Of a stretch of DNA of 64,000 nucleotides, positions 1 through 64,000 are shown piece after piece; positions within the stretch are counted from its first letter, which is position 1, and the number at the start of each line of letters is the position of its first letter. The translations under genes were made by a program, and so were the position numbers. Location: contig OZ255717.1 of assembly GCA_965277145.1 (NCBI GenBank), forward strand, positions 435,626 to 499,625, given 5' to 3'. Origin of the DNA: Acidobacteriaceae bacterium. GTDB lineage: Bacteria > Acidobacteriota > Terriglobia > Terriglobales > Acidobacteriaceae. The notes under the pieces are model-generated. The model was not told where the DNA came from. It worked only from the letters and a program-made list of their open reading frames with translations, and made no database searches.

Positions 1-907
1 GCTCGGCCGCCTGCTTGCGCAACGAGACAAGACGAGCATCCTCGGCGCGCTGCACCGCCTGCCGCGCATAGGTGATCTCGAGCTTCCGATCGCCATGCTT
101 GTTGCTGTCAAGATCCGCCGCGTTCCGCAGATCCTGCTTGGCCTGCGCCATAATGTCCGGCGCATACCGGTCCGCGCCTGACAGCGTCGCGATCCGCATG
201 GCGTTATAAGCCTCAAAAAGCTCAAGCGGCGATCTCTCATTTCGCGTGATCGGGTCGGCAACCGTCTTCGAACCCTCGGTCTCCGCATAGAAGCCGCGCG
301 GCAACAGCGAGTAGTGCGCATTCACCTTCTCAAGCACGCCCTGGGTCTTGTCTTCGAGGATCACGTTCTGCAGAACGACCACATCGCTCGGCTGCGTGAC
401 CGAAAAGTATGGCTCGGCCGTGACAATAAGCCCAAAGCTCTGCAAGGACGTGGTGACGTTGATGTTGTTCTTGGTCCCGGCCGGCAGCACCTCGCCGAGG
501 TTGGACGGCCGGCCGTCAGGCGAGATCGCCCAAAGAACGTACGTCAGGTACTCGGGACCGAAGCCGTTCGCCGGTGTCAAACCCTGAAACTTCGCGTCAA
601 TCGAAATCTGCCCGCGCTCGCTGGTCACCTTCGCCTCGCCCGAAGCGCCGGGGAGCAGCACCGTGCCCTTAAAGCCGATGCGCGTCGATCCGGAGCGGTG
701 AAAGTAATTGACCGCATCCAGGTCGCGCTGCACCACCTTGACCCGATACAGATAAATCCCGTCCTGCTGCTGCGTGATCTGGCCGGCAACCTGCCCCGGC
801 GTGACGCCCGAAGTCGGGTTCGGTTCCTGAGCCACGCTCCACACCGGGACGCTGGCTGCAAACACGAGAGCACCAAAGGCCCCCAGATAGGTTCTGCTGA
901 TGTTCAT
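1..907 (-). CDS. Exported/outer-membrane protein, probably OmpA-family; N-terminal part only, runs off the left edge
   Basis: ATG at 907 opens an uninterrupted frame: MNISRTYLGAFGALVFAASVPVWSVAQ (signal-like)...GPEYLTYVLWAISPDGRPSNLGE...AEPYFSV..., ending in an Ala/Gln-rich helical stretch. Resembles acidobacterial OmpA-like proteins; the OmpA domain itself is not in the window. Confidence 0.6.
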   Translation of the reverse strand, partial: MNISRTYLGAFGALVFAASVPVWSVAQEPNPTSGVTPGQVAGQITQQQDGIYLYRVKVVQRDLDAVNYFHRSGSTRIGFKGTVLLPGASGEAKVTSERGQISIDAKFQGLTPANGFGPEYLTYVLWAISPDGRPSNLGEVLPAGTKNNINVTTSLQSFGLIVTAEPYFSVTQPSDVVVLQNVILEDKTQGVLEKVNAHYSLLPRGFYAETEGSKTVADPITRNERSPLELFEAYNAMRIATLSGADRYAPDIMAQAKQDLRNAADLDSNKHGDRKLEITYARQAVQRAEDARLVSLRKQAAE

Positions 908-1195
908 GAAAAACTCTCTCCTGTCGCGCGTCTTTGCGCGTACGGCGGATTAGTACCTCCGGTCTGCTGCTGCTCGCCATGGCCGGACACAAACCCGGAG
1001 AGAACAGGGAAAGACCCGAAACAACCCACACCACATGCGATGCGCACAGGAGCGCACACGTCGCAGCGACCGTGCAGCAAGTCGGTGAACGGACGTGACT
1101 TTAGTACCAAAACGGGATCTGGCCGGGCCCTCCATCGAAGAGGGAGGACCCGGCCAATCTGAAATCCCGATCTGACGACCTGACGATCTGAAACC

Positions 1196-1933
1196 CTACG
1201 CCGAGTGCTGGTGCTGCGGCGCCGACCTCTGAACAAAGTGGTACGGCGGCCACGGGCCGGAGAGCTGAAAGCGGCACTCCTTCATCTGCAGCGTCGCCGA
1301 ACTGTACTTGTTCTGGTACCGCTCCACCGTCCGGTTGTCGATCAGGTGCGCAATATCCAGCAGCATCTTGCCCGAGTCCATCCGTTTGCACGTAATCTCT
1401 TCCGCAATCGGAAGAAACATCCGGTGCACCTGAACCGAAAGCGCCCGCGCCCGCGACTGCCGTTCGCGCTGCCGACTCGCGCTCTCCCGCAAACTGGTCA
1501 AGTACCCCTGACCTACCGTCATGTCCCGCGAAGAGTTGCCCGGGCACGTGTCGTCGACCAGAACCTTCAAGTGCATCTCGGCCTTGCCGCGCAAACGCTC
1601 GACGTTCGCCTGGAAGTGCCGTTGGTTCGATCGAACCGACCGCCGGAGCGAGTCGTCATCCTGAAATGTTGTCCCAAACCGGAAAGGAAGCACGGTCGAG
1701 TGCGCAAAGCACTCGGCAATCACGCGGGCGTGGTCCTTTGCCGCCTGCTGGTCCAACCGTTTCGTGTCTTCAAGATTGTGCTCGGAGACAATAACCGCAA
1801 GTTCGCTTGCTGGAAACAAGAAAGCCTGGTTGCCAAAGAGGCCGGAAACCCCGGCCAGCGGTGTAGGTCGGCGGTGCCGGCACAGCTCCGGAAACGCCTC
1901 TCGTTCGGCGATGCAGTACGCGTACCATGACAT
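1196..1933 (-). CDS. GvpL/GvpF family gas-vesicle accessory-type protein (orphan)
   Basis: YAYCI N-terminus, HARVIAECFAHSTVLPFRFGT, C-terminal LSGPWPPYHF are GvpL/F signatures. Start chosen at ATG 1933; ORF track allows 1972. Confidence 0.85.
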   Translation of the reverse strand: MSWYAYCIAEREAFPELCRHRRPTPLAGVSGLFGNQAFLFPASELAVIVSEHNLEDTKRLDQQAAKDHARVIAECFAHSTVLPFRFGTTFQDDDSLRRSVRSNQRHFQANVERLRGKAEMHLKVLVDDTCPGNSSRDMTVGQGYLTSLRESASRQRERQSRARALSVQVHRMFLPIAEEITCKRMDSGKMLLDIAHLIDNRTVERYQNKYSSATLQMKECRFQLSGPWPPYHFVQRSAPQHQHSA

Positions 1934-2269
1934 AGTTTTTCCTTGACCTCTCAAAACGTTCTCCGTCGCCAAAACAGCACGCCGGTAACCGGCAAAACAT
2001 GAACTCTGGGGAGCTTCTCAGTATTCCTAGGCGCTCTGGCGTGTCCCAATTTGGAACTGCACCGAACGCGAAACGGATAGTATGCCTCCCAGAAGACACT
2101 TGGCAAGCGACGTTTTCAAGCTCCTCGGGAAGCCCCTGATTTGCCCGCAAGTGTTGCCACTGCAAGCAAAGCGAGCCCATCGAAAGCATCTGGCCGAAGC
2201 GCACCGGCCCGATTTCAAAGCACCTCGGGTGGGGCATGGAGGCCCAAACTCCATGACATCCTGGAAGCT

Positions 2270-3592
2270 ATGGAACGCCTCGGATCCCGTCCCCCTGTGG
2301 TAACCGCTTCACCCCGCGTTTTGGTGCTCGGTTTGCTCCTCGCAGCAATGTTCGCCTCTGCCTCCGCCGAACCCCGGCATAAGCAACCTCCGCCTGCCAC
2401 CTCCGATGCACCAGATCTGCTCGTCTTCACCAACGGCGACCAGCTCTCCGGCAAGCTTCTGCGCGGCGTCGGCGACCAGATCGTCTTTCGCAGCGACATG
2501 GCAGGTGAGGTCACGATCCCGCTCAGCCGCGTCAAGGAACTGCGCCCAGGCCGCAGATTCGCCGTTCTCGAAAAAGACGTTCAGGGCAAACACAGTTTCT
2601 GGTCCGGACCCGCCAGAACCACCCAGCCCGTCCCGACCGGTCAAATCGAGGTCAAGGCGGGCGAGGTGCTGGTCGGCGCCAATGCCCCGCCACCCGCCAC
2701 GCCGGAACCCGCCGCCCCGACACCCAAAAAGACACCCGCACCCGCGCCGGCACCCGGCCAAACCGCGGCGGCAGGGACTGCGCATGCCGCTCCCATCGCC
2801 ATTCCCGCTGATCGCATCGCCTTCGTCGTGGATGAGCGAACCTACCTCAGCGAGCTCAAACGCAACCCGGGCCTCGATCACGGCTGGTCCGGCAACGTCA
2901 CCGCCGGTGCCACCCTGGTGCGCTCCACCGAAACCGGATCCAGCTTCAACACGGGCCTCACACTTCTCCGCACCATCCCCGACGTCACGTACCTTCCACC
3001 GCGCAGCCGCTCCAGCCTAGACCTCAGCGAGACCTACGGACGCCTGCGTCAGCCCGTCATCCCCCAAACCATTCCACCGTCCCCGGACCTCATCGTCAAG
3101 ACCAGCATCTTTCACGCAGATGCCGAACAGGACCAGTACTTCTCCGCTCGCTTCTACGTTCTGGGACAGAGCTCGTTTGACCACAACTACTCCCAAGGCC
3201 TCAATCTTCAGCAGGTCTACGGCGTCGGCATCGGTTGGACACCTTTCTCCACGCCCAAGCGCCAGATGGACCTCAAGGCAGACGTTCACTACGAAAAAGA
3301 GACGTTCCAGACCGCCGCATCCAACGAAAATCTGATCGGTTCGAGCTTCGGTGAGATCTTCCGCACAAACCTCCAGCACGGCATCCACTTCACCGAAAAC
3401 GTAAACCTCCTGCCGGCCTGGAATGACCTCCACGCGTCTTCGGCCAACGGCTCGGCCACCCTCAGTGTGCCCGTATTTCGCCGCTTCAACCTGAACTTCA
3501 CGGCAACCGACAGCTTCCTCAACAACCCGGCGTACGGCTATCGCAAGAACAGCTTCCAGTTCGTGACGGCCGTCGGCTACACCCTGCGATAA
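2270..3592 (+). CDS. DUF481-type outer-membrane beta-barrel protein
   Basis: Signal-like hydrophobic segment, DLLVFTNGDQLSG motif, Pro/Ala linker, amphipathic beta-strands, C-terminal aromatic (VGYTLR). Start uncertain. Confidence 0.75.
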   Translation: MERLGSRPPVVTASPRVLVLGLLLAAMFASASAEPRHKQPPPATSDAPDLLVFTNGDQLSGKLLRGVGDQIVFRSDMAGEVTIPLSRVKELRPGRRFAVLEKDVQGKHSFWSGPARTTQPVPTGQIEVKAGEVLVGANAPPPATPEPAAPTPKKTPAPAPAPGQTAAAGTAHAAPIAIPADRIAFVVDERTYLSELKRNPGLDHGWSGNVTAGATLVRSTETGSSFNTGLTLLRTIPDVTYLPPRSRSSLDLSETYGRLRQPVIPQTIPPSPDLIVKTSIFHADAEQDQYFSARFYVLGQSSFDHNYSQGLNLQQVYGVGIGWTPFSTPKRQMDLKADVHYEKETFQTAASNENLIGSSFGEIFRTNLQHGIHFTENVNLLPAWNDLHASSANGSATLSVPVFRRFNLNFTATDSFLNNPAYGYRKNSFQFVTAVGYTLR

Positions 3593-3612
3593 GCCCGGCC
3601 ATCACGGTCGAC

Positions 3613-4302
3613 TTACCGCAGAGACGCGCCGGCCGATCCATCGCCCGTTGATCCATCCAGAATTCGCCGCACCGGGTCCGGCAGACCGTCCCGATCGCCC
3701 GCATGCTCGATCAGCAACGTCACCTGCCAGATCTCCGTCCCAGAGAGCTTCTGGCTGAAATCGTGCCCCGGCGCCGCCCCTTCGGCGATGCTGTCATAGA
3801 TCTGCCCGACCGGCCGGCCAGTGACGCCGACCCTTGCCCGATGACCAGGCCCTGGGCGCCACAGATCGAGCCCCGCCCCTCTCAGACCAGGCACCGCCCG
3901 CCCCCCCGGCGTCCCATGACATCGGGCGCACTGCCCCCGATACACCCGTGCACCAGCCTCAAACACGTCTTCGCTTGTCCCAAACGGAGCAACCCTGGCC
4001 GACTTCAAAGGCGCGCCCGCAGCTCCGGTCACCCCGGCCGCACCCCGCTCGCCCACCGGAGGTTCAACCGGCAAGCCAGGGTCCAGATCCGCGCCTGGAC
4101 CTCTGCTGTCGCCACGAAGTGCACGCACCCACGCTGGCCGCTCCAACCAAACATATCCAGCCACCAGCACAAGCGCCGCCCCAAGCACGAACCCGAGCAG
4201 CAAACGTCCGTTCCCGCCCCCGCCGGCGCGGCCTCGCGACCTCGCCCTGGACCCGTTAGACCCGTCTGTCCCGCTTCCCGCCCCGGCTCGCCTCTTCGCC
4301 AT
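3613..4302 (-). CDS. Membrane-anchored monoheme c-type cytochrome
   Basis: TM segment LLLGFVLGAALVLVAGYVW; single CxxCH (CARCH); C-terminal LSGTEIWQVTLLI helix. Confidence 0.75.
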   Translation of the reverse strand: MAKRRAGAGSGTDGSNGSRARSRGRAGGGGNGRLLLGFVLGAALVLVAGYVWLERPAWVRALRGDSRGPGADLDPGLPVEPPVGERGAAGVTGAAGAPLKSARVAPFGTSEDVFEAGARVYRGQCARCHGTPGGRAVPGLRGAGLDLWRPGPGHRARVGVTGRPVGQIYDSIAEGAAPGHDFSQKLSGTEIWQVTLLIEHAGDRDGLPDPVRRILDGSTGDGSAGASLR

Positions 4303-4461
4303 CGACCCTCGATCCATCCCCTTCGCCGCTGCGGCCCACTCCAGCCCAGCGCGGATGTTCTAATAAGAAGTCCCCGCACTCCCGCCCAGCGCAACACCGG
4401 CCCGGGCGCAGAGCTTCACCATACCAAAGGTGCCCGGGACGCATGGAGGAGCAAGGCTTTG

Positions 4462-5172
4462 ATGGTTGGCAAGAAATCGCAGTGGGACCGTTTGCCGTGG
4501 GTCCGGTCTCTGTTGTTCGTCTCTCTCGTGGCCGCTCTTACCCTTCCGGCCGACGCCCAGGTCGTCGCCCGGCGCACCCGGCGTGAATCCAACGCCAATC
4601 GCAAGGCCCGCATCGCCCGCGCCATCCAGGAAACCTACAGCAAACGCTTCGAAGTCGCCGGCGGCGGCGGATACCTCCGTTTCCGCTCCGGCGAGTACCT
4701 CCAGAAAAACAACGAAGTCACCTTCTTCGGCAGCGGAACCTACTTCCTGAACCCAAAACTCGGCATCACGGCTGACGTCCACGGCGGGTACGGCAACGCC
4801 AAAGTCGGCAACACAATCTACAACATCGCCAACCCCCAAATCTCCGAGTACTTCTTCACCGGCGGCCCCACCTATCGCTTCTACGCGAAACAGAAGGAAT
4901 CCGTCAGCGGCTTCGTCACCGGCGGCGTCGCGTACGGCAAGTTCAGCGGCGGCTCCAAGAACTTCACCTCCACCAGCGTCGGCATCTGGCAAGACGCCTG
5001 GCGCCCAGCCTTTACCGCCGGCGTCAATTTCGACTACAACTTCTTCCCAAACCTGGCGGTTCGCGTGACCCCCACCTACATGGGCACTACCTTCACCGGT
5101 CCATCCGGCGGCTCGCTGCAAAACAACCTCGGCGTCAACGTGGGTGTCGTCTACCGCTTCGGCAAGCAGTAA
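4462..5172 (+). CDS. Small outer-membrane beta-barrel protein
   Basis: Signal peptide ending ADA-Q, alternating beta-strand pattern, C-terminal GVVYRF. The upstream part of ORF 3703..5172 is shadow of the cytochrome gene. Confidence 0.7.
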   Translation: MVGKKSQWDRLPWVRSLLFVSLVAALTLPADAQVVARRTRRESNANRKARIARAIQETYSKRFEVAGGGGYLRFRSGEYLQKNNEVTFFGSGTYFLNPKLGITADVHGGYGNAKVGNTIYNIANPQISEYFFTGGPTYRFYAKQKESVSGFVTGGVAYGKFSGGSKNFTSTSVGIWQDAWRPAFTAGVNFDYNFFPNLAVRVTPTYMGTTFTGPSGGSLQNNLGVNVGVVYRFGKQ

Positions 5173-5218
5173 GGTCCAACCTGCTGCAAATCGCGGGCGA
5201 GCGACGACTATCGCCGAC

Positions 5219-7876
5219 TCAGGCCGAGATCACCGTCGACATCGCCGGGCTCGGCTCAGAGTCAGCCGCCGGCGCCGGTCGCAGCTCGACAATAAACCGG
5301 GCGCCCGCAGGCAGGTTCTTCTCCGCCCGAATCGTGCCGCCGTGCTCCCCGATAATCTTCGCCGCGATCGACAGACCCAGCCCCGTGCCGCGCTCCTTGG
5401 TCGAAAAATACGGCAAAAACAGCCGCTCCCGCATCTCGTCCGTCAGCCCCGTCCCGGAGTCCGCCACCACCAGCTCCACCAACCCGCTCGGCAACAGGGA
5501 AGTGGAGATCTGCAGATCGCGCATCAGACTTGTGCTCATCGCTTCAGCCGCGTTGTCGATCAGATTGCCCAAAGCGCGCTTCAAAGATTCAGGGTCCGCC
5601 AGCACCAGCGGCAGATGCGGGTCCATGTCGCGACGCACCCGGACCTCCGCCATCCGTCCCGCAAACAGTGCCAGAGCGTTCTCAACAATCGTATTCAGGT
5701 CCGCCGGACGCGGCTTTGCCGTCGGAAACTCCGCCAACGACGAGAACTGATCCACCAGAGATCGCATGCTCTCGACCGACGAGGAGATCACCTCCGAGCA
5801 TCGACGAATCACGCCCGCCGACGGCGACTCAATGCTGTGACGGTCAAGATTCGCCGCGAGACGGTCGATGTGCCGACGAATCTGCTCGGCTGAAAGCGCA
5901 ATCGGCGTCAGCGGATTCTTGATCTCGTGCGCAACCCGGCGCGCCACCTCCTTCCACGCCGACTGCCTCTGCGCACGCAGGAGCTCGGTCGCATTTTCGA
6001 GCACGAGGACGTATCCGGCATGCTCGCGCTCAGCCCGGTCGGCCATCGGCGCCATCGCGCGGCCGGCAGTTTCCAGCAGAGCGATCGTCGCCAGCAGGTG
6101 AAGTGTCTCAGCTCCCACATACCCGTTGCCCGGCCGGTTCATCTCGATCTCGCTCGACGCCGATCCCATCCGGTGCGATCGCCGGATCAGCCGCTCCAGC
6201 ACCTCCACAACCTCCGCCGGAAACACCTCAGCAATCGTCTGGCCAAGAAACGGCTTCTGTCCACCCGGATCCATCATCTCCGACAAGGCGCGGTTCGAAA
6301 GCATGATCGAGCAGCCTGGCGAAAGCGTCGCCACACCGTTGGGGATCGTCTCCAGCATCGTCTCGAGCTCGCGCCGGCGAGCCTCCAGCGTGGCATTGGC
6401 CGCCGAAAGCTCGGTCGCGGACTGAAGCACGGCGTGCCGCGAACCTTCAAGATCGGTTGCCATCCGATTGAACGATCGGACAAGTTCACCAAGCTCGTCG
6501 GTCGCACTCGCCTCCACCCGATAGGCGTAGTCCCCCGCCGCTACCGCCTCCATCGCGTCGGCAATATCCTCCACCGGCCGCGTCACCTGCTTCGAAAGAT
6601 GAAGCGCCAGCCACGACGACGCAAACAGCGCCAGGCTCGTCATCAGCAGCAGCAAGAGCGTGTATAGCCAGCGCACCTCTCGGCGGCTGCTGTAAAGCAC
6701 ACGGTACGTGTCCGCCGCCGATCGCAGCCGCGCCATGTTGGTCGAAATCCCCGGCGGCAATGGAAGTCCGACCACGACCGTCCCGCCGGTCGGCAAGGCA
6801 GCCGTTCCGAGAGCATAGTCCACGCCGTCAAGCGAAAACATCGGCCCGTCACTGCGATCCGCGGCGGAAAGGATGGAGCTTGAAATAGGACCGGCAATCA
6901 CATCCGGCGTCTCCCCCCTACCCGCGCCCAGAGCACCGGACCGCTCGCCCATCGCCGAGACAGGACGGGCGTCGTCTTCCGTCTCGCCCGCGTCGCCCGG
7001 CAGCCAGAGCTTCAACCGCGCCGTGTTCGCACCGCCGGTCGGAACATGAAATGCCGCCATCGGCCGGCCCTCGCGAAATGCAAGGGCAAAGCCGTTCTGC
7101 AGCGTGATCTCGTGCTCGCGAAAGACGCGCAAGAGCGCCTCTCGGCTGGGGGCCGCCGGACGAAACGCATCCGCGCCCGCACGGGCAGGGAGAGCCCCCG
7201 ACCGCGGCGAAGGAAGACGGGAGCGAAGCTCCGGTCGAGCATGCGAGCTCTGCCGCGTGGACCTCTCCGTTGCACTTGGCCGAGGTTCGGCTGGGCGATG
7301 CTCCCCCCGCCCGCCCGAGATCTCCGGTCGCCGCGCAGAGACCGGGGCCGCCGCCGCCGACGGCAACATGAGATTCGCGGCGATCGCCTCCGCCTCCACC
7401 CGCGCGTTCGCCGTCGAGTATTGCGCCAGATCCAGCGCCATCCGGTTAGAACTGTCGCGCACCTCGTTGGCCGGCTCGGAAAACCAACGATCCACCGCGC
7501 GGTTCATCAACCCGTACGAAAACGCAAACATGGAGCCGATCGGGACCAGCGACACCAAAACCGCGCCCGCCAGCATCCGCGTCCGAAGCCGCGATCCCAG
7601 CACCCGCGACCGCTCGTCGGCGTAAAGCTTCAGGACGTTGCGGACCAGCAACAACAGGACCGCAACAAACAGAAGAAACGCAATAACAGATAGGCCGGTA
7701 AACACAAGAATGCGCCCGGTCGTTGACGGATTCAGCAGCCGCACATTGAAGGCGTTCAGGCCCGCCAGCAAAAGAAAAAGCAACAACGTGCCGACGCCCA
7801 GAAGAATGCTGACAAGCTTGCGGCGGCGGGCCGAGATGGCGCTCTCCTCAGTCATGGGCGCAGAGGTCTCCTCCAC
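5219..7876 (-). CDS. NtrY-like membrane sensor histidine kinase (HAMP, PAS, HisKA, HATPase)
   Basis: AWKEVARRVAHEIKNPLTPI H-box, NLIDNA, DSGTG, YFSTKERGTGLGL; DELGELVRSFNRM HAMP. Confidence 0.9.
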   Translation of the reverse strand: MEETSAPMTEESAISARRRKLVSILLGVGTLLLFLLLAGLNAFNVRLLNPSTTGRILVFTGLSVIAFLLFVAVLLLLVRNVLKLYADERSRVLGSRLRTRMLAGAVLVSLVPIGSMFAFSYGLMNRAVDRWFSEPANEVRDSSNRMALDLAQYSTANARVEAEAIAANLMLPSAAAAPVSARRPEISGGRGEHRPAEPRPSATERSTRQSSHARPELRSRLPSPRSGALPARAGADAFRPAAPSREALLRVFREHEITLQNGFALAFREGRPMAAFHVPTGGANTARLKLWLPGDAGETEDDARPVSAMGERSGALGAGRGETPDVIAGPISSSILSAADRSDGPMFSLDGVDYALGTAALPTGGTVVVGLPLPPGISTNMARLRSAADTYRVLYSSRREVRWLYTLLLLLMTSLALFASSWLALHLSKQVTRPVEDIADAMEAVAAGDYAYRVEASATDELGELVRSFNRMATDLEGSRHAVLQSATELSAANATLEARRRELETMLETIPNGVATLSPGCSIMLSNRALSEMMDPGGQKPFLGQTIAEVFPAEVVEVLERLIRRSHRMGSASSEIEMNRPGNGYVGAETLHLLATIALLETAGRAMAPMADRAEREHAGYVLVLENATELLRAQRQSAWKEVARRVAHEIKNPLTPIALSAEQIRRHIDRLAANLDRHSIESPSAGVIRRCSEVISSSVESMRSLVDQFSSLAEFPTAKPRPADLNTIVENALALFAGRMAEVRVRRDMDPHLPLVLADPESLKRALGNLIDNAAEAMSTSLMRDLQISTSLLPSGLVELVVADSGTGLTDEMRERLFLPYFSTKERGTGLGLSIAAKIIGEHGGTIRAEKNLPAGARFIVELRPAPAADSEPSPAMSTVISA

Positions 7877-7962
7877 CCCGATTGTAGTGCGCCGATTCCA
7901 GCAAGCTCCGTTCGCTCAGCGGTCTCTCGCCCGGCAAGACCTCTGGAGTAAAATCCCCCCAG

Positions 7963-8505
7963 ATGAATTCAGACCTAGCTCTGAGCGATCTCCGGAGCGA
8001 GTTTCGCGCCACCGGCACCAAATCCATGCCGATCGCAGGCATGATCTTCTGGGCCATCGTCGGCGTGGCCGCGCTCTTCCTCCGTCCACTTCAGATCGGC
8101 TACCTCGTAGGCTTCGGCAGCGGTACGATCTTTCCACTCGCCATCCTGATCGACCGCCTCACCGGCCGCAAAGTAAACCTCGCCAGCACAGGCAATCCCG
8201 TGACACAGATGTTTGTGCAGTCCCTCGGCCTCGTCGCGCTCATGTGGCCGATGGTCATCATCGCCGCCGTCCTCGCCCATGACCCCATCCTGATCGTGCT
8301 CGGCGGAGCCATCCTCATGGCCATCATCTGGATCCCGTATGGCTGGGCCGCGGACGATCCCGTCGGCATGCAACACGCGATCGGCCGCTCCATCCTGGTC
8401 TACGCCGCATACCTCTTCGCCCCCACGCCCTACAAAACCACCGCAATCAGCCTGGCAGTCCTGCTCTCATACGCATACACGCTCGTGCGAATGCGGAAGT
8501 CGTAG
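7963..8505 (+). CDS. Integral membrane protein of unknown function (DUF7010-like)
   Basis: About six hydrophobic helices, typical codon usage, fills the intergenic gap. Confidence 0.65.
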   Translation: MNSDLALSDLRSEFRATGTKSMPIAGMIFWAIVGVAALFLRPLQIGYLVGFGSGTIFPLAILIDRLTGRKVNLASTGNPVTQMFVQSLGLVALMWPMVIIAAVLAHDPILIVLGGAILMAIIWIPYGWAADDPVGMQHAIGRSILVYAAYLFAPTPYKTTAISLAVLLSYAYTLVRMRKS

Positions 8506-8523
8506 CCGTTCGCAACGGAGACT

Positions 8524-9636
8524 TCACAGCAACTCCGCCACCGGCTTCCACTCGCGCCCCTGCGCCTCCGCAACAGCCGCATACGTCAACCTTCCGTCAT
8601 ACGTATTCACGCCCTCGGCAATACCTTTGTCTTCCCGGATCGTCGCCTCGGCGCCCGCGTCCGCAAGCTTCAGAACATACGGAAACGTCGCGTTCGTCAG
8701 CGCCAGCGTAGACGTGTTCGGCACCGCCGCCGGCATGTTGGTAACGCAGTAGTGCACCACCCCCGACACCTCAAACGACGGGTCCGAGTGCGTCGTCGGC
8801 CGCGCCGTCTCGATGCATCCGCCCTGGTCGATCGCCACGTCCACCACCACCGCGCCCCGCTTCATCTTGCTCACCATCGTCCGCGTCACGATCTTCGGCG
8901 CCGCGGCCCCGGGGATCAGCACACCGCCGATCACCAGATCCGCCTCAGCGGTCGCGCGCTCCACGTTGTACGAGTTCGAAACGACCGTATACACGCGGCC
9001 CGAAAAGATGTCGTCAAGCTCGCGCAGACGGTTCAGGTTCAGATCCAGCAGCGTCACCTTCGCCCCCATCCCGAGCGCAATCTTGGCCGCATTCGTCCCC
9101 ACAATCCCGCCGCCGATAATGCACACGTTCGCCGGCGCCACCCCCGGAACACCGCCCAGCAAAACTCCGCGCCCACCATGCGCCTTCGTCAGATACTCCG
9201 CTCCAATCTGCACCGAAAGCCGGCCCGCCACCTCGCTCATCGGCGTCAAGAGCGGCAGATGTCCCAGGCGGTCGCGCACCGTCTCGTACGCTATGCCAGT
9301 CACCTTCTTCTCCAGCAAAGCGTCCGTCAAAGCGTTCAACGGAGCTAGGTGCAGATACGTAAACAACAGCAGCCCAGGGCGAAAATAGACGTACTCTTTT
9401 TCCGTGGGCTCCTTCACCTTCACCACCATGTCGGCAAGACCCCACACATCGGCGGCCGAGCCCACAATCTCCGCGCCCGCGCTCTGAAAGTCCTCGTCCG
9501 GCATCGCCGAAAGCGCTCCGGCATCGTGCTCGACCAGCACCGTGTGGCCATGATCGACCAGCGCCTTCACCCCCGCCGGCGTCACACCCACGCGCGTCTC
9601 GTGATCCTTCACTTCCCTCGGCACACCGATGATCAT
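8524..9636 (-). CDS. ald: Alanine dehydrogenase
   Basis: [57 protein letters not shown]. Confidence 0.97.
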
Positions 9637-9796
9637 CGCTTGCTCCGCTCCCGTATCTTTCCGCCCATCCTCTGGTCTGCTCTTATTCTATCGGGACGTT
9701 CGATCGGCACAGCCCGGTACGGTACCCTGACGTTGCCGGGATCTTCGCCGCCGTCCATCTCTCCACGGACGGGCAGACCCGCGGAGATCTCCCAGC

Positions 9797-10993
9797 TTGG
9801 CCTCTGCCCAACGTCCGTTCCTCCCGCTCAACTTCAAGACCCGCCTCCCAGCGCTCGACGGCATCCGCGCCTTCGCCGTCTTGCTCATCTTCTTCCATCA
9901 CTTCGGCGGCGGTGCCCACGGCGGCCGCGTCCTCAACTTCCTCAACGAAGCCCGCATGCGAGGCTGGGTCGGCGTCGACATCTTCTTCGCCCTCTCCGGC
10001 TTCCTCATCACCGGCATCCTCTTCGACACCCGCACCGACTCGCACTTCTTCCTCCGCTTCTACGTCCGCCGCAGCCTGCGCATCTTCCCGGTCTTCTACC
10101 TCACCCTGCTCCTCCTGCTCTTGCTCACGCCGGTCTTTCACTACCGTTGGCGCTGGCCCCATCTCGCGTTTCCGCTCTATCTTGGAAATTTCTGGGGCAA
10201 CGCCGACCTCTCCCTCTATGACATCCCCAGCCCCAACCACCCTTCCGCAAAGCTCTTTCTCGGCCACTTCTGGTCGCTCTTCGTCGAGGAGCAGTTCTAT
10301 CTCCTCTGGCCGCTCGTCGTCTGGTTCGTGCGCGACCGCGTTCAGCTCTTGTGGACAGCCGCCGGCCTGTCGGTGCTCGCGCTCCTTCTCCGGTCCGTCG
10401 AGGTCGCCCTCTTTCCCCTGTCCGTCGCCGAGACCTGGGTCTTCCGCACGCTTCCGTTTCGCATGGACGCGCTCCTGATCGGCGCAATCCTGGCCCTGCT
10501 CCTGCGCGGTCCAAAAGCCGACCTCTGGCAGCGCCGATCCGGTCCCATCGCCTTGGCCGCCGGCCTCCTCGCCCTCCTCATCTTTGTCCTCTCACCCAGC
10601 TACGACTCGCCGTGGCTCCTCACCCTCGGCCTCAGCCTCACCCCACTCGCCGGCGCCGGCCTCATCGGCATGACGCTCCCCGCCGGAGAAGCCTTCGAAC
10701 GCTTCTTTCACCTCCGACCCATGCGCACACTCGGCCGCTACAGCTACGGCTTCTACCTCTTTCACACCATCTTCGGCTGGGCCTGGATTCAGCTGCTCGT
10801 CACCCTCAACCACCGGCTCCACTCCATCACCCTCGCCGGCATCCTCGCGCTCGCGGCGAACTTCTTCGTCACCTTCGTCATCTCCAAGCTGAGCTACGAC
10901 CTCTTCGAGCGCCGCTTCCTCGTCCTCAAACGAGGCTTCGAGTACGACTCCGAAATCACAACCCATACGCATGCATTCTCAACCGCGCCCTAG
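9797..10993 (+). CDS. Acyltransferase-3 (OafA/YrhL-type) membrane O-acyltransferase
   Basis: LDGIRAFAV, GVDIFFALSGFLIT, RRSLRIFP, HFWSLFVEEQFY, YSYGFYL. Confidence 0.93.
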   Translation: MASAQRPFLPLNFKTRLPALDGIRAFAVLLIFFHHFGGGAHGGRVLNFLNEARMRGWVGVDIFFALSGFLITGILFDTRTDSHFFLRFYVRRSLRIFPVFYLTLLLLLLLTPVFHYRWRWPHLAFPLYLGNFWGNADLSLYDIPSPNHPSAKLFLGHFWSLFVEEQFYLLWPLVVWFVRDRVQLLWTAAGLSVLALLLRSVEVALFPLSVAETWVFRTLPFRMDALLIGAILALLLRGPKADLWQRRSGPIALAAGLLALLIFVLSPSYDSPWLLTLGLSLTPLAGAGLIGMTLPAGEAFERFFHLRPMRTLGRYSYGFYLFHTIFGWAWIQLLVTLNHRLHSITLAGILALAANFFVTFVISKLSYDLFERRFLVLKRGFEYDSEITTHTHAFSTAP

Positions 10994-12362
10994 CCTCCCC
11001 AGCACACACACGGTCTCGCCCGCGCCGGCTCCAACCCCGCGCCCAAACCTCGCGCTCGCTCTCCTCCTTCTCCTCCCCGTTCTGCTCTCGATCTCGGCGG
11101 CCGTGCTGTTTGCGCAGCACGCCGGCATGGCCCGCCTATCGCTCTTCAGTCTCGCCAACCTCGTCGGACCCACCGCCCAAAGCCTCCTCGCCGGCCGCGG
11201 TCTCACCACCTGCACCGAAGCCATGGGCACCGTCGGCAACCCCATCTGCTTCCACGCCGCGCGCATGCCGGTCGCGTCCGCCGTCGTCGCCCTCGGCATT
11301 CGGATCTTCGGCGACCTCTACCTCCCCGTCGACCTCTTCAAGACCCTCCTCTTCCTGCTCCCGATCGAAGCCTCCATCGCGCTTGCCGTCCTTGCCCTCC
11401 GCCGCGCGTCACCTCCGCCCTCCGCCCCGCTCCGCCTCCTCCTCTATCTGCTCCTCCTCCTCCCGTTCGCGATCACCGCCTTTCTCGCCGACGTCGTCAA
11501 CCTCCAGGTCGAAGAAGGCTACACCTACAGCCTCCTCGCGCTCCTGTTCGCAATCCTTCTGTTCGGCCGTGTCCGCGAGCAGCGCGGCTTCGGCCAGCCT
11601 GTCCTCTTCGCCCTCCTCGCCGGCACACTCTACCTCGCAAAAAGCGCCATGCTCCCGGCCGCCGCCGTCCTGGCCGTCGCGTACCTGTGGCGTCTCCGCA
11701 CCCCCAAACCTCGCCTCCTCGCGCTCACCCTGATGCTCCTTGCACCGCTCGGTTGGGCGGCCTGGCAGCACCACACCAGCGGCCGCTACACCCTCGGCAC
11801 CAGCCTCGACGGCATCAACTTCCACAAAGGCAACAACCCCGAGTTTCTCGGGCGCTACCCGCCCCCCGCCGGTCAATCGCTCGACCAGTACGATCCTGAA
11901 CTCAATCAGGGCCACAGCTTCCGCGACGAGTGGAGCTTCAACGACTTTCACCAGCACGCAGCCGTCGCCTTTCTGCTCGTCCACCCCGGCACGACGGCCA
12001 GCGCCGACCTTCGCAAGCTCGACGTCATCTTCTTCTCAGTCCACAAGCTCGGTTCAAACGAAAGCGCGGGCAGCCTCCAGACCATCGAAACCCTCGGCAT
12101 CCTCCTCTTCCGTCTCCTGCTCTTCGCCGCTCTTCTGCTGTCCGGATACGTCCTCATCGGCCGTAACCTCCGTCCTCCCGCCGCCATCCCTCCCACCCGA
12201 GCGCGCCCGTCGAGAGCCGATCGCCGAGAAGCCGCGTGGACCTTTCTCGCCCTCGTCGCCGCCTGCTCCCTGCCGTACCTCGCCGGCTTCGCCTACACGC
12301 GCCACATCAGCATCCTCATCTATCCCTCCGCTCTCCTCTGTGCCCGTCTCGTGCTGGACTAG
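10971..12362 (+). CDS. Polytopic membrane protein, possibly GT-C-fold glycosyltransferase
   Basis: About 10-12 TM segments with a periplasmic loop (SLDGINFHKGNN); overlaps the acyltransferase stop. Function is inference. Confidence 0.55.
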   Translation: MHSQPRPSLPSTHTVSPAPAPTPRPNLALALLLLLPVLLSISAAVLFAQHAGMARLSLFSLANLVGPTAQSLLAGRGLTTCTEAMGTVGNPICFHAARMPVASAVVALGIRIFGDLYLPVDLFKTLLFLLPIEASIALAVLALRRASPPPSAPLRLLLYLLLLLPFAITAFLADVVNLQVEEGYTYSLLALLFAILLFGRVREQRGFGQPVLFALLAGTLYLAKSAMLPAAAVLAVAYLWRLRTPKPRLLALTLMLLAPLGWAAWQHHTSGRYTLGTSLDGINFHKGNNPEFLGRYPPPAGQSLDQYDPELNQGHSFRDEWSFNDFHQHAAVAFLLVHPGTTASADLRKLDVIFFSVHKLGSNESAGSLQTIETLGILLFRLLLFAALLLSGYVLIGRNLRPPAAIPPTRARPSRADRREAAWTFLALVAACSLPYLAGFAYTRHISILIYPSALLCARLVLD

Positions 12363-12598
12363 GCCGTCGACATCCAGCCGCTCACGCCACTCAGTCCATT
12401 CCATCAACGTCTGGCTTGCTTCGCGGGTCGTCCGGGTTTGCTTCGGGAGTCCAGCAAAGCCCTCAGAAACTGCCCTATCCTTGATGCACCCCCGTCCCTC
12501 AAGGCGTTACACTCACCCTATCTCGCTTCGTATAGGACAACTCGAAAACCCTCATGTCCAGCAACTCGTTCCAAACGCGTTACTCCCGCATCCACAAC

Positions 12599-13618
12599 AT
12601 GCGGTCCTTGTTTAGCCTGTTTTCTTCGGATCTCGCCATCGATCTCGGCACCGCCAACACCCTCGTCTTCGCCCACAACAAGGGCATCATCGTCAACGAG
12701 CCCTCTATCATCGCCGTCAACAAACTCACCAACGAAGTCGAGGCCGTCGGCAAGGAAGCCAAAGAGATGCTGGGCCGCACGCCCGGCAATATCGTCGCCA
12801 TCAAGCCCATGAAAGACGGTGTGATCGCGGACTTCCGACACACCGAAAAAATGCTCAACTACTTCATCCACAAGGCCCACAACCGCAAAATGATGGTGCA
12901 CCCGCGCATCGTCATCGGCGTCCCGTCCGAGATCACCCAGGTCGAAAAACGCGCCGTCATGGACTCCGCCTACCGCGCCAAAGCCTCCGAGGTCCACCTC
13001 GTCGAACAGGCCATGGTCGCCGCCATCGGCGCGGGCCTCCCCATCACCGAGCCCGGCGGCAACATGGTCGTCGACATCGGCGGCGGAACCACCGACATTG
13101 CCGTCATCTCCCTCGCCGGCATCGTCTACTCGCGCTCCGTGCGCATGGCCGGCAACCAGATGGACGAGGCCGTCTCCACCTACCTCAAACGCAAGTACAA
13201 CCTCCTCATCGGCGAACGCACCGCCGAGCAGATCAAAATCGAACTCGGCTCCGCCTACCCCCTCGACAAACAACTCACCATGGAGGTCAAAGGCCGCAAC
13301 CTCATCGAGGGCGTCCCCAAAACCATCACCATCGAAGACTCCGAGATCCGCGAAGCCCTCGGCGAATCCATCGCCACCATCATCAACGCCATCCGCGTCG
13401 CGCTCGAACGCACACCGCCCGAACTCTCCGCCGACATCTCCGACCGCGGCATCGTACTCACCGGCGGCGGCGCCCTCATCAAAAATCTCGATAAACGCAT
13501 CCGCGAAGAAACCGGCCTGCCCGTCTCCATCGCCGACGATCCCCTCGCCAGCGTCGTCCTCGGAACCGGCAAAATGCTCTCCGACTTCAAACTCCTGAGA
13601 AAAATCTCAATCGACTAA
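12599..13618 (+). CDS. mreB: Rod shape-determining protein MreB
   Basis: DLAIDLGTANT, MKDGVIADF, VDIGGGTTD, LTGGGAL. Alternative start at 12554. Confidence 0.98.
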   Translation: MRSLFSLFSSDLAIDLGTANTLVFAHNKGIIVNEPSIIAVNKLTNEVEAVGKEAKEMLGRTPGNIVAIKPMKDGVIADFRHTEKMLNYFIHKAHNRKMMVHPRIVIGVPSEITQVEKRAVMDSAYRAKASEVHLVEQAMVAAIGAGLPITEPGGNMVVDIGGGTTDIAVISLAGIVYSRSVRMAGNQMDEAVSTYLKRKYNLLIGERTAEQIKIELGSAYPLDKQLTMEVKGRNLIEGVPKTITIEDSEIREALGESIATIINAIRVALERTPPELSADISDRGIVLTGGGALIKNLDKRIREETGLPVSIADDPLASVVLGTGKMLSDFKLLRKISID

Positions 13619-13699
13619 AGCAATGGAGGTATTGGCATAGAGGGCATTGCCCTTCTAGTTGTCATTCCCGAAGGGAATCTGCTTCTGCCGTTCCTCTAG
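13616..13699 (+). repeat. REP-like cassette: type-I cap plus one GTCATTCCC-N-GGGAATCTGC hairpin
   Basis: TAAAGCAATGGAGGTATTGGCATAGAGGGC cap aligns with 35161 and 50152; hairpin GTCATTCCCGAAGGGAATCTGCTTCT at 13661. Confidence 0.8.
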
Positions 13700-13719
13700 A
13701 GCAAGCGCGCGCTATCGTC

Positions 13720-14241
13720 CTACCCCCGCAACTTCGTCATATGCTCAAAGATCCCATGGAGGTCGACATGGATCGGCGTTCCCGGAACCAGCAGGGTGCG
13801 TGCTTCCTTCCAGATGTCACCCTTGCACATGCGCCCGGTCCGGCTCTGTGGGTCGATCACCCACACCATCTCAACGCCCATATCGAGGTAGTCCCGCGCC
13901 CGTTCCTGCGTGTCCGAGTAGGTGTCCCGGGGAGACAACACCTCGACCACAAGAATCGGAGGGCTGGTGAGGGTCTCGGTCTGGGGATCTGTCGAAGTAA
14001 GGCATACGTCCGGGATGCGGACACGCGTAGGGGACACCCGCACGCGCTGCTCCGTCAAACCGAAGACCGACCACTCCACCTCATGTTCCAAAAACCAGGC
14101 CGTCAGCAAGGCTTGCAGACGTGCATGTTCCCGTGTCCCCACGTTTCGCTCCCAGAGCTCGCCGTCGATGTACTCGCGATCCGGCCGGTAGCTGGTCATC
14201 TCGTACACCGCGATAGGGAGAGACGTTGCGCTCGCTGCCAT
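13720..14241 (-). CDS. Uma2 family (DUF820) PD-(D/E)xK-like putative endonuclease
   Basis: EYIDGEL, H..LQ, EQRVRV, RIPDV, PILVVEVLSP, YLDMGV..VWVIDP. Confidence 0.92.
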   Translation of the reverse strand: MAASATSLPIAVYEMTSYRPDREYIDGELWERNVGTREHARLQALLTAWFLEHEVEWSVFGLTEQRVRVSPTRVRIPDVCLTSTDPQTETLTSPPILVVEVLSPRDTYSDTQERARDYLDMGVEMVWVIDPQSRTGRMCKGDIWKEARTLLVPGTPIHVDLHGIFEHMTKLRG

Positions 14242-14320
14242 GGCGCGATTCTACCGCACCATCCGTCTGAGACCTCTGAGCGCGCAAACGTGCTCTAACC
14301 GCCAAGCCCCCCCCCCCCGA

Positions 14321-15859
14321 TCAAGGCTCCAAACGCGCCGGCACGGCCGCCGGAGGTACATTCAGGCTCACCCGCAGCCGGTCCACACGCCGGTCCGTCG
14401 AAGCCAACACCTCCATGCGAAGATCCTCCTCCTCCACCACCTCGCCCGGCAAAGGGATGTGTCCGGCGATCTCCGACACCAAACCGCCCAGCGTCGTCGC
14501 CTCATACATGTGGTGCGCGGGAATCGTCGGCTCCTCGCGATCGCTGGGAAACTCATACTCACCACCGTCCGCGGGGCCGGCTGAGATCTCGACCGGCACC
14601 AGCTCTAGGTTGACGACCGGCCCCGGAAGCTCCCGCAGAGCCTCACGTCTGGCCGCCCGGCTTCTAGCCTGCACCTCACGCTGCGGATCTTCCGTGCCCC
14701 GGTTCGCACCCGCACCCGCACCGTCTCGCCCGCCCGCCGCCGTCAACTCGCGAAACAGCTCGCGCAAACGCGAAATCTCAAACGTGCCCGGAACAATATA
14801 CGATCCGTCCGCCTCCGCCACCGGCGCCACTTCGTCCTCGGGCCTGTCGTGCTCGTCCACAATCTCCCCGACGATCGCCTCCAACAAATCCTCGATGGTC
14901 ACCAGACCGGCCACCGAACCGTACTCATCGATCACCAGCCGCATGTGCTGCTTCTCGCGCTGCATCTCGCGCAAAAGTTCGGCGACGTTCTTCGTCTCCG
15001 GCACAAACGCCGCCGGACGCTCGATCGCGGAGACGGTGCGCGCACCGGCTTCCGTGTCCGGCACCTGCAACAAATCGTGCGCAAACGCAATCCCCGAGAT
15101 CTCATCAAGCATCCCCGAGTACACCGGCACCCGCGAAAACGCGTGCTCCGCTATCGCCGCCGTAAACTGCTCCAGCGTCAGGGTGCCGGGCACCGCAAAG
15201 ATGTCCGGCCGCGGCGTCATCACCTCACGCACCACCTTGTCGCCGAACTCAACCACCGACCGCACCAGATCCCGGTCCGACTCCTCGAGTATGCCCTCCT
15301 CCTCGCCAGCTTCAAGCAACGCATCCATCGCCTCCGCCGCGTCTTCCGGCCGAGCTTCCGCCTCCTCCGGCTCAGCCAGAGCGGCAATCGAGAGAAGCAG
15401 CCCGAGCAAAAGTGTAATCGGCAGAATCAAGTAAAAGAGCGCCTGCAACAGATACCGGATGCGCCGCACCCAGATGCCCCGCGTGCGCGCAAACAGCACC
15501 TGCGGGATCAGCCGGTCGAAGATCAGAATCAGCAGAATCAGCTCAAAAGCCGTCTGCAAGATCGTAGCCGGCCTCGGCGCCACCGGCGCCCCAGTCACGC
15601 CCGCGTGCCCATACAGGTGCAGGCCGAACAGAAGTGCGATCGCCGCCAGGGTCAGCTGCCGAAGCACCGAAGCCGACAGCGCAATCGACTCCAGCCCAAG
15701 CCGCAGCTTCGGCTCCACCAGCTCCTCCCAAGAGTCGATGTTGTCCTGGTACTCGCGCGCCAAAAACTTGCCGCTTTCCGAATAAACCCGGTCCACGTAC
15801 GCGGCCATCGCCAGGATGCCCAAGAGCAGCGTCATCGAAACGAAGTAAAGCAGACTCAT
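14321..15859 (-). CDS. HlyC/CorC family CBS-domain transporter-associated protein (YbeX-like)
   Basis: N-terminal TM domain, VVREVMTPRPDI, FSRVPVY, IDEYGSVAGLVTIEDLLEAIVGEI, C-terminal TLGGLV...RVDRLRV. Confidence 0.9.
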   Translation of the reverse strand: MSLLYFVSMTLLLGILAMAAYVDRVYSESGKFLAREYQDNIDSWEELVEPKLRLGLESIALSASVLRQLTLAAIALLFGLHLYGHAGVTGAPVAPRPATILQTAFELILLILIFDRLIPQVLFARTRGIWVRRIRYLLQALFYLILPITLLLGLLLSIAALAEPEEAEARPEDAAEAMDALLEAGEEEGILEESDRDLVRSVVEFGDKVVREVMTPRPDIFAVPGTLTLEQFTAAIAEHAFSRVPVYSGMLDEISGIAFAHDLLQVPDTEAGARTVSAIERPAAFVPETKNVAELLREMQREKQHMRLVIDEYGSVAGLVTIEDLLEAIVGEIVDEHDRPEDEVAPVAEADGSYIVPGTFEISRLRELFRELTAAGGRDGAGAGANRGTEDPQREVQARSRAARREALRELPGPVVNLELVPVEISAGPADGGEYEFPSDREEPTIPAHHMYEATTLGGLVSEIAGHIPLPGEVVEEEDLRMEVLASTDRRVDRLRVSLNVPPAAVPARLEP

Positions 15860-16425
15860 CGGGAACTCCGCCGAACCCGCGACGTCTCAGCCCGCAGCGT
15901 CTCAGCCCGCAGCGTCTCAGCCCCCAACGGCTCACCGGCAGACGCGCGCTCAATCAGCGCACTCGGCAGACGAAACCGCCCGCGCAGCGCCCTCTCGCGA
16001 GCCGCCATCTCGCCTCCATCCGTCTCGTGGTCCAGCCCGTGGAGGTGCAACAGGCCATGCAGGAGCAGGATCCGCAGCTCGGTCGCAAGCGAGTGCCCAT
16101 GCTCCTCCGCCTGGCGTGCCGCCGTCTCCACCGACACCGCAAGGTCGCCCGCACGCTGGTGCTCCGGCGGCAGCCCAGGAATCGGCTCGGCCGGAAAACT
16201 AAGCACGTCCGTTGCCTTGTCTTTGCCGCGAAATCTCCGGTTCAGCCGCCGCAACTCCGCGTCCGTGCCAAGCCGCACATCCACGCTGCCCGCTAAACCT
16301 GCCGCCGCCTGCGCACGTCCGAGAAACCGCGTCAAAGCTCGAGTCAACGCCAAAGTGTCAGACACCGCCGCATCCTCGCCGAGAGCGTGCCCCGAGGGAA
16401 GATCTCTAAGTCCGACCGTGATCAT
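15856..16425 (-). CDS. ybeY: rRNA maturation endoribonuclease YbeY
   Basis: LNRRFRGKDKATDVLSFP, GDLAVS, HGLLHLHGLDH metal motif. Confidence 0.95.
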   Translation of the reverse strand: MITVGLRDLPSGHALGEDAAVSDTLALTRALTRFLGRAQAAAGLAGSVDVRLGTDAELRRLNRRFRGKDKATDVLSFPAEPIPGLPPEHQRAGDLAVSVETAARQAEEHGHSLATELRILLLHGLLHLHGLDHETDGGEMAARERALRGRFRLPSALIERASAGEPLGAETLRAETLRAETSRVRRSSR

Positions 16426-16426
16426 G

Positions 16427-17365
16427 CTAGTTGGATGAGGCCGGCCCGCCGGACGTTTTCAGCTCAGCGCCCCGACTGGCCGGTGCCCCCGTCGCGGCTC
16501 CATGCGAGCTCTGCCGGCTGTACACCCGAACGTAGTCGACCTCCATCTGCTGCGGAAACGTCGTCGTCGCGTCCGGGTACCCCGGCCAATCGCCGCCAAC
16601 CGCCAGGTTCAGCAGGATAAAAAACGGATGGTCGTACACCCACGTCGCGCCCGCGGGAAGATCGTCCGGTGTGCGCCGGGCAATCAGGTGATCGTCAAAG
16701 TAAAATTTGATCTCGTCGGGCGACCACTCGGCCGCGTAAACGTGAAATCCCGTCTCGATCCGATCTCCGGCAGGCAAGGGAAACTTCGCCGAAAGCGCGT
16801 GTCCGCCGCTGTACCCCGGCCCATGCAGCGTGCTGTAAATCGTCGATCCGTCCCCGATCGCTTCCACGATGTCGATCTCCCCGCACCTCGGCCAGCCGAC
16901 CTCGGCCACGTTCCCGCCCAGCATCCAGAACGCCGGCCAGATCCCCTTTCCGACCGGCAACCGCATCCGCGCCTCAAACCGGCCGTACGCCTGGCTAAAC
17001 CGGCCCGCCGTCCGAATGCGTCCCGAGCTATAGTCACGTGCGACGCCGTCCGCGCCGGTCAGGTCCTCCTTGCGCGCGGTAATCACAAGTCGGCCGTCCC
17101 TCTGCTCCACATTCGACGGCCTGTCAGTATAAGTTTCAAGCTCGTGGTTGCCGAACCCCTTGCCGCCCATCTCAAAGGTCCACTTGGCCGGGTCAGGACC
17201 GCTGCCGTTCGGCCCATTGAACTCATCCGACCAGACCATCTGCCACCCCGGAGAGACCGATCGCTGAGCCGGCTGCGCGGGAGCCTGCGCCAGACTCAAT
17301 TGCTGCCCGACGCCCGACAGCAGCAAGGCGGCGAGAACGCCCGGAACGAGAGACCAGGCCAGCAC
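16427..17365 (-). CDS. Secreted glycoside hydrolase family 16 (beta-glucanase/laminarinase-like)
   Basis: WSDEFNG, YGRFEARM, WPAFWMLG, GEIDIVE catalytic motif, PFFILLNLAVGG, VDYVRVY. GTG start at 17365 gives a signal peptide. Confidence 0.93.
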   Translation of the reverse strand: MLAWSLVPGVLAALLLSGVGQQLSLAQAPAQPAQRSVSPGWQMVWSDEFNGPNGSGPDPAKWTFEMGGKGFGNHELETYTDRPSNVEQRDGRLVITARKEDLTGADGVARDYSSGRIRTAGRFSQAYGRFEARMRLPVGKGIWPAFWMLGGNVAEVGWPRCGEIDIVEAIGDGSTIYSTLHGPGYSGGHALSAKFPLPAGDRIETGFHVYAAEWSPDEIKFYFDDHLIARRTPDDLPAGATWVYDHPFFILLNLAVGGDWPGYPDATTTFPQQMEVDYVRVYSRQSSHGAATGAPASRGAELKTSGGPASSN

Positions 17366-17366
17366 C

Positions 17367-18419
17367 TTACTGCGGCTTCGCGACAGGTTTGGCGGCAGGC
17401 TCGGGTGGCAGTGGCCCGGCGGCCAGGCCGGAGTCTCCAATCGCCAGCGGCATCTGCTGCTGAGCCCGGCCGTACGTGTCGTAGGCCCGCACAATCCGCT
17501 GCACCAGCTGGTGCCGCACAACGTCCACATCGTCAAAGTGGCAGAAGCGAATCCCCTCCACACCGTTCAGCACATGCAGGGCCTCGAGCAGGCCAGACTT
17601 CTTCGGGTTCGGCAGATCGATCTGCGTCAGGTCGCCCGTAATCACGGCCTTGGAGTTGTTGCCCAGCCGCGTCACAAACATCTTCATCTGCTCGTTGGTC
17701 GTGTTTTGCGCCTCGTCCATAATGATGAAAGCGTCCGACAGCGTCCGTCCCCGCATAAACGCGAGCGGCGCCACCTCAATCACGTTGCGCTCCAGCAGCT
17801 TGTCCACCTTGTCCTGATCCAGCAGGTCATACAACGCGTCGTAAAGCGGACGAAGATACGGATCGACCTTCTCCTGCAAGGACCCCGGAAGAAATCCAAG
17901 ACGCTCGCCCGCCTCCACCGCCGGCCGAACCAGGATGATGCGCGAGACCTTCTTCGACATCAACGCCGACACCGCCATCGCCACCGCAAGATACGTCTTT
18001 CCCGTGCCCGCCGGCCCCAGGCCAAACGTCATGTCGCAACACTCAATCGCCTCGACATACTTGCGCTGGTTCGGGCTGCGCGGCTGCACCGTCCGCTTCA
18101 CCCCAGCCGACCTCTGCCGGCCAGAGTCGACCAGCGACCGCAAAGTCGAGATCTCGTCCGCCACCAGGAGCTTCAACAAACCGTGCAACTCGCCGTTGTG
18201 AAGCGCATGACCCGCCTTCCGCAACGCGTCAAAGTCCGAGAAAATGCCCTGCACACGCCCAACACCCGTCGGCTCGCCCGATACCTGAATGCCGTCCGAC
18301 CGAAGATCGATAGTGACGCCGAGACCGTCTTCCATCAGCCGAAGATTCTCGTCGCGGGTGCCGTACAAAGGTTCAATACCGTGCGTGATAGCGATCGTTC
18401 GCGTCGTCTTAGTCGTCAA
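17367..18419 (-). CDS. phoH: PhoH-like ATPase (YbeZ)
   Basis: GPAGTGKTYLA, RPAVEAGERLGFLPG, PLAFMRGRTL, DEAQNTT, GDLTQIDL. Confidence 0.96.
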   Translation of the reverse strand: MTTKTTRTIAITHGIEPLYGTRDENLRLMEDGLGVTIDLRSDGIQVSGEPTGVGRVQGIFSDFDALRKAGHALHNGELHGLLKLLVADEISTLRSLVDSGRQRSAGVKRTVQPRSPNQRKYVEAIECCDMTFGLGPAGTGKTYLAVAMAVSALMSKKVSRIILVRPAVEAGERLGFLPGSLQEKVDPYLRPLYDALYDLLDQDKVDKLLERNVIEVAPLAFMRGRTLSDAFIIMDEAQNTTNEQMKMFVTRLGNNSKAVITGDLTQIDLPNPKKSGLLEALHVLNGVEGIRFCHFDDVDVVRHQLVQRIVRAYDTYGRAQQQMPLAIGDSGLAAGPLPPEPAAKPVAKPQ

Positions 18420-18781
18420 TTCGGGATCTGACCTCCGTCAGGCATGGCAAGTTGTGCCCGCACCCATTTGGATGAGGGCAGAGCAGCTTTGGACACAGAA
18501 AACGGTCGATTGTGAGCAGAAGGGGAGGTGCGTACGCGGCAGCGCAAAACCTGCCTGCGGAGCGGATCGGGATGGCGTTCAATGCCAACGATGGCTGAAG
18601 AGTAAAACGATGAAGCGTCATCGTCAAGAGGCTTTCAGTAAATCTTTGCACCTTGGTTCAAGACACGCAGAGCTTTGATCCAACGTTCAGCCAGAAAGAG
18701 CCAAAAGAGGCCAGCCGCGGTGGAATCCGGCCTGAATCCCAAAGCCGCCGCCTTGACCCAGACGCCAAAACTCCGTACCCT

Positions 18782-18859
18782 TAGAGCAGGTCCGATCAGT
18801 CAGCAGCGTGATAGTTCCTGGCTTTTCTGGCTGTCATCCCCGAAGGGGAGTCTGCTGTT
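18782..18859 (+). repeat. REP-like hairpin with cap-like leader
   Basis: GTCATCCCCGAAGGGGAGTCTGCTGTT at 18833, preceded by TAGAGCAGGTCCGATCAGTC. Confidence 0.7.
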
Positions 18860-19009
18860 CGAGTCGAATCACGGGGCAGAAGAGCCGCCAGTCTGCGCTG
18901 GCATCAGACGTGTTCGACCGCTTACACCAGACAAGCCAAAGCGCGCCCAGACATCCCTCGCCCCGCCGATTCACCACGCAATAGTCTCTATAAGAAAGAG
19001 TTCAAAAGA

Positions 19010-19285
19010 ATGGCAAATCACGTTTCGTCCCTCAAGCGCGCCCGTCAGACCGACACCAAAACCGCCATCAACCGGTCCAACCGCAGCAAACTGCGCGGCA
19101 CCCTCCGATCCCTTCGCGAAGCCATCCTCAAAGGCGACACGACAGCCGTCACCGAGCAGTTCCGCGCCACCGTCTCCGTGCTCGATAAAAGCGTGCAAAA
19201 GGGTGTCATCCACAAAAACACCGCCAGCCGCTACAAAAGCCGCCTGAACGCCCGAGTCAAGGCCCTCACCGTCAAAGCCGCCTAA
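19010..19285 (+). CDS. rpsT: 30S ribosomal protein S20
   Basis: [13 protein letters not shown]...[22 protein letters not shown]. Confidence 0.98.
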
Positions 19286-19297
19286 GCTCAGCCCTCG

Positions 19298-20974
19298 CTA
19301 CTTCGGCCCAGCACCCTCCTCCGGCTTCGTCGAGGAGTCAGCTCCCGTACCCGTCCCATACAGCGTAGGCTTCGATCGACGCTCCCCCGGCAAAGCATCT
19401 CCAGCCGGGCTCGGCGCCGCCCCATCCGCCTTCGCCGACGCCGCCGCCCCATCCGCCTTCGCCGCGCCATTCCCCACCGCCGCGTCCGCAGCGCCCTCCT
19501 CCTTCGCGTCTTCGGCGCTCTCCTGCTTCTCATCCGCCGTCTCCGCCAGCTCCTTTCGCCCCTTCCCATCGGCAGACGCTCTCTTCAGCCGCACCGGTCC
19601 CTCCGCCACCGCGGGCGCCAGAGCCGCCGCCTTCCGCAACGCGGCCTGCTCCGCACCCGAGATCGCCGGCAGCTTATAAATCTCGATCGCCTCGTTGTGG
19701 ATCACCGCCAACTGCAGCCCATCGGGCGAAAGATCGAAGTTCTGCCCCGCCCTCTGCACCGGCCCACACTCCGCATGCAAAATCTGCCGGCCGCTGTCGT
19801 TGCTGTACACCGTCACCGTCTGGCCCGTCAGCAGATCCGGCGAAAATGAACTCATCTCCAAGAGCGCGGAGCTGACCAGAACCCGCCCTAAAGCAAACCG
19901 TCCCGCCGCGGGAGCCAGGCTGAACGACGGCGCAATGTAAGCCTCAGGAAACACCTGCTCCCACATCTCCTCGCCCCGCAGATTGAATCCGCCCATCACC
20001 TGCCGCTGATTCTCCCGCCGACACCCAATCGCCACAAACTCGCTTCGGCTCACCAGCACCGGCCGCGGCGGACACGTCGAATCAAACGGCGACAGCTCGT
20101 CCACCTTGCCCGAAAATTCGTCGTAATCAAACGCCCAATGCTGCCGTCCCTGGTCGATCATGTCAATCATCCCGGAGCCGTCGATGGGCAGCGCGACCGC
20201 CCCGTCCGCACGCACACCGCCCGCCGCTACAGGCCGGATCACGTCCATCTCGCGCTCCGGTTCGGGAGCCCGCAGCAGCCGGTAAAAACTGATCTGCACC
20301 GTCGCCGGCCGACGTTCAGTCTCAGACTTCATCCCCACCGCCGGTCCCGCCGCCTTCTCGGCCCCAACGACGTGCGGCATCGTCTCCAACGTCAGGAGAC
20401 TCCGATCCGGCGAAACAAGAATCGCCGCGATTCTTCGATCCGTGTGCAAGAGTGGCCGCTCCCGAAACGCATCGCCGGACTTCAAATTCACCAGCGGCAT
20501 CATCGTGCTCAGCCGATTCCCATTCCGCAGCAGATACGCCCCATCCCCCAGATCCCACAGATACTGCGCCCGGTCCCGCAACTGCCACTCCGTCCGCGCC
20601 AGCACATGCCCGGTCGGCAGCTCCAAGAGCACCGCCGCCGTCGTCCGGTCGTCATCCTCCGGCCGCCGGTCCGGCCGGCGCTTCAACAGACGATGCACCC
20701 CAAACGTCACCAGCAAATGCCGGTCGTCCACATAATGCACCGTAAACATCGTCCCGCCCGCCCCCAGGATCTGCTTGGAGATCGGCAAAAACCCAAAACT
20801 CGCGAGCGGCACACGCATCGGCGGATCCGGCCCACGACCCGACGCAAACGGCCCACACCAGCTCCACACGATCAGCAGCGTCAGAGCGCACACCCACGTC
20901 CGTGCCCCAGCTGGCGCGAGACGGCGCCCCAGAAGCAACGGTCGAAGACGAGGAATTGGACGGGGGCCAGGCAT
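19298..20974 (-). CDS. Exported hypothetical protein, possibly beta-propeller-like, with Ala/Lys/Glu-rich tail
   Basis: Long ORF with ordinary composition; putative start MPGPRP followed by a signal/TM segment; SPDRSLL and LSPDGLQLAV repeats hint at a propeller. Confidence 0.65.
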   Translation of the reverse strand: MPGPRPIPRLRPLLLGRRLAPAGARTWVCALTLLIVWSWCGPFASGRGPDPPMRVPLASFGFLPISKQILGAGGTMFTVHYVDDRHLLVTFGVHRLLKRRPDRRPEDDDRTTAAVLLELPTGHVLARTEWQLRDRAQYLWDLGDGAYLLRNGNRLSTMMPLVNLKSGDAFRERPLLHTDRRIAAILVSPDRSLLTLETMPHVVGAEKAAGPAVGMKSETERRPATVQISFYRLLRAPEPEREMDVIRPVAAGGVRADGAVALPIDGSGMIDMIDQGRQHWAFDYDEFSGKVDELSPFDSTCPPRPVLVSRSEFVAIGCRRENQRQVMGGFNLRGEEMWEQVFPEAYIAPSFSLAPAAGRFALGRVLVSSALLEMSSFSPDLLTGQTVTVYSNDSGRQILHAECGPVQRAGQNFDLSPDGLQLAVIHNEAIEIYKLPAISGAEQAALRKAAALAPAVAEGPVRLKRASADGKGRKELAETADEKQESAEDAKEEGAADAAVGNGAAKADGAAASAKADGAAPSPAGDALPGERRSKPTLYGTGTGADSSTKPEEGAGPK

Positions 20975-21207
20975 CCTCTTACCAACATAGACGTACACGG
21001 CCCCAGGATCGGTTTCACATCTCAAAATTCCCACCCAAAGAAGCATCTTCTCCGTATAGATAACCTTACTTGCGTACCCCACCGGCGCCAAACTCCGTGC
21101 ACATTTCCGGGCAGACCCGTACAGTGTGAAAAGGGACACACACGCTCGCCTCACCCCGAAGGTCTGCGTCCCACCATCAGATGACGGCTCACGGAGAACA
21201 GAAACGG

Positions 21208-23346
21208 ATGAAGTCTGGCGTTTGGAACGGCAAAGGGAAAAACTCAACAACCGCACTCACAGCGTCGCTCCTCCTTGGGGTCGGCCTCGCGATCGGCGCG
21301 TCCGCAATCCCAGCGGGCGGCCAGAGCCCGGCGGCTCCACCCAGCCCCACACCCCCGCCGCCACAGGTCTACCTCCCCATCCCCGGATTTGACCTCTCCT
21401 CCATCGACTCCACCGCGGACCCCTGCGTAGACTTCTACAAGTTCGCCTGCGGAAAGTTCGCCGCCAACCACCCCATCCCCGCCGATCAAACCGGCGTCGA
21501 CCAGTTCTACGCGCTCTACAACGTCAACACCCAGGCACTTCGCGGCATCCTCGAAAAAGCCGCCGCCGGCGGGCCCGGACGATCTCCCGACGAACAAAAA
21601 ATCGGCGACTACTACCACGCCTGCATGGACCGCGATGTCATCGAACGCAGAGGTCTCGAGCCCGTCCAGCCTCTGCTCGGCGAGATCGACGGCCTGGGCA
21701 ACAGCACGCTGGCTAAACTCAAACTCCCCGCCGTCATCGGTCGCCTCCAGCGCGACGGCGTGGACCTCTTCTTCAGCTACGGCGAGCAGCAGGACTTCAA
21801 GGACGCCTCCAAGCAGATCGCCGCCATCGGCCAGGGCGGCCTCGGTCTGCCGGAAAAGGACTACTACCTCCGCACCGGAGCCAAGGACGAGACCATCCGG
21901 CAGCAGTACGTCGCGCACGTCAGCAAGATGCTCACCCTCGCCGGATCCTCGCCCGAACAGGCCAACCGCGACGCCCAGGCCATTCTCCGACTTGAAACCG
22001 CCCTGGCCAAGGCCAGCCTCGGCGTCGTCGACCTCCGCGACCCCGAAAAGACCTACCACCTCGAGCCCGTCGCAACCTTTGAGGCGCGCCTCCACGGCGT
22101 CAACTTCGTCCAGTTCGCCGACGCCATCCACTCCCCGCACATCACCGAGATCGACGACCAGACCCCCGACTTCTTTCCCGCCCTCATGCGCGAGGTGCGC
22201 GACGCCGACATGGCGACGCTCAAGGCGTACATGCGCTACCACCTCCTCACCTCCGTCGCCAGCCAGCTGCCCAGGCGCTTCGACGAGGAAAACTTCGACT
22301 TCTACAGCCGCAAGCTGCGCGGTCAGCCGGAGCAGCCCGAACGCTGGAAACGCTGCTCCAACGCCGTCAACGGAGCTCTCGGCGAGGCGCTCGGAAAGAT
22401 CTACGTCGCCCAGTACTTCGCCGGCGACAGCAAACCCAAGATGCTCGAGATGGTCCACGACATCGAACACGCGATGGACGTCGACATCGACCACCTCGAC
22501 TGGATGAGCGCCGCCACCAAGGTCCGCGCCAAAGAGAAACTTCACGCCGTCGCCAACAAGATCGGCTACCCAGACAAGTGGCGCGACTACACCGCGCTCG
22601 AAATCAAGCCCGACGACGCGCTCGGCAACCTCGTCCGCTCCGATGCCTTTGAGAACGACCGGCAGCTCGGCAAAATCGGCAAGCCCGTCGACAGGGGCGA
22701 ATGGGGCATGACGCCGCCAACCGTCAACGCCTACTACGATCCCAGCATGAACGACATCAACTTTCCCGCCGGCATCCTCCAGCCATCCTTCTACGATCAA
22801 AAACAGGATGACGCCGTCAACTACGGCCACATCGGCGCCGTCATCGGACACGAACTCACCCACGGCTTCGACGACGAAGGCAAAAAATTCGACGCCAAAG
22901 GCAACCTGAATGACTGGTGGACGCCCGCCGACACCAAAAACTTCGAGGCCCGCACCGGCTGCCTCGTCGACGAGTACAGCGGCTTCACCGCGGTCGACGA
23001 CGTCAAGGTCAACGGCAAACTGACCCTGGGCGAAAACACAGCCGACAACGGCGGCCTCGTTCTCGCCTACATGGCCTACCTCGATCGCGCCAAAGCCAAC
23101 GGCGTCGATCTCGCCGCCAAAAAGGACGGCTACAACGCACCCCAACGCTTCTACATCGCCTTCGCCCAGAACTGGTGCGAGAACGAACGCCCCGAAAGCG
23201 TCCGCGCGCAAGTCCTCCAAGACCCGCACTCCCCTGACCACTTCCGCGCCGACGGAGCCATCGTCAACCAGCCCGGCTTCGCCGCCGCCTTCAGCTGCAA
23301 ACAAGGCGCACCCATGGTTCCGGTAAAAAGCTGCCGCGTCTGGTAA
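21208..23346 (+). CDS. M13 family zinc metallopeptidase (neprilysin/ECE/PepO-like)
   Basis: DPCVDFYKFACG, VNAYY, GHELTHGFDD (HExxH), GENTADNGG, DPHSP. Confidence 0.96.
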   Translation: MKSGVWNGKGKNSTTALTASLLLGVGLAIGASAIPAGGQSPAAPPSPTPPPPQVYLPIPGFDLSSIDSTADPCVDFYKFACGKFAANHPIPADQTGVDQFYALYNVNTQALRGILEKAAAGGPGRSPDEQKIGDYYHACMDRDVIERRGLEPVQPLLGEIDGLGNSTLAKLKLPAVIGRLQRDGVDLFFSYGEQQDFKDASKQIAAIGQGGLGLPEKDYYLRTGAKDETIRQQYVAHVSKMLTLAGSSPEQANRDAQAILRLETALAKASLGVVDLRDPEKTYHLEPVATFEARLHGVNFVQFADAIHSPHITEIDDQTPDFFPALMREVRDADMATLKAYMRYHLLTSVASQLPRRFDEENFDFYSRKLRGQPEQPERWKRCSNAVNGALGEALGKIYVAQYFAGDSKPKMLEMVHDIEHAMDVDIDHLDWMSAATKVRAKEKLHAVANKIGYPDKWRDYTALEIKPDDALGNLVRSDAFENDRQLGKIGKPVDRGEWGMTPPTVNAYYDPSMNDINFPAGILQPSFYDQKQDDAVNYGHIGAVIGHELTHGFDDEGKKFDAKGNLNDWWTPADTKNFEARTGCLVDEYSGFTAVDDVKVNGKLTLGENTADNGGLVLAYMAYLDRAKANGVDLAAKKDGYNAPQRFYIAFAQNWCENERPESVRAQVLQDPHSPDHFRADGAIVNQPGFAAAFSCKQGAPMVPVKSCRVW

Positions 23347-23427
23347 GCATTCTGTTCCCTGATTGCCCCCGCTTACAGAGCATCTCGCGCGGCCCAGAAC
23401 TTCTACCCCATATGAGAGGATTTCTGT

Positions 23428-23670
23428 ATGAGTGATTTCGTCCCGAAAGCAGGCAAACTCCCCGCTGTAGGCAACATCCCCGGCGGAGGCAAGATCAAGA
23501 TCGGCGGTCTAGGCCGAGCCGCCCAAAAAGCCCAAGCCATGCGCGAAAAAGCCGCACAGGTCCAGAGCGGCGAAAAACCCACCGCCAAAGTCTCCACCGC
23601 CGCCTCCTTCAAGGCAAAAGACTCCTTCGCCAACACCAAAAAAACAACCTTCCAACGCAAAGCAGTCTAG
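23428..23670 (+). CDS. Small basic Lys/Ala-rich hypothetical protein (80 aa)
   Basis: GAGGA Shine-Dalgarno 7 nt before the ATG; fills the gap between genes; protein-like composition. Confidence 0.65.
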   Translation: MSDFVPKAGKLPAVGNIPGGGKIKIGGLGRAAQKAQAMREKAAQVQSGEKPTAKVSTAASFKAKDSFANTKKTTFQRKAV

Positions 23671-23746
23671 CCGGCAGAGACGAATTCCCCGCAAATGCGC
23701 TGCACATATTGCCGGGCGTAGGGCAAACTTCGCCTATAGACTCGCT

Positions 23747-24400
23747 TTAGTTCGCCAAGCAAGCATGACACGCAACTTCCGTGCTGCGAGCCCGGCAGGC
23801 ACCCATGAGTGCTTCTTTTGATTGCTGCGGTCGCATCTCTCGCAAGGCCTTGCATAACTCGGTAGACTCTGGATGCTCTACGGCCGGTTCATGGAAGACC
23901 ACATGCTTGTCTCTGACTACATGAACACTAGGCCCATCCTGGTCGGCACGAAGCTCTACAGCGTCATCATGCCAATGCAATCTCATAACAGAACCCGCTC
24001 CGGGGCCAGCGAGGAATTCGGCGGTTTGGCCAGTACGGTTATCCAGAGTCAGGCCTACATTGCCGGAGCCGAATGTCACGTAGCCACTCCGCTCCTGGCC
24101 CGTATTGTCGTAGAGGAGAATGCCGGCAGCACTATCGCCCCTCGGATGCGTTCTACCCCCAAAAACGGCATCTGGAAGGTTCCCACCAATTCGTGCGCGT
24201 ACGACCCCTTTCGCATCAATGACCGCGAGCTCAGAGACTGTGAGTGTCTTCGGTCCTTCATGTTCCTGAGCCTTGACCGTCGTCCAGGCACGATGGCCGA
24301 AAACCATGTCCCCGAGAAGCAGTACCAGAACAAGTACGTTGACGACCATCAACACTCTATAGCGTCGTTCCAGACTAGAATTGCGGTCGATCTCAGGCAT
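23747..24400 (-). CDS. Membrane-anchored hypothetical protein
   Basis: Single N-terminal TM (VLMVVNVLVLVLLLGDM), beta-rich body, Cys-rich C-terminus. Confidence 0.65.
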   Translation of the reverse strand: MPEIDRNSSLERRYRVLMVVNVLVLVLLLGDMVFGHRAWTTVKAQEHEGPKTLTVSELAVIDAKGVVRARIGGNLPDAVFGGRTHPRGDSAAGILLYDNTGQERSGYVTFGSGNVGLTLDNRTGQTAEFLAGPGAGSVMRLHWHDDAVELRADQDGPSVHVVRDKHVVFHEPAVEHPESTELCKALREMRPQQSKEALMGACRARSTEVACHACLAN

Positions 24401-24481
24401 GCTGTCTCCGGTAAGGTGGGCATCGGCAACCTATCGTACGCGAGTGGCGCGGACACGCCACGACGTCTAAGGTAACTCCGT

Positions 24482-25528
24482 TTGCGTGACTGCATGCGAC
24501 AACACCGCCCCAGGGCACAAAGCCCCAACCCAAGTACAGTAAAAGGTCAGGCAGTACCTCCGCCTGAACGGGAGCCAACCCTGACCAAAACGCACCCCCA
24601 TCGAGCCCTCGGCTTCGCCGCCTGCGCGCTGGCCAGCTCCTTCTGGGGCTGCGGCTTCTTCTTCGGCAAAATCGCCCTCCGCGAGATGAGCTCGGCCGAC
24701 ATGGTCCTCTTCCGCTTCATCTTCGCCGTCCTTGGCCTCTCGCCTCTGCTCTTCACCCATCGGCCAAGCTTCAGCCGCCGCGACTGGGCCACACTCACCC
24801 TCGCGTCCTTTCTCGGCGTCCCCCTCCAGTTCCTCATCCAGTTCCACGGCCTCACGCTCACCACCGTCTCGCACGCCTCTCTAATGGTCGGCACCATGCC
24901 CGTCATCCTCGCCGTCGGCGCAACCCTCTTCGCCGGCGAGCGCCTCGACCCCATCGGCTGGGCAGCCCTCGCCGCATCCACCGCCGGAGCCTGCCTGATC
25001 GCGCTCGCCGGCCGCCACACCACCCGCACCGGCGGCGGACCATCCCTCACCGGCGATCTCCTCATCGTCCTCTCCCTCGGCATCGCCCTCTTCTGGATCC
25101 TCCTCAACAAGCGCCTGATGCAGCGCCACAATCACATCGTCGTCACCGCCTACGGTCTCCTGATCGGCACAGCCATGCTCCTGCTATGGGTTCCGCTCAC
25201 CTCCGGCCCACCTCCACTTCGGCACGTCTCAGCCGAGGCCTGGGCCGCCCTCGCCGCCAGCGGCATCCTCTGCACCGCCATCACCACACTGCTCTGGAAC
25301 TGGGGCATGACCGAGGTCCCCGCCTCCCAAGCCGGCGTCCTGCTCAACATGGAACCCCTCGTCGGCAGCCTCCTCGGCATCTCAGTCCTCCACGAACACC
25401 TCGGCCCCTCCGCCTGGGCCGGCGGCCTCCTCATCCTCGTCGCCGCCATCACCCTCACCACCCGTCGCCAGACCGGCACCGCTCCCGAACCGGACGACGG
25501 CGCCGGGGAACAAACCGTCATCGCGTAG
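24482..25528 (+). CDS. EamA/DMT family transporter
   Basis: Ten hydrophobic helices in two repeats; AGVLLNMEPLVGSLLG...LHEHL. True start probably downstream of 24482. Confidence 0.9.
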   Translation: MRDCMRQHRPRAQSPNPSTVKGQAVPPPEREPTLTKTHPHRALGFAACALASSFWGCGFFFGKIALREMSSADMVLFRFIFAVLGLSPLLFTHRPSFSRRDWATLTLASFLGVPLQFLIQFHGLTLTTVSHASLMVGTMPVILAVGATLFAGERLDPIGWAALAASTAGACLIALAGRHTTRTGGGPSLTGDLLIVLSLGIALFWILLNKRLMQRHNHIVVTAYGLLIGTAMLLLWVPLTSGPPPLRHVSAEAWAALAASGILCTAITTLLWNWGMTEVPASQAGVLLNMEPLVGSLLGISVLHEHLGPSAWAGGLLILVAAITLTTRRQTGTAPEPDDGAGEQTVIA

Positions 25529-25639
25529 AGCGGTTTCCTGCAGGTGGATAGCGAAGAAACAGGTCTCATGGCCGTTTTCCCCAATGAAAACGGCACTCTC
25601 ACACTCTATCCGACTTACAGCAACAGGAAAACCGCTCTA
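25526..25639. mobile_element. 114-bp TA-flanked MITE
   Basis: Ends TAGAGCGGTTTCCTG (25526-40) and CAGGAAAACCGCTCTA (25624-39) are inverted; internal hairpin GCCGTTTTC/GAAAACGGC; partial second copy at 28192-28272. Confidence 0.8.
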
Positions 25640-25690
25640 GAACCTCCTCAGACCCGCTCTCATCCGCGCAAGTTGGCGCGGAGCAAGGTG

Positions 25691-25702
25691 GTGTATATAC
25701 AC
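25691..25702. promoter_or_regulatory. Putative toxin-antitoxin operator
   Basis: Perfect 12-bp palindrome GTGTATATACAC ending 8 nt before the brnT ATG. Confidence 0.6.
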
Positions 25703-25709
25703 TAGTCAT

Positions 25710-26006
25710 ATGGACGTGTTCTCGACGTTGGACGGGCAAAGCTTCGTCTGGGACAGCGAGAAGGCCGCAAAGAACCTCTTGCGTCATCACGTCCGGTTTG
25801 AACAGGCCAGGGAGCCGTTCTTGGATCCTTTGGCCTGCTACGACGACACCGGCCCGCCGGAAGAAGCTCGGCAGGCATGCATCGGCCTGACGGTCGGCTA
25901 TCGGCTCTTGTATGTCGTCCATGTAGTCCGGGAAGGCGATGGAATCCGCATCATCTCCGCGCGGGTCGCGGAGCCGGCGGAAAGGAAACGCTATGAAGAT
26001 GGCTGA
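25710..26006 (+). CDS. brnT: BrnT family type II toxin (RNase)
   Basis: FVWDSEKAAKN..RHHVRFEQA, LLYVVH, IRIISAR...ERKRYE. Confidence 0.92.
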   Translation: MDVFSTLDGQSFVWDSEKAAKNLLRHHVRFEQAREPFLDPLACYDDTGPPEEARQACIGLTVGYRLLYVVHVVREGDGIRIISARVAEPAERKRYEDG

Positions 26007-26298
26007 ACGCATTCGACGCAACATGCAACCAAACAAACCGATGACTCTGATTTCGCTTCGGCTCCCCGACCATGTGATCGACGATCTAAAGGAGATCGCA
26101 CCGGGGCTCGGCTTCGGAGGGTATCAGGCGCTGATACGCGCCTATATCTCAAACGGTCTTCGTCAACATCTGGCTCAAAACGAAACCGCCCGGCCAAAGG
26201 ACAGCACGGTCGAGGAACTGAGCCGCAGACTTATAGCTCACGGCGTTCCCGAGCAAGCGATCCGCAAAGCCGTCGCTGAGATGGGCGCCTCAAGCTAG
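25993..26298 (+). CDS. Putative cognate antitoxin, ribbon-helix-helix (BrnA/CopG-like)
   Basis: Overlaps the toxin 3' end; LISLRLPDHVIDDLK...GYQALIRAYI RHH pattern. Confidence 0.8.
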   Translation: MKMAERIRRNMQPNKPMTLISLRLPDHVIDDLKEIAPGLGFGGYQALIRAYISNGLRQHLAQNETARPKDSTVEELSRRLIAHGVPEQAIRKAVAEMGASS

Positions 26299-26415
26299 GG
26301 CTCGTTCCTTGCATCCAGACTTACGTCGGACCGTTTCGGTCAGGTCCGCGTTCAATCTCAGCTTCTGGTGGTTTTCCACTCGACAAGACCCATCGCCACA
26401 CCGCACCGCACGCCC

Positions 26416-27861
26416 ATGAACCACGTCCTGCTCGTCGACGACGAAGCCGAAATCCGCGAGTCGCTCTCCCTCATCCTCTCCGAGGAGGGCTACACCGTCA
26501 CCACCTCGGCCACCGCCACCGAGGCCATCGCCCTGCTCCGCGACGCCTCCTACGACGTCGTCCTGCTCGATATCTGGCTGCCCGATGGCGACGGCCTCGA
26601 CACCCTCGCCCAGATCCGCACCCTCGACCCCACCTCCATCCCCGAAGTCATCATCATCTCCGGTCACGGCACCATCGAGGCCGCCGTGCGCGCCACCAAA
26701 CTCGGCGCCTACGACTTCCTCGAAAAACCGCTCTCCCTCGACCGAACCCTCATCGTCCTCAAAAACGCCATGCGCGCCCGCCAACTCCGCGAAGACAATC
26801 AGGAGTTCGCCCGGCAGCTCCTCAAAAACGCCATCACCGGCCAAAGCGTCTCCATCAAAGCCCTCCGCCAGCAAATCAAACTCATGGCCCCCACCAACGG
26901 CCGCGTCCTCATCTTCGGCGAGTCCGGCACCGGCAAAGAGCTCATCGGCCGCGCCATGCACGCCGAATCGCTTCGCCGCGATCGACCCTTCGTCGAACTC
27001 AACTGCGCCGCCATCCCCGAAGACCACATCGAGTCCGAACTCTTCGGCTACCGCCACGGAGCGTCGCCCGCCGGCAACTCCGCCCCACCCGAGAAGCGCG
27101 GAACCTTTGAACGCGCCGACGGCGGAACCCTCTTTCTCGACGAGGTCGGCGACATGAGCCTCAAAACCCAGGCCAAAGTCCTCCGCGCCCTCGACGAACA
27201 GCGCTTCCTCCCCGTCGGCGCCTTGCACCCCGTCCACGTCGACGTCCGCGTCATCGCCGCCACCAATAAAGACCTCGAAGAAGAGATCTCCCGCGGCAAC
27301 TTCCGCGAAGACCTCTTCTACCGACTCAACGTCATCCCCTTCTTCGTCCCTCCACTCCGCGACCGCAAGGAAGATATCCCCCTCCTCGTCCGCGAGTTCC
27401 TCACCGAGTTCGGCAAGGAGTACGGCCGACAGCACGTCGAAATCTCCGACGACGCCCTCGCCGCCCTCCGCCAGTACAGCTGGCCCGGCAACGTCCGCGA
27501 ACTCCGCAACCTCGTCGAACGCGTCCTCATCCTCAACCCCCGCGCCCAAAGAATCGACCGCAAACACCTCCCCATGCTGGTCTACCGCGAATCCCGAGAC
27601 ATCCGCGACTCCCGAGACATCCGCGATACCCGAGACATCCGCGATACCCGATCCGATGCCCCCCGCCTCCCTCTACGCCCCACCGCCCGCGACGACTTCA
27701 GCACCCTGCTCGAAGCCCGAGAAGCCTACGAGCGCGACTACATCCTCAAAAAAATCGACGAACACCGAGGCAACATCACCCGAGCCGCCGAATCCCTAGG
27801 CCTAGAACGCTCCCACCTCTACCGAAAAATGAAAGCCCTAGGCGTCACCGTCAAGGAATAA
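26416..27861 (+). CDS. NtrX/NtrC-like response regulator (REC, AAA+, Fis-HTH)
   Basis: VLLVDDE, LLDIWLP, GESGTGKEL, GTLFLDEVGDM, FREDLFYRLNV, WPGNVRELRN, AAESLGLERSHLYRK. Confidence 0.93.
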   Translation: MNHVLLVDDEAEIRESLSLILSEEGYTVTTSATATEAIALLRDASYDVVLLDIWLPDGDGLDTLAQIRTLDPTSIPEVIIISGHGTIEAAVRATKLGAYDFLEKPLSLDRTLIVLKNAMRARQLREDNQEFARQLLKNAITGQSVSIKALRQQIKLMAPTNGRVLIFGESGTGKELIGRAMHAESLRRDRPFVELNCAAIPEDHIESELFGYRHGASPAGNSAPPEKRGTFERADGGTLFLDEVGDMSLKTQAKVLRALDEQRFLPVGALHPVHVDVRVIAATNKDLEEEISRGNFREDLFYRLNVIPFFVPPLRDRKEDIPLLVREFLTEFGKEYGRQHVEISDDALAALRQYSWPGNVRELRNLVERVLILNPRAQRIDRKHLPMLVYRESRDIRDSRDIRDTRDIRDTRSDAPRLPLRPTARDDFSTLLEAREAYERDYILKKIDEHRGNITRAAESLGLERSHLYRKMKALGVTVKE

Positions 27862-27869
27862 CGGCCAGA

Positions 27870-28307
27870 TGTGGCGTTTCAACAGGTCGTTTCCCATTCA
27901 GACCAGCGCGGAAGGTGCTTCTGATCGGGCAGGACGGCGACGCAGCTGAGGCGGCTTGGTCGTCGATCGCGATGTGGAGACACTCGTAGCTGGCGCCGCG
28001 GGTCTCGCGGGTGCGGTCGACATGGAGGCGATGGCCGGGTTTTCGATGCGCGCCAGGGCGTTTGATGTCGAAGTGGATTAGGTCGCCAGGCCTGCGATGC
28101 TCGTACCGAAGCACGGGCGGCGGGGGGGAGGGCAGACGCTGGAGACGGTTCATGCCGTTCCGCCTGAGTATGCGGCTGACCGTGGCCCGGCACAGGTCTC
28201 ATGGCCGTTTTCCCCAATGAAAACGGCACTCCCACACTCCATCCGACTCACAGCAACAGGAGAACCGCTCTAGTGTCCTGAGTCCAATGTTCCTTGAGTA
28301 AATAACA
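27870..28307 (-). pseudogene. IS481-family remnant, internally deleted and frameshifted
   Basis: Minus strand reads RATVSRILRRNGMNRLQRL, RYEHRRPGDLIHFDIK, GASYECLHIAIDD and terminal GNDLLKRH; TGT ends at 27870 and 28307. Confidence 0.8.
28192..28272. mobile_element. Truncated copy of the 25.5-kb MITE nested in the IS481 remnant
   Basis: ACAGGTCTCATGGCCGTTTTCCCCAATGAAAACGGCACTC...AACCGCTCTAG near-identical to 25559-25640. Confidence 0.85.
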
Positions 28308-28653
28308 GGAGAGGTCTGATCAAGTCTGCTCCGTCATAGGTCTGCTCTTCTCGTTGTCATCCTTAGCGAAGCGAAAGACCCCTGTAATTGCCCTCACCCC
28401 TCTTGTTGTTATTCCCGAAGTGAATCTGCTTCCGCCTTCGCGAGTTTCACCGCCGTCATCCTGAGCGAAGCGAAGGACCCCTTGTCCTGGCGCTCGCCTT
28501 TCTAGTTGTCGTTCCAAGAGGGCATCTGCAGTTGCCCTTCCCCTTCTTGTCGTCATTCCCAGCGGGAACCTGCAGTGCCCTTGCTTTCTCGGTCGTCATT
28601 CGGTGAGGGAATCTGCAGTTCTTTTCGGGCGGCAGATGCTTGCGAGCACTTAT
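28308..28653 (+). repeat. Six-unit REP-like tandem array with conserved caps
   Basis: Units at 28356(B), 28408(A), 28455(B), 28508(A), 28552(A), 28595(A); left cap GGAGAGGTCTGATCAAGT, right cap GGCGGCAGATGCTTGCGAGCACT. Confidence 0.85.
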
Positions 28654-29595
28654 GGAAGGTCTGATTGCTGTCTCGGCTTCTTGCCTTAAGTTGCAGAAAA
28701 GGCGGTGCGGCGATGGGCGAGCAGCAGACGTTGGCGATGGCGGCGGGATTTGAGAAGCACGCGAAGCCGGCGGGCGGCGGGCGGAGTTTCTTGCGCAGAG
28801 GAACACGGTGGTTCCGCGGCGTGAGCTGGTGGCGGAGATCAAGCGGCTTTATCCCCGGAACGAAGGCCCGGGCCGGCTCCGGTTGGAGCGCATGCTGCGG
28901 ATGTACTTTGCAGCATTGGTTCAACGTGTCCGATCCGGGCGTGGAAGAGGCGGTGTACGAGAGCCTGCGCATGCGTCACTTCGTCAGCATCGACCTTGGC
29001 TCGGAGCCGGTGCCGGACGGGACCACGGTGTGCAAGTTCCGCCATTTGCTGGAGCGGCACGGCCCGGGCGCGAAGATCTTCTCACGGGTGAACGGCTACC
29101 TGGAGAGCCGCCGTGTGAGGTCGGCACGGTACGCGTCGACGCGACATTGATCAAAGCGCCTTTATCGACCAAGAACTAGGCGGGCTTGCGTAACCCGGAG
29201 ATGCACCAAGGTGCGCAAGGGCGACCAGTGGCATCTCGGCATGAAAGCGCAAATCGGCGTGGACGCCCAAGACCAAGCTCGTGCACACCGTCATTGCGAC
29301 CGCAGCCAACGTGGCCGATGTGATAGGGGCGGTGCTGGCTGAGCCGCGCGCCGCGAGCCGAAGACCGCATCTGCCTGGGCTGGCCCTCCAACCTGCACGT
29401 CTGGCCCGAGAAGCGCGAAGCCAATCGAGTGAAAGCCAACCCGCTCGCGGGTGGAGCATGTTCGGCGTGCTGAACTGCGCTTCGGCTTCGTGAAGATGCG
29501 TTACCGCGACGAACCTGCACCGGAATCGCAGCCCAAAGCTGGCCAAAAAACCTGATTCAACGAAATGCCAAAACAAAGGGTTAATAAGACCTTCC
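28654..29595 (+). mobile_element. IS5-family (IS5 subgroup) remnant with a frameshifted, internally deleted transposase
   Basis: TIRs GGAAGGTCTGATT / AATAAGACCTTCC; fragments MGEQQTLAMAAGFEKH, LERMLRMYF, QHWFNVSDPGVEEAVYES, VPDGTTVCKFRHLLE, VDATLIKAP, MKAQIGVD, RVEH..RFGFVKMRYR; internal TAG. Confidence 0.92.
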
Positions 29596-29634
29596 TTAAG
29601 CCGCGTTCTCCGATGGGTGTAGCTCCCGGTCCTT

Positions 29635-29722
29635 CGGGCTAAAAGGCCCGACACATAACTGCCTGGGGCAAAGCCCCCACGCAAAACACGGAACACGGGA
29701 AGAAGGCTGAAAGCCCGACACA
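29635..29722 (+). repeat. Short hairpin repeats (GGGCT-N-GCCCGACACA type)
   Basis: CGGGCTAAAAGGCCCGACACA, GGGGCAAAGCCCC and GGCTGAAAGCCCGACACA. Confidence 0.55.
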
Positions 29723-29752
29723 AAGGTCAGCTATACCGATCAGAAATCCGCT

Positions 29753-30436
29753 GGCTCTGTCGACATCCTGAGTTCATGAGGTGTGGCGGAGGTCTGTAAA
29801 CAGTAAGCTGGAGGCCTCTGGTGTCTTCGCAACCGCGATGGCGAGATCGGACCGCACGCTTCGCGCCCCAGGCTTTCGAGGTCGGCCGCGACGTTTTGCC
29901 TGCGCAGCGGAGGAAGTTCAGCAAGGGCAGTTTACCCAACCGCGGTTGCTGGCCGTGCTGTGCCTGATGCGCGATGGGGACTGCACCTTCCGAAAGCCGA
30001 GGTCCGTCCCGGCGAGCACGGGGAACTGCGCTCCGCCTCGATCTGGCTTCGGGTCCCGACCACACCACGCTGTACCGGCGTCTGCGCCGGCTGGACCCCT
30101 ACGACCTAACTCGGGTTCTCGAAGAGATCGTCCGGCGCACACCCGGGAGGTGACGAAGTCCGGCCACGGTAGCGGTGGGGCCACCGGTCTGGCTCGCGGG
30201 CGCCGTGAGCCAGACCGCATCCGCCGGGTGGAGCACTTCGGCCAGCCGCAAGCGCGCTCCAAGCTCTAGAGAGCGCTCTCTGCACGAAAGTGTCTTCTCG
30301 GCCATCAAGCGCAAGCTCTCCTGCCGCGCTCTCGGACGCTCTCTCCACACCCAAACCCGACAAACCGTCGTGCTTGGACTGCCTTCAACCTCTACCGCCT
30401 CCGGCCGCCCCCAAATGTAAAGATGTCAACAGAACC
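29753..30436 (+). mobile_element. Second IS5-family remnant (IS903/ISH1-like ends), decayed transposase
   Basis: TIRs GGCTCTGTCGACATC / GATGTCAACAGAACC; fragments QFTQPRLLAVLCLMR, PDHTTLYRRLRRLD, TVAV..ATGLA, ESVFSAIKRKLS; similar flanks AGAAATCCGCT / AGAACCCGCT suggest a decayed target duplication. Confidence 0.82.
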
Positions 30437-30470
30437 AGAACCCGCTCTAGGAAATCTGAGACACTCCTGT

Positions 30471-30686
30471 TCAACCTCTCCGGCCCCGCGAAAATCGCAA
30501 CGTGCTCTCAACCAAAAGAATCGCCAAGCCGAGAGCAAGAACGATGGCGCTCACACCGGACCGAACACCAACCCGGGGGAGAGCGACCCACACCAGCCCC
30601 ACCCAAACCACAATCGCAACCGCCAAGCTGCCATCATCGACAAACAGCCCCCAAACCTCACGCACAACCGTCCGCAACCATCCCAT
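30471..30686 (-). CDS. Small two-TM membrane protein
   Basis: MGWLRTVVREVWGLFVDDGSLAVAIVVW..., directly downstream of the COG4280-like gene. Confidence 0.65.
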   Translation of the reverse strand: MGWLRTVVREVWGLFVDDGSLAVAIVVWVGLVWVALPRVGVRSGVSAIVLALGLAILLVESTLRFSRGRRG

Positions 30687-30694
30687 ACGAGCTC

Positions 30695-31477
30695 CTATCC
30701 AATCACCGCGCCACGTCCATCCGGCAACAGACGCTCCCGGCAAACCGGAACCATCACCAAAGCGACTAACAAATACCCCAGAACCAAGCCCAGGATCGAC
30801 CAGTCTCCCCCAGGCCACAGAAGCCTCAAACCTTCGCCGACCCAGAACGTTCCAAAGGCCGACAGCAACACGCCGACCGTGAACTTCAAGGTGTTCTCCG
30901 GAACTCGCGCCAGTGGCCGATGAACCAGAACTCCCAGCCCAACCACAACAACGAGCGCCGCCACGGCTCCCAAACTCGCCGGAAAGAGCAGCCCAGCTCC
31001 TCCAGCACCGATGGCGATCACGATAAACACAACCTCCGTGCCCTCCAGCATCGTGATATTGAAAGCCGTGCCGAACGCCACCTTGTCGCCGACCAACCCG
31101 CCCTTCGAGCCTCGGCCGGAAGCCGCCTCTTCCATCACCGCCTGATTCTTCGCGAAAGCTGCCGCCTCGTCATGCAGCGGAATCAGACCCGCGGACCGTA
31201 GGATCGCCTTACGTAGCCACCGCAAGCCAAACAGAAGCAAAAGCAAACCAACGACGATCTGCAAAACATGGAGCGGAACGCGCGTCAACGCAGGCCCGAT
31301 CGCCGCCACGATCGCGGCCAGCACCACGATCGCCGCACCTGCTCCCGCCAACGCCGATCTCCATCCACGCACACTCCCGACCGCCAGCACCACCGTCAAC
31401 GCCTCGACGCACTCCACCAGCGACGCCAGAAACGACGCGACCACCGACGTCCCAAGATGTGCCCAGCCTAGCCCCAT
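30695..31477 (-). CDS. COG4280-like membrane protein (FTR1/OFeT-related ExxE motifs)
   Basis: Two repeats with acidic TM motifs VECVEALTVV and LEGTEVVFIV; VPENTLKFTVGVLLSAFGTFW. Confidence 0.75.
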   Translation of the reverse strand: MGLGWAHLGTSVVASFLASLVECVEALTVVLAVGSVRGWRSALAGAGAAIVVLAAIVAAIGPALTRVPLHVLQIVVGLLLLLFGLRWLRKAILRSAGLIPLHDEAAAFAKNQAVMEEAASGRGSKGGLVGDKVAFGTAFNITMLEGTEVVFIVIAIGAGGAGLLFPASLGAVAALVVVVGLGVLVHRPLARVPENTLKFTVGVLLSAFGTFWVGEGLRLLWPGGDWSILGLVLGYLLVALVMVPVCRERLLPDGRGAVIG

Positions 31478-31573
31478 GCCTCCCCAACCTCCGGCCCCAC
31501 CGTCTCCGAACCTCGAACACGGAAGCCGCCATTTCCCTTCGTCAGTACCTCGAACAACACACCACCGGCAGCC

Positions 31574-32707
31574 CTACTTCTCCTCGGCCGCCTGCTTCTC
31601 GGCCAATAAGTCCATCTGTCGCCGCCAGTCCAGATCGTCGACAAACCCACGGCTCGACCGCCACTCCTCCTGCACCTTCACGAACAGCTCCAAGAACACA
31701 CGCGTGCCGATTGCGCTCTCAATGTCCTTGCGCGCAGCCGTCCCAATCCGCTTCAACATCTCGCCACCCTTCCCGATCAAGATAGCCTTCTGCCCCTCGC
31801 GTTCCACAAAGATCGCCGCCGCAATCTTCGTCACCGGCAACTTTCCGTTGCGGCCCTTGTTCAACGACCGCGGTTCCTCCCATCGCTCAATCATCACCGC
31901 CGATGCGTACGGCACCTCCTCGCCCGTAAGCAGCAAGATCTTCTCGCGAATCAGCTCCGCAGCCAGAAACCGCTCCGGCTGGTCGGTCACCTGGTCCCGC
32001 GGAAAGCTGCGCCCGCCCTCCGAGAGCAGCGCGATCAGCTTGTCCAGCAACAACTCCAATCCCTCTCCCTTGCGCGCGGAGATCGGAACCACATCCGCAA
32101 ACCCATGCTGCCCGCTCCAATGCGCGATCAGCGGCAACAGCTCCGCCTTGCGCACCAGGTCGATCTTGTTGAGCACCAAAATAACCGGGCACTCCAGCTT
32201 CTTCACCAACGACAGCGCAAAGTCATCCTCACGCGCGCTCTTCGCCCGCTTGCCAGCCGCAAACCCACCAGGCGCCCTCACACCGACGTCCGCCTCAACC
32301 TCCTCAGTCTCATTATCGGCAGATCCGTCGAAAACTTCAGCGCCCGACCTAACTTTCTCCAAAACTTTCGTCACCGGCAGACGATGCGTCGCGTCCACCA
32401 GAAACAGCACGGCGTCCCGGCTCTCCAAAGCGTCGTGCACCTCCTGCATCATGCGCCGGTCCAGCTGCGTCTCCGGCTTATGCACCCCAGGCGTATCGAC
32501 CATCACCACCTGCGCCGCCGGCCGCCCCGCAACCCCCTTCGCCTTCTTCACCGCAGCGACCTCCAGCACGCCCAAGATGCGCGTCCGCGTCGTCTGCGGC
32601 TTGTGCGTCACAATCGCCAGCTTCTGCCCCAAAAGTGCATTCAGCAGCGTAGACTTGCCAGCATTCGGCCGGCCAATAATCGAAACTGTTCCCGTGCGCA
32701 GAGCCAT
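31574..32707 (-). CDS. era: GTPase Era
   Basis: GRPNAGKST, HKPQTTR, DTPG, NKID, ELIREK...EEVPY, ILIGKGGEMLKRIG KH domain. Confidence 0.97.
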   Translation of the reverse strand: MALRTGTVSIIGRPNAGKSTLLNALLGQKLAIVTHKPQTTRTRILGVLEVAAVKKAKGVAGRPAAQVVMVDTPGVHKPETQLDRRMMQEVHDALESRDAVLFLVDATHRLPVTKVLEKVRSGAEVFDGSADNETEEVEADVGVRAPGGFAAGKRAKSAREDDFALSLVKKLECPVILVLNKIDLVRKAELLPLIAHWSGQHGFADVVPISARKGEGLELLLDKLIALLSEGGRSFPRDQVTDQPERFLAAELIREKILLLTGEEVPYASAVMIERWEEPRSLNKGRNGKLPVTKIAAAIFVEREGQKAILIGKGGEMLKRIGTAARKDIESAIGTRVFLELFVKVQEEWRSSRGFVDDLDWRRQMDLLAEKQAAEEK

Positions 32708-32775
32708 CCTCCCATTATCGCGCGCACTCATCCATCTCGGGCCCAACCGCCGCCCGCTCAGCTACACTTCTCCCC

Positions 32776-33921
32776 ATGATCTCTGTCGCTCGTCTCGCGG
32801 CCGCAACCGCTGCCCTCCTGCTCCCCCTCGTCCTCCAGGCCCAGGCGCCCGCTCCTACTTCCCGCTTCACCGAGGTCAACCCCGACCGCACCATCACCTT
32901 CCGCTACACCGACCCGACCGCCACCAAAGCCGAACTCGCCCTCGAAGGCGCGGGCGCGAACATCCCCATGGAGAAGGGAACCGACGGCGCCTGGACCGCC
33001 ACCTCCAAGCCCCTCGCACCGGAGATCTACGCTTACCACTTCGACGTGGACGGCCATCCCCGCCTCGATCTTCACAACACCCGCCTCACCACCAATCTCC
33101 TCAATGTCTCGAACATGATCGAGGTTCCCGGCGAGACCCCCGAGCCCTGGCAGCTGCAAAACATCCCGCACGGCGAGGTGCATCATCAGATCTACACAAC
33201 CTCCGCCGTCCTCGGCCTGCCCGCCAATCAATCGGACTTCTACGTCTACACCCCGCCCGGCTACGATCCTCGCGGGAAGTCCACCTACCCCGTGCTCTAT
33301 CTCCTGCACGGCTTCTCCGACGCCGCCTCCGGTTGGACCGCCGTCGGCCAAGCCAACCTCATCCTCGACAGCCTCCTCGCCCAGGGCAAGATCAAGCCCA
33401 TGATCGTCGTCATGCCGCTCGGCTACGGTGATATGAGCTTCGTTCTCGGACGAGATCCCAACGTCTGGAACGATCCCACAGCCGTCAATCGCAACACCGA
33501 CAACTTCGCCCAGGCACTTCTGACCGAGGTCCTCCCGCGCGTCGAACGCGAGTACCGCGTCTCGGCCAAGCGCGACGACCGAGCCATCGCCGGCCTCTCG
33601 ATGGGCGGCCTCGAGTCACTTACCATCGGCCTCCAGAATCCAGATAAGTTCGCCTACGTCGGCGGCTTCTCATCCGCGGTGCGCGGCGAGGGACTTACAA
33701 CCAGGTTCGCGTCCCTCAATCCTAAGTCGACTAACTTGAAGCTACTCTGGATCAGCTGCGGGACCGAAGATAACCTGATCGAACCCAACCGAAAATTCAT
33801 CGCCTTTCTCAAAACAAAAAACATGCCTGTAACTCAGATCGAAACGCCCGGCATGCACACATGGATGGTCTGGCGTGATAACCTGACGAACTTCACACCT
33901 ATACTCTTTGCGAAAAAGTAA
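32776..33921 (+). CDS. Secreted esterase (alpha/beta hydrolase with Ig/CBM48-like N-domain)
   Basis: YVYTPPGYD, YPVLYLLHG, AIAGLSMGG nucleophile elbow, GMHTWMVWR. Confidence 0.9.
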   Translation: MISVARLAAATAALLLPLVLQAQAPAPTSRFTEVNPDRTITFRYTDPTATKAELALEGAGANIPMEKGTDGAWTATSKPLAPEIYAYHFDVDGHPRLDLHNTRLTTNLLNVSNMIEVPGETPEPWQLQNIPHGEVHHQIYTTSAVLGLPANQSDFYVYTPPGYDPRGKSTYPVLYLLHGFSDAASGWTAVGQANLILDSLLAQGKIKPMIVVMPLGYGDMSFVLGRDPNVWNDPTAVNRNTDNFAQALLTEVLPRVEREYRVSAKRDDRAIAGLSMGGLESLTIGLQNPDKFAYVGGFSSAVRGEGLTTRFASLNPKSTNLKLLWISCGTEDNLIEPNRKFIAFLKTKNMPVTQIETPGMHTWMVWRDNLTNFTPILFAKK

Positions 33922-33975
33922 CTCGTCCCAAAGTCACGAATCGCTCCAGATCCTCTCGAGGAAAGACCTGCTTGA

Positions 33976-35163
33976 ATGAAACTAAGTCGTAAGTCAAATC
34001 TGCTGGCCGGAACCGTAACTGTCGCGTCCCTGCTCTCGCCATCTCTCCTGTCTCAAGGCCCGGTTCCGTTCAACTCCTCCGAAGTCCACCCTGACCACAC
34101 CATCACCTTTCGCTACCAGGATCCCCGGGCCACCGCCGTCACTCTCAACGCCGACTTCGCCCCCAAGCCCATCGCCATGAGCAAAGGCGCCGACGGTCTC
34201 TGGGCCTACACCACCGCACCGCTCGCCCCCGAGATCTACTCCTACCGCTTCGACGTCGATGGACGACCGCAGTTCGACCCCAACAACCTCACCGGCATCA
34301 CGCCCAACCTGGTCTACCGCGGCGATCAAGTCGAGGTTCCCGCGGACACGCCCCAGCTCTGGGATGTCCAGGCTGTCCCGCACGGAACCCTGCACGCGCA
34401 CCGCTTCACATCGGCAATCGAAAAGGGTCTGCCGTCCGATCAGAGCCGCTACATCGTCTACACACCGCCAGGTTACGACGCACGCGCAAAAACAAAGTAC
34501 CCCGTTCTGTACCTTCTCCACGGCTGGTCGAACACCGAAGAAACCTGGACGAAAACGCTGCAGGCCGACAATATCCTCGACAATCTCCTGGCCCAACGAC
34601 AGATCGTTCCCATGGTCGTCGTCATGCCGCTCGGCTACGGCGAGATGAGCTTTGTCAACGGAACAATGAGCGACATCTGGAACCGGAAGCCGCTGGTCGA
34701 TCGCAACACCGACCTCTTCTCTCAGGCCTTGCTCACCGAAATCCTCCCCCGCGTCGAGACCGAATACAACGTCTCGCGCAACCGCGACGACCGCGCCATC
34801 ACCGGCCTGTCCATGGGCGGTCTGGAGTCGCTCGTTATCGGCCTGCGCCACACCGACCAGTTCGCATACATCGGCGGCTTTAGCGCGGCCATTCACCTCC
34901 TCCAACCCGCCGAGCAACTCCCAGTCCTCACTCCCGCAACCGCGGCCAAACAAGCCGACCTACGTCTGCTCTGGATCGCCTGCGGAACCGACGACGGCCT
35001 CATCGACCCAAACCGCAAGCTGGTCGCCTATCTCAGAACCGAAGGCCTCAATGTAACTGCCGTAGAAACACCGGGAGCCCACGTGTCATACGTCTGGCGA
35101 GACAACCTTATCCATTTCGCTCCGCTCCTGTTCCGATCCAACGAAGAGCACAGACCGAGCTAG
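33976..35163 (+). CDS. Secreted esterase, tandem paralog
   Basis: VYTPPGYD, YPVLYLLHG, AITGLSMGG, GAHVSYVWR. Confidence 0.9.
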   Translation: MKLSRKSNLLAGTVTVASLLSPSLLSQGPVPFNSSEVHPDHTITFRYQDPRATAVTLNADFAPKPIAMSKGADGLWAYTTAPLAPEIYSYRFDVDGRPQFDPNNLTGITPNLVYRGDQVEVPADTPQLWDVQAVPHGTLHAHRFTSAIEKGLPSDQSRYIVYTPPGYDARAKTKYPVLYLLHGWSNTEETWTKTLQADNILDNLLAQRQIVPMVVVMPLGYGEMSFVNGTMSDIWNRKPLVDRNTDLFSQALLTEILPRVETEYNVSRNRDDRAITGLSMGGLESLVIGLRHTDQFAYIGGFSAAIHLLQPAEQLPVLTPATAAKQADLRLLWIACGTDDGLIDPNRKLVAYLRTEGLNVTAVETPGAHVSYVWRDNLIHFAPLLFRSNEEHRPS

Positions 35164-35275
35164 AGCAACTTAGATATTGGCGTAGAGGCATTTGCCCTTT
35201 CGTTGTCATTCCCAGAGGAAATCTGCTGTTGTTCTTGGGGTTGTTTGTTCTTCACAACATCACCTAATCCGCTCT
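35161..35275 (+). repeat. REP-like cassette with type-I cap and TAGAGC...GCTCTA ends
   Basis: TAGAGCAACTTAGATATTGGCGTAGAGGC cap; hairpin at 35205; ends CTAATCCGCTCTA. Confidence 0.75.
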
Positions 35276-35403
35276 AAGAAAAGAGATATAGCCGGAAATA
35301 AGTCTCACATACGAAGCTATAGCTCGATGACCAGCTGCTATAAGTAACTCGTGTAACTCGGAATCGCCGCGTCCCTAACTCCCGCGCAGGTTCTACCCCA
35401 GAC

Positions 35404-36543
35404 CTACAGCACAGCCCCCGCCTGGTACCCGCGACCTACACCCCGGTCTTCAACAATCCAATCCACCACCTCAGTCGCCGCCAGGGCAGCTACTGGAAGC
35501 GTCCACTCCAGCCACACCCGCGTCTCCGTCCAAACCCCGAACCACATCGTGATCGGGAAACACAAAAACATCGCATACAGCAACGTGCGCTCTCCCGCCG
35601 CGAGTCTTCGCCGCGCCAGCCACACAAACACAAGCATGTACCCGCCCGCGCTCAGCAGCTGCGGCCAGTGATGCGGAAACACCAGTTCGTGCAGATTCTG
35701 CCCCATGCGCGGATATGTCTCGTCCACATTGCCGCGAAACCGCCGCGCAATCAGGCCCCGCACGACGATCCAATAGATCCCCATGCCGCCGACCAGAGCC
35801 GCCGGCCCCACCTTCAGCAGCGATCCCCAGCCCAACCGGCCCGAGATCTCCTTCACCTCCCGCCAACTCTTGCCCCCCATCAGCGCCAGCGCACCAACAA
35901 TCCCCACCAGAAATAAGGACGTCTCCCGCATCGGAACATCCATCGCAAAGCACAGAAGCATCGCCGCCCACCAGCCCTCCAGCGCGAAGATCACGCCCAT
36001 GCCAAACAGCGCCGCATGCGGCAGATCATAGGCATACCAGTAGTTCGTCGTCGCCCGCATCGTCAGCGTTGCCGCCGCAATCACCAGCACCAACGCATCC
36101 ATCAGCCACCACGGCTGCAAGCCGCGCCGCCGGCTCCACCACGCCCCCGTCAGCATCATCGCCCCAAGACTCACCAGCCCCACAAGCATGCTCGTAAACT
36201 TCTCCGTCGTAATCGGGTCCAGGTGCTGCGTCCCGATCGTCACCGTGATCGCATACCGCGCCGTCGCCGCCCGCATCCCCGCGCTGTCACCCGCCCAGCG
36301 AAGGATCGGCATCATCCCCACACGGCCCTGGTACGGCAGAGGAGCGTGCCCCAACGCATACTTTCGCCAATCAAGAAACGTTTCGTTCACCAGGAAATCC
36401 GCGCGCACACACTGAATCGTCGCCAGCATCAAAATAAAGCTGATCAGCCAGTCCCGCCGACGGAAGCGCGCCGGCGTCGCCCGCTCCCCAACCACCGCCC
36501 TCCCCCCCCGAAGCTCTCCCGCCAAACCCATACACCTCACCAT
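35404..36543 (-). CDS. Polytopic membrane protein of unknown function (possibly GT-C-like)
   Basis: Multiple TM helices; PYQGRV, YAYDLP and RET motifs; start uncertain (36543 chosen). Confidence 0.6.
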   Translation of the reverse strand: MVRCMGLAGELRGGRAVVGERATPARFRRRDWLISFILMLATIQCVRADFLVNETFLDWRKYALGHAPLPYQGRVGMMPILRWAGDSAGMRAATARYAITVTIGTQHLDPITTEKFTSMLVGLVSLGAMMLTGAWWSRRRGLQPWWLMDALVLVIAAATLTMRATTNYWYAYDLPHAALFGMGVIFALEGWWAAMLLCFAMDVPMRETSLFLVGIVGALALMGGKSWREVKEISGRLGWGSLLKVGPAALVGGMGIYWIVVRGLIARRFRGNVDETYPRMGQNLHELVFPHHWPQLLSAGGYMLVFVWLARRRLAAGERTLLYAMFLCFPITMWFGVWTETRVWLEWTLPVAALAATEVVDWIVEDRGVGRGYQAGAVL

Positions 36544-36595
36544 ACATCCGCCCGCCCAAGCCCCCAACATTCGCGGATAATGTTGAGAGCAGAGC

Positions 36596-37891
36596 ATGGA
36601 CTCCTTCTTCACACGCTTCAAAAACGCCCTCGTTCTGGTCGCTCTCCTGCTCGCCCAGACAGTCGGCCTCGCCATTCAGGTCCGCCGACCCGTCGAAACC
36701 GGCGCGCCCGACGGTGCCAAACTCACCCTCGCACGCTTCTGGGTCGTCGGCGCCGTCACCCCCGTCGAGCACGTCCTGTTCGCCGGAACCCACGCCATCC
36801 GCTCCACCTGGTCGAACTACCTCGACCTCCGCCACGTCCGACAGCACAACCGCGATCTCCAGTACCAGATCGATCAACTCCGGCTCCAGCAGGCCGCCAT
36901 CGCCGAAGACGCCGTCCAGGGCCATCGCCTCCAGAGCATGCTCGCCTTCCAGCAAAAATACGTCTCCGCCACCGTCGCCGCGCAGGTCATCGGCACCAGC
37001 GGCACCGACATCTCCCGCGTCCTCTACATCGATAAAGGCACCGACGAGGGCCTCAAGCCCGACCAGGCCGTCATTACCCCCGACGGCATCGTCGGCAAGC
37101 TGCGCGACGTCTTCCCCCACACCAGCCAGGTCCTCCTCATCAACGACCAAACCTCCGGCGCCGGCGTCATCCTCGCCAACACACGCATCCGCGCCATCCT
37201 TCGCGGCACCACCGGAGGTCGCCTCGAGATCAACAACCTCACCGAAGACAACCGCATCCAGCCCGGCGAACCCGTCCTCACCTCCGGCGGCGATCAGATC
37301 TTCCCCCGCGGACTCTCCGTCGGCACCATCGAATCCGTCCGCCCCGACCCCGAAAACCAGCCCTACACCGCCATCCGCGTCCGTCCCACCGCCAACCTCT
37401 TCCAGCTCGAAGAGGTCCTCGTCATCACCGGCACCGATCCCAAACTCCCCGCCGGAACGCTCGACGTCCTCGCCCAAGGCGCCCGTGCCGGCGCCGTCGC
37501 CCGCGCCGCCGCGGAAAAGGCCGCCGCCGCCCGCGCGGCCAGCACCGCCCAGGATGCCCAGGACGCCCGCTCCGCCGCCGAAATCGTCGCCGAACGCCTA
37601 CCCAGCCTCCACGATCCAAACGCCCCCGACCCAAAGGGGAACGCCCCCAACACACCCGCAAAACCCGTCGACCCGAAGACAGCCGGCGGCGTCGTCCCCC
37701 ATCCCGCCCCCGTCCTCCGCCCAGATCGCTACAGCCCCGGAAGCACGCCACCCGCATCCGCGCTCACCCCCGGCGTCACAGGCGCAACCCTCGCTCCACC
37801 CCCATCCGCCCCGCCCCCGCACCGCACCGTAAAACCATCGAAATCGCCCCAGCCCAGCCCGCCCCCCGAAACAGACCAACCCCAACCCTGA
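36596..37891 (+). CDS. mreC: Rod shape-determining protein MreC with Pro/Ala-rich tail
   Basis: TM, coiled coil, AQVIG...IDKG..EG, VITPDGIVG, VLTSGGDQIFPRGL.VG. Confidence 0.95.
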   Translation: MDSFFTRFKNALVLVALLLAQTVGLAIQVRRPVETGAPDGAKLTLARFWVVGAVTPVEHVLFAGTHAIRSTWSNYLDLRHVRQHNRDLQYQIDQLRLQQAAIAEDAVQGHRLQSMLAFQQKYVSATVAAQVIGTSGTDISRVLYIDKGTDEGLKPDQAVITPDGIVGKLRDVFPHTSQVLLINDQTSGAGVILANTRIRAILRGTTGGRLEINNLTEDNRIQPGEPVLTSGGDQIFPRGLSVGTIESVRPDPENQPYTAIRVRPTANLFQLEEVLVITGTDPKLPAGTLDVLAQGARAGAVARAAAEKAAAARAASTAQDAQDARSAAEIVAERLPSLHDPNAPDPKGNAPNTPAKPVDPKTAGGVVPHPAPVLRPDRYSPGSTPPASALTPGVTGATLAPPPSAPPPHRTVKPSKSPQPSPPPETDQPQP

Positions 37892-37969
37892 CCGCACCCT
37901 CATCTCAGCATCCCTAACCCGACCAACCCAACCCAAACGCACCCACCCACAAACCAAACGCACCCACCC

Positions 37970-38494
37970 ATGGCCACCCACAGCTACACCTCGCGCCGCG
38001 AACTCGAAGAGCACAGCTTCCACCCAGCCGTCGCGCTCCTCGTCCCCCTCGCCGCCATCCTCCTCCAGTCGCTCCTCCCCAAGCCCTTCCCCCGCCTCTA
38101 TCTCCTCGATCTCCCCCTGATCGTCACCATCTTCTTCGCCGTCTCCCGCCGCTCCCCCGTCGCCGGCGCGCTCACCGGAGCCGCCATCGGCCTCCTCCAG
38201 GACTTCCTCACCGGACAGCCCATCGGCATCAACGGCATGAGCAAAACCATCATCGGCTACATCGCCGCCTCCATCGGCGTACGCGTCGACGTCGAAGCCC
38301 TCACCACACGCCTCCTCATGAACTTCCTCTTCTCCCTCCTCAACTCCCTCCTCCTCTACATCATCCTCCGCCGCCTCGTCGGCCTCACCGACTACCACCT
38401 CCTCTGGCCCCGCGAACTCCTCCGCGCCGCCGTCAACACCGTCGTCGCCCTCCCCATCTTCGTCCTCCTCGACCACACCAAACGCCCCGAGTAG
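37970..38494 (+). CDS. mreD: Rod shape-determining protein MreD
   Basis: Five TM helices, GLLQDFL..PIG motif, directly after mreC. Confidence 0.92.
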   Translation: MATHSYTSRRELEEHSFHPAVALLVPLAAILLQSLLPKPFPRLYLLDLPLIVTIFFAVSRRSPVAGALTGAAIGLLQDFLTGQPIGINGMSKTIIGYIAASIGVRVDVEALTTRLLMNFLFSLLNSLLLYIILRRLVGLTDYHLLWPRELLRAAVNTVVALPIFVLLDHTKRPE

Positions 38495-38512
38495 ACCCGA
38501 GATCGCACCCTG

Positions 38513-39895
38513 TCAGCGGGAGCCCCCGGTACTCGGACCCGTCGGTACAGGCCAAAGCTGCGCGATGCGATCTACAACTTGATCCACCAGGCTGCCTGCA
38601 GCGAACGCGTTCTCCGGCGCCACCTGAACAAAGCGAATCCTGCCGTCGTGATCCGTCGCGACCAGCAGAGGATAGTCCGTCGCCGCGAACACACGGCTGG
38701 GCAGGTCCGGATCGACCACAAGCGTCGGCGTGCCGCGCAACATCTCGGCTGCAGACTTCGTTGACGCGCTGCCCGCGGCGGTAGCAGCCGCCGGCGCAGG
38801 TGGCGGCTGGCCCGTGTGGGGTCGCCTCGAAGAAGTCACCGCCGGCGCAGGCCCGATCGGCTTTGCCGCTGCCAGCAAGCCGTAAAGATGGACGTCGTCA
38901 TCCACGTGCCTCGCCAGAAACGGCATAAACTGTTTGCCCATCCGAACGCACTGCGCACACCACTCCGGAAAGACAAGCAGAACCGTTGCGCTGCCGTACC
39001 GCGGGTTGATCCGCGGCGTCTCGTTCGCTGCCCCAAAAAGCGACAAACTAGCCGGGATCGCGGGCAGGGGCGTCCCGAGCAAAGCAAACTGACGCCGCAG
39101 GTTCGCAATCTGCAAAGCCTCATCACCGGGAAGATCCGGCGAAAGCGAACTGTCGATCTCAGAGACCGCCGCATCCACAGCCTGCCCCGCGTTCTCAAGC
39201 CCCAGCAGCGTCGGCAACATCAGCGCCGACGCGTAGAGCTCATGCGGCCGAAGCGGCGTCTCCGTACCCACCACCGCTGTCGCCGGCGCCCGCATCTGCG
39301 CGAGAAGGTGCGTCTGCCGCTCCGCCGCAAGATCGATCGCCTTCTCCGTCTGGATGAGCTGCAGGTAGCGAAGAAGCTCCTCGGTCGCCGCCTCCACCGT
39401 CGCTGAATACGGCTCCGTTCGAATCATCTGCTGGGCCGCCGCAAGCGCCCTCGTGGGGTCATTCCGGTGCTGGCCGGCGTCCATCTGCAGGCTCGCGTCC
39501 ACCACGTACGCCAGCGCCTTGGTTGCGGCTGCCGTGCTCTGTGACGCCAGGTCTGTGTCCTTCAGGTACCGCTCGGCAGCGGCGAGCACCTGCGGCCACT
39601 GCTGCCCCAGCGCGCAAAGCCGCGCAAGATCGATCAGAGCGTCGCCCGTATACATCTCGGCCGGCCGCGATCCGCACGCAACCTGCGCCTGCTTGATCGC
39701 AACCGCCAGCGCCCCGGTCTCGATGTCCGACCAGTTCTCAATCGACCGGTGCGTAATCTCCACTGGCCGAACCGCCTGCTCATACGCCGCCCCCGGCGAA
39801 AGTTGCGCATCCGCCGCCGCCGCCCCCGTCTGTGCCCAGGAGATCGCGGCCAACCAGCAAACCAACACGGCGACGGAGACCGAGAGACATCGCAT
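38513..39895 (-). CDS. Exported protein with helical N-region and C-terminal TlpA/thioredoxin-like domain
   Basis: Signal peptide; VLLVFPEWCAQC (WCxxC); YPLLVATDHDGRIRFV. Confidence 0.7.
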   Translation of the reverse strand: MRCLSVSVAVLVCWLAAISWAQTGAAAADAQLSPGAAYEQAVRPVEITHRSIENWSDIETGALAVAIKQAQVACGSRPAEMYTGDALIDLARLCALGQQWPQVLAAAERYLKDTDLASQSTAAATKALAYVVDASLQMDAGQHRNDPTRALAAAQQMIRTEPYSATVEAATEELLRYLQLIQTEKAIDLAAERQTHLLAQMRAPATAVVGTETPLRPHELYASALMLPTLLGLENAGQAVDAAVSEIDSSLSPDLPGDEALQIANLRRQFALLGTPLPAIPASLSLFGAANETPRINPRYGSATVLLVFPEWCAQCVRMGKQFMPFLARHVDDDVHLYGLLAAAKPIGPAPAVTSSRRPHTGQPPPAPAAATAAGSASTKSAAEMLRGTPTLVVDPDLPSRVFAATDYPLLVATDHDGRIRFVQVAPENAFAAGSLVDQVVDRIAQLWPVPTGPSTGGSR

Positions 39896-39933
39896 ACGGC
39901 ACCCTCCGCCCAGAGCGTACCAGAGTCGGTCTA

Positions 39934-40062
39934 GGGACCTCTGCTCAAGTCCCGCCTCGTTAAGGGCACGGCTTCAGCCGTGCCGTAACCGCAACCGATA
40001 GAACGCGGCTTTAGCCGCTGAGGTACGCTTTTGGCTAGCCGAGGCTCTAAATCAGAGGTTCC
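39934..40062. mobile_element. About 128-bp MITE with IS5-like TIRs enclosing two hairpins
   Basis: Ends GGGACCTCTGCTCAAGT / TCTAAATCAGAGGTTCC; flanks CTA(G) and TTAG; internal GGCACGGCTTCAGCCGTGCC and GCGGCTTTAGCCGC. Confidence 0.75.
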
Positions 40063-40833
40063 TTAGAACCCAGCCGCCGCCATCATGTCATTAAACTTCG
40101 TAAAAAACGCCTCATAGCCGTCCCCCTTAGCCGCAAATCGCAACGGCTTCACCCGCTCCACATTGATCTCCGTCGGCGTCGGCGAACTCCCAAGAATCTC
40201 CATCACCTCCGTCAGAAACGCATGGAGCGGCATCGCATTCGGGTCGCTAGCCTGCCGCGCTCCACCTAACTCCGTCTGCACATACGGCGGAATCAGCTCA
40301 ATCACCTCCACCTTGCTTCCCTTCATCTGGTACCGCAGCGACTCGCTGTACGAGTGCATCGCCGCCTTCGTCGCGTTATACGTCGGAAATCCCGCCAACG
40401 GCACAAACGCCAGCCCCGAAGTCACATTCATCACCGTCGCCTCCGCCTGCTTCTTCAGCAACGGGAGCAGCGCCGACGTCAGCCGGATCGGCCCCAGCAG
40501 ATTCGTCGTGATCGTCGCCTCTGCAACGGCGGTGTCCAGCACCTCCCCCGTCAGCTTCTCCGGTCGCATGATCCCCGCATTGTTGATCAGGACGTTCAGG
40601 CGAGGGAACCGCTCGGCCGCCTCCGCTCCAAACCTCTCAATGGCCGCCCCATTCCCCACGTCCAGCGTCACCGACCGCATCCCCGGGTGAGCCGCCGTCG
40701 CCGCGTCCAAAACATCCTTGCGCCGCCCCGCGATAATCACCTCGTTGCCCAACGCCTGCAGTCGCTCCGCCAGCCCCAACCCAATCCCGGAGCCCCCGCC
40801 TGTCACCAAAATCGTGTTGCCCGTCATCTTCAT
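40063..40833 (-). CDS. SDR family oxidoreductase (DltE-like)
   Basis: TGGGSGIG, NVLINNAGI, NVTSGLA, YNATK. Confidence 0.93.
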   Translation of the reverse strand: MKMTGNTILVTGGGSGIGLGLAERLQALGNEVIIAGRRKDVLDAATAAHPGMRSVTLDVGNGAAIERFGAEAAERFPRLNVLINNAGIMRPEKLTGEVLDTAVAEATITTNLLGPIRLTSALLPLLKKQAEATVMNVTSGLAFVPLAGFPTYNATKAAMHSYSESLRYQMKGSKVEVIELIPPYVQTELGGARQASDPNAMPLHAFLTEVMEILGSSPTPTEINVERVKPLRFAAKGDGYEAFFTKFNDMMAAAGF

Positions 40834-40939
40834 CTCTGCTCTCTCCTCATCTCGTCGACACAGCCCGTCTCGCGAGTTCCTGAGAGCATCCTAAAGTCTC
40901 CAGCCTTCTAAAGCTCCAACCGAGCAGCCCGCGGACCAC

Positions 40940-41431
40940 CTAAGCCATCGTGCTGATCAGCATCCCCGTGCTCCGTCCGTTCTGCACAAAGTACTTCGCC
41001 AGCTCCCGAAGCGCACCGCTCGTACTTCCGCTCTCAAGCGACGTCGTCATCTGCGACAGAAGATCGTTCAGCGGATCCGATGTCCCACCCGCCGATGAGC
41101 CGCTGCCGATCGCGACCGACGCCACCTGCATCTTCAGGTCGGCCTTCAACTTACCCAAATCCGACTTCGCCCCAGACGTATCCCCCAATGCCAACGCCCG
41201 CAACAGCGTCGCCAGGTCAGAGGTGATGCCGCTCAGCGTCGCGTCCCCCGTGCCCACCTTCGCGCCCGCCGAACTCCCAGCCGTCCCAGCCGCCCCAGCC
41301 GCCCCAGCCATGCCGACGTCCGTAGTCGACACCTCCCCGGCATCCGCAAACAGCGAAGTATAGTACGAAGCATCCAAGAGAGAACTGGGAGAGATACCCG
41401 AAAGAGACAAGGGGCGATTCCTTTCGATCAC
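40940..41431 (-). CDS. Hypothetical Ala/Gly/Ser-rich helical protein
   Basis: Only plausible ORF in the gap; low-complexity N-half and two helical segments. Confidence 0.55.
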   Translation of the reverse strand: MIERNRPLSLSGISPSSLLDASYYTSLFADAGEVSTTDVGMAGAAGAAGTAGSSAGAKVGTGDATLSGITSDLATLLRALALGDTSGAKSDLGKLKADLKMQVASVAIGSGSSAGGTSDPLNDLLSQMTTSLESGSTSGALRELAKYFVQNGRSTGMLISTMA

Positions 41432-41589
41432 AAAGTCTGAGCTCAGCCTAAAAGCTCACCGCACACCCGCAATATCCCCCAAACAGGCCACCCCGAGCAC
41501 CAAATCCGCTCACCCCCCCAAAAGATCCCGCAACTCCACCGCCCAACCTCCATCCGCGGCAGTCTAAACTGGACAAGACACTCCCCGCG

Positions 41590-43596
41590 ATGAACCTCCC
41601 CTTCCGCACGCGCAAAGCCACCCCGCCCCAACCAGCCCACCCCCCGCGTCCCGAGCCACCGCTCCGCCACCCCCACCGACCCCTCAGCCGCGAAGAAAAA
41701 CTCTCCCCCGCCAAGCTCCACGCCGCCCAGTACGTCATCGCCGCCGTCCTCGCCATCCTCCTCATCGGCCTCTACCGCCTCCAGATCCTCGACCGCACCA
41801 ACTACCGCGTCCTCGCCGAAGCCAACCGCGTCCGCAAAATCCCCGTCCTCGCCCCCCGCGGCCGCCTCTTCGACCGCGAAGGCCGCCTCCTCGTCGGCAA
41901 CTATCCCTCCGTCACCTGCTTCCTCCTCCGCGACCAGATGGCCGACGCCAACCTCGACCTTCCCCTCATCTCCGCCGGCCTCCACCTCCCCGTCGAGCAG
42001 ATCCAGGCCACCATCCGACGCTTCGCCCTCACACCCCAGCTCCAGTCCATCCCCCTCAAAGTCGACATCACCCCCGACGAGCAGGCCTTCCTCGCCGCCC
42101 ACCGCGACGAACTCCCCGAACTCGAAACCCGCGACGACCAGCGCCGACTCTACCCCCGCGATGGCTTCGCCGCCCATCTCACCGGATACGTCGGCGAAGT
42201 CTCCGAAGCCATGCTCGACGACCCCCGCTACGCCTTCTACGACCCCGGCGACGTCGTCGGCCGCTCCGGCGTCGAGCAAACCTACGACGCCCTCCTCCGC
42301 GGAACAGACGGCTCCCGCGACGTCGTCGTCAACTCCCACGGCAAAGAACTCGGCCCCCTCAGCCAGACCTACCCCATCCCCGGCAAAGACCTCAAACTCA
42401 CCATCGACCTCGACATTCAAATGGCCGCCGAAAAAGCCATGCAGGGCAAGGTCGGCGCCATGGTCGCCCTCGACCCTCACACCGGCGAGATCCTCGCCCT
42501 CGTCTCCCGCCCCACCTTCGACCCCAACCAGTTCTCGCAACACCTCACAAAAACCTACTGGAACGAGATCCTCAACAACCCCGATCACCCCCTACTCAAC
42601 AAAGTTACCCAGGCCCAGCTCGCCCCCGGTTCCACCTTCAAAATCATCATGTCCGTCGCCGGCCTCCAGGAACACCAGGCCCAGGACATGAAGGTCTTCT
42701 GCGCCGGCGGCGCCTCCTTCTACGGACACTTCTTCGCCTGCGACAAACACCACGGCTCCGTCGACATCTACCACGCCATCCCGTGGTCCTGCGACACCTT
42801 CTACTACACCCTCGCCAACCGCCTCGGCATCGACACCATCGCCCGCTACGCCACCGCCCTCGGCTTCGCCTCCCGCACCGGCATCGACCTCCCCGACGAA
42901 GCCTCCGGAACCATGCCCTCCACCGCCTGGAAACTCAAAACCCAACACGAAAAATGGTACGCCGGCGAAACTATCTCCGTCGGCATCGGCCAGGGAGCCA
43001 TCGCCGCCACACCCCTCCAACTCGCCCGCGCCATCGGCGGCATCGCCTCCGGTGGCGTCCTCCACCGACCCCACCTCGTCTTCCCCGACGAGGTCCCGCC
43101 CGACCAACTCGAAGCCGTCCACGAAACCTTCTCCGGCTCCGGCGACCGCACCGTCCCCATCTCCACCGAAAATTGGCAGATCATCACCGACGCCATGGCC
43201 GCCACCACCACCTCCGGAACCGCCGCCGCCTCCCACCTCGAAGGCATCGACTTCGCCGGCAAAACCGGCACCGCCCAGGTCATGGGTCACGACGCCCTCG
43301 CTCGCACCGGCAAAAGCCACCGAACCGTCCCCAACGCCTGGTTCGTCGGCATGGCCCCCCGCCGAAACCCCGACATCGTCGTCGCCGTCCTCTGGGAAAA
43401 CGGCGACTGGGGAGCCAACTCCGCCAAACTCGCCGCCCAAGTCATCGACGCCTTCGTCGAAAAACAACGCCAACGCAACGGCAACCTACGCCTGGTAGCC
43501 GAATCCCCCAACCCACACACCCCAACCGCATCCAAACCCGCGGCAAGCCTCTCTGCCGCACCACACACCACTGCCCCAGACGACACCAACCGCTAG
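41590..43596 (+). CDS. mrdA: Penicillin-binding protein 2
   Basis: APRGRLFDR, GSTFK (SxxK), SCD, KTGTAQ. Confidence 0.95.
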   Translation: MNLPFRTRKATPPQPAHPPRPEPPLRHPHRPLSREEKLSPAKLHAAQYVIAAVLAILLIGLYRLQILDRTNYRVLAEANRVRKIPVLAPRGRLFDREGRLLVGNYPSVTCFLLRDQMADANLDLPLISAGLHLPVEQIQATIRRFALTPQLQSIPLKVDITPDEQAFLAAHRDELPELETRDDQRRLYPRDGFAAHLTGYVGEVSEAMLDDPRYAFYDPGDVVGRSGVEQTYDALLRGTDGSRDVVVNSHGKELGPLSQTYPIPGKDLKLTIDLDIQMAAEKAMQGKVGAMVALDPHTGEILALVSRPTFDPNQFSQHLTKTYWNEILNNPDHPLLNKVTQAQLAPGSTFKIIMSVAGLQEHQAQDMKVFCAGGASFYGHFFACDKHHGSVDIYHAIPWSCDTFYYTLANRLGIDTIARYATALGFASRTGIDLPDEASGTMPSTAWKLKTQHEKWYAGETISVGIGQGAIAATPLQLARAIGGIASGGVLHRPHLVFPDEVPPDQLEAVHETFSGSGDRTVPISTENWQIITDAMAATTTSGTAAASHLEGIDFAGKTGTAQVMGHDALARTGKSHRTVPNAWFVGMAPRRNPDIVVAVLWENGDWGANSAKLAAQVIDAFVEKQRQRNGNLRLVAESPNPHTPTASKPAASLSAAPHTTAPDDTNR

Positions 43597-43681
43597 CACT
43601 GGCTTCCGTGATCATGCGTTCGATCAAGCCGGACGTGTTCGCAATTATTTCCGCTATGCCACTTCTCTGGACCGAGCAGCG

Positions 43682-44869
43682 TTAGCCCGGCAAATGGCTA
43701 AGGAAATCCTTCGGAAAATCGTTCTTTAGCATCCTGCGAACTAGACACTTGGTGAGCAGTAGACGGTCAGTGACTGAATGCGTATGAGTCAGATCATCTG
43801 TTGAAAGGGGAAGCTCTCCGCTGCTCCCGAATAAGGCGTGTGCGATGTTGACTCGCAATGGTTTAAGAACGCTCTCGATCACCTCTGATGCCTTCTGTCC
43901 GCGAACCTCCTGCGGCACGGCCGACTCGAAAGTGGAGAGATCGAACTCCCGGCGAACGTAGAATAAACCTTCCAGCCATCTTCCGATCTCAGCAGATGTA
44001 CTAGGCAGCACTTCGTCAGGCACGGTATAGGTTGCATTAGCTCTCTTAGCTTCCCGTGCAAGCCGCGTTCTCCGTGCGCTTGAGGCTTCTAGAATCTTGA
44101 ACAAACACAGAAACTGATAAACCGGGCTATTTGTGTTCAACGCCTCACGATAGAGAGCGGCATAACTCCGAAACTCTGGTCCGAAGTTGGACGTCGCATG
44201 GATCGCCATCGGAGCTTCGAGATGTCGAGACACGAAGCTGATCGAAACGCTCCCATTGGAGAGTTCCTTAGTTTCCCGGTAGCCGATCTCTAGTGGAATA
44301 TCGAGGTGAACGCTCATGTTGCTCAGCGGTGATGCCAGCGCACGATACGCGATTTCCTCCGCGTGACTCCGGTCACTTGCTTGGAAGGGAGCCGTTAGCA
44401 GCTTGCCCAGATACCCTTTTTCGTTCGGAAGACCAACGAATTCAAACTGGCCGTCGTCAGTTACTCCTACGATTCGAATCTTGTCGGCATCGGGATTACC
44501 TGGCGGGGCAAAGGCCGGTTTGCTAATAGCAAGGTGCGAATCGCCGCGCAGACCGGACGAGAAAGAAAGTTGATGTTCCTGCTGCAACTTGTACCCCGGC
44601 CGATGCAGGATGAATGTGACTTCATAAAGTCCCGAGCTGCCTCCGAGCGGAAGGTTATTGCGTGGATCATGTTCTTGGAAGCGATAGAGCACGTGCAGAG
44701 TCTGATAGGTCCCTGGAAAGCCCCCGAGCGATATTCGCTCTTCAGGGGCGTTCGGGTCCCCTTTGCCAAGAGGAATCTCTCCTGCACTGTTCAGCACAGA
44801 GCCGTGACAGCGCCGATAGGGCAGACTACTACCGCAAGGACACAGGTCCTCTGCTTCAAGCTCTGACAT
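43682..44869 (-). CDS. SEC-C motif protein with C-terminal HEPN-like (MauJ-like) domain
   Basis: CPCGSSLPYRRCHG at the N-terminus; YREALNTNSPVYQFLCLFKILE helix; RVNIAH (R-X4-H); about 47-50% GC in lines counted. Confidence 0.7.
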   Translation of the reverse strand: MSELEAEDLCPCGSSLPYRRCHGSVLNSAGEIPLGKGDPNAPEERISLGGFPGTYQTLHVLYRFQEHDPRNNLPLGGSSGLYEVTFILHRPGYKLQQEHQLSFSSGLRGDSHLAISKPAFAPPGNPDADKIRIVGVTDDGQFEFVGLPNEKGYLGKLLTAPFQASDRSHAEEIAYRALASPLSNMSVHLDIPLEIGYRETKELSNGSVSISFVSRHLEAPMAIHATSNFGPEFRSYAALYREALNTNSPVYQFLCLFKILEASSARRTRLAREAKRANATYTVPDEVLPSTSAEIGRWLEGLFYVRREFDLSTFESAVPQEVRGQKASEVIESVLKPLRVNIAHALFGSSGELPLSTDDLTHTHSVTDRLLLTKCLVRRMLKNDFPKDFLSHLPG

Positions 44870-45035
44870 GCTTACCTCGTAGCAAATCCTAATCGTCTCA
44901 AGCCGCCATCACAATCGTTTCGCGATCAACGAATGAGCTTGATCCAAGCCGCACGGCGGGCCCGCGAAGGCAAGGGTGCTTAAAAGAACCGAAACAACTC
45001 AAGATGGTGTACTTCGCCGGCGCGACTGGGCCCAA

Positions 45036-45052
45036 TCTGAATACTATTCAGA
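45036..45052. promoter_or_regulatory. Perfect inverted repeat before the dual-HEPN gene
   Basis: TCTGAATA-C-TATTCAGA ending 4 nt before ATG 45056. Confidence 0.55.
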
Positions 45053-45055
45053 CCC

Positions 45056-45754
45056 ATGGAGCATACTTGGGCATCAGGTGCAATCGAGCTGATCCGACAT
45101 GCCGACTCCCATATACATCAGGAGACAGCGTTCGATAGGCGGGTTGCCTTTATCAGCATCGACAACTCGGTCGAAACCTCGATTAGAACTTTCTTGTCAC
45201 TTCCATCGTCGAAGTCGGGCGTCAGAATACAGCGAAAAGATATCGAGGCCGTGGAGAACAGCTTTCCGGGCCTCGTTGCTCTTCTCTGGCAGCACGCGGC
45301 CGGCTGGTTGACCGGTATCGATGACGCTGACATTGAGCACTACCATCGTATTCGCAACAAGCTCTATCACGATGGAACCGGGCTAAGCGTAGATGTGCAG
45401 TATTTGCTGGCCTATAGACAGATTGCCGTCTTGCTTCTCAAGAATCTTTTCAGGGTGGATCTAGGAGAGCCCAAACCGGCGCCAACACTCGAGCGGCTCA
45501 TCGTCCTTTGGAACCAGATTGAAGAAACGTTGGAAGGCAAGCTCAAAAAGGCAGGAATAGTGCACCGTCATACATTTTTCTGGGAAGAGGCGATGCTGGC
45601 CGACGTGATAACCGGCGATGACATTCGCCGGCTGACCGAACTCAGAATGATACGCAACACCCAAGTACATTCTTCAGATATTGACCGTGCAGATGTCGAA
45701 AGAGCGGTTTCCCTCGCCGAAAACTTGCTTTCGAAGCTAAAACAAAAACCTTGA
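45056..45754 (+). CDS. Putative tandem (dual) HEPN-domain protein
   Basis: All-helical 232 aa; RNKLYH and RNTQVH motifs, each downstream of an E-bearing helix (IDNSVE; WNQIEE). Confidence 0.7.
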   Translation: MEHTWASGAIELIRHADSHIHQETAFDRRVAFISIDNSVETSIRTFLSLPSSKSGVRIQRKDIEAVENSFPGLVALLWQHAAGWLTGIDDADIEHYHRIRNKLYHDGTGLSVDVQYLLAYRQIAVLLLKNLFRVDLGEPKPAPTLERLIVLWNQIEETLEGKLKKAGIVHRHTFFWEEAMLADVITGDDIRRLTELRMIRNTQVHSSDIDRADVERAVSLAENLLSKLKQKP

Positions 45755-45855
45755 ATCGTCCCCCAAGCCGCGACAATCCCCAACGAGCTCCCTCCAGCCC
45801 TTGTTGCCGGCACCTTGGACGCCGGCGCCGCACTCCAGGCCACGTCCCAAAATCC

Positions 45856-46614
45856 CTACGGCGCTGCCGAGAGTGGGGCAGGCCTCGTCGTGGTCGTCTC
45901 GGCGGGACGTGGAACGGCGCGCAGGCTGAAGCTCGCGATGCTGGCCGGGCTCGAGTTCGGACGCACCTGCAGCGTGCCGAGGACCTCGGCCGCCAGAGAT
46001 GTCTGGTCGCGGAGTCGGAAGACAAGAACGCCGGGTTCGATCTCCCTGGCAGACAAGACGTTGAAGCCGCCGGTCTGCTTCCGAAGTCCGATCTGTGCAG
46101 CGGCCGAGGAGTCGAGCGCAACACTCGGCAACGCGCTGCGAAGCCCGGCATAATTAACCTGATTGAAGGCAGCGAGCCAGGCGTAAAAAAGATGGCCGGC
46201 GGGGGTGTCCGGAATCAGGCCCACCTGGTCGCCAAAGCGGGGCAGGTGAACGAGGATCGTCGGGTGAACGGGACTGACGTGGTCCCCGGGGCGCGCGGGC
46301 ACAGGAGCGTCCCCCGGATCTCCGACAGCGATGGTATCGACCTGGGACGGATCGTCCTTGTCGTCCGCGGCGGCTTCGGGTGGGTTGCCGGCCCGTTGCG
46401 CCGCGCCGGAGTTGGCAGAACTGAGATGCGCATGTCCGTTGTGACCCAGGGCATAGAGCACGGGGGAAAGCGCACCGATCGCGGCCACGGTCGCGAGCAG
46501 GATCGCTCCGGGACGGAGCGGCTGCCGCCCCGTGAGGTAAAAGTTGGGCGCGGCAACAGGCCGAGCTCCGGCTGAACGGGCCTGCTGCATCGTGCTGGTG
46601 CTGGGTGGAAGCAC
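45856..46614 (-). CDS. Membrane-anchored protein carrying a stand-alone copy of the S41 peptidase N-terminal domain
   Basis: IPDTPAGHLFYAWLAAFN...TGGFNVLS...FSLRAVP aligns collinearly with the N-terminus of the protein at 47192. Confidence 0.7.
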   Translation of the reverse strand: MLPPSTSTMQQARSAGARPVAAPNFYLTGRQPLRPGAILLATVAAIGALSPVLYALGHNGHAHLSSANSGAAQRAGNPPEAAADDKDDPSQVDTIAVGDPGDAPVPARPGDHVSPVHPTILVHLPRFGDQVGLIPDTPAGHLFYAWLAAFNQVNYAGLRSALPSVALDSSAAAQIGLRKQTGGFNVLSAREIEPGVLVFRLRDQTSLAAEVLGTLQVRPNSSPASIASFSLRAVPRPAETTTTRPAPLSAAP

Positions 46615-46649
46615 GCTGTCCTCCGGAAAACCATTCCATTATACTCCGG

Positions 46650-46667
46650 TGCATAAGCGCTTATGCA
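46650..46667. promoter_or_regulatory. Putative MarR operator
   Basis: Perfect 18-bp palindrome TGCATAAGCGCTTATGCA in the short divergent intergenic region. Confidence 0.65.
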
Positions 46668-46685
46668 TGTGCTACTCTCATCCCC

Positions 46686-47195
46686 GTGAAGCGCGGCCTA
46701 GGCACACAACTCCGACATCTAACCGATCTCCTCGACGGAGCCGTCGCTGAGGCGTACAAAAAGGACGGCCTCACCTATCGGCCGCGGTACACACCCGTCA
46801 TGCGCGCGTTAGTGGCCGACGGTCCAGGCAGCGTCACACAGATCGCCCAGACCTCTGGAATCACCCAGCCCGCCGCCACCCAGACCATCGCCCTCATGAT
46901 CCGCGAAGGCCTTCTCTCCGCCGAGCCGAGCGCAACCGATAACCGACAAAAGCTGATCCGGATCACCCCGTACGGATGCAGGCAACTGCCGCGCCTGGAG
47001 GCTTGTTGGAACGCCGCAACCGCTGCCGCAAACAGCCTCGATGCCGACCTCCCATTCCCTCTGTCCGAGCTTCTGGACCTCGCAATCCATGCGCTTGCGA
47101 AACAAACATTCGCGGAGCGTATCGACTCTGCTCGCCAAGACCAAGCGAACCGCCATCCCGCAAAAAAACGACAAAAGAAAGAGGCAAGAAAATGA
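46686..47195 (+). CDS. MarR family transcriptional regulator
   Basis: GSVTQIAQTSGITQPAATQTIALMIREGLL...DNRQKLIRITPYG winged HTH; GTG start chosen. Confidence 0.88.
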   Translation: MKRGLGTQLRHLTDLLDGAVAEAYKKDGLTYRPRYTPVMRALVADGPGSVTQIAQTSGITQPAATQTIALMIREGLLSAEPSATDNRQKLIRITPYGCRQLPRLEACWNAATAAANSLDADLPFPLSELLDLAIHALAKQTFAERIDSARQDQANRHPAKKRQKKEARK

Positions 47196-48535
47196 TTGTT
47201 AGACTCCTGAGTCGCATGATGGCCTTGGTCCTCCTGTGCGCAGCCCCGGCCTTGGCCCTCCTGTGTGCAGGCCCTGCCTTGGCGCAACTTCGACCCTCCG
47301 TAATCATTCCAGACACCCCCGCCGGACAGACCTTGCAGGCGTGGCTTCAAGCCTTCAACAGTGGCGATCGCACAAAGCTCGAAGCCTACGTAAAAACACT
47401 CGATCCTACGCAATCCGTCGACGGTATGCTGGCGTTTCACAACGGCACGGGAGGCTTCGATCTGCTCTCGATCGAAAGCAGCGAGCCCCTCCACATCCGC
47501 TTCCGAGTCAAAGAAAAGTCCAGCCCGACCAATGCACTCGGCAATCTGTCTGTGCAGCCTGGTCAACCTGCGGTAGTCAAGACCTTCAACATGCGTGCCC
47601 TTCCACCCGGCGTCACACCGGTCGATGTCCACGTCGACGCGGCCATGCGAGATCGTGTGATCCAAGGTGTCGCAACCAATCTAAGCACCGCCTACATAGA
47701 CGCCGCCGTCGCCCAGCAGATGATCGCTTCCCTCCAAACACGCGCCGCAAAGGGCGACTACAACGCCATCACGGACGGCGACGCCTTTGCCATGCGCCTC
47801 ACCCAAGACCTGCAGGCCGTCAGCCACGACAAACACCTCCGCGTCATGTTCAACCCGTTCAGTATGCCTGCGCGCAGCGAGCCCACCCCTGAAGACATCG
47901 CGCGCTTTCACGAGCATCTCAGACATATCAACTGCGGCTTCGAAAAAGTCGAACTCCTGCCCAGCAACATCGCCTACGTCAAGTTCAATGAATTCGCGGA
48001 TGCCTCTTTCTGCGGATCGACCGTCGCTTCTGCTATGGGCTTCATCGAGCATGCCGATGCCGTCATCTTCGACCTGCGCGAAAACGGTGGAGGCCAGCCG
48101 GCCATGGTCACCCTGATCGCCAGCTATCTGTTCGATCACCCTACCCACCTCATCGACATCTACAACCGTCAGGAAAACTCCACCGTCCAGAACTGGACCC
48201 TCTCCTACCTCCCAGGCCTCCGGCTAACCAAGCAGCCCGTCTACGTCCTCACCGCAAGCAGAACCTTCTCCGGCGCCGAGGAGTTCGCCTTTGATCTCCA
48301 AAATCAGAAACGCGCCACCATCGTCGGCGAGGTCACCGGCGGCGGCGCTCATCCCGTCTCCGGCCATCCCATCGCCGAATACTTCGAAATCGGCGTGCCC
48401 TTCGCCAAGTCACTCGATCCCGTGACCGAGACCAACTGGGAAGGCACCGGCGTCACGCCAGACGTCAAGGTCCCGGCAGCCGACGCACTCGCCACAGCCG
48501 AAAAGCTCGCACGGGCAAAGCTTCAGGAGAAGTAA
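47192..48535 (+). CDS. S41 family (IRBP-like) secreted peptidase
   Basis: LSHDKHL-like VSHDKHL, NIAYVK, IFDLRENGGG, RTFSGAEEF, IVGEVTGGG, NWEGTGVTPD; overlaps the MarR stop (ATGA). Confidence 0.93.
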   Translation: MIVRLLSRMMALVLLCAAPALALLCAGPALAQLRPSVIIPDTPAGQTLQAWLQAFNSGDRTKLEAYVKTLDPTQSVDGMLAFHNGTGGFDLLSIESSEPLHIRFRVKEKSSPTNALGNLSVQPGQPAVVKTFNMRALPPGVTPVDVHVDAAMRDRVIQGVATNLSTAYIDAAVAQQMIASLQTRAAKGDYNAITDGDAFAMRLTQDLQAVSHDKHLRVMFNPFSMPARSEPTPEDIARFHEHLRHINCGFEKVELLPSNIAYVKFNEFADASFCGSTVASAMGFIEHADAVIFDLRENGGGQPAMVTLIASYLFDHPTHLIDIYNRQENSTVQNWTLSYLPGLRLTKQPVYVLTASRTFSGAEEFAFDLQNQKRATIVGEVTGGGAHPVSGHPIAEYFEIGVPFAKSLDPVTETNWEGTGVTPDVKVPAADALATAEKLARAKLQEK

Positions 48536-48578
48536 AAGAGAGCAGCCGCACCAGACCAATCTGCCCTTTCCCCGCTTT

Positions 48579-48682
48579 GTTAAGGGCCACGGCTTCAGCC
48601 ATGCCGTAACCGCGACCGATGCAATGCGGCTTAGCCGCTGAGGTACGCTTCCGACTAGCCCAGAGACTAAATCAGACCCTCC
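48579..48682. mobile_element. Second copy of the 39.9-kb hairpin MITE
   Basis: GTTAAGGGCCACGGCTTCAGCCATGCCGTAACCGC...GCGGCTTAGCCGCTGAGGTACGCTT...CTAAATCAGACCCTCC; right TIR recognisable, left unclear. Confidence 0.75.
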
Positions 48683-49726
48683 CTATCGCCGGCCCGCGAA
48701 ATGAATCAGCAACGGCAGCACCACACCCACCACCACAAGCCCACCCAGAATCACCCATGAGACCGGCCGTCCAAAGTTCATCGTGTACCCCACACCTTCG
48801 CGCTTCGGCACCATCAGCGCCCCATCCTCCGGGTTAAAGTACAGCAGACCGCCCTTCCAGAACCGGTCTTCCGTCGTCCTCTGCGCCGCCAGCACCGCCT
48901 CCGGCATCTGCATCGACCGGTACACGAGATACACCACCAGCCCCAGCGAGCAGCACATCGAGCCAAGCACCACCATCGGCGCCGGCACCGCCGGATCGTG
49001 CGCCAGAGCCGACAAACTGATCGTGCAAAACAACAGCGAGATCATCCAGGCCACCCCGCGAAGCGCGTTCCTGGTCAGCCGCAACATCGCCGGCCGCCCA
49101 GCATGACCCGGCGAAGATCGCCCCGCAAGCTCCCCCAGCAAAGTCAACACCATCACCAGCACCCCAGCCACAACGAGAGGCCCAAAGAGACTCAGCACAT
49201 CCCGTCCGCCCCACCCATCCGGCCTGCCGTCCATCCCCCAATGGATCGGAAACCTCGCCGGGATCGTGTCCCACCGAAACCACAGCACCCCCGCACTGAC
49301 GATCAGCGGCAACATCGCCGCAAGCGTCCCCGGCCACCACGTCCTCTCATCGCTTCGCACGGTCAGCGACGCTCTCCGAACCGCACGGCCCCCGCTGCGA
49401 AACGGCCTCAGCTCTCCCCACGTCCTCACCCACAGCCAAAGCAGACCCACACCCTCCCAAGCCGCCGAGACGCCCACCATCCAGCCATGCCCCTGCAGAA
49501 GTCCCAGCGACGCGAGCCCGATCGAGCTGACACAGATCCCCGCCGCAGCAACCGCATACCCGCGCTTCATCCGCCGAGCGTCCGCACCGCGGGCAAACTC
49601 ATCCGAGACCCGCGTTCCCAGCACCATCCCGTCACGGCTCCAAAACAGCGGCAGCAAGCAAGCCCCGGCAGCAGCAAGCATCGGAAACAAGACAGACAAA
49701 AAGACAATCGTGTGCACCACAATCAC
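48683..49726 (-). CDS. DUF1648/DUF5808 membrane protein (SdpI-like immunity type)
   Basis: IPARFPIHWGMDGRPDGW (DUF1648); FWKGGLLYFNPEDGALMVPKREGVGYTMNFG (DUF5808). Confidence 0.85.
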   Translation of the reverse strand: MIVVHTIVFLSVLFPMLAAAGACLLPLFWSRDGMVLGTRVSDEFARGADARRMKRGYAVAAAGICVSSIGLASLGLLQGHGWMVGVSAAWEGVGLLWLWVRTWGELRPFRSGGRAVRRASLTVRSDERTWWPGTLAAMLPLIVSAGVLWFRWDTIPARFPIHWGMDGRPDGWGGRDVLSLFGPLVVAGVLVMVLTLLGELAGRSSPGHAGRPAMLRLTRNALRGVAWMISLLFCTISLSALAHDPAVPAPMVVLGSMCCSLGLVVYLVYRSMQMPEAVLAAQRTTEDRFWKGGLLYFNPEDGALMVPKREGVGYTMNFGRPVSWVILGGLVVVGVVLPLLIHFAGRR

Positions 49727-50106
49727 CCCTGGAGAATGCCCGTTACATCCCGTTCGATCGCCCGGGCAGAGATCCCCTTCAATTGCATCTCCGCAACAAG
49801 TTGGCGAAGCCGTTGCCGAAGCAGCTTCTGTTCCGCCCGCGCAATCGGAAGTCCCGATCCAAGCGGCCGCACCACCGCACGCCGACCGTGGCTCAGGTCG
49901 ATCCAGCCCTCCTCCGCAAGTTCCCGATACGCCTCCGCAATCGTGTTAAAGTGCACCCCGAGCTGAGCCGCCAGCCTGCGCACGGACGGCAACTGATCCC
50001 CGGGAGTGAGTGTCCCCGCATTCAGATGGAGTCGAAGCTGGTCAACCACCTGCCGGTAAGCCGGAACCGGTGACGCAAGATCCACCTCGATCAGAGCTTC
50101 GGCCAT
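49723..50106 (-). CDS. GntR family regulator (YtrA-type, short)
   Basis: PAYRQVVDQLR, LPSVRRLAAQLGVHFNTIAEAYREL; stop overlaps the start of the next gene. Confidence 0.92.
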   Translation of the reverse strand: MAEALIEVDLASPVPAYRQVVDQLRLHLNAGTLTPGDQLPSVRRLAAQLGVHFNTIAEAYRELAEEGWIDLSHGRRAVVRPLGSGLPIARAEQKLLRQRLRQLVAEMQLKGISARAIERDVTGILQG

Positions 50107-50112
50107 AACCCT

Positions 50113-50135
50113 ACTGTATGCTTACCCCATACAGT
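50113..50135. promoter_or_regulatory. Putative GntR operator
   Basis: ACTGTATG-N7-CATACAGT immediately upstream of the GntR ATG. Confidence 0.6.
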
Positions 50136-50151
50136 GTCAACCGAAATCCGC

Positions 50152-50357
50152 AAGAGCAAAGGAAATATCGGCATAGAGGGCATCTGCTCTTTTGTTGTCA
50201 TTCCCAGAGGGGAATCTGCTTCTGCCCTTGCCCTTGCCGTCGCCAGTTTCACCGCCGTCATCCTGAGCGCAGCGAAGGACCCTGTAGTTGCGGTTGCCCT
50301 TCTCCTTGCACTTGCCGTTCCAGTTGCCTCTCGCCTTCTAATCCGACCCGCTATTTA
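50152..50357 (+). repeat. REP-like cassette (type-I cap, A and B units, GTTGCC hexamers)
   Basis: Units at 50197(A) and 50257(B); ends CTAATCCG like the 35.27-kb copy. Confidence 0.8.
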
Positions 50358-50386
50358 GGCTGGCCCAAGTCAGGTTGATCGGTAAA

Positions 50387-51037
50387 TCAAGCCTTCGAGA
50401 GATCCTTGTATGCGTCGCGAATTGCAATTCCCTCGACTCGTAAAGGGCGTTGGTCTCTGGGTCGTCTTTGTAGTAGGGCGCCGCGTCGGACAAGGACCAA
50501 GCCTCCCTTAACCCGCGCGTCTATGGTGAAGCCGCTTTGCCCCGACGCTAACAAACGATCTACCTGATCATAATCTTCCGTAGAGGCCGCCCGGCTGAGT
50601 AGCTCTTCAGCTTCATCAAGATTGGCTTGCGGGATGTCCTTCTCAGGCGGCTGGGCAAGGCTCTTCACTAACTCCATATGCCGTTGAGCAATTTCCTCGA
50701 GCTTGCCTGAAAGCTGAGCACCTGGCACTTGCTCTTGTTTGAGAATGGAGAAAGAGCCAAGGACGGCTTCACGGCTCGCATTAAGCTGACCTGCGAGTTC
50801 TGAGACGCGGCCCTCTGCGGCAGTGCCTGCAGCTTGGAGTAGGTGAGCTACTTCGTCGCTAGTGAATGCGACGATGACGGTGGAACTGGCTCCCGGACCA
50901 TCCGCGAACGCGATGTTTTCACCCAAAACGTACTGCTTCACCGCATCATTCACTGCCTTCACCGCTGCGATGGACTGTGACGGAAGAAGTAGTGTGGTTG
51001 TTGGTGAAACCGATGTTCTTTCCACGCGGTGAGACAT
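50387..51037 (-). CDS. Hypothetical helical protein (lower GC)
   Basis: 216-aa ORF with atypical codon usage, about 50% GC in a counted line; no recognisable motif. Confidence 0.55.
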   Translation of the reverse strand: MSHRVERTSVSPTTTLLLPSQSIAAVKAVNDAVKQYVLGENIAFADGPGASSTVIVAFTSDEVAHLLQAAGTAAEGRVSELAGQLNASREAVLGSFSILKQEQVPGAQLSGKLEEIAQRHMELVKSLAQPPEKDIPQANLDEAEELLSRAASTEDYDQVDRLLASGQSGFTIDARVKGGLVLVRRGALLQRRPRDQRPLRVEGIAIRDAYKDLSKA

Positions 51038-51408
51038 CCCCTGGGCGGCGCATTGTTCCTAGATAAGCTAAGAAGTGAGCGCGCCGCCGCCACGAGTTCG
51101 GGATCGTCATCAGCATTTATCGCCGCGAGATGACGATCGAACGCGATCTTCTTCTCGACTGATTCCGGCTCGGCTCGTAGCTGACTTATGGCTAGCGCTG
51201 CTTCGCTTTGATGGACAAACCGGCGCTTAACGAGTGCCTAAGACCATGGTAGGCCCAGGTCTTTCTTGGCTTGTCCTCGATGCAAAAGATGTCGAGTTGC
51301 TCGAACGGATCTGTAGGCCGTACCCCTGTGGCGCAGTTACTCCATCGCACTCGTACAATTGGATAGGGCGCATAGAGCAGAACACAGGTGGGGAGGAACT
51401 CTTCTCCG

Positions 51409-51640
51409 AAAGGTCTTACTAATGTCTGCTCCTGATAGGTCCGCTTTTCTTGTTGTCATTCCCGGAGGGAATCTGCTTCTGCCGTTGCCGTTGCTCTTGC
51501 CGTTGCCAGTTTCACCGCCGTCATCCTGAGCGAAGCGAAGGACCCCTGTAGTTGCCCCTGCCGTTGCGTTTCGTGTTGTCATTCCCGGAGGAAATCCGCT
51601 CTTCTTTCTCGGGGCGGCAAAACGCTTCCCAAGCTCTCCG
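51409..51640 (+). repeat. REP-like cassette (A-B-A)
   Basis: Units at 51455, 51520 and 51578; left leader AGGTCTTACTAATGTCTGCTCC and right GGGCGGCAAAACGC resemble the 28.3-kb array caps. Confidence 0.8.
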
Positions 51641-51855
51641 GCAAATCGTTCTTGGATCCAAAGTCGGCCGTAAAAATGTGACCATTGAACACCTGTCCGT
51701 GTACCAAGGTCCAGACCTAAGTGCAATGGATTGAAGATTTTAGCGCATAAAGGCCGGGGTGGTGGGGGCCATACCCTTCAAGCGCGTAAGCTCCTCCAGG
51801 GCACGTGACTGAACTTCGCCGGAAACGTTTCCGACGAATCCGGATACAATCCCGG

Positions 51856-54540
51856 ATGTCCCAGAAGCAGCCTCCGAGCCGCTCCCATAAGGGTCAGTTC
51901 CTGAAAGGTCAGGTCGTGCTCCCCGCGAAATCCCGTCGCCTCCTCCAATCCCTCCTCGCCCTCGCGCTCCTCCCCCCCGCACTCATGTCCGCAGCCCCCC
52001 TCACCCGCACCGACCTCCACACCGGATGGCAGTTCCGCGAGATCACACCCGCCCATCCCGGCCCACCGGCAGAGTGGCGCCCCGCCACCGTCCCCGGCGA
52101 CATCCACCTCGACCTCCTCGCCAACAAACTCATCCCAGACCCCTTCTTCGGAACCAACGAAGCCAAGCTCCAGTGGATCGACAAAGCCGCCTGGGAGTAC
52201 CGCACCAACCTCGACGCCACCCCCGCCCTCCTCCGCCGCGAGCACGTCGATCTCGTCTTTGAAGGTCTCGACTCGCTCGCCGAAGTCACCCTCAACGGCC
52301 ATCCCGTCCTCACCGCCGACAACGCCTTCCGCGGCTGGCGCGCCGACATCAAACCCCTCCTTCGCCCAGGCCCGAACGAACTCCACATCACCTTCCCCTC
52401 CCCCCTCGCCACCGCCTCCGCCATCGCCCTCGCCGACCGCTACCACGGCCAGACGCCCGCAGCCGACAAGACCTACCTCCGCAAGGCCGCCTACGAGTAC
52501 GGCTGGGACTGGGGCCCCGTCTTCGTGACCAGCGGCATCTGGCGGCCAGTCCATCTCGAAGCCTGGGACGACGCCCGCATCCAGGACCTCCACATCCGCC
52601 AGCGCGACATCTCGCCCGCGCTCGCCCGTCTCGAAGCCCAGATCGACGTCCAGTCCGCGGCCGCCACCCACGCCACCCTCCGCCTCTCCTACGCACTCAA
52701 CGGCCACACACAGGAGCTCCGGCAAACCTTTGACCTCACCCCCGGCGTCAATCACCTCACCCTCCCCCTCGAGATCCCGCGGCCAGCTCTCTGGTACCCC
52801 AACGGCTACGGCGACCAGCCGCTCTATACCTTCATCGCCCGCCTCAACGTGAGCAACAGCGACGCCGACGAAGCAACCCGCCGTACCGGCCTGCGCTCCG
52901 TCGTCCTCCGCCGCGACAAGGATCAGTACGGCCGCTCCTTCGAGTTCCTCATCAACGGCATCCCCGTCTACAGCAAGGGCGCCGACGTCATCCCGTTCGA
53001 CAGCTTCCCGTCCCGCGTCACCACCGCGCAGTACCGTCGCATCCTTCAGTCCGCCAAAGACGCCAACATGAACATGATCCGGCACTGGGGCGGCGGCTAC
53101 TACGAGACCGACGAGTTCTATTCCATCGCCGACGAGCTCGGCATCATGGTCTGGCAGGACTTCATGTTCGGCAACGACTGGCAGCCCGGCACCTACGAAT
53201 TCCGTCAGCAAGTCGCCCAGGAAGCCGAGTTCCAGGTCACCCGCCTCCGCGACCACCCCTCCATCGTCCTCTGGTGCGGCAACAACGAAACCGAAGAGTC
53301 CCTCTTCTGGGAGCGCAATCTAAAGGTCGTCCGTGGCCTCGACGCCGCCGGCCACCGCCGCATCTGGCAGGACTATCTCCTCCTCTTCTCGTCCACACTT
53401 CCACGCATCGTCGATCGCCTCGATCCTGAAACACCGTACTGGCCAAGTTCTCCCTCCGCCGACTATGAAGACACGCTTGCCCCCGGCGAGCACACCGGCG
53501 ACTCCCACAACTGGGACGTCTGGCACAGCCGTCTCCCCTTCTCAACCTACGAAACGCATCACGAACGCTTCGTCTCCGAATACGGCTTCCAGTCCTTTCC
53601 CGAGATGCGCACCATTGAGGCGTTCACCACGCCCGCCGATCGCGCCTCGATCTTCACCCCCGTCATGCTGGCGCACCAGAAAAACGACGAAGGCAACGCC
53701 ATCATTCATGACTACCTGCTGCAGGACTACACCGAACCCAAAGACTTCGCCTCCTTTCTTTATGTCAGCCAGGTTCTCCAGGCCGAAGGAATCAAGATCG
53801 GCGCCGAACACCTTCGCCGCATCCGTCCACAAAACATGGGCGGTATCTATTGGCAGCTGAACGACTGCTGGCCAGTGGCGTCCTGGTCCTCCATCGACTA
53901 CTTCGGACGTTGGAAGGCGCTGCAGTTCTACGCCCGCCGTTTCTACGCACCCCTCCTTGTCTCGCCGCACGTCGAGGACGGCGCTCTAACCGTCTACGTC
54001 GTCTCCGATCGCACATCTCCAACCACAGCTCAGCTCCACCTCCGGCTCATGAACTTCTCAGGCGCCGTCGCCCGTGAAGAAACCCGCTCGGTAACCATTC
54101 CTCCCCTCTCCAGCGCCGTCTACCTCCGGCTTCCGCTCTCCGATCTCTCCAGCAATCCGTCAACCATGGTCGCCGTCGCGGAGCTCACAAGCCCCGGCCA
54201 GCCAACCGCCTCCAACCTGACCTATCTCACCCCGACCAAGCAGATCCAGCTGCCGGCCGCGACCATCACGACCGACCTCGAGCCTGCTCCAGGAGGCTTC
54301 CGTCTCCGTCTCTCCTCTCCCGTCCTCGCCCGCAGCGCGTACGTCACCTTCGGCAATCTCGAAGCCGAGCCCTCCGACAATTACTTCGACCTGCTTCCCA
54401 ATCAGCCCGTAGATCTCACCATCAAAACCTCCGCCTCCGGAGACAATCTCCGTTCCAATCTGAAGGTCATCTCACTCGTCGACGCCCTCTCTCCTCTTAT
54501 CGGCACAAACCCCGTCCAGCATCAGCCACTTCCAAAATAA
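51856..54540 (+). CDS. GH2 beta-mannosidase-like glycoside hydrolase
   Basis: YGWDWGP, KGADVIP, NMIRHWGGGYYE, WCGNNE, RFVSEYGFQSFP, YWQLNDCWP. Start uncertain. Confidence 0.93.
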   Translation: MSQKQPPSRSHKGQFLKGQVVLPAKSRRLLQSLLALALLPPALMSAAPLTRTDLHTGWQFREITPAHPGPPAEWRPATVPGDIHLDLLANKLIPDPFFGTNEAKLQWIDKAAWEYRTNLDATPALLRREHVDLVFEGLDSLAEVTLNGHPVLTADNAFRGWRADIKPLLRPGPNELHITFPSPLATASAIALADRYHGQTPAADKTYLRKAAYEYGWDWGPVFVTSGIWRPVHLEAWDDARIQDLHIRQRDISPALARLEAQIDVQSAAATHATLRLSYALNGHTQELRQTFDLTPGVNHLTLPLEIPRPALWYPNGYGDQPLYTFIARLNVSNSDADEATRRTGLRSVVLRRDKDQYGRSFEFLINGIPVYSKGADVIPFDSFPSRVTTAQYRRILQSAKDANMNMIRHWGGGYYETDEFYSIADELGIMVWQDFMFGNDWQPGTYEFRQQVAQEAEFQVTRLRDHPSIVLWCGNNETEESLFWERNLKVVRGLDAAGHRRIWQDYLLLFSSTLPRIVDRLDPETPYWPSSPSADYEDTLAPGEHTGDSHNWDVWHSRLPFSTYETHHERFVSEYGFQSFPEMRTIEAFTTPADRASIFTPVMLAHQKNDEGNAIIHDYLLQDYTEPKDFASFLYVSQVLQAEGIKIGAEHLRRIRPQNMGGIYWQLNDCWPVASWSSIDYFGRWKALQFYARRFYAPLLVSPHVEDGALTVYVVSDRTSPTTAQLHLRLMNFSGAVAREETRSVTIPPLSSAVYLRLPLSDLSSNPSTMVAVAELTSPGQPTASNLTYLTPTKQIQLPAATITTDLEPAPGGFRLRLSSPVLARSAYVTFGNLEAEPSDNYFDLLPNQPVDLTIKTSASGDNLRSNLKVISLVDALSPLIGTNPVQHQPLPK

Positions 54541-54604
54541 ATTTGTCCGCATCCTCTGTCCCGCGATCCAACCTCCCACATAGAGGTTCAACGAGGCCCT
54601 CCGT

Positions 54605-56725
54605 ATGAAATTCCTGCCGCTACTCACCCTCCTCTCCGCCTCCGCCCTCTTAGCCCAATCGCCCCAGGCCGCTTCGACGGATCAGCCCCGCCCGCCCTCC
54701 ACCCCCCTCATCACCCACAACCCGTACTTCTCCGTCTGGTCAAACACCGACAATCTCACCGATTCGCCCACCCGCCACTGGACCGGCGCCCCCCAGCCCA
54801 TCGCCGGCCTCATTCGCATCGACGGTCACCCCTTCCGCTTCATGGGCCGCGACCCGCACGACGTCCCCGCCATGCAGCAGACCAGCCACATCGTCACCCC
54901 CACCCACACCCGCTACAGCTTTACCGCCGGCGGCATCCAGCTCGATCTCACCTTCTTCACCCCCACAATCCTGTCCGACCTCGACATCCTCTCGCGACCA
55001 GTCACCTACATCAGCTTCACCGCGCGATCAGTCGACGGCGCAACGCACAACGACGTCTCCGTCCTCCTCGACGTCAATCCCCTCATCGCGGTCAATGGCA
55101 ACGGAGACGCCGTCACCTACTCCCGCAATCTGACCGCCACTCAAACCGTCCTCTCCGTCGGCTCCCGCGATCAACGCATCCTCAATCGCTCCGGCGACGA
55201 CCTCCGCATCGACTGGGGCTACTTCCATCTCTCCGTCCCCAAAGACGAAGAATCGACCTCCGCGATCTCGCCAGACAACATCCGCGCCTTCGCCGCTACC
55301 GGCCACCTTCCCGAGGCCGACGACATGGAGCAGCCCGAGATCGTCGGCCACGACGACGCGCACCTCGCCACCGAACTCCCCCTCCACACCGTCGCCGCCC
55401 AGCCCGTCACCCGCCACCTCCTCGTCTCCTACACCGAGACCTTCGCCATCCAGTACCTCCAGCGCAACCTGCGGCCCTGGTGGCAGCGCAATGGCCAAAC
55501 CGTCGACGCCATGCTCGACGCCGCCGAACGCGATCTGCCCGCGCTTGAAGCCCGCGGCAACCGCCTCGACACCGATCTAAGCGCCGACCTAACCCGCTCC
55601 GCCGGCGCCCACTACGCCGCCATCTGCGTCCTCGCGTATCGCCAAGCATGGGCCGCCCACGGCTTCGTCGCCGACGTCGACGGCAAACCCCTCGTCTTCG
55701 GCAAAGAGAACTTCTCCAACGGCAGCATCGATACCGTCGACGTCTTCTATCCCGCCGCGCCCTTCTTCCTCCTGCTCAACCCGGTTCTGCTCGAGGCAGA
55801 GGTCCGGCCCGTGCTCGAGTACACCGCCCTCCCCAATCGCTGGCGCTTCCCCTTTGCGCCTCACGACCTCGGCCAATATCCCCTCGCCAACGGTCAACGA
55901 TACGGCGGTGGTGAAAAAACCGAAGAAAACCAGATGCCCGTCGAAGAATCCGGCAACATGCTCCTGCTCGTCGACGCTCTCGCCCGCGCCCAAGGCAAGA
56001 CGACGCTCGCCGAACAGTACTGGCCCCAGCTCACCCAGTGGGCCGAGTTCCTCCGCGATCACGGCCTCGACCCCGAAAAACAGCTCACCACCGACGACTT
56101 CGCCGGCCACGTCACCCACAACGCCAACCTCGCACTCAAGGCCATCGACGCCCTCGAAGCCTACGCCGACCTCGCCAAGCTCCTGCACAAAGACACCGTC
56201 GCCCGCGACTACTCCAAACTCGCCCACACCTACGCCGGCAAATGGATCAGCCTCGACCGGGAAGGCGATCACTTCAAACTCGCCTACGACTCCCCCAACA
56301 CCTGGAGCCAGAAGTACAACCTCGTCTGGGACCAGCTGCTCGGCTACAACCTCTTCCCCAAAGCCGTACGCGACTCCGAAATCCGCTTCTACCTCACAAA
56401 AATCAACACCTACGGCCTCCCGCTCGACAGCCGCGCCGACTACACCAAGCTCGACTGGTCCGTCTGGACCGCCACCCTCGCCGACAACCCCACCGCCTTC
56501 AACGCATTCATCGACCCCATCTATAAGTGGATCGGCGAGACCCCGACGCGCGTCCCGCTCACCGACTGGTACGACACCAAAAACGGCAAACAGATCGGCT
56601 TCCAGGCACGTTCCGTCGTCGGCGGCGTCTACATCAAGGCTCTCGCCGACAAACACCTCGCCGACAAATATCGAGCACTGGCAGCCCAACCACAGACCTC
56701 CGCCGAGACGCCCACGCAGAAGTAA
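54605..56725 (+). CDS. GtaA glutaminase-like protein (DUF5127/DUF4965/DUF1793)
   Basis: RPPSTPLITHNPYFSVWS, KENFSNGSIDTVDV, APHDLG.YP, MPVEESGNM, TDDFAG, WSQKYNLVWD, PLTDWY, ARSVVGG. Confidence 0.88.
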   Translation: MKFLPLLTLLSASALLAQSPQAASTDQPRPPSTPLITHNPYFSVWSNTDNLTDSPTRHWTGAPQPIAGLIRIDGHPFRFMGRDPHDVPAMQQTSHIVTPTHTRYSFTAGGIQLDLTFFTPTILSDLDILSRPVTYISFTARSVDGATHNDVSVLLDVNPLIAVNGNGDAVTYSRNLTATQTVLSVGSRDQRILNRSGDDLRIDWGYFHLSVPKDEESTSAISPDNIRAFAATGHLPEADDMEQPEIVGHDDAHLATELPLHTVAAQPVTRHLLVSYTETFAIQYLQRNLRPWWQRNGQTVDAMLDAAERDLPALEARGNRLDTDLSADLTRSAGAHYAAICVLAYRQAWAAHGFVADVDGKPLVFGKENFSNGSIDTVDVFYPAAPFFLLLNPVLLEAEVRPVLEYTALPNRWRFPFAPHDLGQYPLANGQRYGGGEKTEENQMPVEESGNMLLLVDALARAQGKTTLAEQYWPQLTQWAEFLRDHGLDPEKQLTTDDFAGHVTHNANLALKAIDALEAYADLAKLLHKDTVARDYSKLAHTYAGKWISLDREGDHFKLAYDSPNTWSQKYNLVWDQLLGYNLFPKAVRDSEIRFYLTKINTYGLPLDSRADYTKLDWSVWTATLADNPTAFNAFIDPIYKWIGETPTRVPLTDWYDTKNGKQIGFQARSVVGGVYIKALADKHLADKYRALAAQPQTSAETPTQK

Positions 56726-56930
56726 GTCCGACACCCTGAGCGCAAGCCCAGCAAATCCGGTCGGCCACAGCGACACGCGCGAAGCCCAGGCCAGCCGCAC
56801 CAGAGCACACTCACCGCGCTGTCTGGGAGAGCCACGTCTCCACACTTCCGTAACCATAAAAGGGGAACGAGATACACCAGAAAGTGGCGTTGACATTTTC
56901 CTGCCCGCCGCCGTCAACTGAAGATGTCCT

Positions 56931-57494
56931 ATGTCGCAGACCTCTGTCCCCAACACGGCTCAGGAACGTACCTTCCCCCCCGGCTCTGAGCTGCACGCGA
57001 GCACCTCCGAAGATCGGCCCGCGATAGGCCCCCGGCGCGACCGCGGCCTGCTCGTCATCGGTCTGTTCAAGCTCGCCAAGTCGATCCTCTTCTTCTGCAT
57101 CGGCGTCGGCGCCATCCATCTCCTGCACAAGGACCTCAGCGACGAGGTCGTCCGGGTCGCGACCGCCCTCCGCTTCGACCCCGAAAGCCACTTCGTCTCC
57201 CTTCTCCTCGAGAAGGTCGACCTGATCAACGTGCACCGACTCCGCGAGATCGGGATCGCCACCTTTGCCTACTCCGGCGTGGCCTTGACCGAAGGCATCG
57301 GCCTCTTACGCCGCAAGGTCTGGGCCGAGTACCTCACCCTCGTCCTCACCGCGTCGGCCCTTCCCTGGGAGATCTTCGAACTCCTCCGCAGACCGACCTG
57401 GTTCCGGTTGTATCTGTTCGTCATCAACCTGTGCGTCCTCGGCTACTTGCTTTGGCTCCTCAAAAAGAAGCGGGCCCTCGCAGGTACCTCCTAG
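56931..57494 (+). CDS. DUF2127 family membrane protein
   Basis: GLLVIGLFKLAK, EGIGLL..KVWAEYLT, LPWEIFEL. Confidence 0.85.
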   Translation: MSQTSVPNTAQERTFPPGSELHASTSEDRPAIGPRRDRGLLVIGLFKLAKSILFFCIGVGAIHLLHKDLSDEVVRVATALRFDPESHFVSLLLEKVDLINVHRLREIGIATFAYSGVALTEGIGLLRRKVWAEYLTLVLTASALPWEIFELLRRPTWFRLYLFVINLCVLGYLLWLLKKKRALAGTS

Positions 57495-57724
57495 CGCCAC
57501 CGTCACCCACTACAGGTTACCTAGCAGAAGCAGGTTTCGCCTTTACTTCGCTTATCAGACCTTTGTCAATGACGCAATAGGGTCATAAGGCCAGCATCTT
57601 CCCAGTAAACACTACATATAGCGCTTGGCCTCACCTCAGCGCCTATAGGCTGCACTTCCCAAATCCCTGGGAAGTTCTCAACCGTTTCTACTCAATTTTT
57701 CCACTAGATCAACTGAATTAGTCC

Positions 57725-57788
57725 TTGCGCTTCCGTCAGGCGCAGGTCATTCTTTGGATAGGAAGTGGTCAAAAGTGGAGTGAAAGGG
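57725..57788 (+). promoter_or_regulatory. dcw promoter with MraZ boxes
   Basis: TTGCGC-N17-CATTCT (57725-57753) followed by GTGG-N6-GTGG-N6-AGGG at a 10-bp period (57765, 57775, 57785), matching the known MraZ repeat spacing. Confidence 0.7.
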
Positions 57789-57851
57789 ACTAGCAACCGC
57801 CTCTTTCAAACAAAAGCTTACTCCACCAGCGACGTCGGGGGCCGATCAGAG

Positions 57852-58286
57852 ATGTTTCGCGGAAATCACCCAACGCGCGTAGACGAAAAAGGCCGGCTCA
57901 AACTGCCCGCCGAGTTCAAACGAAGGATCGACGAGGTGTACGGACCGCAGTTCTACATCACGAGCAAAGATGGCGAACGAGCGGAGATCTACCCGCTCAA
58001 GGAGTGGGAGGCGATCGAAAGCAGACTGGCCGCGGTTCCCAACATGAACCCGGCAAAGAAAAAGTTTCTGGACGTCACGAACTACTACGGCCAGATGGCG
58101 GAGATGGACCAGCAGGGCCGGGTGCTGTTGCCGCAGATTCTCAGAGATTCGGCAAAAGTGACCGGAGATGTAGTTGTCCTTGGCGTACAAACGTTTCTCG
58201 AAGTCGCAAATCGCGAAAGCTTCGAGGCCAAGGTGAAGGGTTTGACCGCGGAAGATCAGGCCGCGCTTGCAGATCTCGGGCTCTAA
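57852..58286 (+). CDS. mraZ: Division/cell wall cluster repressor MraZ
   Basis: MFRG.....VDEKGRLKLP; MDQQGRVLLP; two SpoVT-AbrB repeats. Confidence 0.96.
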   Translation: MFRGNHPTRVDEKGRLKLPAEFKRRIDEVYGPQFYITSKDGERAEIYPLKEWEAIESRLAAVPNMNPAKKKFLDVTNYYGQMAEMDQQGRVLLPQILRDSAKVTGDVVVLGVQTFLEVANRESFEAKVKGLTAEDQAALADLGL

Positions 58287-58348
58287 CCGGCAACGGCAGG
58301 CCAGCCCAACAGATTGCCTCCCAGTGAGGCGCACATAAGGCGGGGGAA

Positions 58349-59254
58349 GTGATGGATCGACCGCAGCATGTGCCGGTTCTTTTAGACGAAGTAATGAAGT
58401 TTCTCAACGTGCAGCCCGACGGCGTCTACGTGGACGCAACGCTCGGTCTGGGCGGCCACTCCGCGGCGATCCTGCGGCGGCTAGGGCCCACCGGCAAGTT
58501 GATCTGCTTTGACCGCGACCCGGCCGCGATGGAGCTGGGCCAGGCCCGGCTCAGAGAGGTCCAACGAGACATGGGAGAGATGGGCGCCGAGGCAGCCGCC
58601 GTCGAGTTCCAGCCGCGGCCGTTCTCGGAGGCCGCAAGCACCCTCCCTCCCGGCAGCTTGGACGGCTTGCTCGCCGACTTCGGCGTCAGCAGCCTGCAGC
58701 TCGACGAGGCGCACAGAGGATTCAGTTTTCGGACCGACGGCCCGCTGGACATGCGAATGGATACGCGCAGCGGAGAAACGGCCCAACAGGTGGTAAATCA
58801 GGAGGACGAGGATCGACTCGCCGACCTGATTTACGAATTCGGAGAGGAAAGGAGGTCGCGGAGAATCGCCAGAGCCATTGTGCGGGCGCGGCCGATACAC
58901 ACAACAGCCCAGTTGGCTCACGTTGTATCGGCCGTCGCCCCATCAATGAAAGGCGAAAAAATCCATCCGGCGACACGGACCTTTCAGGCACTCCGGATTC
59001 GGGTAAACAACGAGTTGGGCGAGATCCAATCGCTGCTTGCGAGCGCGGGATCTCTCCTAAAACCGGGCGGGCGGATCGTCCTCATCAGCTTCCACTCGCT
59101 CGAAGACCGGCTGGTAAAAGACAGCTTCCGGGAAGCCGGAAGAAACAAAGTTTTTCAGGTGCTGACAAAGAAACCAGTAGCGCCGGAGGAGCAGGAGCAA
59201 CTGCGAAATCCACGAAGTCGAAGCGCAAAACTCAGAGCCGCGGAAAAAGTTTAG
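58349..59254 (+). CDS. rsmH: 16S rRNA m4C1402 methyltransferase
   Basis: HVPVLLDE, DATLGLGGHS, DFGVSSLQLD...RGFSF, HPATRTFQALRI, ISFHSLEDR, NPRSRSAKLR. Confidence 0.98.
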   Translation: MMDRPQHVPVLLDEVMKFLNVQPDGVYVDATLGLGGHSAAILRRLGPTGKLICFDRDPAAMELGQARLREVQRDMGEMGAEAAAVEFQPRPFSEAASTLPPGSLDGLLADFGVSSLQLDEAHRGFSFRTDGPLDMRMDTRSGETAQQVVNQEDEDRLADLIYEFGEERRSRRIARAIVRARPIHTTAQLAHVVSAVAPSMKGEKIHPATRTFQALRIRVNNELGEIQSLLASAGSLLKPGGRIVLISFHSLEDRLVKDSFREAGRNKVFQVLTKKPVAPEEQEQLRNPRSRSAKLRAAEKV

Positions 59255-59485
59255 AAGTACGTCCTTTGTTGTTTCACTTGCACCAATTTTAGTGCATGTT
59301 AACTAGGACATCAATAGATCGGGCTGGGGTTGTCCCACCGTGCTTTCAGGCGAAAGACAACTCCGTAACACAAGTCCCCTCCTCCACTAGCAACCCCGGC
59401 CCGGTTAGCTCGAGGATGGCGGCAAAATTTAGCAGGTAGCAGGTCCCACAAGGGCCTGAGAGTTTGAGCAAAAGAGGGTAGGACA

Positions 59486-60016
59486 ATGGCAACAGCGGCG
59501 ATGGCAGGGCAGGGAATGGACATGGTGGGCGCAACGCGGTTGGCAACGGCGAAGCGGTCGCCCGCGCAGACCCTGGCGGAACGCAACCTGGCATTGTTTG
59601 AGGCGCAGCGACGATCGCGCCGCGGTCCCACGCCCGAGGTCTTCTTCACCAAACACATCGACAACAGCCGCATCGTCAAGGCCGACGACCCCGACCGGCG
59701 CCGCGAAATGCGGCAGTTCACCGCCGTCATGAGCGTCCTGTTCTGCCTCGTCATGGTCTACGTCTGGCAGCACTTCTCGTCCGTCGAAATGGGCTACCAC
59801 GTCGAAACGCAGAAGCTCCAGGTCGAGCAGATGCGCGAAGAAAACCGGCAGCTGCGTCTGTCCGAGGCGCAGCTCAGCGATCCCCAGCGCATCGACACCT
59901 TGGCCAAGCAGCTGGGCCTCAACGCGCCTGAACCCGGCCAGGTCGTGCGCCCCGACGGATCGGCAGACCCGAACGCCCCCGTGTTGGCCGAGGCCGGCCC
60001 CGTCGCCCTCCGGTAG
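59486..60016 (+). CDS. ftsL: Cell division protein FtsL
   Basis: Position between rsmH and ftsI; TM, coiled coil, LSDPQRIDTLAKQLGL. Confidence 0.88.
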   Translation: MATAAMAGQGMDMVGATRLATAKRSPAQTLAERNLALFEAQRRSRRGPTPEVFFTKHIDNSRIVKADDPDRRREMRQFTAVMSVLFCLVMVYVWQHFSSVEMGYHVETQKLQVEQMREENRQLRLSEAQLSDPQRIDTLAKQLGLNAPEPGQVVRPDGSADPNAPVLAEAGPVALR

Positions 60017-60064
60017 ATCCCCAAGAAGGTCCAGAGAGGCCTCAAGCAAGATCAAAGAGCTGGA

Positions 60065-62497
60065 GTGAAGTTCGTGATGGGAAACAAACAAGCGCCACGG
60101 CAGACCCTGACCGCTCCGATCCGAAGAGTGCGGTTCGCCTACGTGGCGCTCTTCTTCTGCCTCTGGACCGCAATGATCGGTCTCCGCCTCACCTGGCTCC
60201 AGGTCGTCCGGCACTCTGACTTCGTCCACCGGGCCGCCATGCAGCAGCAGCGCACGTTCGAGGTAGCGCCGCGCCGAGGCGTTCTCTACGACCGCAACCT
60301 CCGCGAACTCGCGATGACCGTCTCGGTCGATAGCGTCTACGCCGTGCCCAGCGAACTCGGCGAAAATCGCCCCGAAGCCGCCGCCATGCTGGCCCGGCTC
60401 GTCCACACCGACGCCCGCGATACCTTCACCAGCGAAGCTCAGCTGCTCGCGCGATTCAACGCCTCTCGTAACTTCGCCTGGGTCGCCCGCCGTCTCGACC
60501 CCGAGACGGCAACCCGCGTCCGTGAGCTGAACCTCAAGGGCGTGTACCTCCAAAAGGAGTTCAAGCGCTTCTACCCCAACAACGACCTCGGCGCCCAGAT
60601 GCTCGGCTACGTCGGCATGGACGACACCGGTCTCGGCGGTCTCGAGCGGCAGTTCGACGACGACATGCACGGGGCGCCCGGACACATGCTCACCGCCGTC
60701 GATGCGAAGCACCATGTGCTGGGCTCGGACGAGCAGCAGCCCATGCCCGGCGAAAACCTCGTCCTCACCGTCGACGCCAACATCCAGTACATGGCCGAGC
60801 GCGCCCTCGACGCACAGATGGAAAAGGTCAAGGCGCTCCACGGCACCGTGGTCGTGCAGGACCCGCACACCGGGCAGATCCTCGCCCTCGCCATCGCCCC
60901 CCGCTTCAACCCCAACGATCAACGCCACATGGACGCAAGCGTTCTGACCAACCTCGCCGTCAGCGATGTGTACGAGCCCGGATCGACCTTCAAGCTCGTC
61001 ACCTACGCCGCCGCCCTCGACGGCGCGGGCGTGCAGCCGACCGACAAGGTCGACTGCCAGGGCGGCGCCATGACCATGTACGGCCGCACCCTGCACGACG
61101 ACAAATCCGATCACTTCGGCGTCGTCACCGTGCAATACGCGCTTGAACACTCGAGCGACGTCGGCGCCGCCAAAATGGCGCTCAAGCTCGGATCGACCAA
61201 GTTCTACGACTACATGCGCGGCTTCGGCTTCGGCGACCGCTCCGGCATCGAGCTGCCCAGCGAGACGCGCGGCCTCCTTCGCAACCCAAAGAAGTGGGGC
61301 GCGACCAGCATCCTGTCGATGGCCATCGGGCAGGAGATCGGCGTCACGCCCGTCCAGCTCGTCACCATGGTCAGCACCATCGCCAACGGCGGCGTCTACA
61401 TGCCGCCCCACGTCCTGCTTGAGAGCGCCGACGCCATGAAGGGCGATCCGCGCCTGCAACCCATGACCTTTCGCCCCACCAACCAGCTCCCCGCGAAGCT
61501 CCCCGACGGAGCCCACCGCGTCATCTCCGAGATGACCTCGGCCAAAATGCGCATGATGATGCAGGGCATCGTCACCGAGGGCACCGGAAAACTCGCCGCT
61601 CTGAACGGCTACACCTCCGCCGGAAAGACGGGCACGGCCCAAAAAATCGACGTCGCCACCCACACCTACTCGCACACCAAACTGGTCGCGAGCTTTGCCG
61701 GCTTCGCCCCGGTCTCAAACCCCGCCATCTCCGTCACCGTCGTGATCGACAACCCGACCGTCGGCGCCAGCAAATACGGCGGCGCCGTCAGCGCTCCCGT
61801 CTTCGCCGAGGTAGCGCAGCAGGTCCTCGAGTACCTCGGCGTCCCCCACGATCAACCGCTCAAATCAACCAAGGAGCTCCTCGCCGAGCAGCACACAGGC
61901 GAGCTCAGAGAGACCCCCTCGGACAACACCGCCGACCTGAGCGCCATGTTCGCCGACATCAACAGCCTGCCCGCCGACGATCCGCTCCGCACCCCAAACC
62001 CAGGCGCCAACCTCCCACTGACCTCCTCAGACCAACCCGGTCCGATCGTCGCCGACGCCGCCCCACCGCCTCACACCCCACCCGCCCACGCCCAGCTCCC
62101 GACAGCCCAGATCCCGACATCTCAGCTCCCGACGGCTCAGCTCCGCCCACCTACAATCTCCCGGCTCCTACCGGCCAGCGTCCTGCAGGCGTTCCGCGCA
62201 GCCGGCGGCACCGACTCCACCATCGCCGACACCAGCCCCAGTAGACCGGAGAAGCTCCCCGCCCCAGACATCCCACCCATTGCACGAACAGAAGGTCGCG
62301 GCATCATCGTCGACGCCACCAGACGCATCCCCGTCCCGTCGTTCACCGGAGAAGGCCTCCGATCCGTGATCGAGCAGGCCTCCGCCGTAGGCCTCCGCGT
62401 GCAGCCCGTCGGCAGCGGCATGGCACGCGAACAAGTACCCACGCCCGGCACAATGGTGCCCGCCGGAACCGAGGTCGTCGTCCGCTTTCTCCGTTAG
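60065..62497 (+). CDS. ftsI: Class B penicillin-binding protein FtsI/PBP3 with C-terminal PASTA-like domain
   Basis: dcw position; RRGVLYDRN, YEPGSTFK, HSSD, GKTGTAQK; Pro-rich linker; VPSFTGEGLR. Confidence 0.93.
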   Translation: MKFVMGNKQAPRQTLTAPIRRVRFAYVALFFCLWTAMIGLRLTWLQVVRHSDFVHRAAMQQQRTFEVAPRRGVLYDRNLRELAMTVSVDSVYAVPSELGENRPEAAAMLARLVHTDARDTFTSEAQLLARFNASRNFAWVARRLDPETATRVRELNLKGVYLQKEFKRFYPNNDLGAQMLGYVGMDDTGLGGLERQFDDDMHGAPGHMLTAVDAKHHVLGSDEQQPMPGENLVLTVDANIQYMAERALDAQMEKVKALHGTVVVQDPHTGQILALAIAPRFNPNDQRHMDASVLTNLAVSDVYEPGSTFKLVTYAAALDGAGVQPTDKVDCQGGAMTMYGRTLHDDKSDHFGVVTVQYALEHSSDVGAAKMALKLGSTKFYDYMRGFGFGDRSGIELPSETRGLLRNPKKWGATSILSMAIGQEIGVTPVQLVTMVSTIANGGVYMPPHVLLESADAMKGDPRLQPMTFRPTNQLPAKLPDGAHRVISEMTSAKMRMMMQGIVTEGTGKLAALNGYTSAGKTGTAQKIDVATHTYSHTKLVASFAGFAPVSNPAISVTVVIDNPTVGASKYGGAVSAPVFAEVAQQVLEYLGVPHDQPLKSTKELLAEQHTGELRETPSDNTADLSAMFADINSLPADDPLRTPNPGANLPLTSSDQPGPIVADAAPPPHTPPAHAQLPTAQIPTSQLPTAQLRPPTISRLLPASVLQAFRAAGGTDSTIADTSPSRPEKLPAPDIPPIARTEGRGIIVDATRRIPVPSFTGEGLRSVIEQASAVGLRVQPVGSGMAREQVPTPGTMVPAGTEVVVRFLR

Positions 62498-62661
62498 ATA
62501 GCGTCTGATCAACCCCGCGCCATAGTCGCCCTGCTTTTCTTGGTTGTCATTCCCAGAGGGAATCTGCTTCTCGCCCCTGCCTTCTTGGTTGTCATTCCCG
62601 AAGGGAATCTGCTTTCCTTCCCAGCTGGCAAAACGCCCGCGAGCACTCAGTCAAACCTCCC
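62498..62661 (+). repeat. REP-like doublet inside IS5-like caps
   Basis: A units at 62546 and 62591; GTCTGATCAA at 62503; right end ACTCAGTCAAACCTCCC. Confidence 0.8.
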
Positions 62662-62676
62662 ATAAAATGGGTACGT

Positions 62677-64000
62677 ATGCATTGGAACAATCTCTTGCGC
62701 GCCGTAAAATCCCTCGATCGCAGAGACCCGCCAGCCGAGGTGTCCGGCGTCCAATACGACTCCCGCAAAGTGACACCCGGCGACCTGTTCGTCGCCATGC
62801 AAGGCGAGACCGCCGACGGCAACCTATACCTCGCCCAGGCGCTCCAGCGCGGCGCCGTCGCAGTCCTCACAGACTCGCGGCCGCACTTCGAAACCCTCGC
62901 ACATCAGCACCCTCACCTGCCTGCCGCCCTCGTCGCCCGCGGCCGGCGAGCTCTGGCGGAGGCAAGCTCCGCGATCTTCGGCCATCCCGAGCAGCATCTC
63001 GCATTAACAGCCGTCACCGGCACCAACGGAAAAACCACCACAGCCTTCCTGACCGAACAAATGCTGCAGAGCGCCGGTCGCAAGTGTGTTCTCGTCGGAA
63101 CCATCGAGACGCACGTCGCCGGCGAGGTTCGCCCCAGCCCCCACACCACACCCGAGAGCCGCGACCTTCTGCGAACCTTCGCCGACGGCGTCGCCCTGGG
63201 CGCGACCGAGGCGGTCATCGAGGCAAGTTCCCACGCACTCGAGCAGGAGCGGGTCTGGGGCATCCCGGTCGATGTGGCCGTCTGGACCAATCTCACGCAG
63301 GATCATCTCGATTATCACCAGACGATGGACCGCTACTTCAACGCCAAAGCCCGGCTCTTCGAAGGCGTCGGCACACCCCCGCCGCGCGTCGCCGTCCTGA
63401 ATGCCGATGACGCTTGGACGCCCGCTCTGCGCGACCGGAATCTGGCATCGGAGACGCTGACCTACGGCATCGCCTCCGGCGACTTCCGCGCCGAGGCAGT
63501 CAAAATCCGTGCCGGAGACACCGAATTCACCTGGAAAACCCCGGTCGGCGACATTGAAATCCATTCCCCACTGACCGGCCGCGTCAACGTCTACAACCTC
63601 CTCGCAGCCGCCTGCGCCTCCCTCGCTCGTGGCCTCACGCTCGACCAGATCGCCGGCGCGGCCTACTGGCTCAAGCAGGTGCCCGGCCGATTTCAAGTCG
63701 TTCGCGGCGGCCCCCCCGACGCCCCAACCGTCGTCGTCGACTACGCCCACACCGACGACGCCCTCCGCAACCTCATCGCGCTCGCTCGCGATCTCGTCCA
63801 CAACACCGGCGGCCGCGTCATCACAATCTTCGGCTGCGGCGGCGACCGCGACCGCCGCAAACGCCCGTTGATGGGTCGAGCCGCCGGCGATGGGAGCGAC
63901 CTCGTCGTACTCACCAGCGACAACCCCCGCACCGAAGATCCCCGCGCCATCCTCGCCGAGGCCCTGGCCGGCGTGCGCGAAACATCGACCGACTGCATCG
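62677..64000 (+). CDS. murE: UDP-MurNAc-tripeptide synthetase MurE (partial, runs off the right edge)
   Basis: YDSRKV.PGDLFVA, AVTGTNGKTTT, HTTPE, EASSHAL, TNLTQDHLDYH, VDYAHT, FGCGGDRD, TSDNPR (meso-DAP-type motif). Confidence 0.96.
   Translation, partial: MHWNNLLRAVKSLDRRDPPAEVSGVQYDSRKVTPGDLFVAMQGETADGNLYLAQALQRGAVAVLTDSRPHFETLAHQHPHLPAALVARGRRALAEASSAIFGHPEQHLALTAVTGTNGKTTTAFLTEQMLQSAGRKCVLVGTIETHVAGEVRPSPHTTPESRDLLRTFADGVALGATEAVIEASSHALEQERVWGIPVDVAVWTNLTQDHLDYHQTMDRYFNAKARLFEGVGTPPPRVAVLNADDAWTPALRDRNLASETLTYGIASGDFRAEAVKIRAGDTEFTWKTPVGDIEIHSPLTGRVNVYNLLAAACASLARGLTLDQIAGAAYWLKQVPGRFQVVRGGPPDAPTVVVDYAHTDDALRNLIALARDLVHNTGGRVITIFGCGGDRDRRKRPLMGRAAGDGSDLVVLTSDNPRTEDPRAILAEALAGVRETSTDCI

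Follow-up and report, generated by a model that had tools for sequence, protein, structure and literature searches.

In Cas13, two HEPN domains carried in one chain join into a single RNase site. Swt1 itself is listed as a dyad of HEPN domains in the 2013 HEPN census (PMC3710099), and the toxins of the HepT/MntA type VII toxin-antitoxin modules, as well as the fused MNT-HEPN toxins, are HEPN RNases with an Rx4-6H motif (PMC13000451). Protection against T4 and T7 has been reported for a single-gene integron cassette coding for a HEPN (AbiU2-domain) protein, which is described as dimeric, with one HEPN domain per chain (bioRxiv 10.64898/2026.03.17.712381).

The locus described here lies in a window of 64 kb (the whole stretch of acidobacterial DNA that was analysed) and consists of two genes downstream of mrdA, one coding for a protein with a SEC-C motif (geneA) and the other for a protein with two predicted HEPN domains (geneB). 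The initial annotation took them for a horizontally acquired, possibly co-regulated two-component anti-phage module. The acquisition is borne out by the analysis, and the module is not supported because no intact pair was found at the other loci surveyed.

The segment downstream of mrdA

The open reading frames, the motifs and the 186-bp spacer of the initial annotation were all found at the positions claimed (Table 1). The spacing of the two genes stands, but the wording back-to-back has to be replaced, given that their orientation is divergent, that is, head-to-head.

Table 1. Positions of the features of the locus, counted from the first letter of the window.
Feature	Position	Strand	Description
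mrdA (PBP2)	41590..43596	+	native, left border of the island; Pfam PBP_dimer and Transpeptidase
Left junction	43597..43681	.	mrdA stop to geneA stop, 85 bp; drop in GC
geneA	43682..44869	-	395 aa; SEC-C motif, beta-rich middle domain, MauJ helical domain
MauJ domain (PF17419) of geneA	43724..44164	-	residues 236-382; Pfam
RVNIAH of geneA	43838..43855	-	R339-H344, RxxxxH, candidate catalytic motif
SEC-C zinc motif of geneA	44801..44848	-	residues 8-23, DLCPCGSSLPYRRCHG; Pfam SEC-C match
Divergent spacer	44870..45055	.	between geneA and geneB
geneB	45056..45754	+	232 aa, stand-alone, two HEPN domains (predicted)
First HEPN motif of geneB	45353..45370	+	RNKLYH, R100-H105
Second HEPN motif of geneB	45653..45670	+	RNTQVH, R200-H205
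Right junction	45755..45855	.	return to native composition, GC up to 0.62-0.66

The low-GC patch after mrdA is foreign. It is the lowest-GC 2.2-kb stretch of the window, with a GC of 0.535 (0.535 for geneA and 0.512 for geneB) against a window mean of 0.627 (standard deviation 0.024); the content is thus atypical as claimed, but its value is higher than the 47-50% of the initial annotation. The GC3 of the island genes is 0.55-0.58, versus 0.75-0.93 for native genes, and the GC skew also marks the segment as compositionally foreign. The neighbouring mrdA has a GC of 0.664 and a GC3 of 0.854, its orthologues are 80-82% identical, and the synteny upstream of it is kept (esterases, mreC, mreD). 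Downstream of mrdA the DNA is different in each of the three closest relatives (PBP2 80-82% identical), all of which carry other genes at this site, one of them a PIN toxin pair adjoining mrdA. The contigs of related environmental strains lose their match to the window at ~43516-43538 and rejoin it at ~45818-45820, with a different sequence before each point of return, so that other sequence occupies the interval from ~43530 to 45820. The segment thus has both the atypical composition and the absence from the corresponding site of close relatives that define an islet, and horizontal acquisition is supported by the foreign GC, GC3 and GC skew and by the variability of the segment among the closest relatives and environmental strains. 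The region around mrdA is, in this acidobacterial lineage, a site of accessory-gene turnover. Contigs of run X3, which are fragmentary, short and shallow, hint at other contexts for each gene.

Signatures of insertion were sought at the island and none was found, be it a tRNA gene, flanking direct or inverted repeats, an integrase or attC-like folds; the left junction has no repeat, tRNA or hairpin, the window has no tyrosine recombinase, and there are no repeat arrays in 43000-46800. The fold downstream of geneB, which was checked for resemblance to attC, has a z of -0.8. An integron cassette was consequently rejected for geneB of the window, which has no integrase, inverted repeats or attC, while a homologue from Halomonas described below qualifies as one. 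A phage origin was also rejected, given that both genes are absent from 50,697 phage records and from the IMG/VR contigs.

The absence of rodA next to mrdA, to which the initial annotation had drawn attention, is real, with no RodA homologue found by tblastn anywhere in the window. It is nonetheless uninformative about the island because the relatives also have no rodA adjoining mrdA: in the three closest ones rodA is either separated from mrdA by two other genes, at a distance of 3 kb, or not nearby. Displacement of rodA by the island was rejected for this reason.

The two proteins

On the combined reading of its sequence and its structural model, geneB is a HEPN-fold protein with two predicted HEPN domains, in agreement with the dual-HEPN gene of the initial annotation. 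It carries two RNxxxH motifs. Five of their residues (R100, N101, H105, R200 and H205) do not vary among 69 homologues, N201 is retained by at least 90% of them, and the second motif is aligned onto the first by hhalign. The AF2 model (pLDDT 87.8) is all-helical, and its best Foldseek match in the PDB is the HEPN protein 2hsb (prob 1.0, TM 0.69, rmsd 3.2 Å), with 2q00, Csm6 8jbb, 4nqf and 1ylm also among the matches, the E-values of these PDB matches being weak (at least 0.24). The C-terminal half of geneB of the window scores 22.5 bits against Pfam HEPN_Swt1 (PF18731), which is below the cut-off of 27.5; the same family is matched by 66 of the 69 homologues at E <0.1, with a best value of 2.9e-8. 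Other HEPN-type families (e.g., HEPN_LA2681 and HepT-like) are matched by 1-11 of the 69 members, including weak matches to HepT-like_2 in 8 of them, and no Pfam model matched the N-terminal HEPN domain. The literature was searched for 'Swt1-like HEPN' with nothing relevant found. The geneB family is large and unannotated, with about 980 clusters at 50% identity in at least 10 phyla, and some of the relatives are fused to TIR/SEFIR domains.

For geneA, which has 356 homologues, the initial annotation had proposed a SEC-C plus HEPN-like protein. The SEC-C part holds, with a score for PF02810 above the curated cut-off (23.5 bits versus 20.4), a match in 65 of 67 homologues, and hits of the family profile in the PDB to the zinc-binding tails of SecA and YchJ. 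The MauJ domain is well above its own cut-off (61 bits versus 28) and is found in all 67 homologues. The HEPN part is not confirmed by comparison of profiles or folds: hhalign of geneA against the HEPN domains of geneB gives no match (probability <1%), Foldseek of geneA against the PDB and viral libraries returns no HEPN protein, and the Pfam scan of the 67 members gives only two HEPN-type matches, both at noise level. The AF2 model (pLDDT 80.8) has its strands between residues 55 and 213 and its helices between 231 and 384. The RxxxxH, whose R339 and H344 do not vary in 67 sequences, is at the end of the next-to-last helix, like that of geneB. From the motif and the order of helices, geneA may be called HEPN-like.

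Public sources already name the homologues of geneA MauJ or 'SEC-C motif-containing protein', and no literature was found that links MauJ with HEPN, SEC-C or defence. The Pfam name, 'methylamine utilization protein MauJ', is historical and, to judge from the analysis, misleading for most members.

Judged from their sequences, both genes are functional, because the dN/dS values of 0.03 for geneB and 0.06-0.09 for geneA denote strong purifying selection. The level of conservation, with 60-90% identity across phyla and saturated synonymous sites for both proteins, is unusual for defence genes.

Genomic neighbours of the relatives

The neighbourhoods of 84 geneA loci and 36 geneB loci, drawn from genomes, metagenomes and plasmids, were searched for the other family by tblastn and then with family profiles on all six-frame ORFs. 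The sets comprised 28 geneB loci from species-representative genomes with further metagenome and plasmid loci, and 80 geneA metagenome loci. An intact partner was found at none of these loci, including the 60 geneA loci with at least 1 kb of upstream flank and the 30 geneB loci with at least 1.5 kb, in surveys that were pattern-seeded, favour closer relatives, and address adjacency within 10 kb rather than genome-wide co-occurrence. The two genes, whose joint occurrence across loci would be expected of the proposed module, are thus not found together intact elsewhere. The sole locus with both families (L042) has remnants of them within 1 kb and on the same strand, with geneA interrupted by a stop, an unrelated gene between, and geneB reduced to a decayed fragment.

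Upstream of the two genes, the DNA similarity to other loci ends after ~30 nt in the case of geneA and ~10 nt in that of geneB, and the middle of the spacer (44900-45045) has no match in the 118 loci compared. A sigma-70 consensus promoter or a terminator was sought in the spacer and not found, in a scan that covered promoters of the sigma-70 type and is weak evidence for an acidobacterium. All-against-all clustering of the flanking ORFs revealed no conserved neighbours of geneB, except for tyrosine recombinases in 4 loci, and for geneA only a small upstream DUF2513 ORF in 9 loci. A conserved two-gene defence system was rejected, given that the adjacency of the families is not conserved across unrelated genomes.

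The neighbourhood of defence genes expected from the initial annotation is observed for each family taken separately, with members of both adjoining bona fide defence genes and mobile elements. Neighbours of the homologues match the PADLOC models for GajA and GajB (E about 1e-230), as well as DrmA, bSEFIR, DRT UG19, PDC-S32, HerA and AbiEii, and the systems found beside single copies are Gabija, DISARM, a defence reverse transcriptase, SIR2-HerA, AbiE and, in an integron, PARIS. The latter is the Halomonas locus (L011), in which geneB is flanked on one side by an integron integrase (299 bits, cut-off 265) and on the other by a fused AriAB gene of PARIS, is followed by an attC-like hairpin, and is alone between the recombination sites of its cassette. 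Integrative or conjugative elements and plasmids also carry relatives of geneA and geneB, in the company of ParDE, PIN and AbiE; a relative of geneB is carried by Leptospira plasmids, and geneA is absent from the plasmids of PLSDB. Some contexts of geneB, that in Nitrospira (L122) for instance, consist mostly of housekeeping genes. Against the models of PADLOC-DB v2.0.0, geneB has no match and geneA has only noise-level matches (E 0.005-0.04) restricted to the SEC-C motif. Two uncharacterised and strongly constrained families, recurrent near defence genes and mobile elements, are flagged by these results.

Proposed function of the two genes and comparison with known systems

The patch probably consists of two unrelated, separately mobile single-gene units that were acquired horizontally and are candidate abortive-infection RNases in a hotspot. 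The two genes would be neighbours by chance, or through a shared type of hotspot, and would not be partners. We infer RNase activity, its trigger, phage protection and the role of the SEC-C motif as follows. On the model of Cas13 and of dimeric HEPN proteins (Csm6 and HepT, for example), the two HEPN domains of the geneB chain, each contributing one RNxxxH, would form one composite metal-independent RNA-cleaving site. The protein would be latent until infection and would then cut host or phage RNA, leading to abortive infection. Without an antitoxin, an active HEPN RNase that stands alone would need a mechanism of self-restraint. Should geneB indeed combine a whole HEPN active site within a single chain, it would lend itself readily to biochemistry and serve as a minimal model for the silencing and switching-on of HEPN RNases. 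The protein coded by geneA would be a second, independent candidate, in which the SEC-C zinc knuckle is possibly a tether to the ribosome or to another partner, the beta-rich middle domain possibly a sensor, and the invariant RxxxxH of the MauJ domain may be a HEPN-like nuclease site.

A more specific version can be put forward tentatively, as something that falls short of probable. The geneB family would be one of minimal single-chain dual-HEPN RNases, guide-less, pseudo-dimeric and of 230 aa, that act as a one-gene abortive-infection system, travel as cargo of integrons and defence islands, occur fused to TIR, and owe their conservation to a fixed target in RNA, for instance a site in tRNA or rRNA. 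The SEC-C/MauJ proteins would be a second unrecognised defence family, with the zinc knuckle docking a nuclease on the ribosome.

It is unlikely, although it deserves some weight, that the two genes code for toxins of a selfish or addiction type, or for proteins with cellular roles in RNA metabolism or regulation, and are mobile with no phage protection, MauJ pointing in this case to a role in connection with methylamine metabolism. The presence of both genes on integrative or conjugative elements and plasmids, beside toxin-antitoxin pairs, agrees with such roles, as does a sequence conservation so strong that it is more typical of a fixed cellular target, and the Pfam domain is named after a methylamine-utilisation cluster. 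However, the neighbours of the homologues are overwhelmingly recognised defence genes, fusion to TIR, as seen for geneB, is characteristic of immune proteins, no conserved candidate for an antitoxin is adjacent, and methylamine dehydrogenase genes are found neither in the window nor at any homologue locus examined.

It is improbable that geneB is one half, the toxin, of a module whose other half was missed, either a small peptide or RNA antitoxin in its flanks or a partner encoded in trans. An active RNase should be toxic on its own, small ORFs of 59-65 aa lie directly upstream of geneB in some loci (e.g., L034), and the DUF2513 gene is found upstream of a subset of the geneA homologues; yet the flanks of geneB are unconserved past ~10 nt upstream, no neighbour family recurs at its loci, and the Halomonas cassette contains geneB alone.

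Least credible is one co-regulated two-component anti-phage system, whether of sensor and effector or as a HEPN heteromer, given that the head-to-head arrangement, the shared atypical GC, the remnants at L042 and the contiguity of the pair in at least one environmental sample (a contig of run X2 spans 44494-45752) are set against the lack of an intact partner in any flanked locus, the occurrence of each gene alone in many phyla, on plasmids, in an integron and in defence islands, a similarity limited to each ORF with a spacer that is unique, environmental copies so nearly identical that they are of the same lineage and not independent instances, and copies at L042 that are broken and differ in order and orientation. 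The pair is thus no new system and is unfit for defence catalogues as a two-gene module. Two single-gene units, each a candidate RNase, remain the preferred reading, and it is the single genes that are compared below with what has been described.

The logic of Cas13 would be shared by geneB, which could then work without dimerising. At 232 aa it is far smaller than Cas13 (roughly 900-1300 aa) and has no crRNA-binding lobe; no sequence relationship to Cas13 was detected, there is no CRISPR array or repeat near the gene, and type VI CRISPR-Cas was rejected on the size of the protein and the lack of repeat arrays. The toxins of the HepT/MntA and MNT-HEPN type have the same motif as geneB, the single chain of which contains two copies of the HEPN domain instead of one that dimerises. 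No MNT nucleotidyltransferase gene adjoins geneB in the window or at any locus, and a type VII module was rejected on the absence of this adjacent antitoxin gene and of a recurrent neighbour family. On the side of geneA, the protein is like the Pfam MauJ family (PF17419), scoring above the curated cut-offs for both MauJ and SEC-C, while the description of that family does not include the association with defence islands found here for the relatives of geneA. The Abi2/Swt1 HEPN clade (AbiD/AbiF-type abortive-infection proteins) has, like geneB, an Rx4-6H motif with N after R, and shares with it the helical fold and the single-gene, Abi-like setting; geneB differs in being a compact stand-alone dyad without a PIN, AAA+ or transmembrane partner domain. 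The AbiU2 cassette belongs to a different HEPN family from geneB, and its small HEPN protein in a lone integron cassette has the same setting as geneB of Halomonas.

Composition of the island and its insertion site

The island consists of the SEC-C and MauJ gene (geneA) and the dual-RNxxxH gene (geneB), which lie head-to-head across a spacer of 186 bp, with the ORF positions and divergent arrangement that the initial annotation had described. It is compositionally foreign. Its GC is 0.535 versus a window mean of 0.627, the minimum among all 2.2-kb windows and about 4 sd under the mean; the contrast with the surroundings is real, although the earlier figure of 47-50% was too low. GC3 is 0.55-0.58 in the island genes versus 0.75-0.93 in the adjacent native genes, and the C-over-G skew, strong in native genes, falls to about 0 within the island. 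The plus-strand skew of native genes (e.g., 36000-43500 and 48000-50000) is very strong, at -0.3 to -0.5, and gives rise to many long spurious ORFs in other frames. A search of the island borders for tRNA genes, flanking repeats, integrases and hairpins gave none of these.

Coordinates of features in and around the island
Feature	Position	Strand	Length	Remark
Three genes between mreD and mrdA	38513-41431	minus		460-aa unknown, short-chain dehydrogenase, 163-aa unknown
mrdA (PBP2 gene)	41590-43596			ends 85 bp before the island
Stretch extra relative to L115	~43600 to 54600		about 11 kb
geneA	43682-44869	minus	395 aa
geneB	45056-45754	plus	232 aa
MarR gene	46605-47195
S41 peptidase, longest ORF	46976-48535			overlaps MarR gene by about 220 nt
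Second low-GC patch	50100-51800			GC 0.54-0.57
ORF in second patch	50387-51037	minus	216 aa	GC3 0.525, no Pfam match
Counterpart of L115 DUF4964 glycosidase	54605-56725			follows mrdA in L115

The three closest relatives (L115, L116 and L117), with 80-82% identical PBP2, have the same genes in the same order up to mrdA (Era GTPase, two esterases, mreC, mreD and mrdA), and the content after mrdA is different in each. Within the stretch that is extra relative to L115, the best relative, are the two HEPN-type genes, a 252-aa unknown, MarR, the S41 peptidase, a DUF1648 membrane protein, GntR and a GH2 mannosidase-like gene. In contigs from related environmental strains the match ends at ~43516-43538 and resumes at ~45818-45820, and the sequence preceding the rejoin point varies between samples; this points to alternative inserts here. 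Foreign composition and a site that varies among relatives and environmental strains bear out the proposed horizontal transfer. The absence of rodA, remarked on in the initial annotation, is not caused by the island, because rodA lies 3 kb downstream in L115 and is not nearby in the other two relatives; it is absent from the window.

The genes that separate mreD from mrdA in the window are missing from this position in L115 and L117, where mreD and mrdA are adjacent, and a PIN toxin pair occupies the gap in L116; given the variable downstream side as well, both flanks of mrdA are therefore insertion-prone. The second low-GC patch is possibly another foreign insert. For the S41 peptidase, the signal-peptide-like sequence MIVRLLSRMMALVLL further in suggests a true start downstream of that of the longest ORF.

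The two protein families

The geneB protein carries the motifs RNKLYH (100-105) and RNTQVH (200-205). Both are common to 69 homologues, with R and H invariant in each and N201 present in at least 90%. The AlphaFold model (pLDDT 87.8) is all helical, each motif closing the next-to-last helix of its own half, and its top Foldseek match in the PDB is the solved HEPN domain 2hsb (probability 1.0, TM 0.69), followed by further HEPN proteins and Csm6, with weak E-values. The Pfam Swt1-like HEPN model matches 66 of the 69 family members, the window protein falling slightly below the cut-off, and several other HEPN-type models match subsets of the family. Given these matches, the motifs and the alignment by hhalign of the two halves to each other at their motifs, geneB is accepted as a dual-HEPN protein, as originally claimed. 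A profile search of 1.84 billion representatives returned 980 clusters at E <= 0.001 (685 at E <= 1e-10), mostly of 230-260 aa. Some relatives are fused to other domains (L022, P0365, P0366, P0372 and P0381): at the C-terminus TIR/SEFIR, in proteins of 542-583 aa, or DUF4431, in proteins of about 360 aa, and at the N-terminus GAF.

The SEC-C zinc motif already noted in the geneA protein (residues 8-23) and its MauJ domain (residues 236-382) both exceed the curated Pfam cut-offs; in the PDB, the family profile has no matches other than those to the zinc-binding tails of SecA and YchJ. In the model (pLDDT 80.8), the middle domain (55-213) is rich in beta strands and the C-terminal domain is helical. 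Within the RVNIAH motif, R339 and H344 are invariant in 67 sequences, and their placement in the helix order of the model parallels that of the geneB motifs. Beyond this motif and helix order the label "HEPN-like" did not find support: hhalign gave no match between geneA and the geneB HEPN domains, Foldseek returned nothing significant in the PDB or viral libraries, and HEPN-type Pfam models gave two matches among the 67 members, both at noise level. Because these comparisons show no HEPN homology, the kinship of the MauJ domain with HEPN is kept as a hypothesis. Our literature search found no paper tying MauJ to HEPN, SEC-C or defence, and MauJ goes unmentioned in the 2013 HEPN census (PMC3710099).

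For both genes dN/dS versus the closest homologues is 0.03-0.09, with synonymous sites saturated or nearly so; both genes are functional. Their high cross-phylum identity reflects constraint, not recent spread; such conservation is unusual among defence genes.

Occurrence of geneA and geneB together

The two-component module proposed in the initial annotation is not supported. A survey of 185,579 species, each represented by a single genome, gave 29 geneB loci, in Acidobacteriota, Planctomycetota, Verrucomicrobiota, Nitrospirota, Gemmatimonadota, Armatimonadota, Bacteroidota, Desulfobacterota and several proteobacterial classes, with no geneA relative within 10 kb of any of them. Intact geneB was likewise found at none of 80 geneA loci from a metagenome scan. 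When the pairing test was repeated with family profiles against all six-frame ORFs of 122 loci, the intact pair was present at none of the 84 geneA loci, 60 of which extend upstream by at least 1 kb, and at none of the 36 geneB loci, 30 of which extend upstream by at least 1.5 kb. The sole locus common to both sets, L042 (694-3020), has a geneA with an in-frame stop at 1237-1239, then an unrelated DUF6602 gene on the opposite strand and, beyond it and on the same strand as geneA, a decayed N-terminal fragment of geneB (MENI*APGAVDLFRHAGLHIRLETTFDRRVA); both copies are broken, and the arrangement differs from that of the window.

DNA similarity to other loci extends for geneA from the stop to ~30 nt 5' of the start and for geneB from ~10 nt 5' of the start to near the stop, and spacer positions 44900-45045 have no match at other loci. 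A near-identical pair occurs in several environmental runs, one contig covering 44494-45752; these copies are the same lineage, not independent instances. In run X3, which has the same organism label, contigs at least 99% identical stop matching at 43620, 44941 and 45754 and continue into unrelated sequence. These breakpoints fall at the boundaries of the geneA and geneB units, in contigs that are short and shallow, so that they may be an assembly artefact.

Recurrent neighbours were not found for geneB, except tyrosine recombinases at 4 loci, nor for geneA, except a small DUF2513 ORF upstream at 9 of 84 loci. At those loci (L046-L053 and L098) the ORF, a weak DUF2513 match, is on the same strand and stops a few bases before the geneA homologue. 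The window lacks this ORF, which in that subclade may act as a regulator or partner.

Defence setting and proposed mode of action

Close homologues of each gene are found alone in classic defence islands or mobile elements, and the defence-type setting of the original proposal thus stands. Among geneA homologues, P0134 (77% identical) has a bSEFIR/TIR gene on one side and an NsnB-like ATPase on the other, with DISARM DrmA and Gabija GajA and GajB as further flanking genes; P0152 lies between a UG19 defence reverse transcriptase and PDC-S32, and P0166 has SIR2-HerA nearby. Among geneB homologues, P0002 (89% identical) comes after AbiEi and AbiEii on a mobilisable element that also carries a relaxase and an integrase, P0006 has Gabija-type genes, an integrase and insertion sequences nearby, and P0034 is within a conjugative element; Leptospira interrogans plasmids also carry a relative. 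Neither gene was found in phage genomes. It is now recognised that integron cassettes serve as reservoirs of defence genes. In the chromosomal integron of Halomonas sp. M20 (L011, 8685-12381), geneB is a cassette with an attC-like hairpin (dG -13.7 kcal/mol, z -2.75) after it; on one side lies the divergently oriented integrase, which scores above the NCBIfam cut-off, and on the other, beyond the hairpin, a PARIS AriAB fusion gene (E 6e-191). Protection against T4 and T7 has been reported for a lone HEPN (AbiU2) integron cassette (bioRxiv 10.64898/2026.03.17.712381).

The initial observation was mostly right. Of its interpretation, horizontal transfer and the defence type are supported and the joint module is not: the island is better described as two independent candidates for single-gene defence RNases, located in a variable hotspot, for which we infer RNase activity and protection. 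The geneA protein may be a second effector, independent of geneB, with a putative catalytic R/H pair in the MauJ domain, and its SEC-C knuckle may, by analogy with the known SecA zinc-binding tail, attach it to a partner, for example the ribosome. Of the two uncharacterised families, geneB is the more promising lead, and its TIR-fused relatives are consistent with an immune role. HEPN RNases require two adjacent Rx4-6H motifs; dimerisation usually brings these together, and Cas13 does so with two domains of one chain. Since both motifs are in one chain, the 232-aa geneB protein could be a complete latent RNase, which would be triggered upon infection, and it resembles Cas13 in having its pair of HEPN motifs within a single chain.
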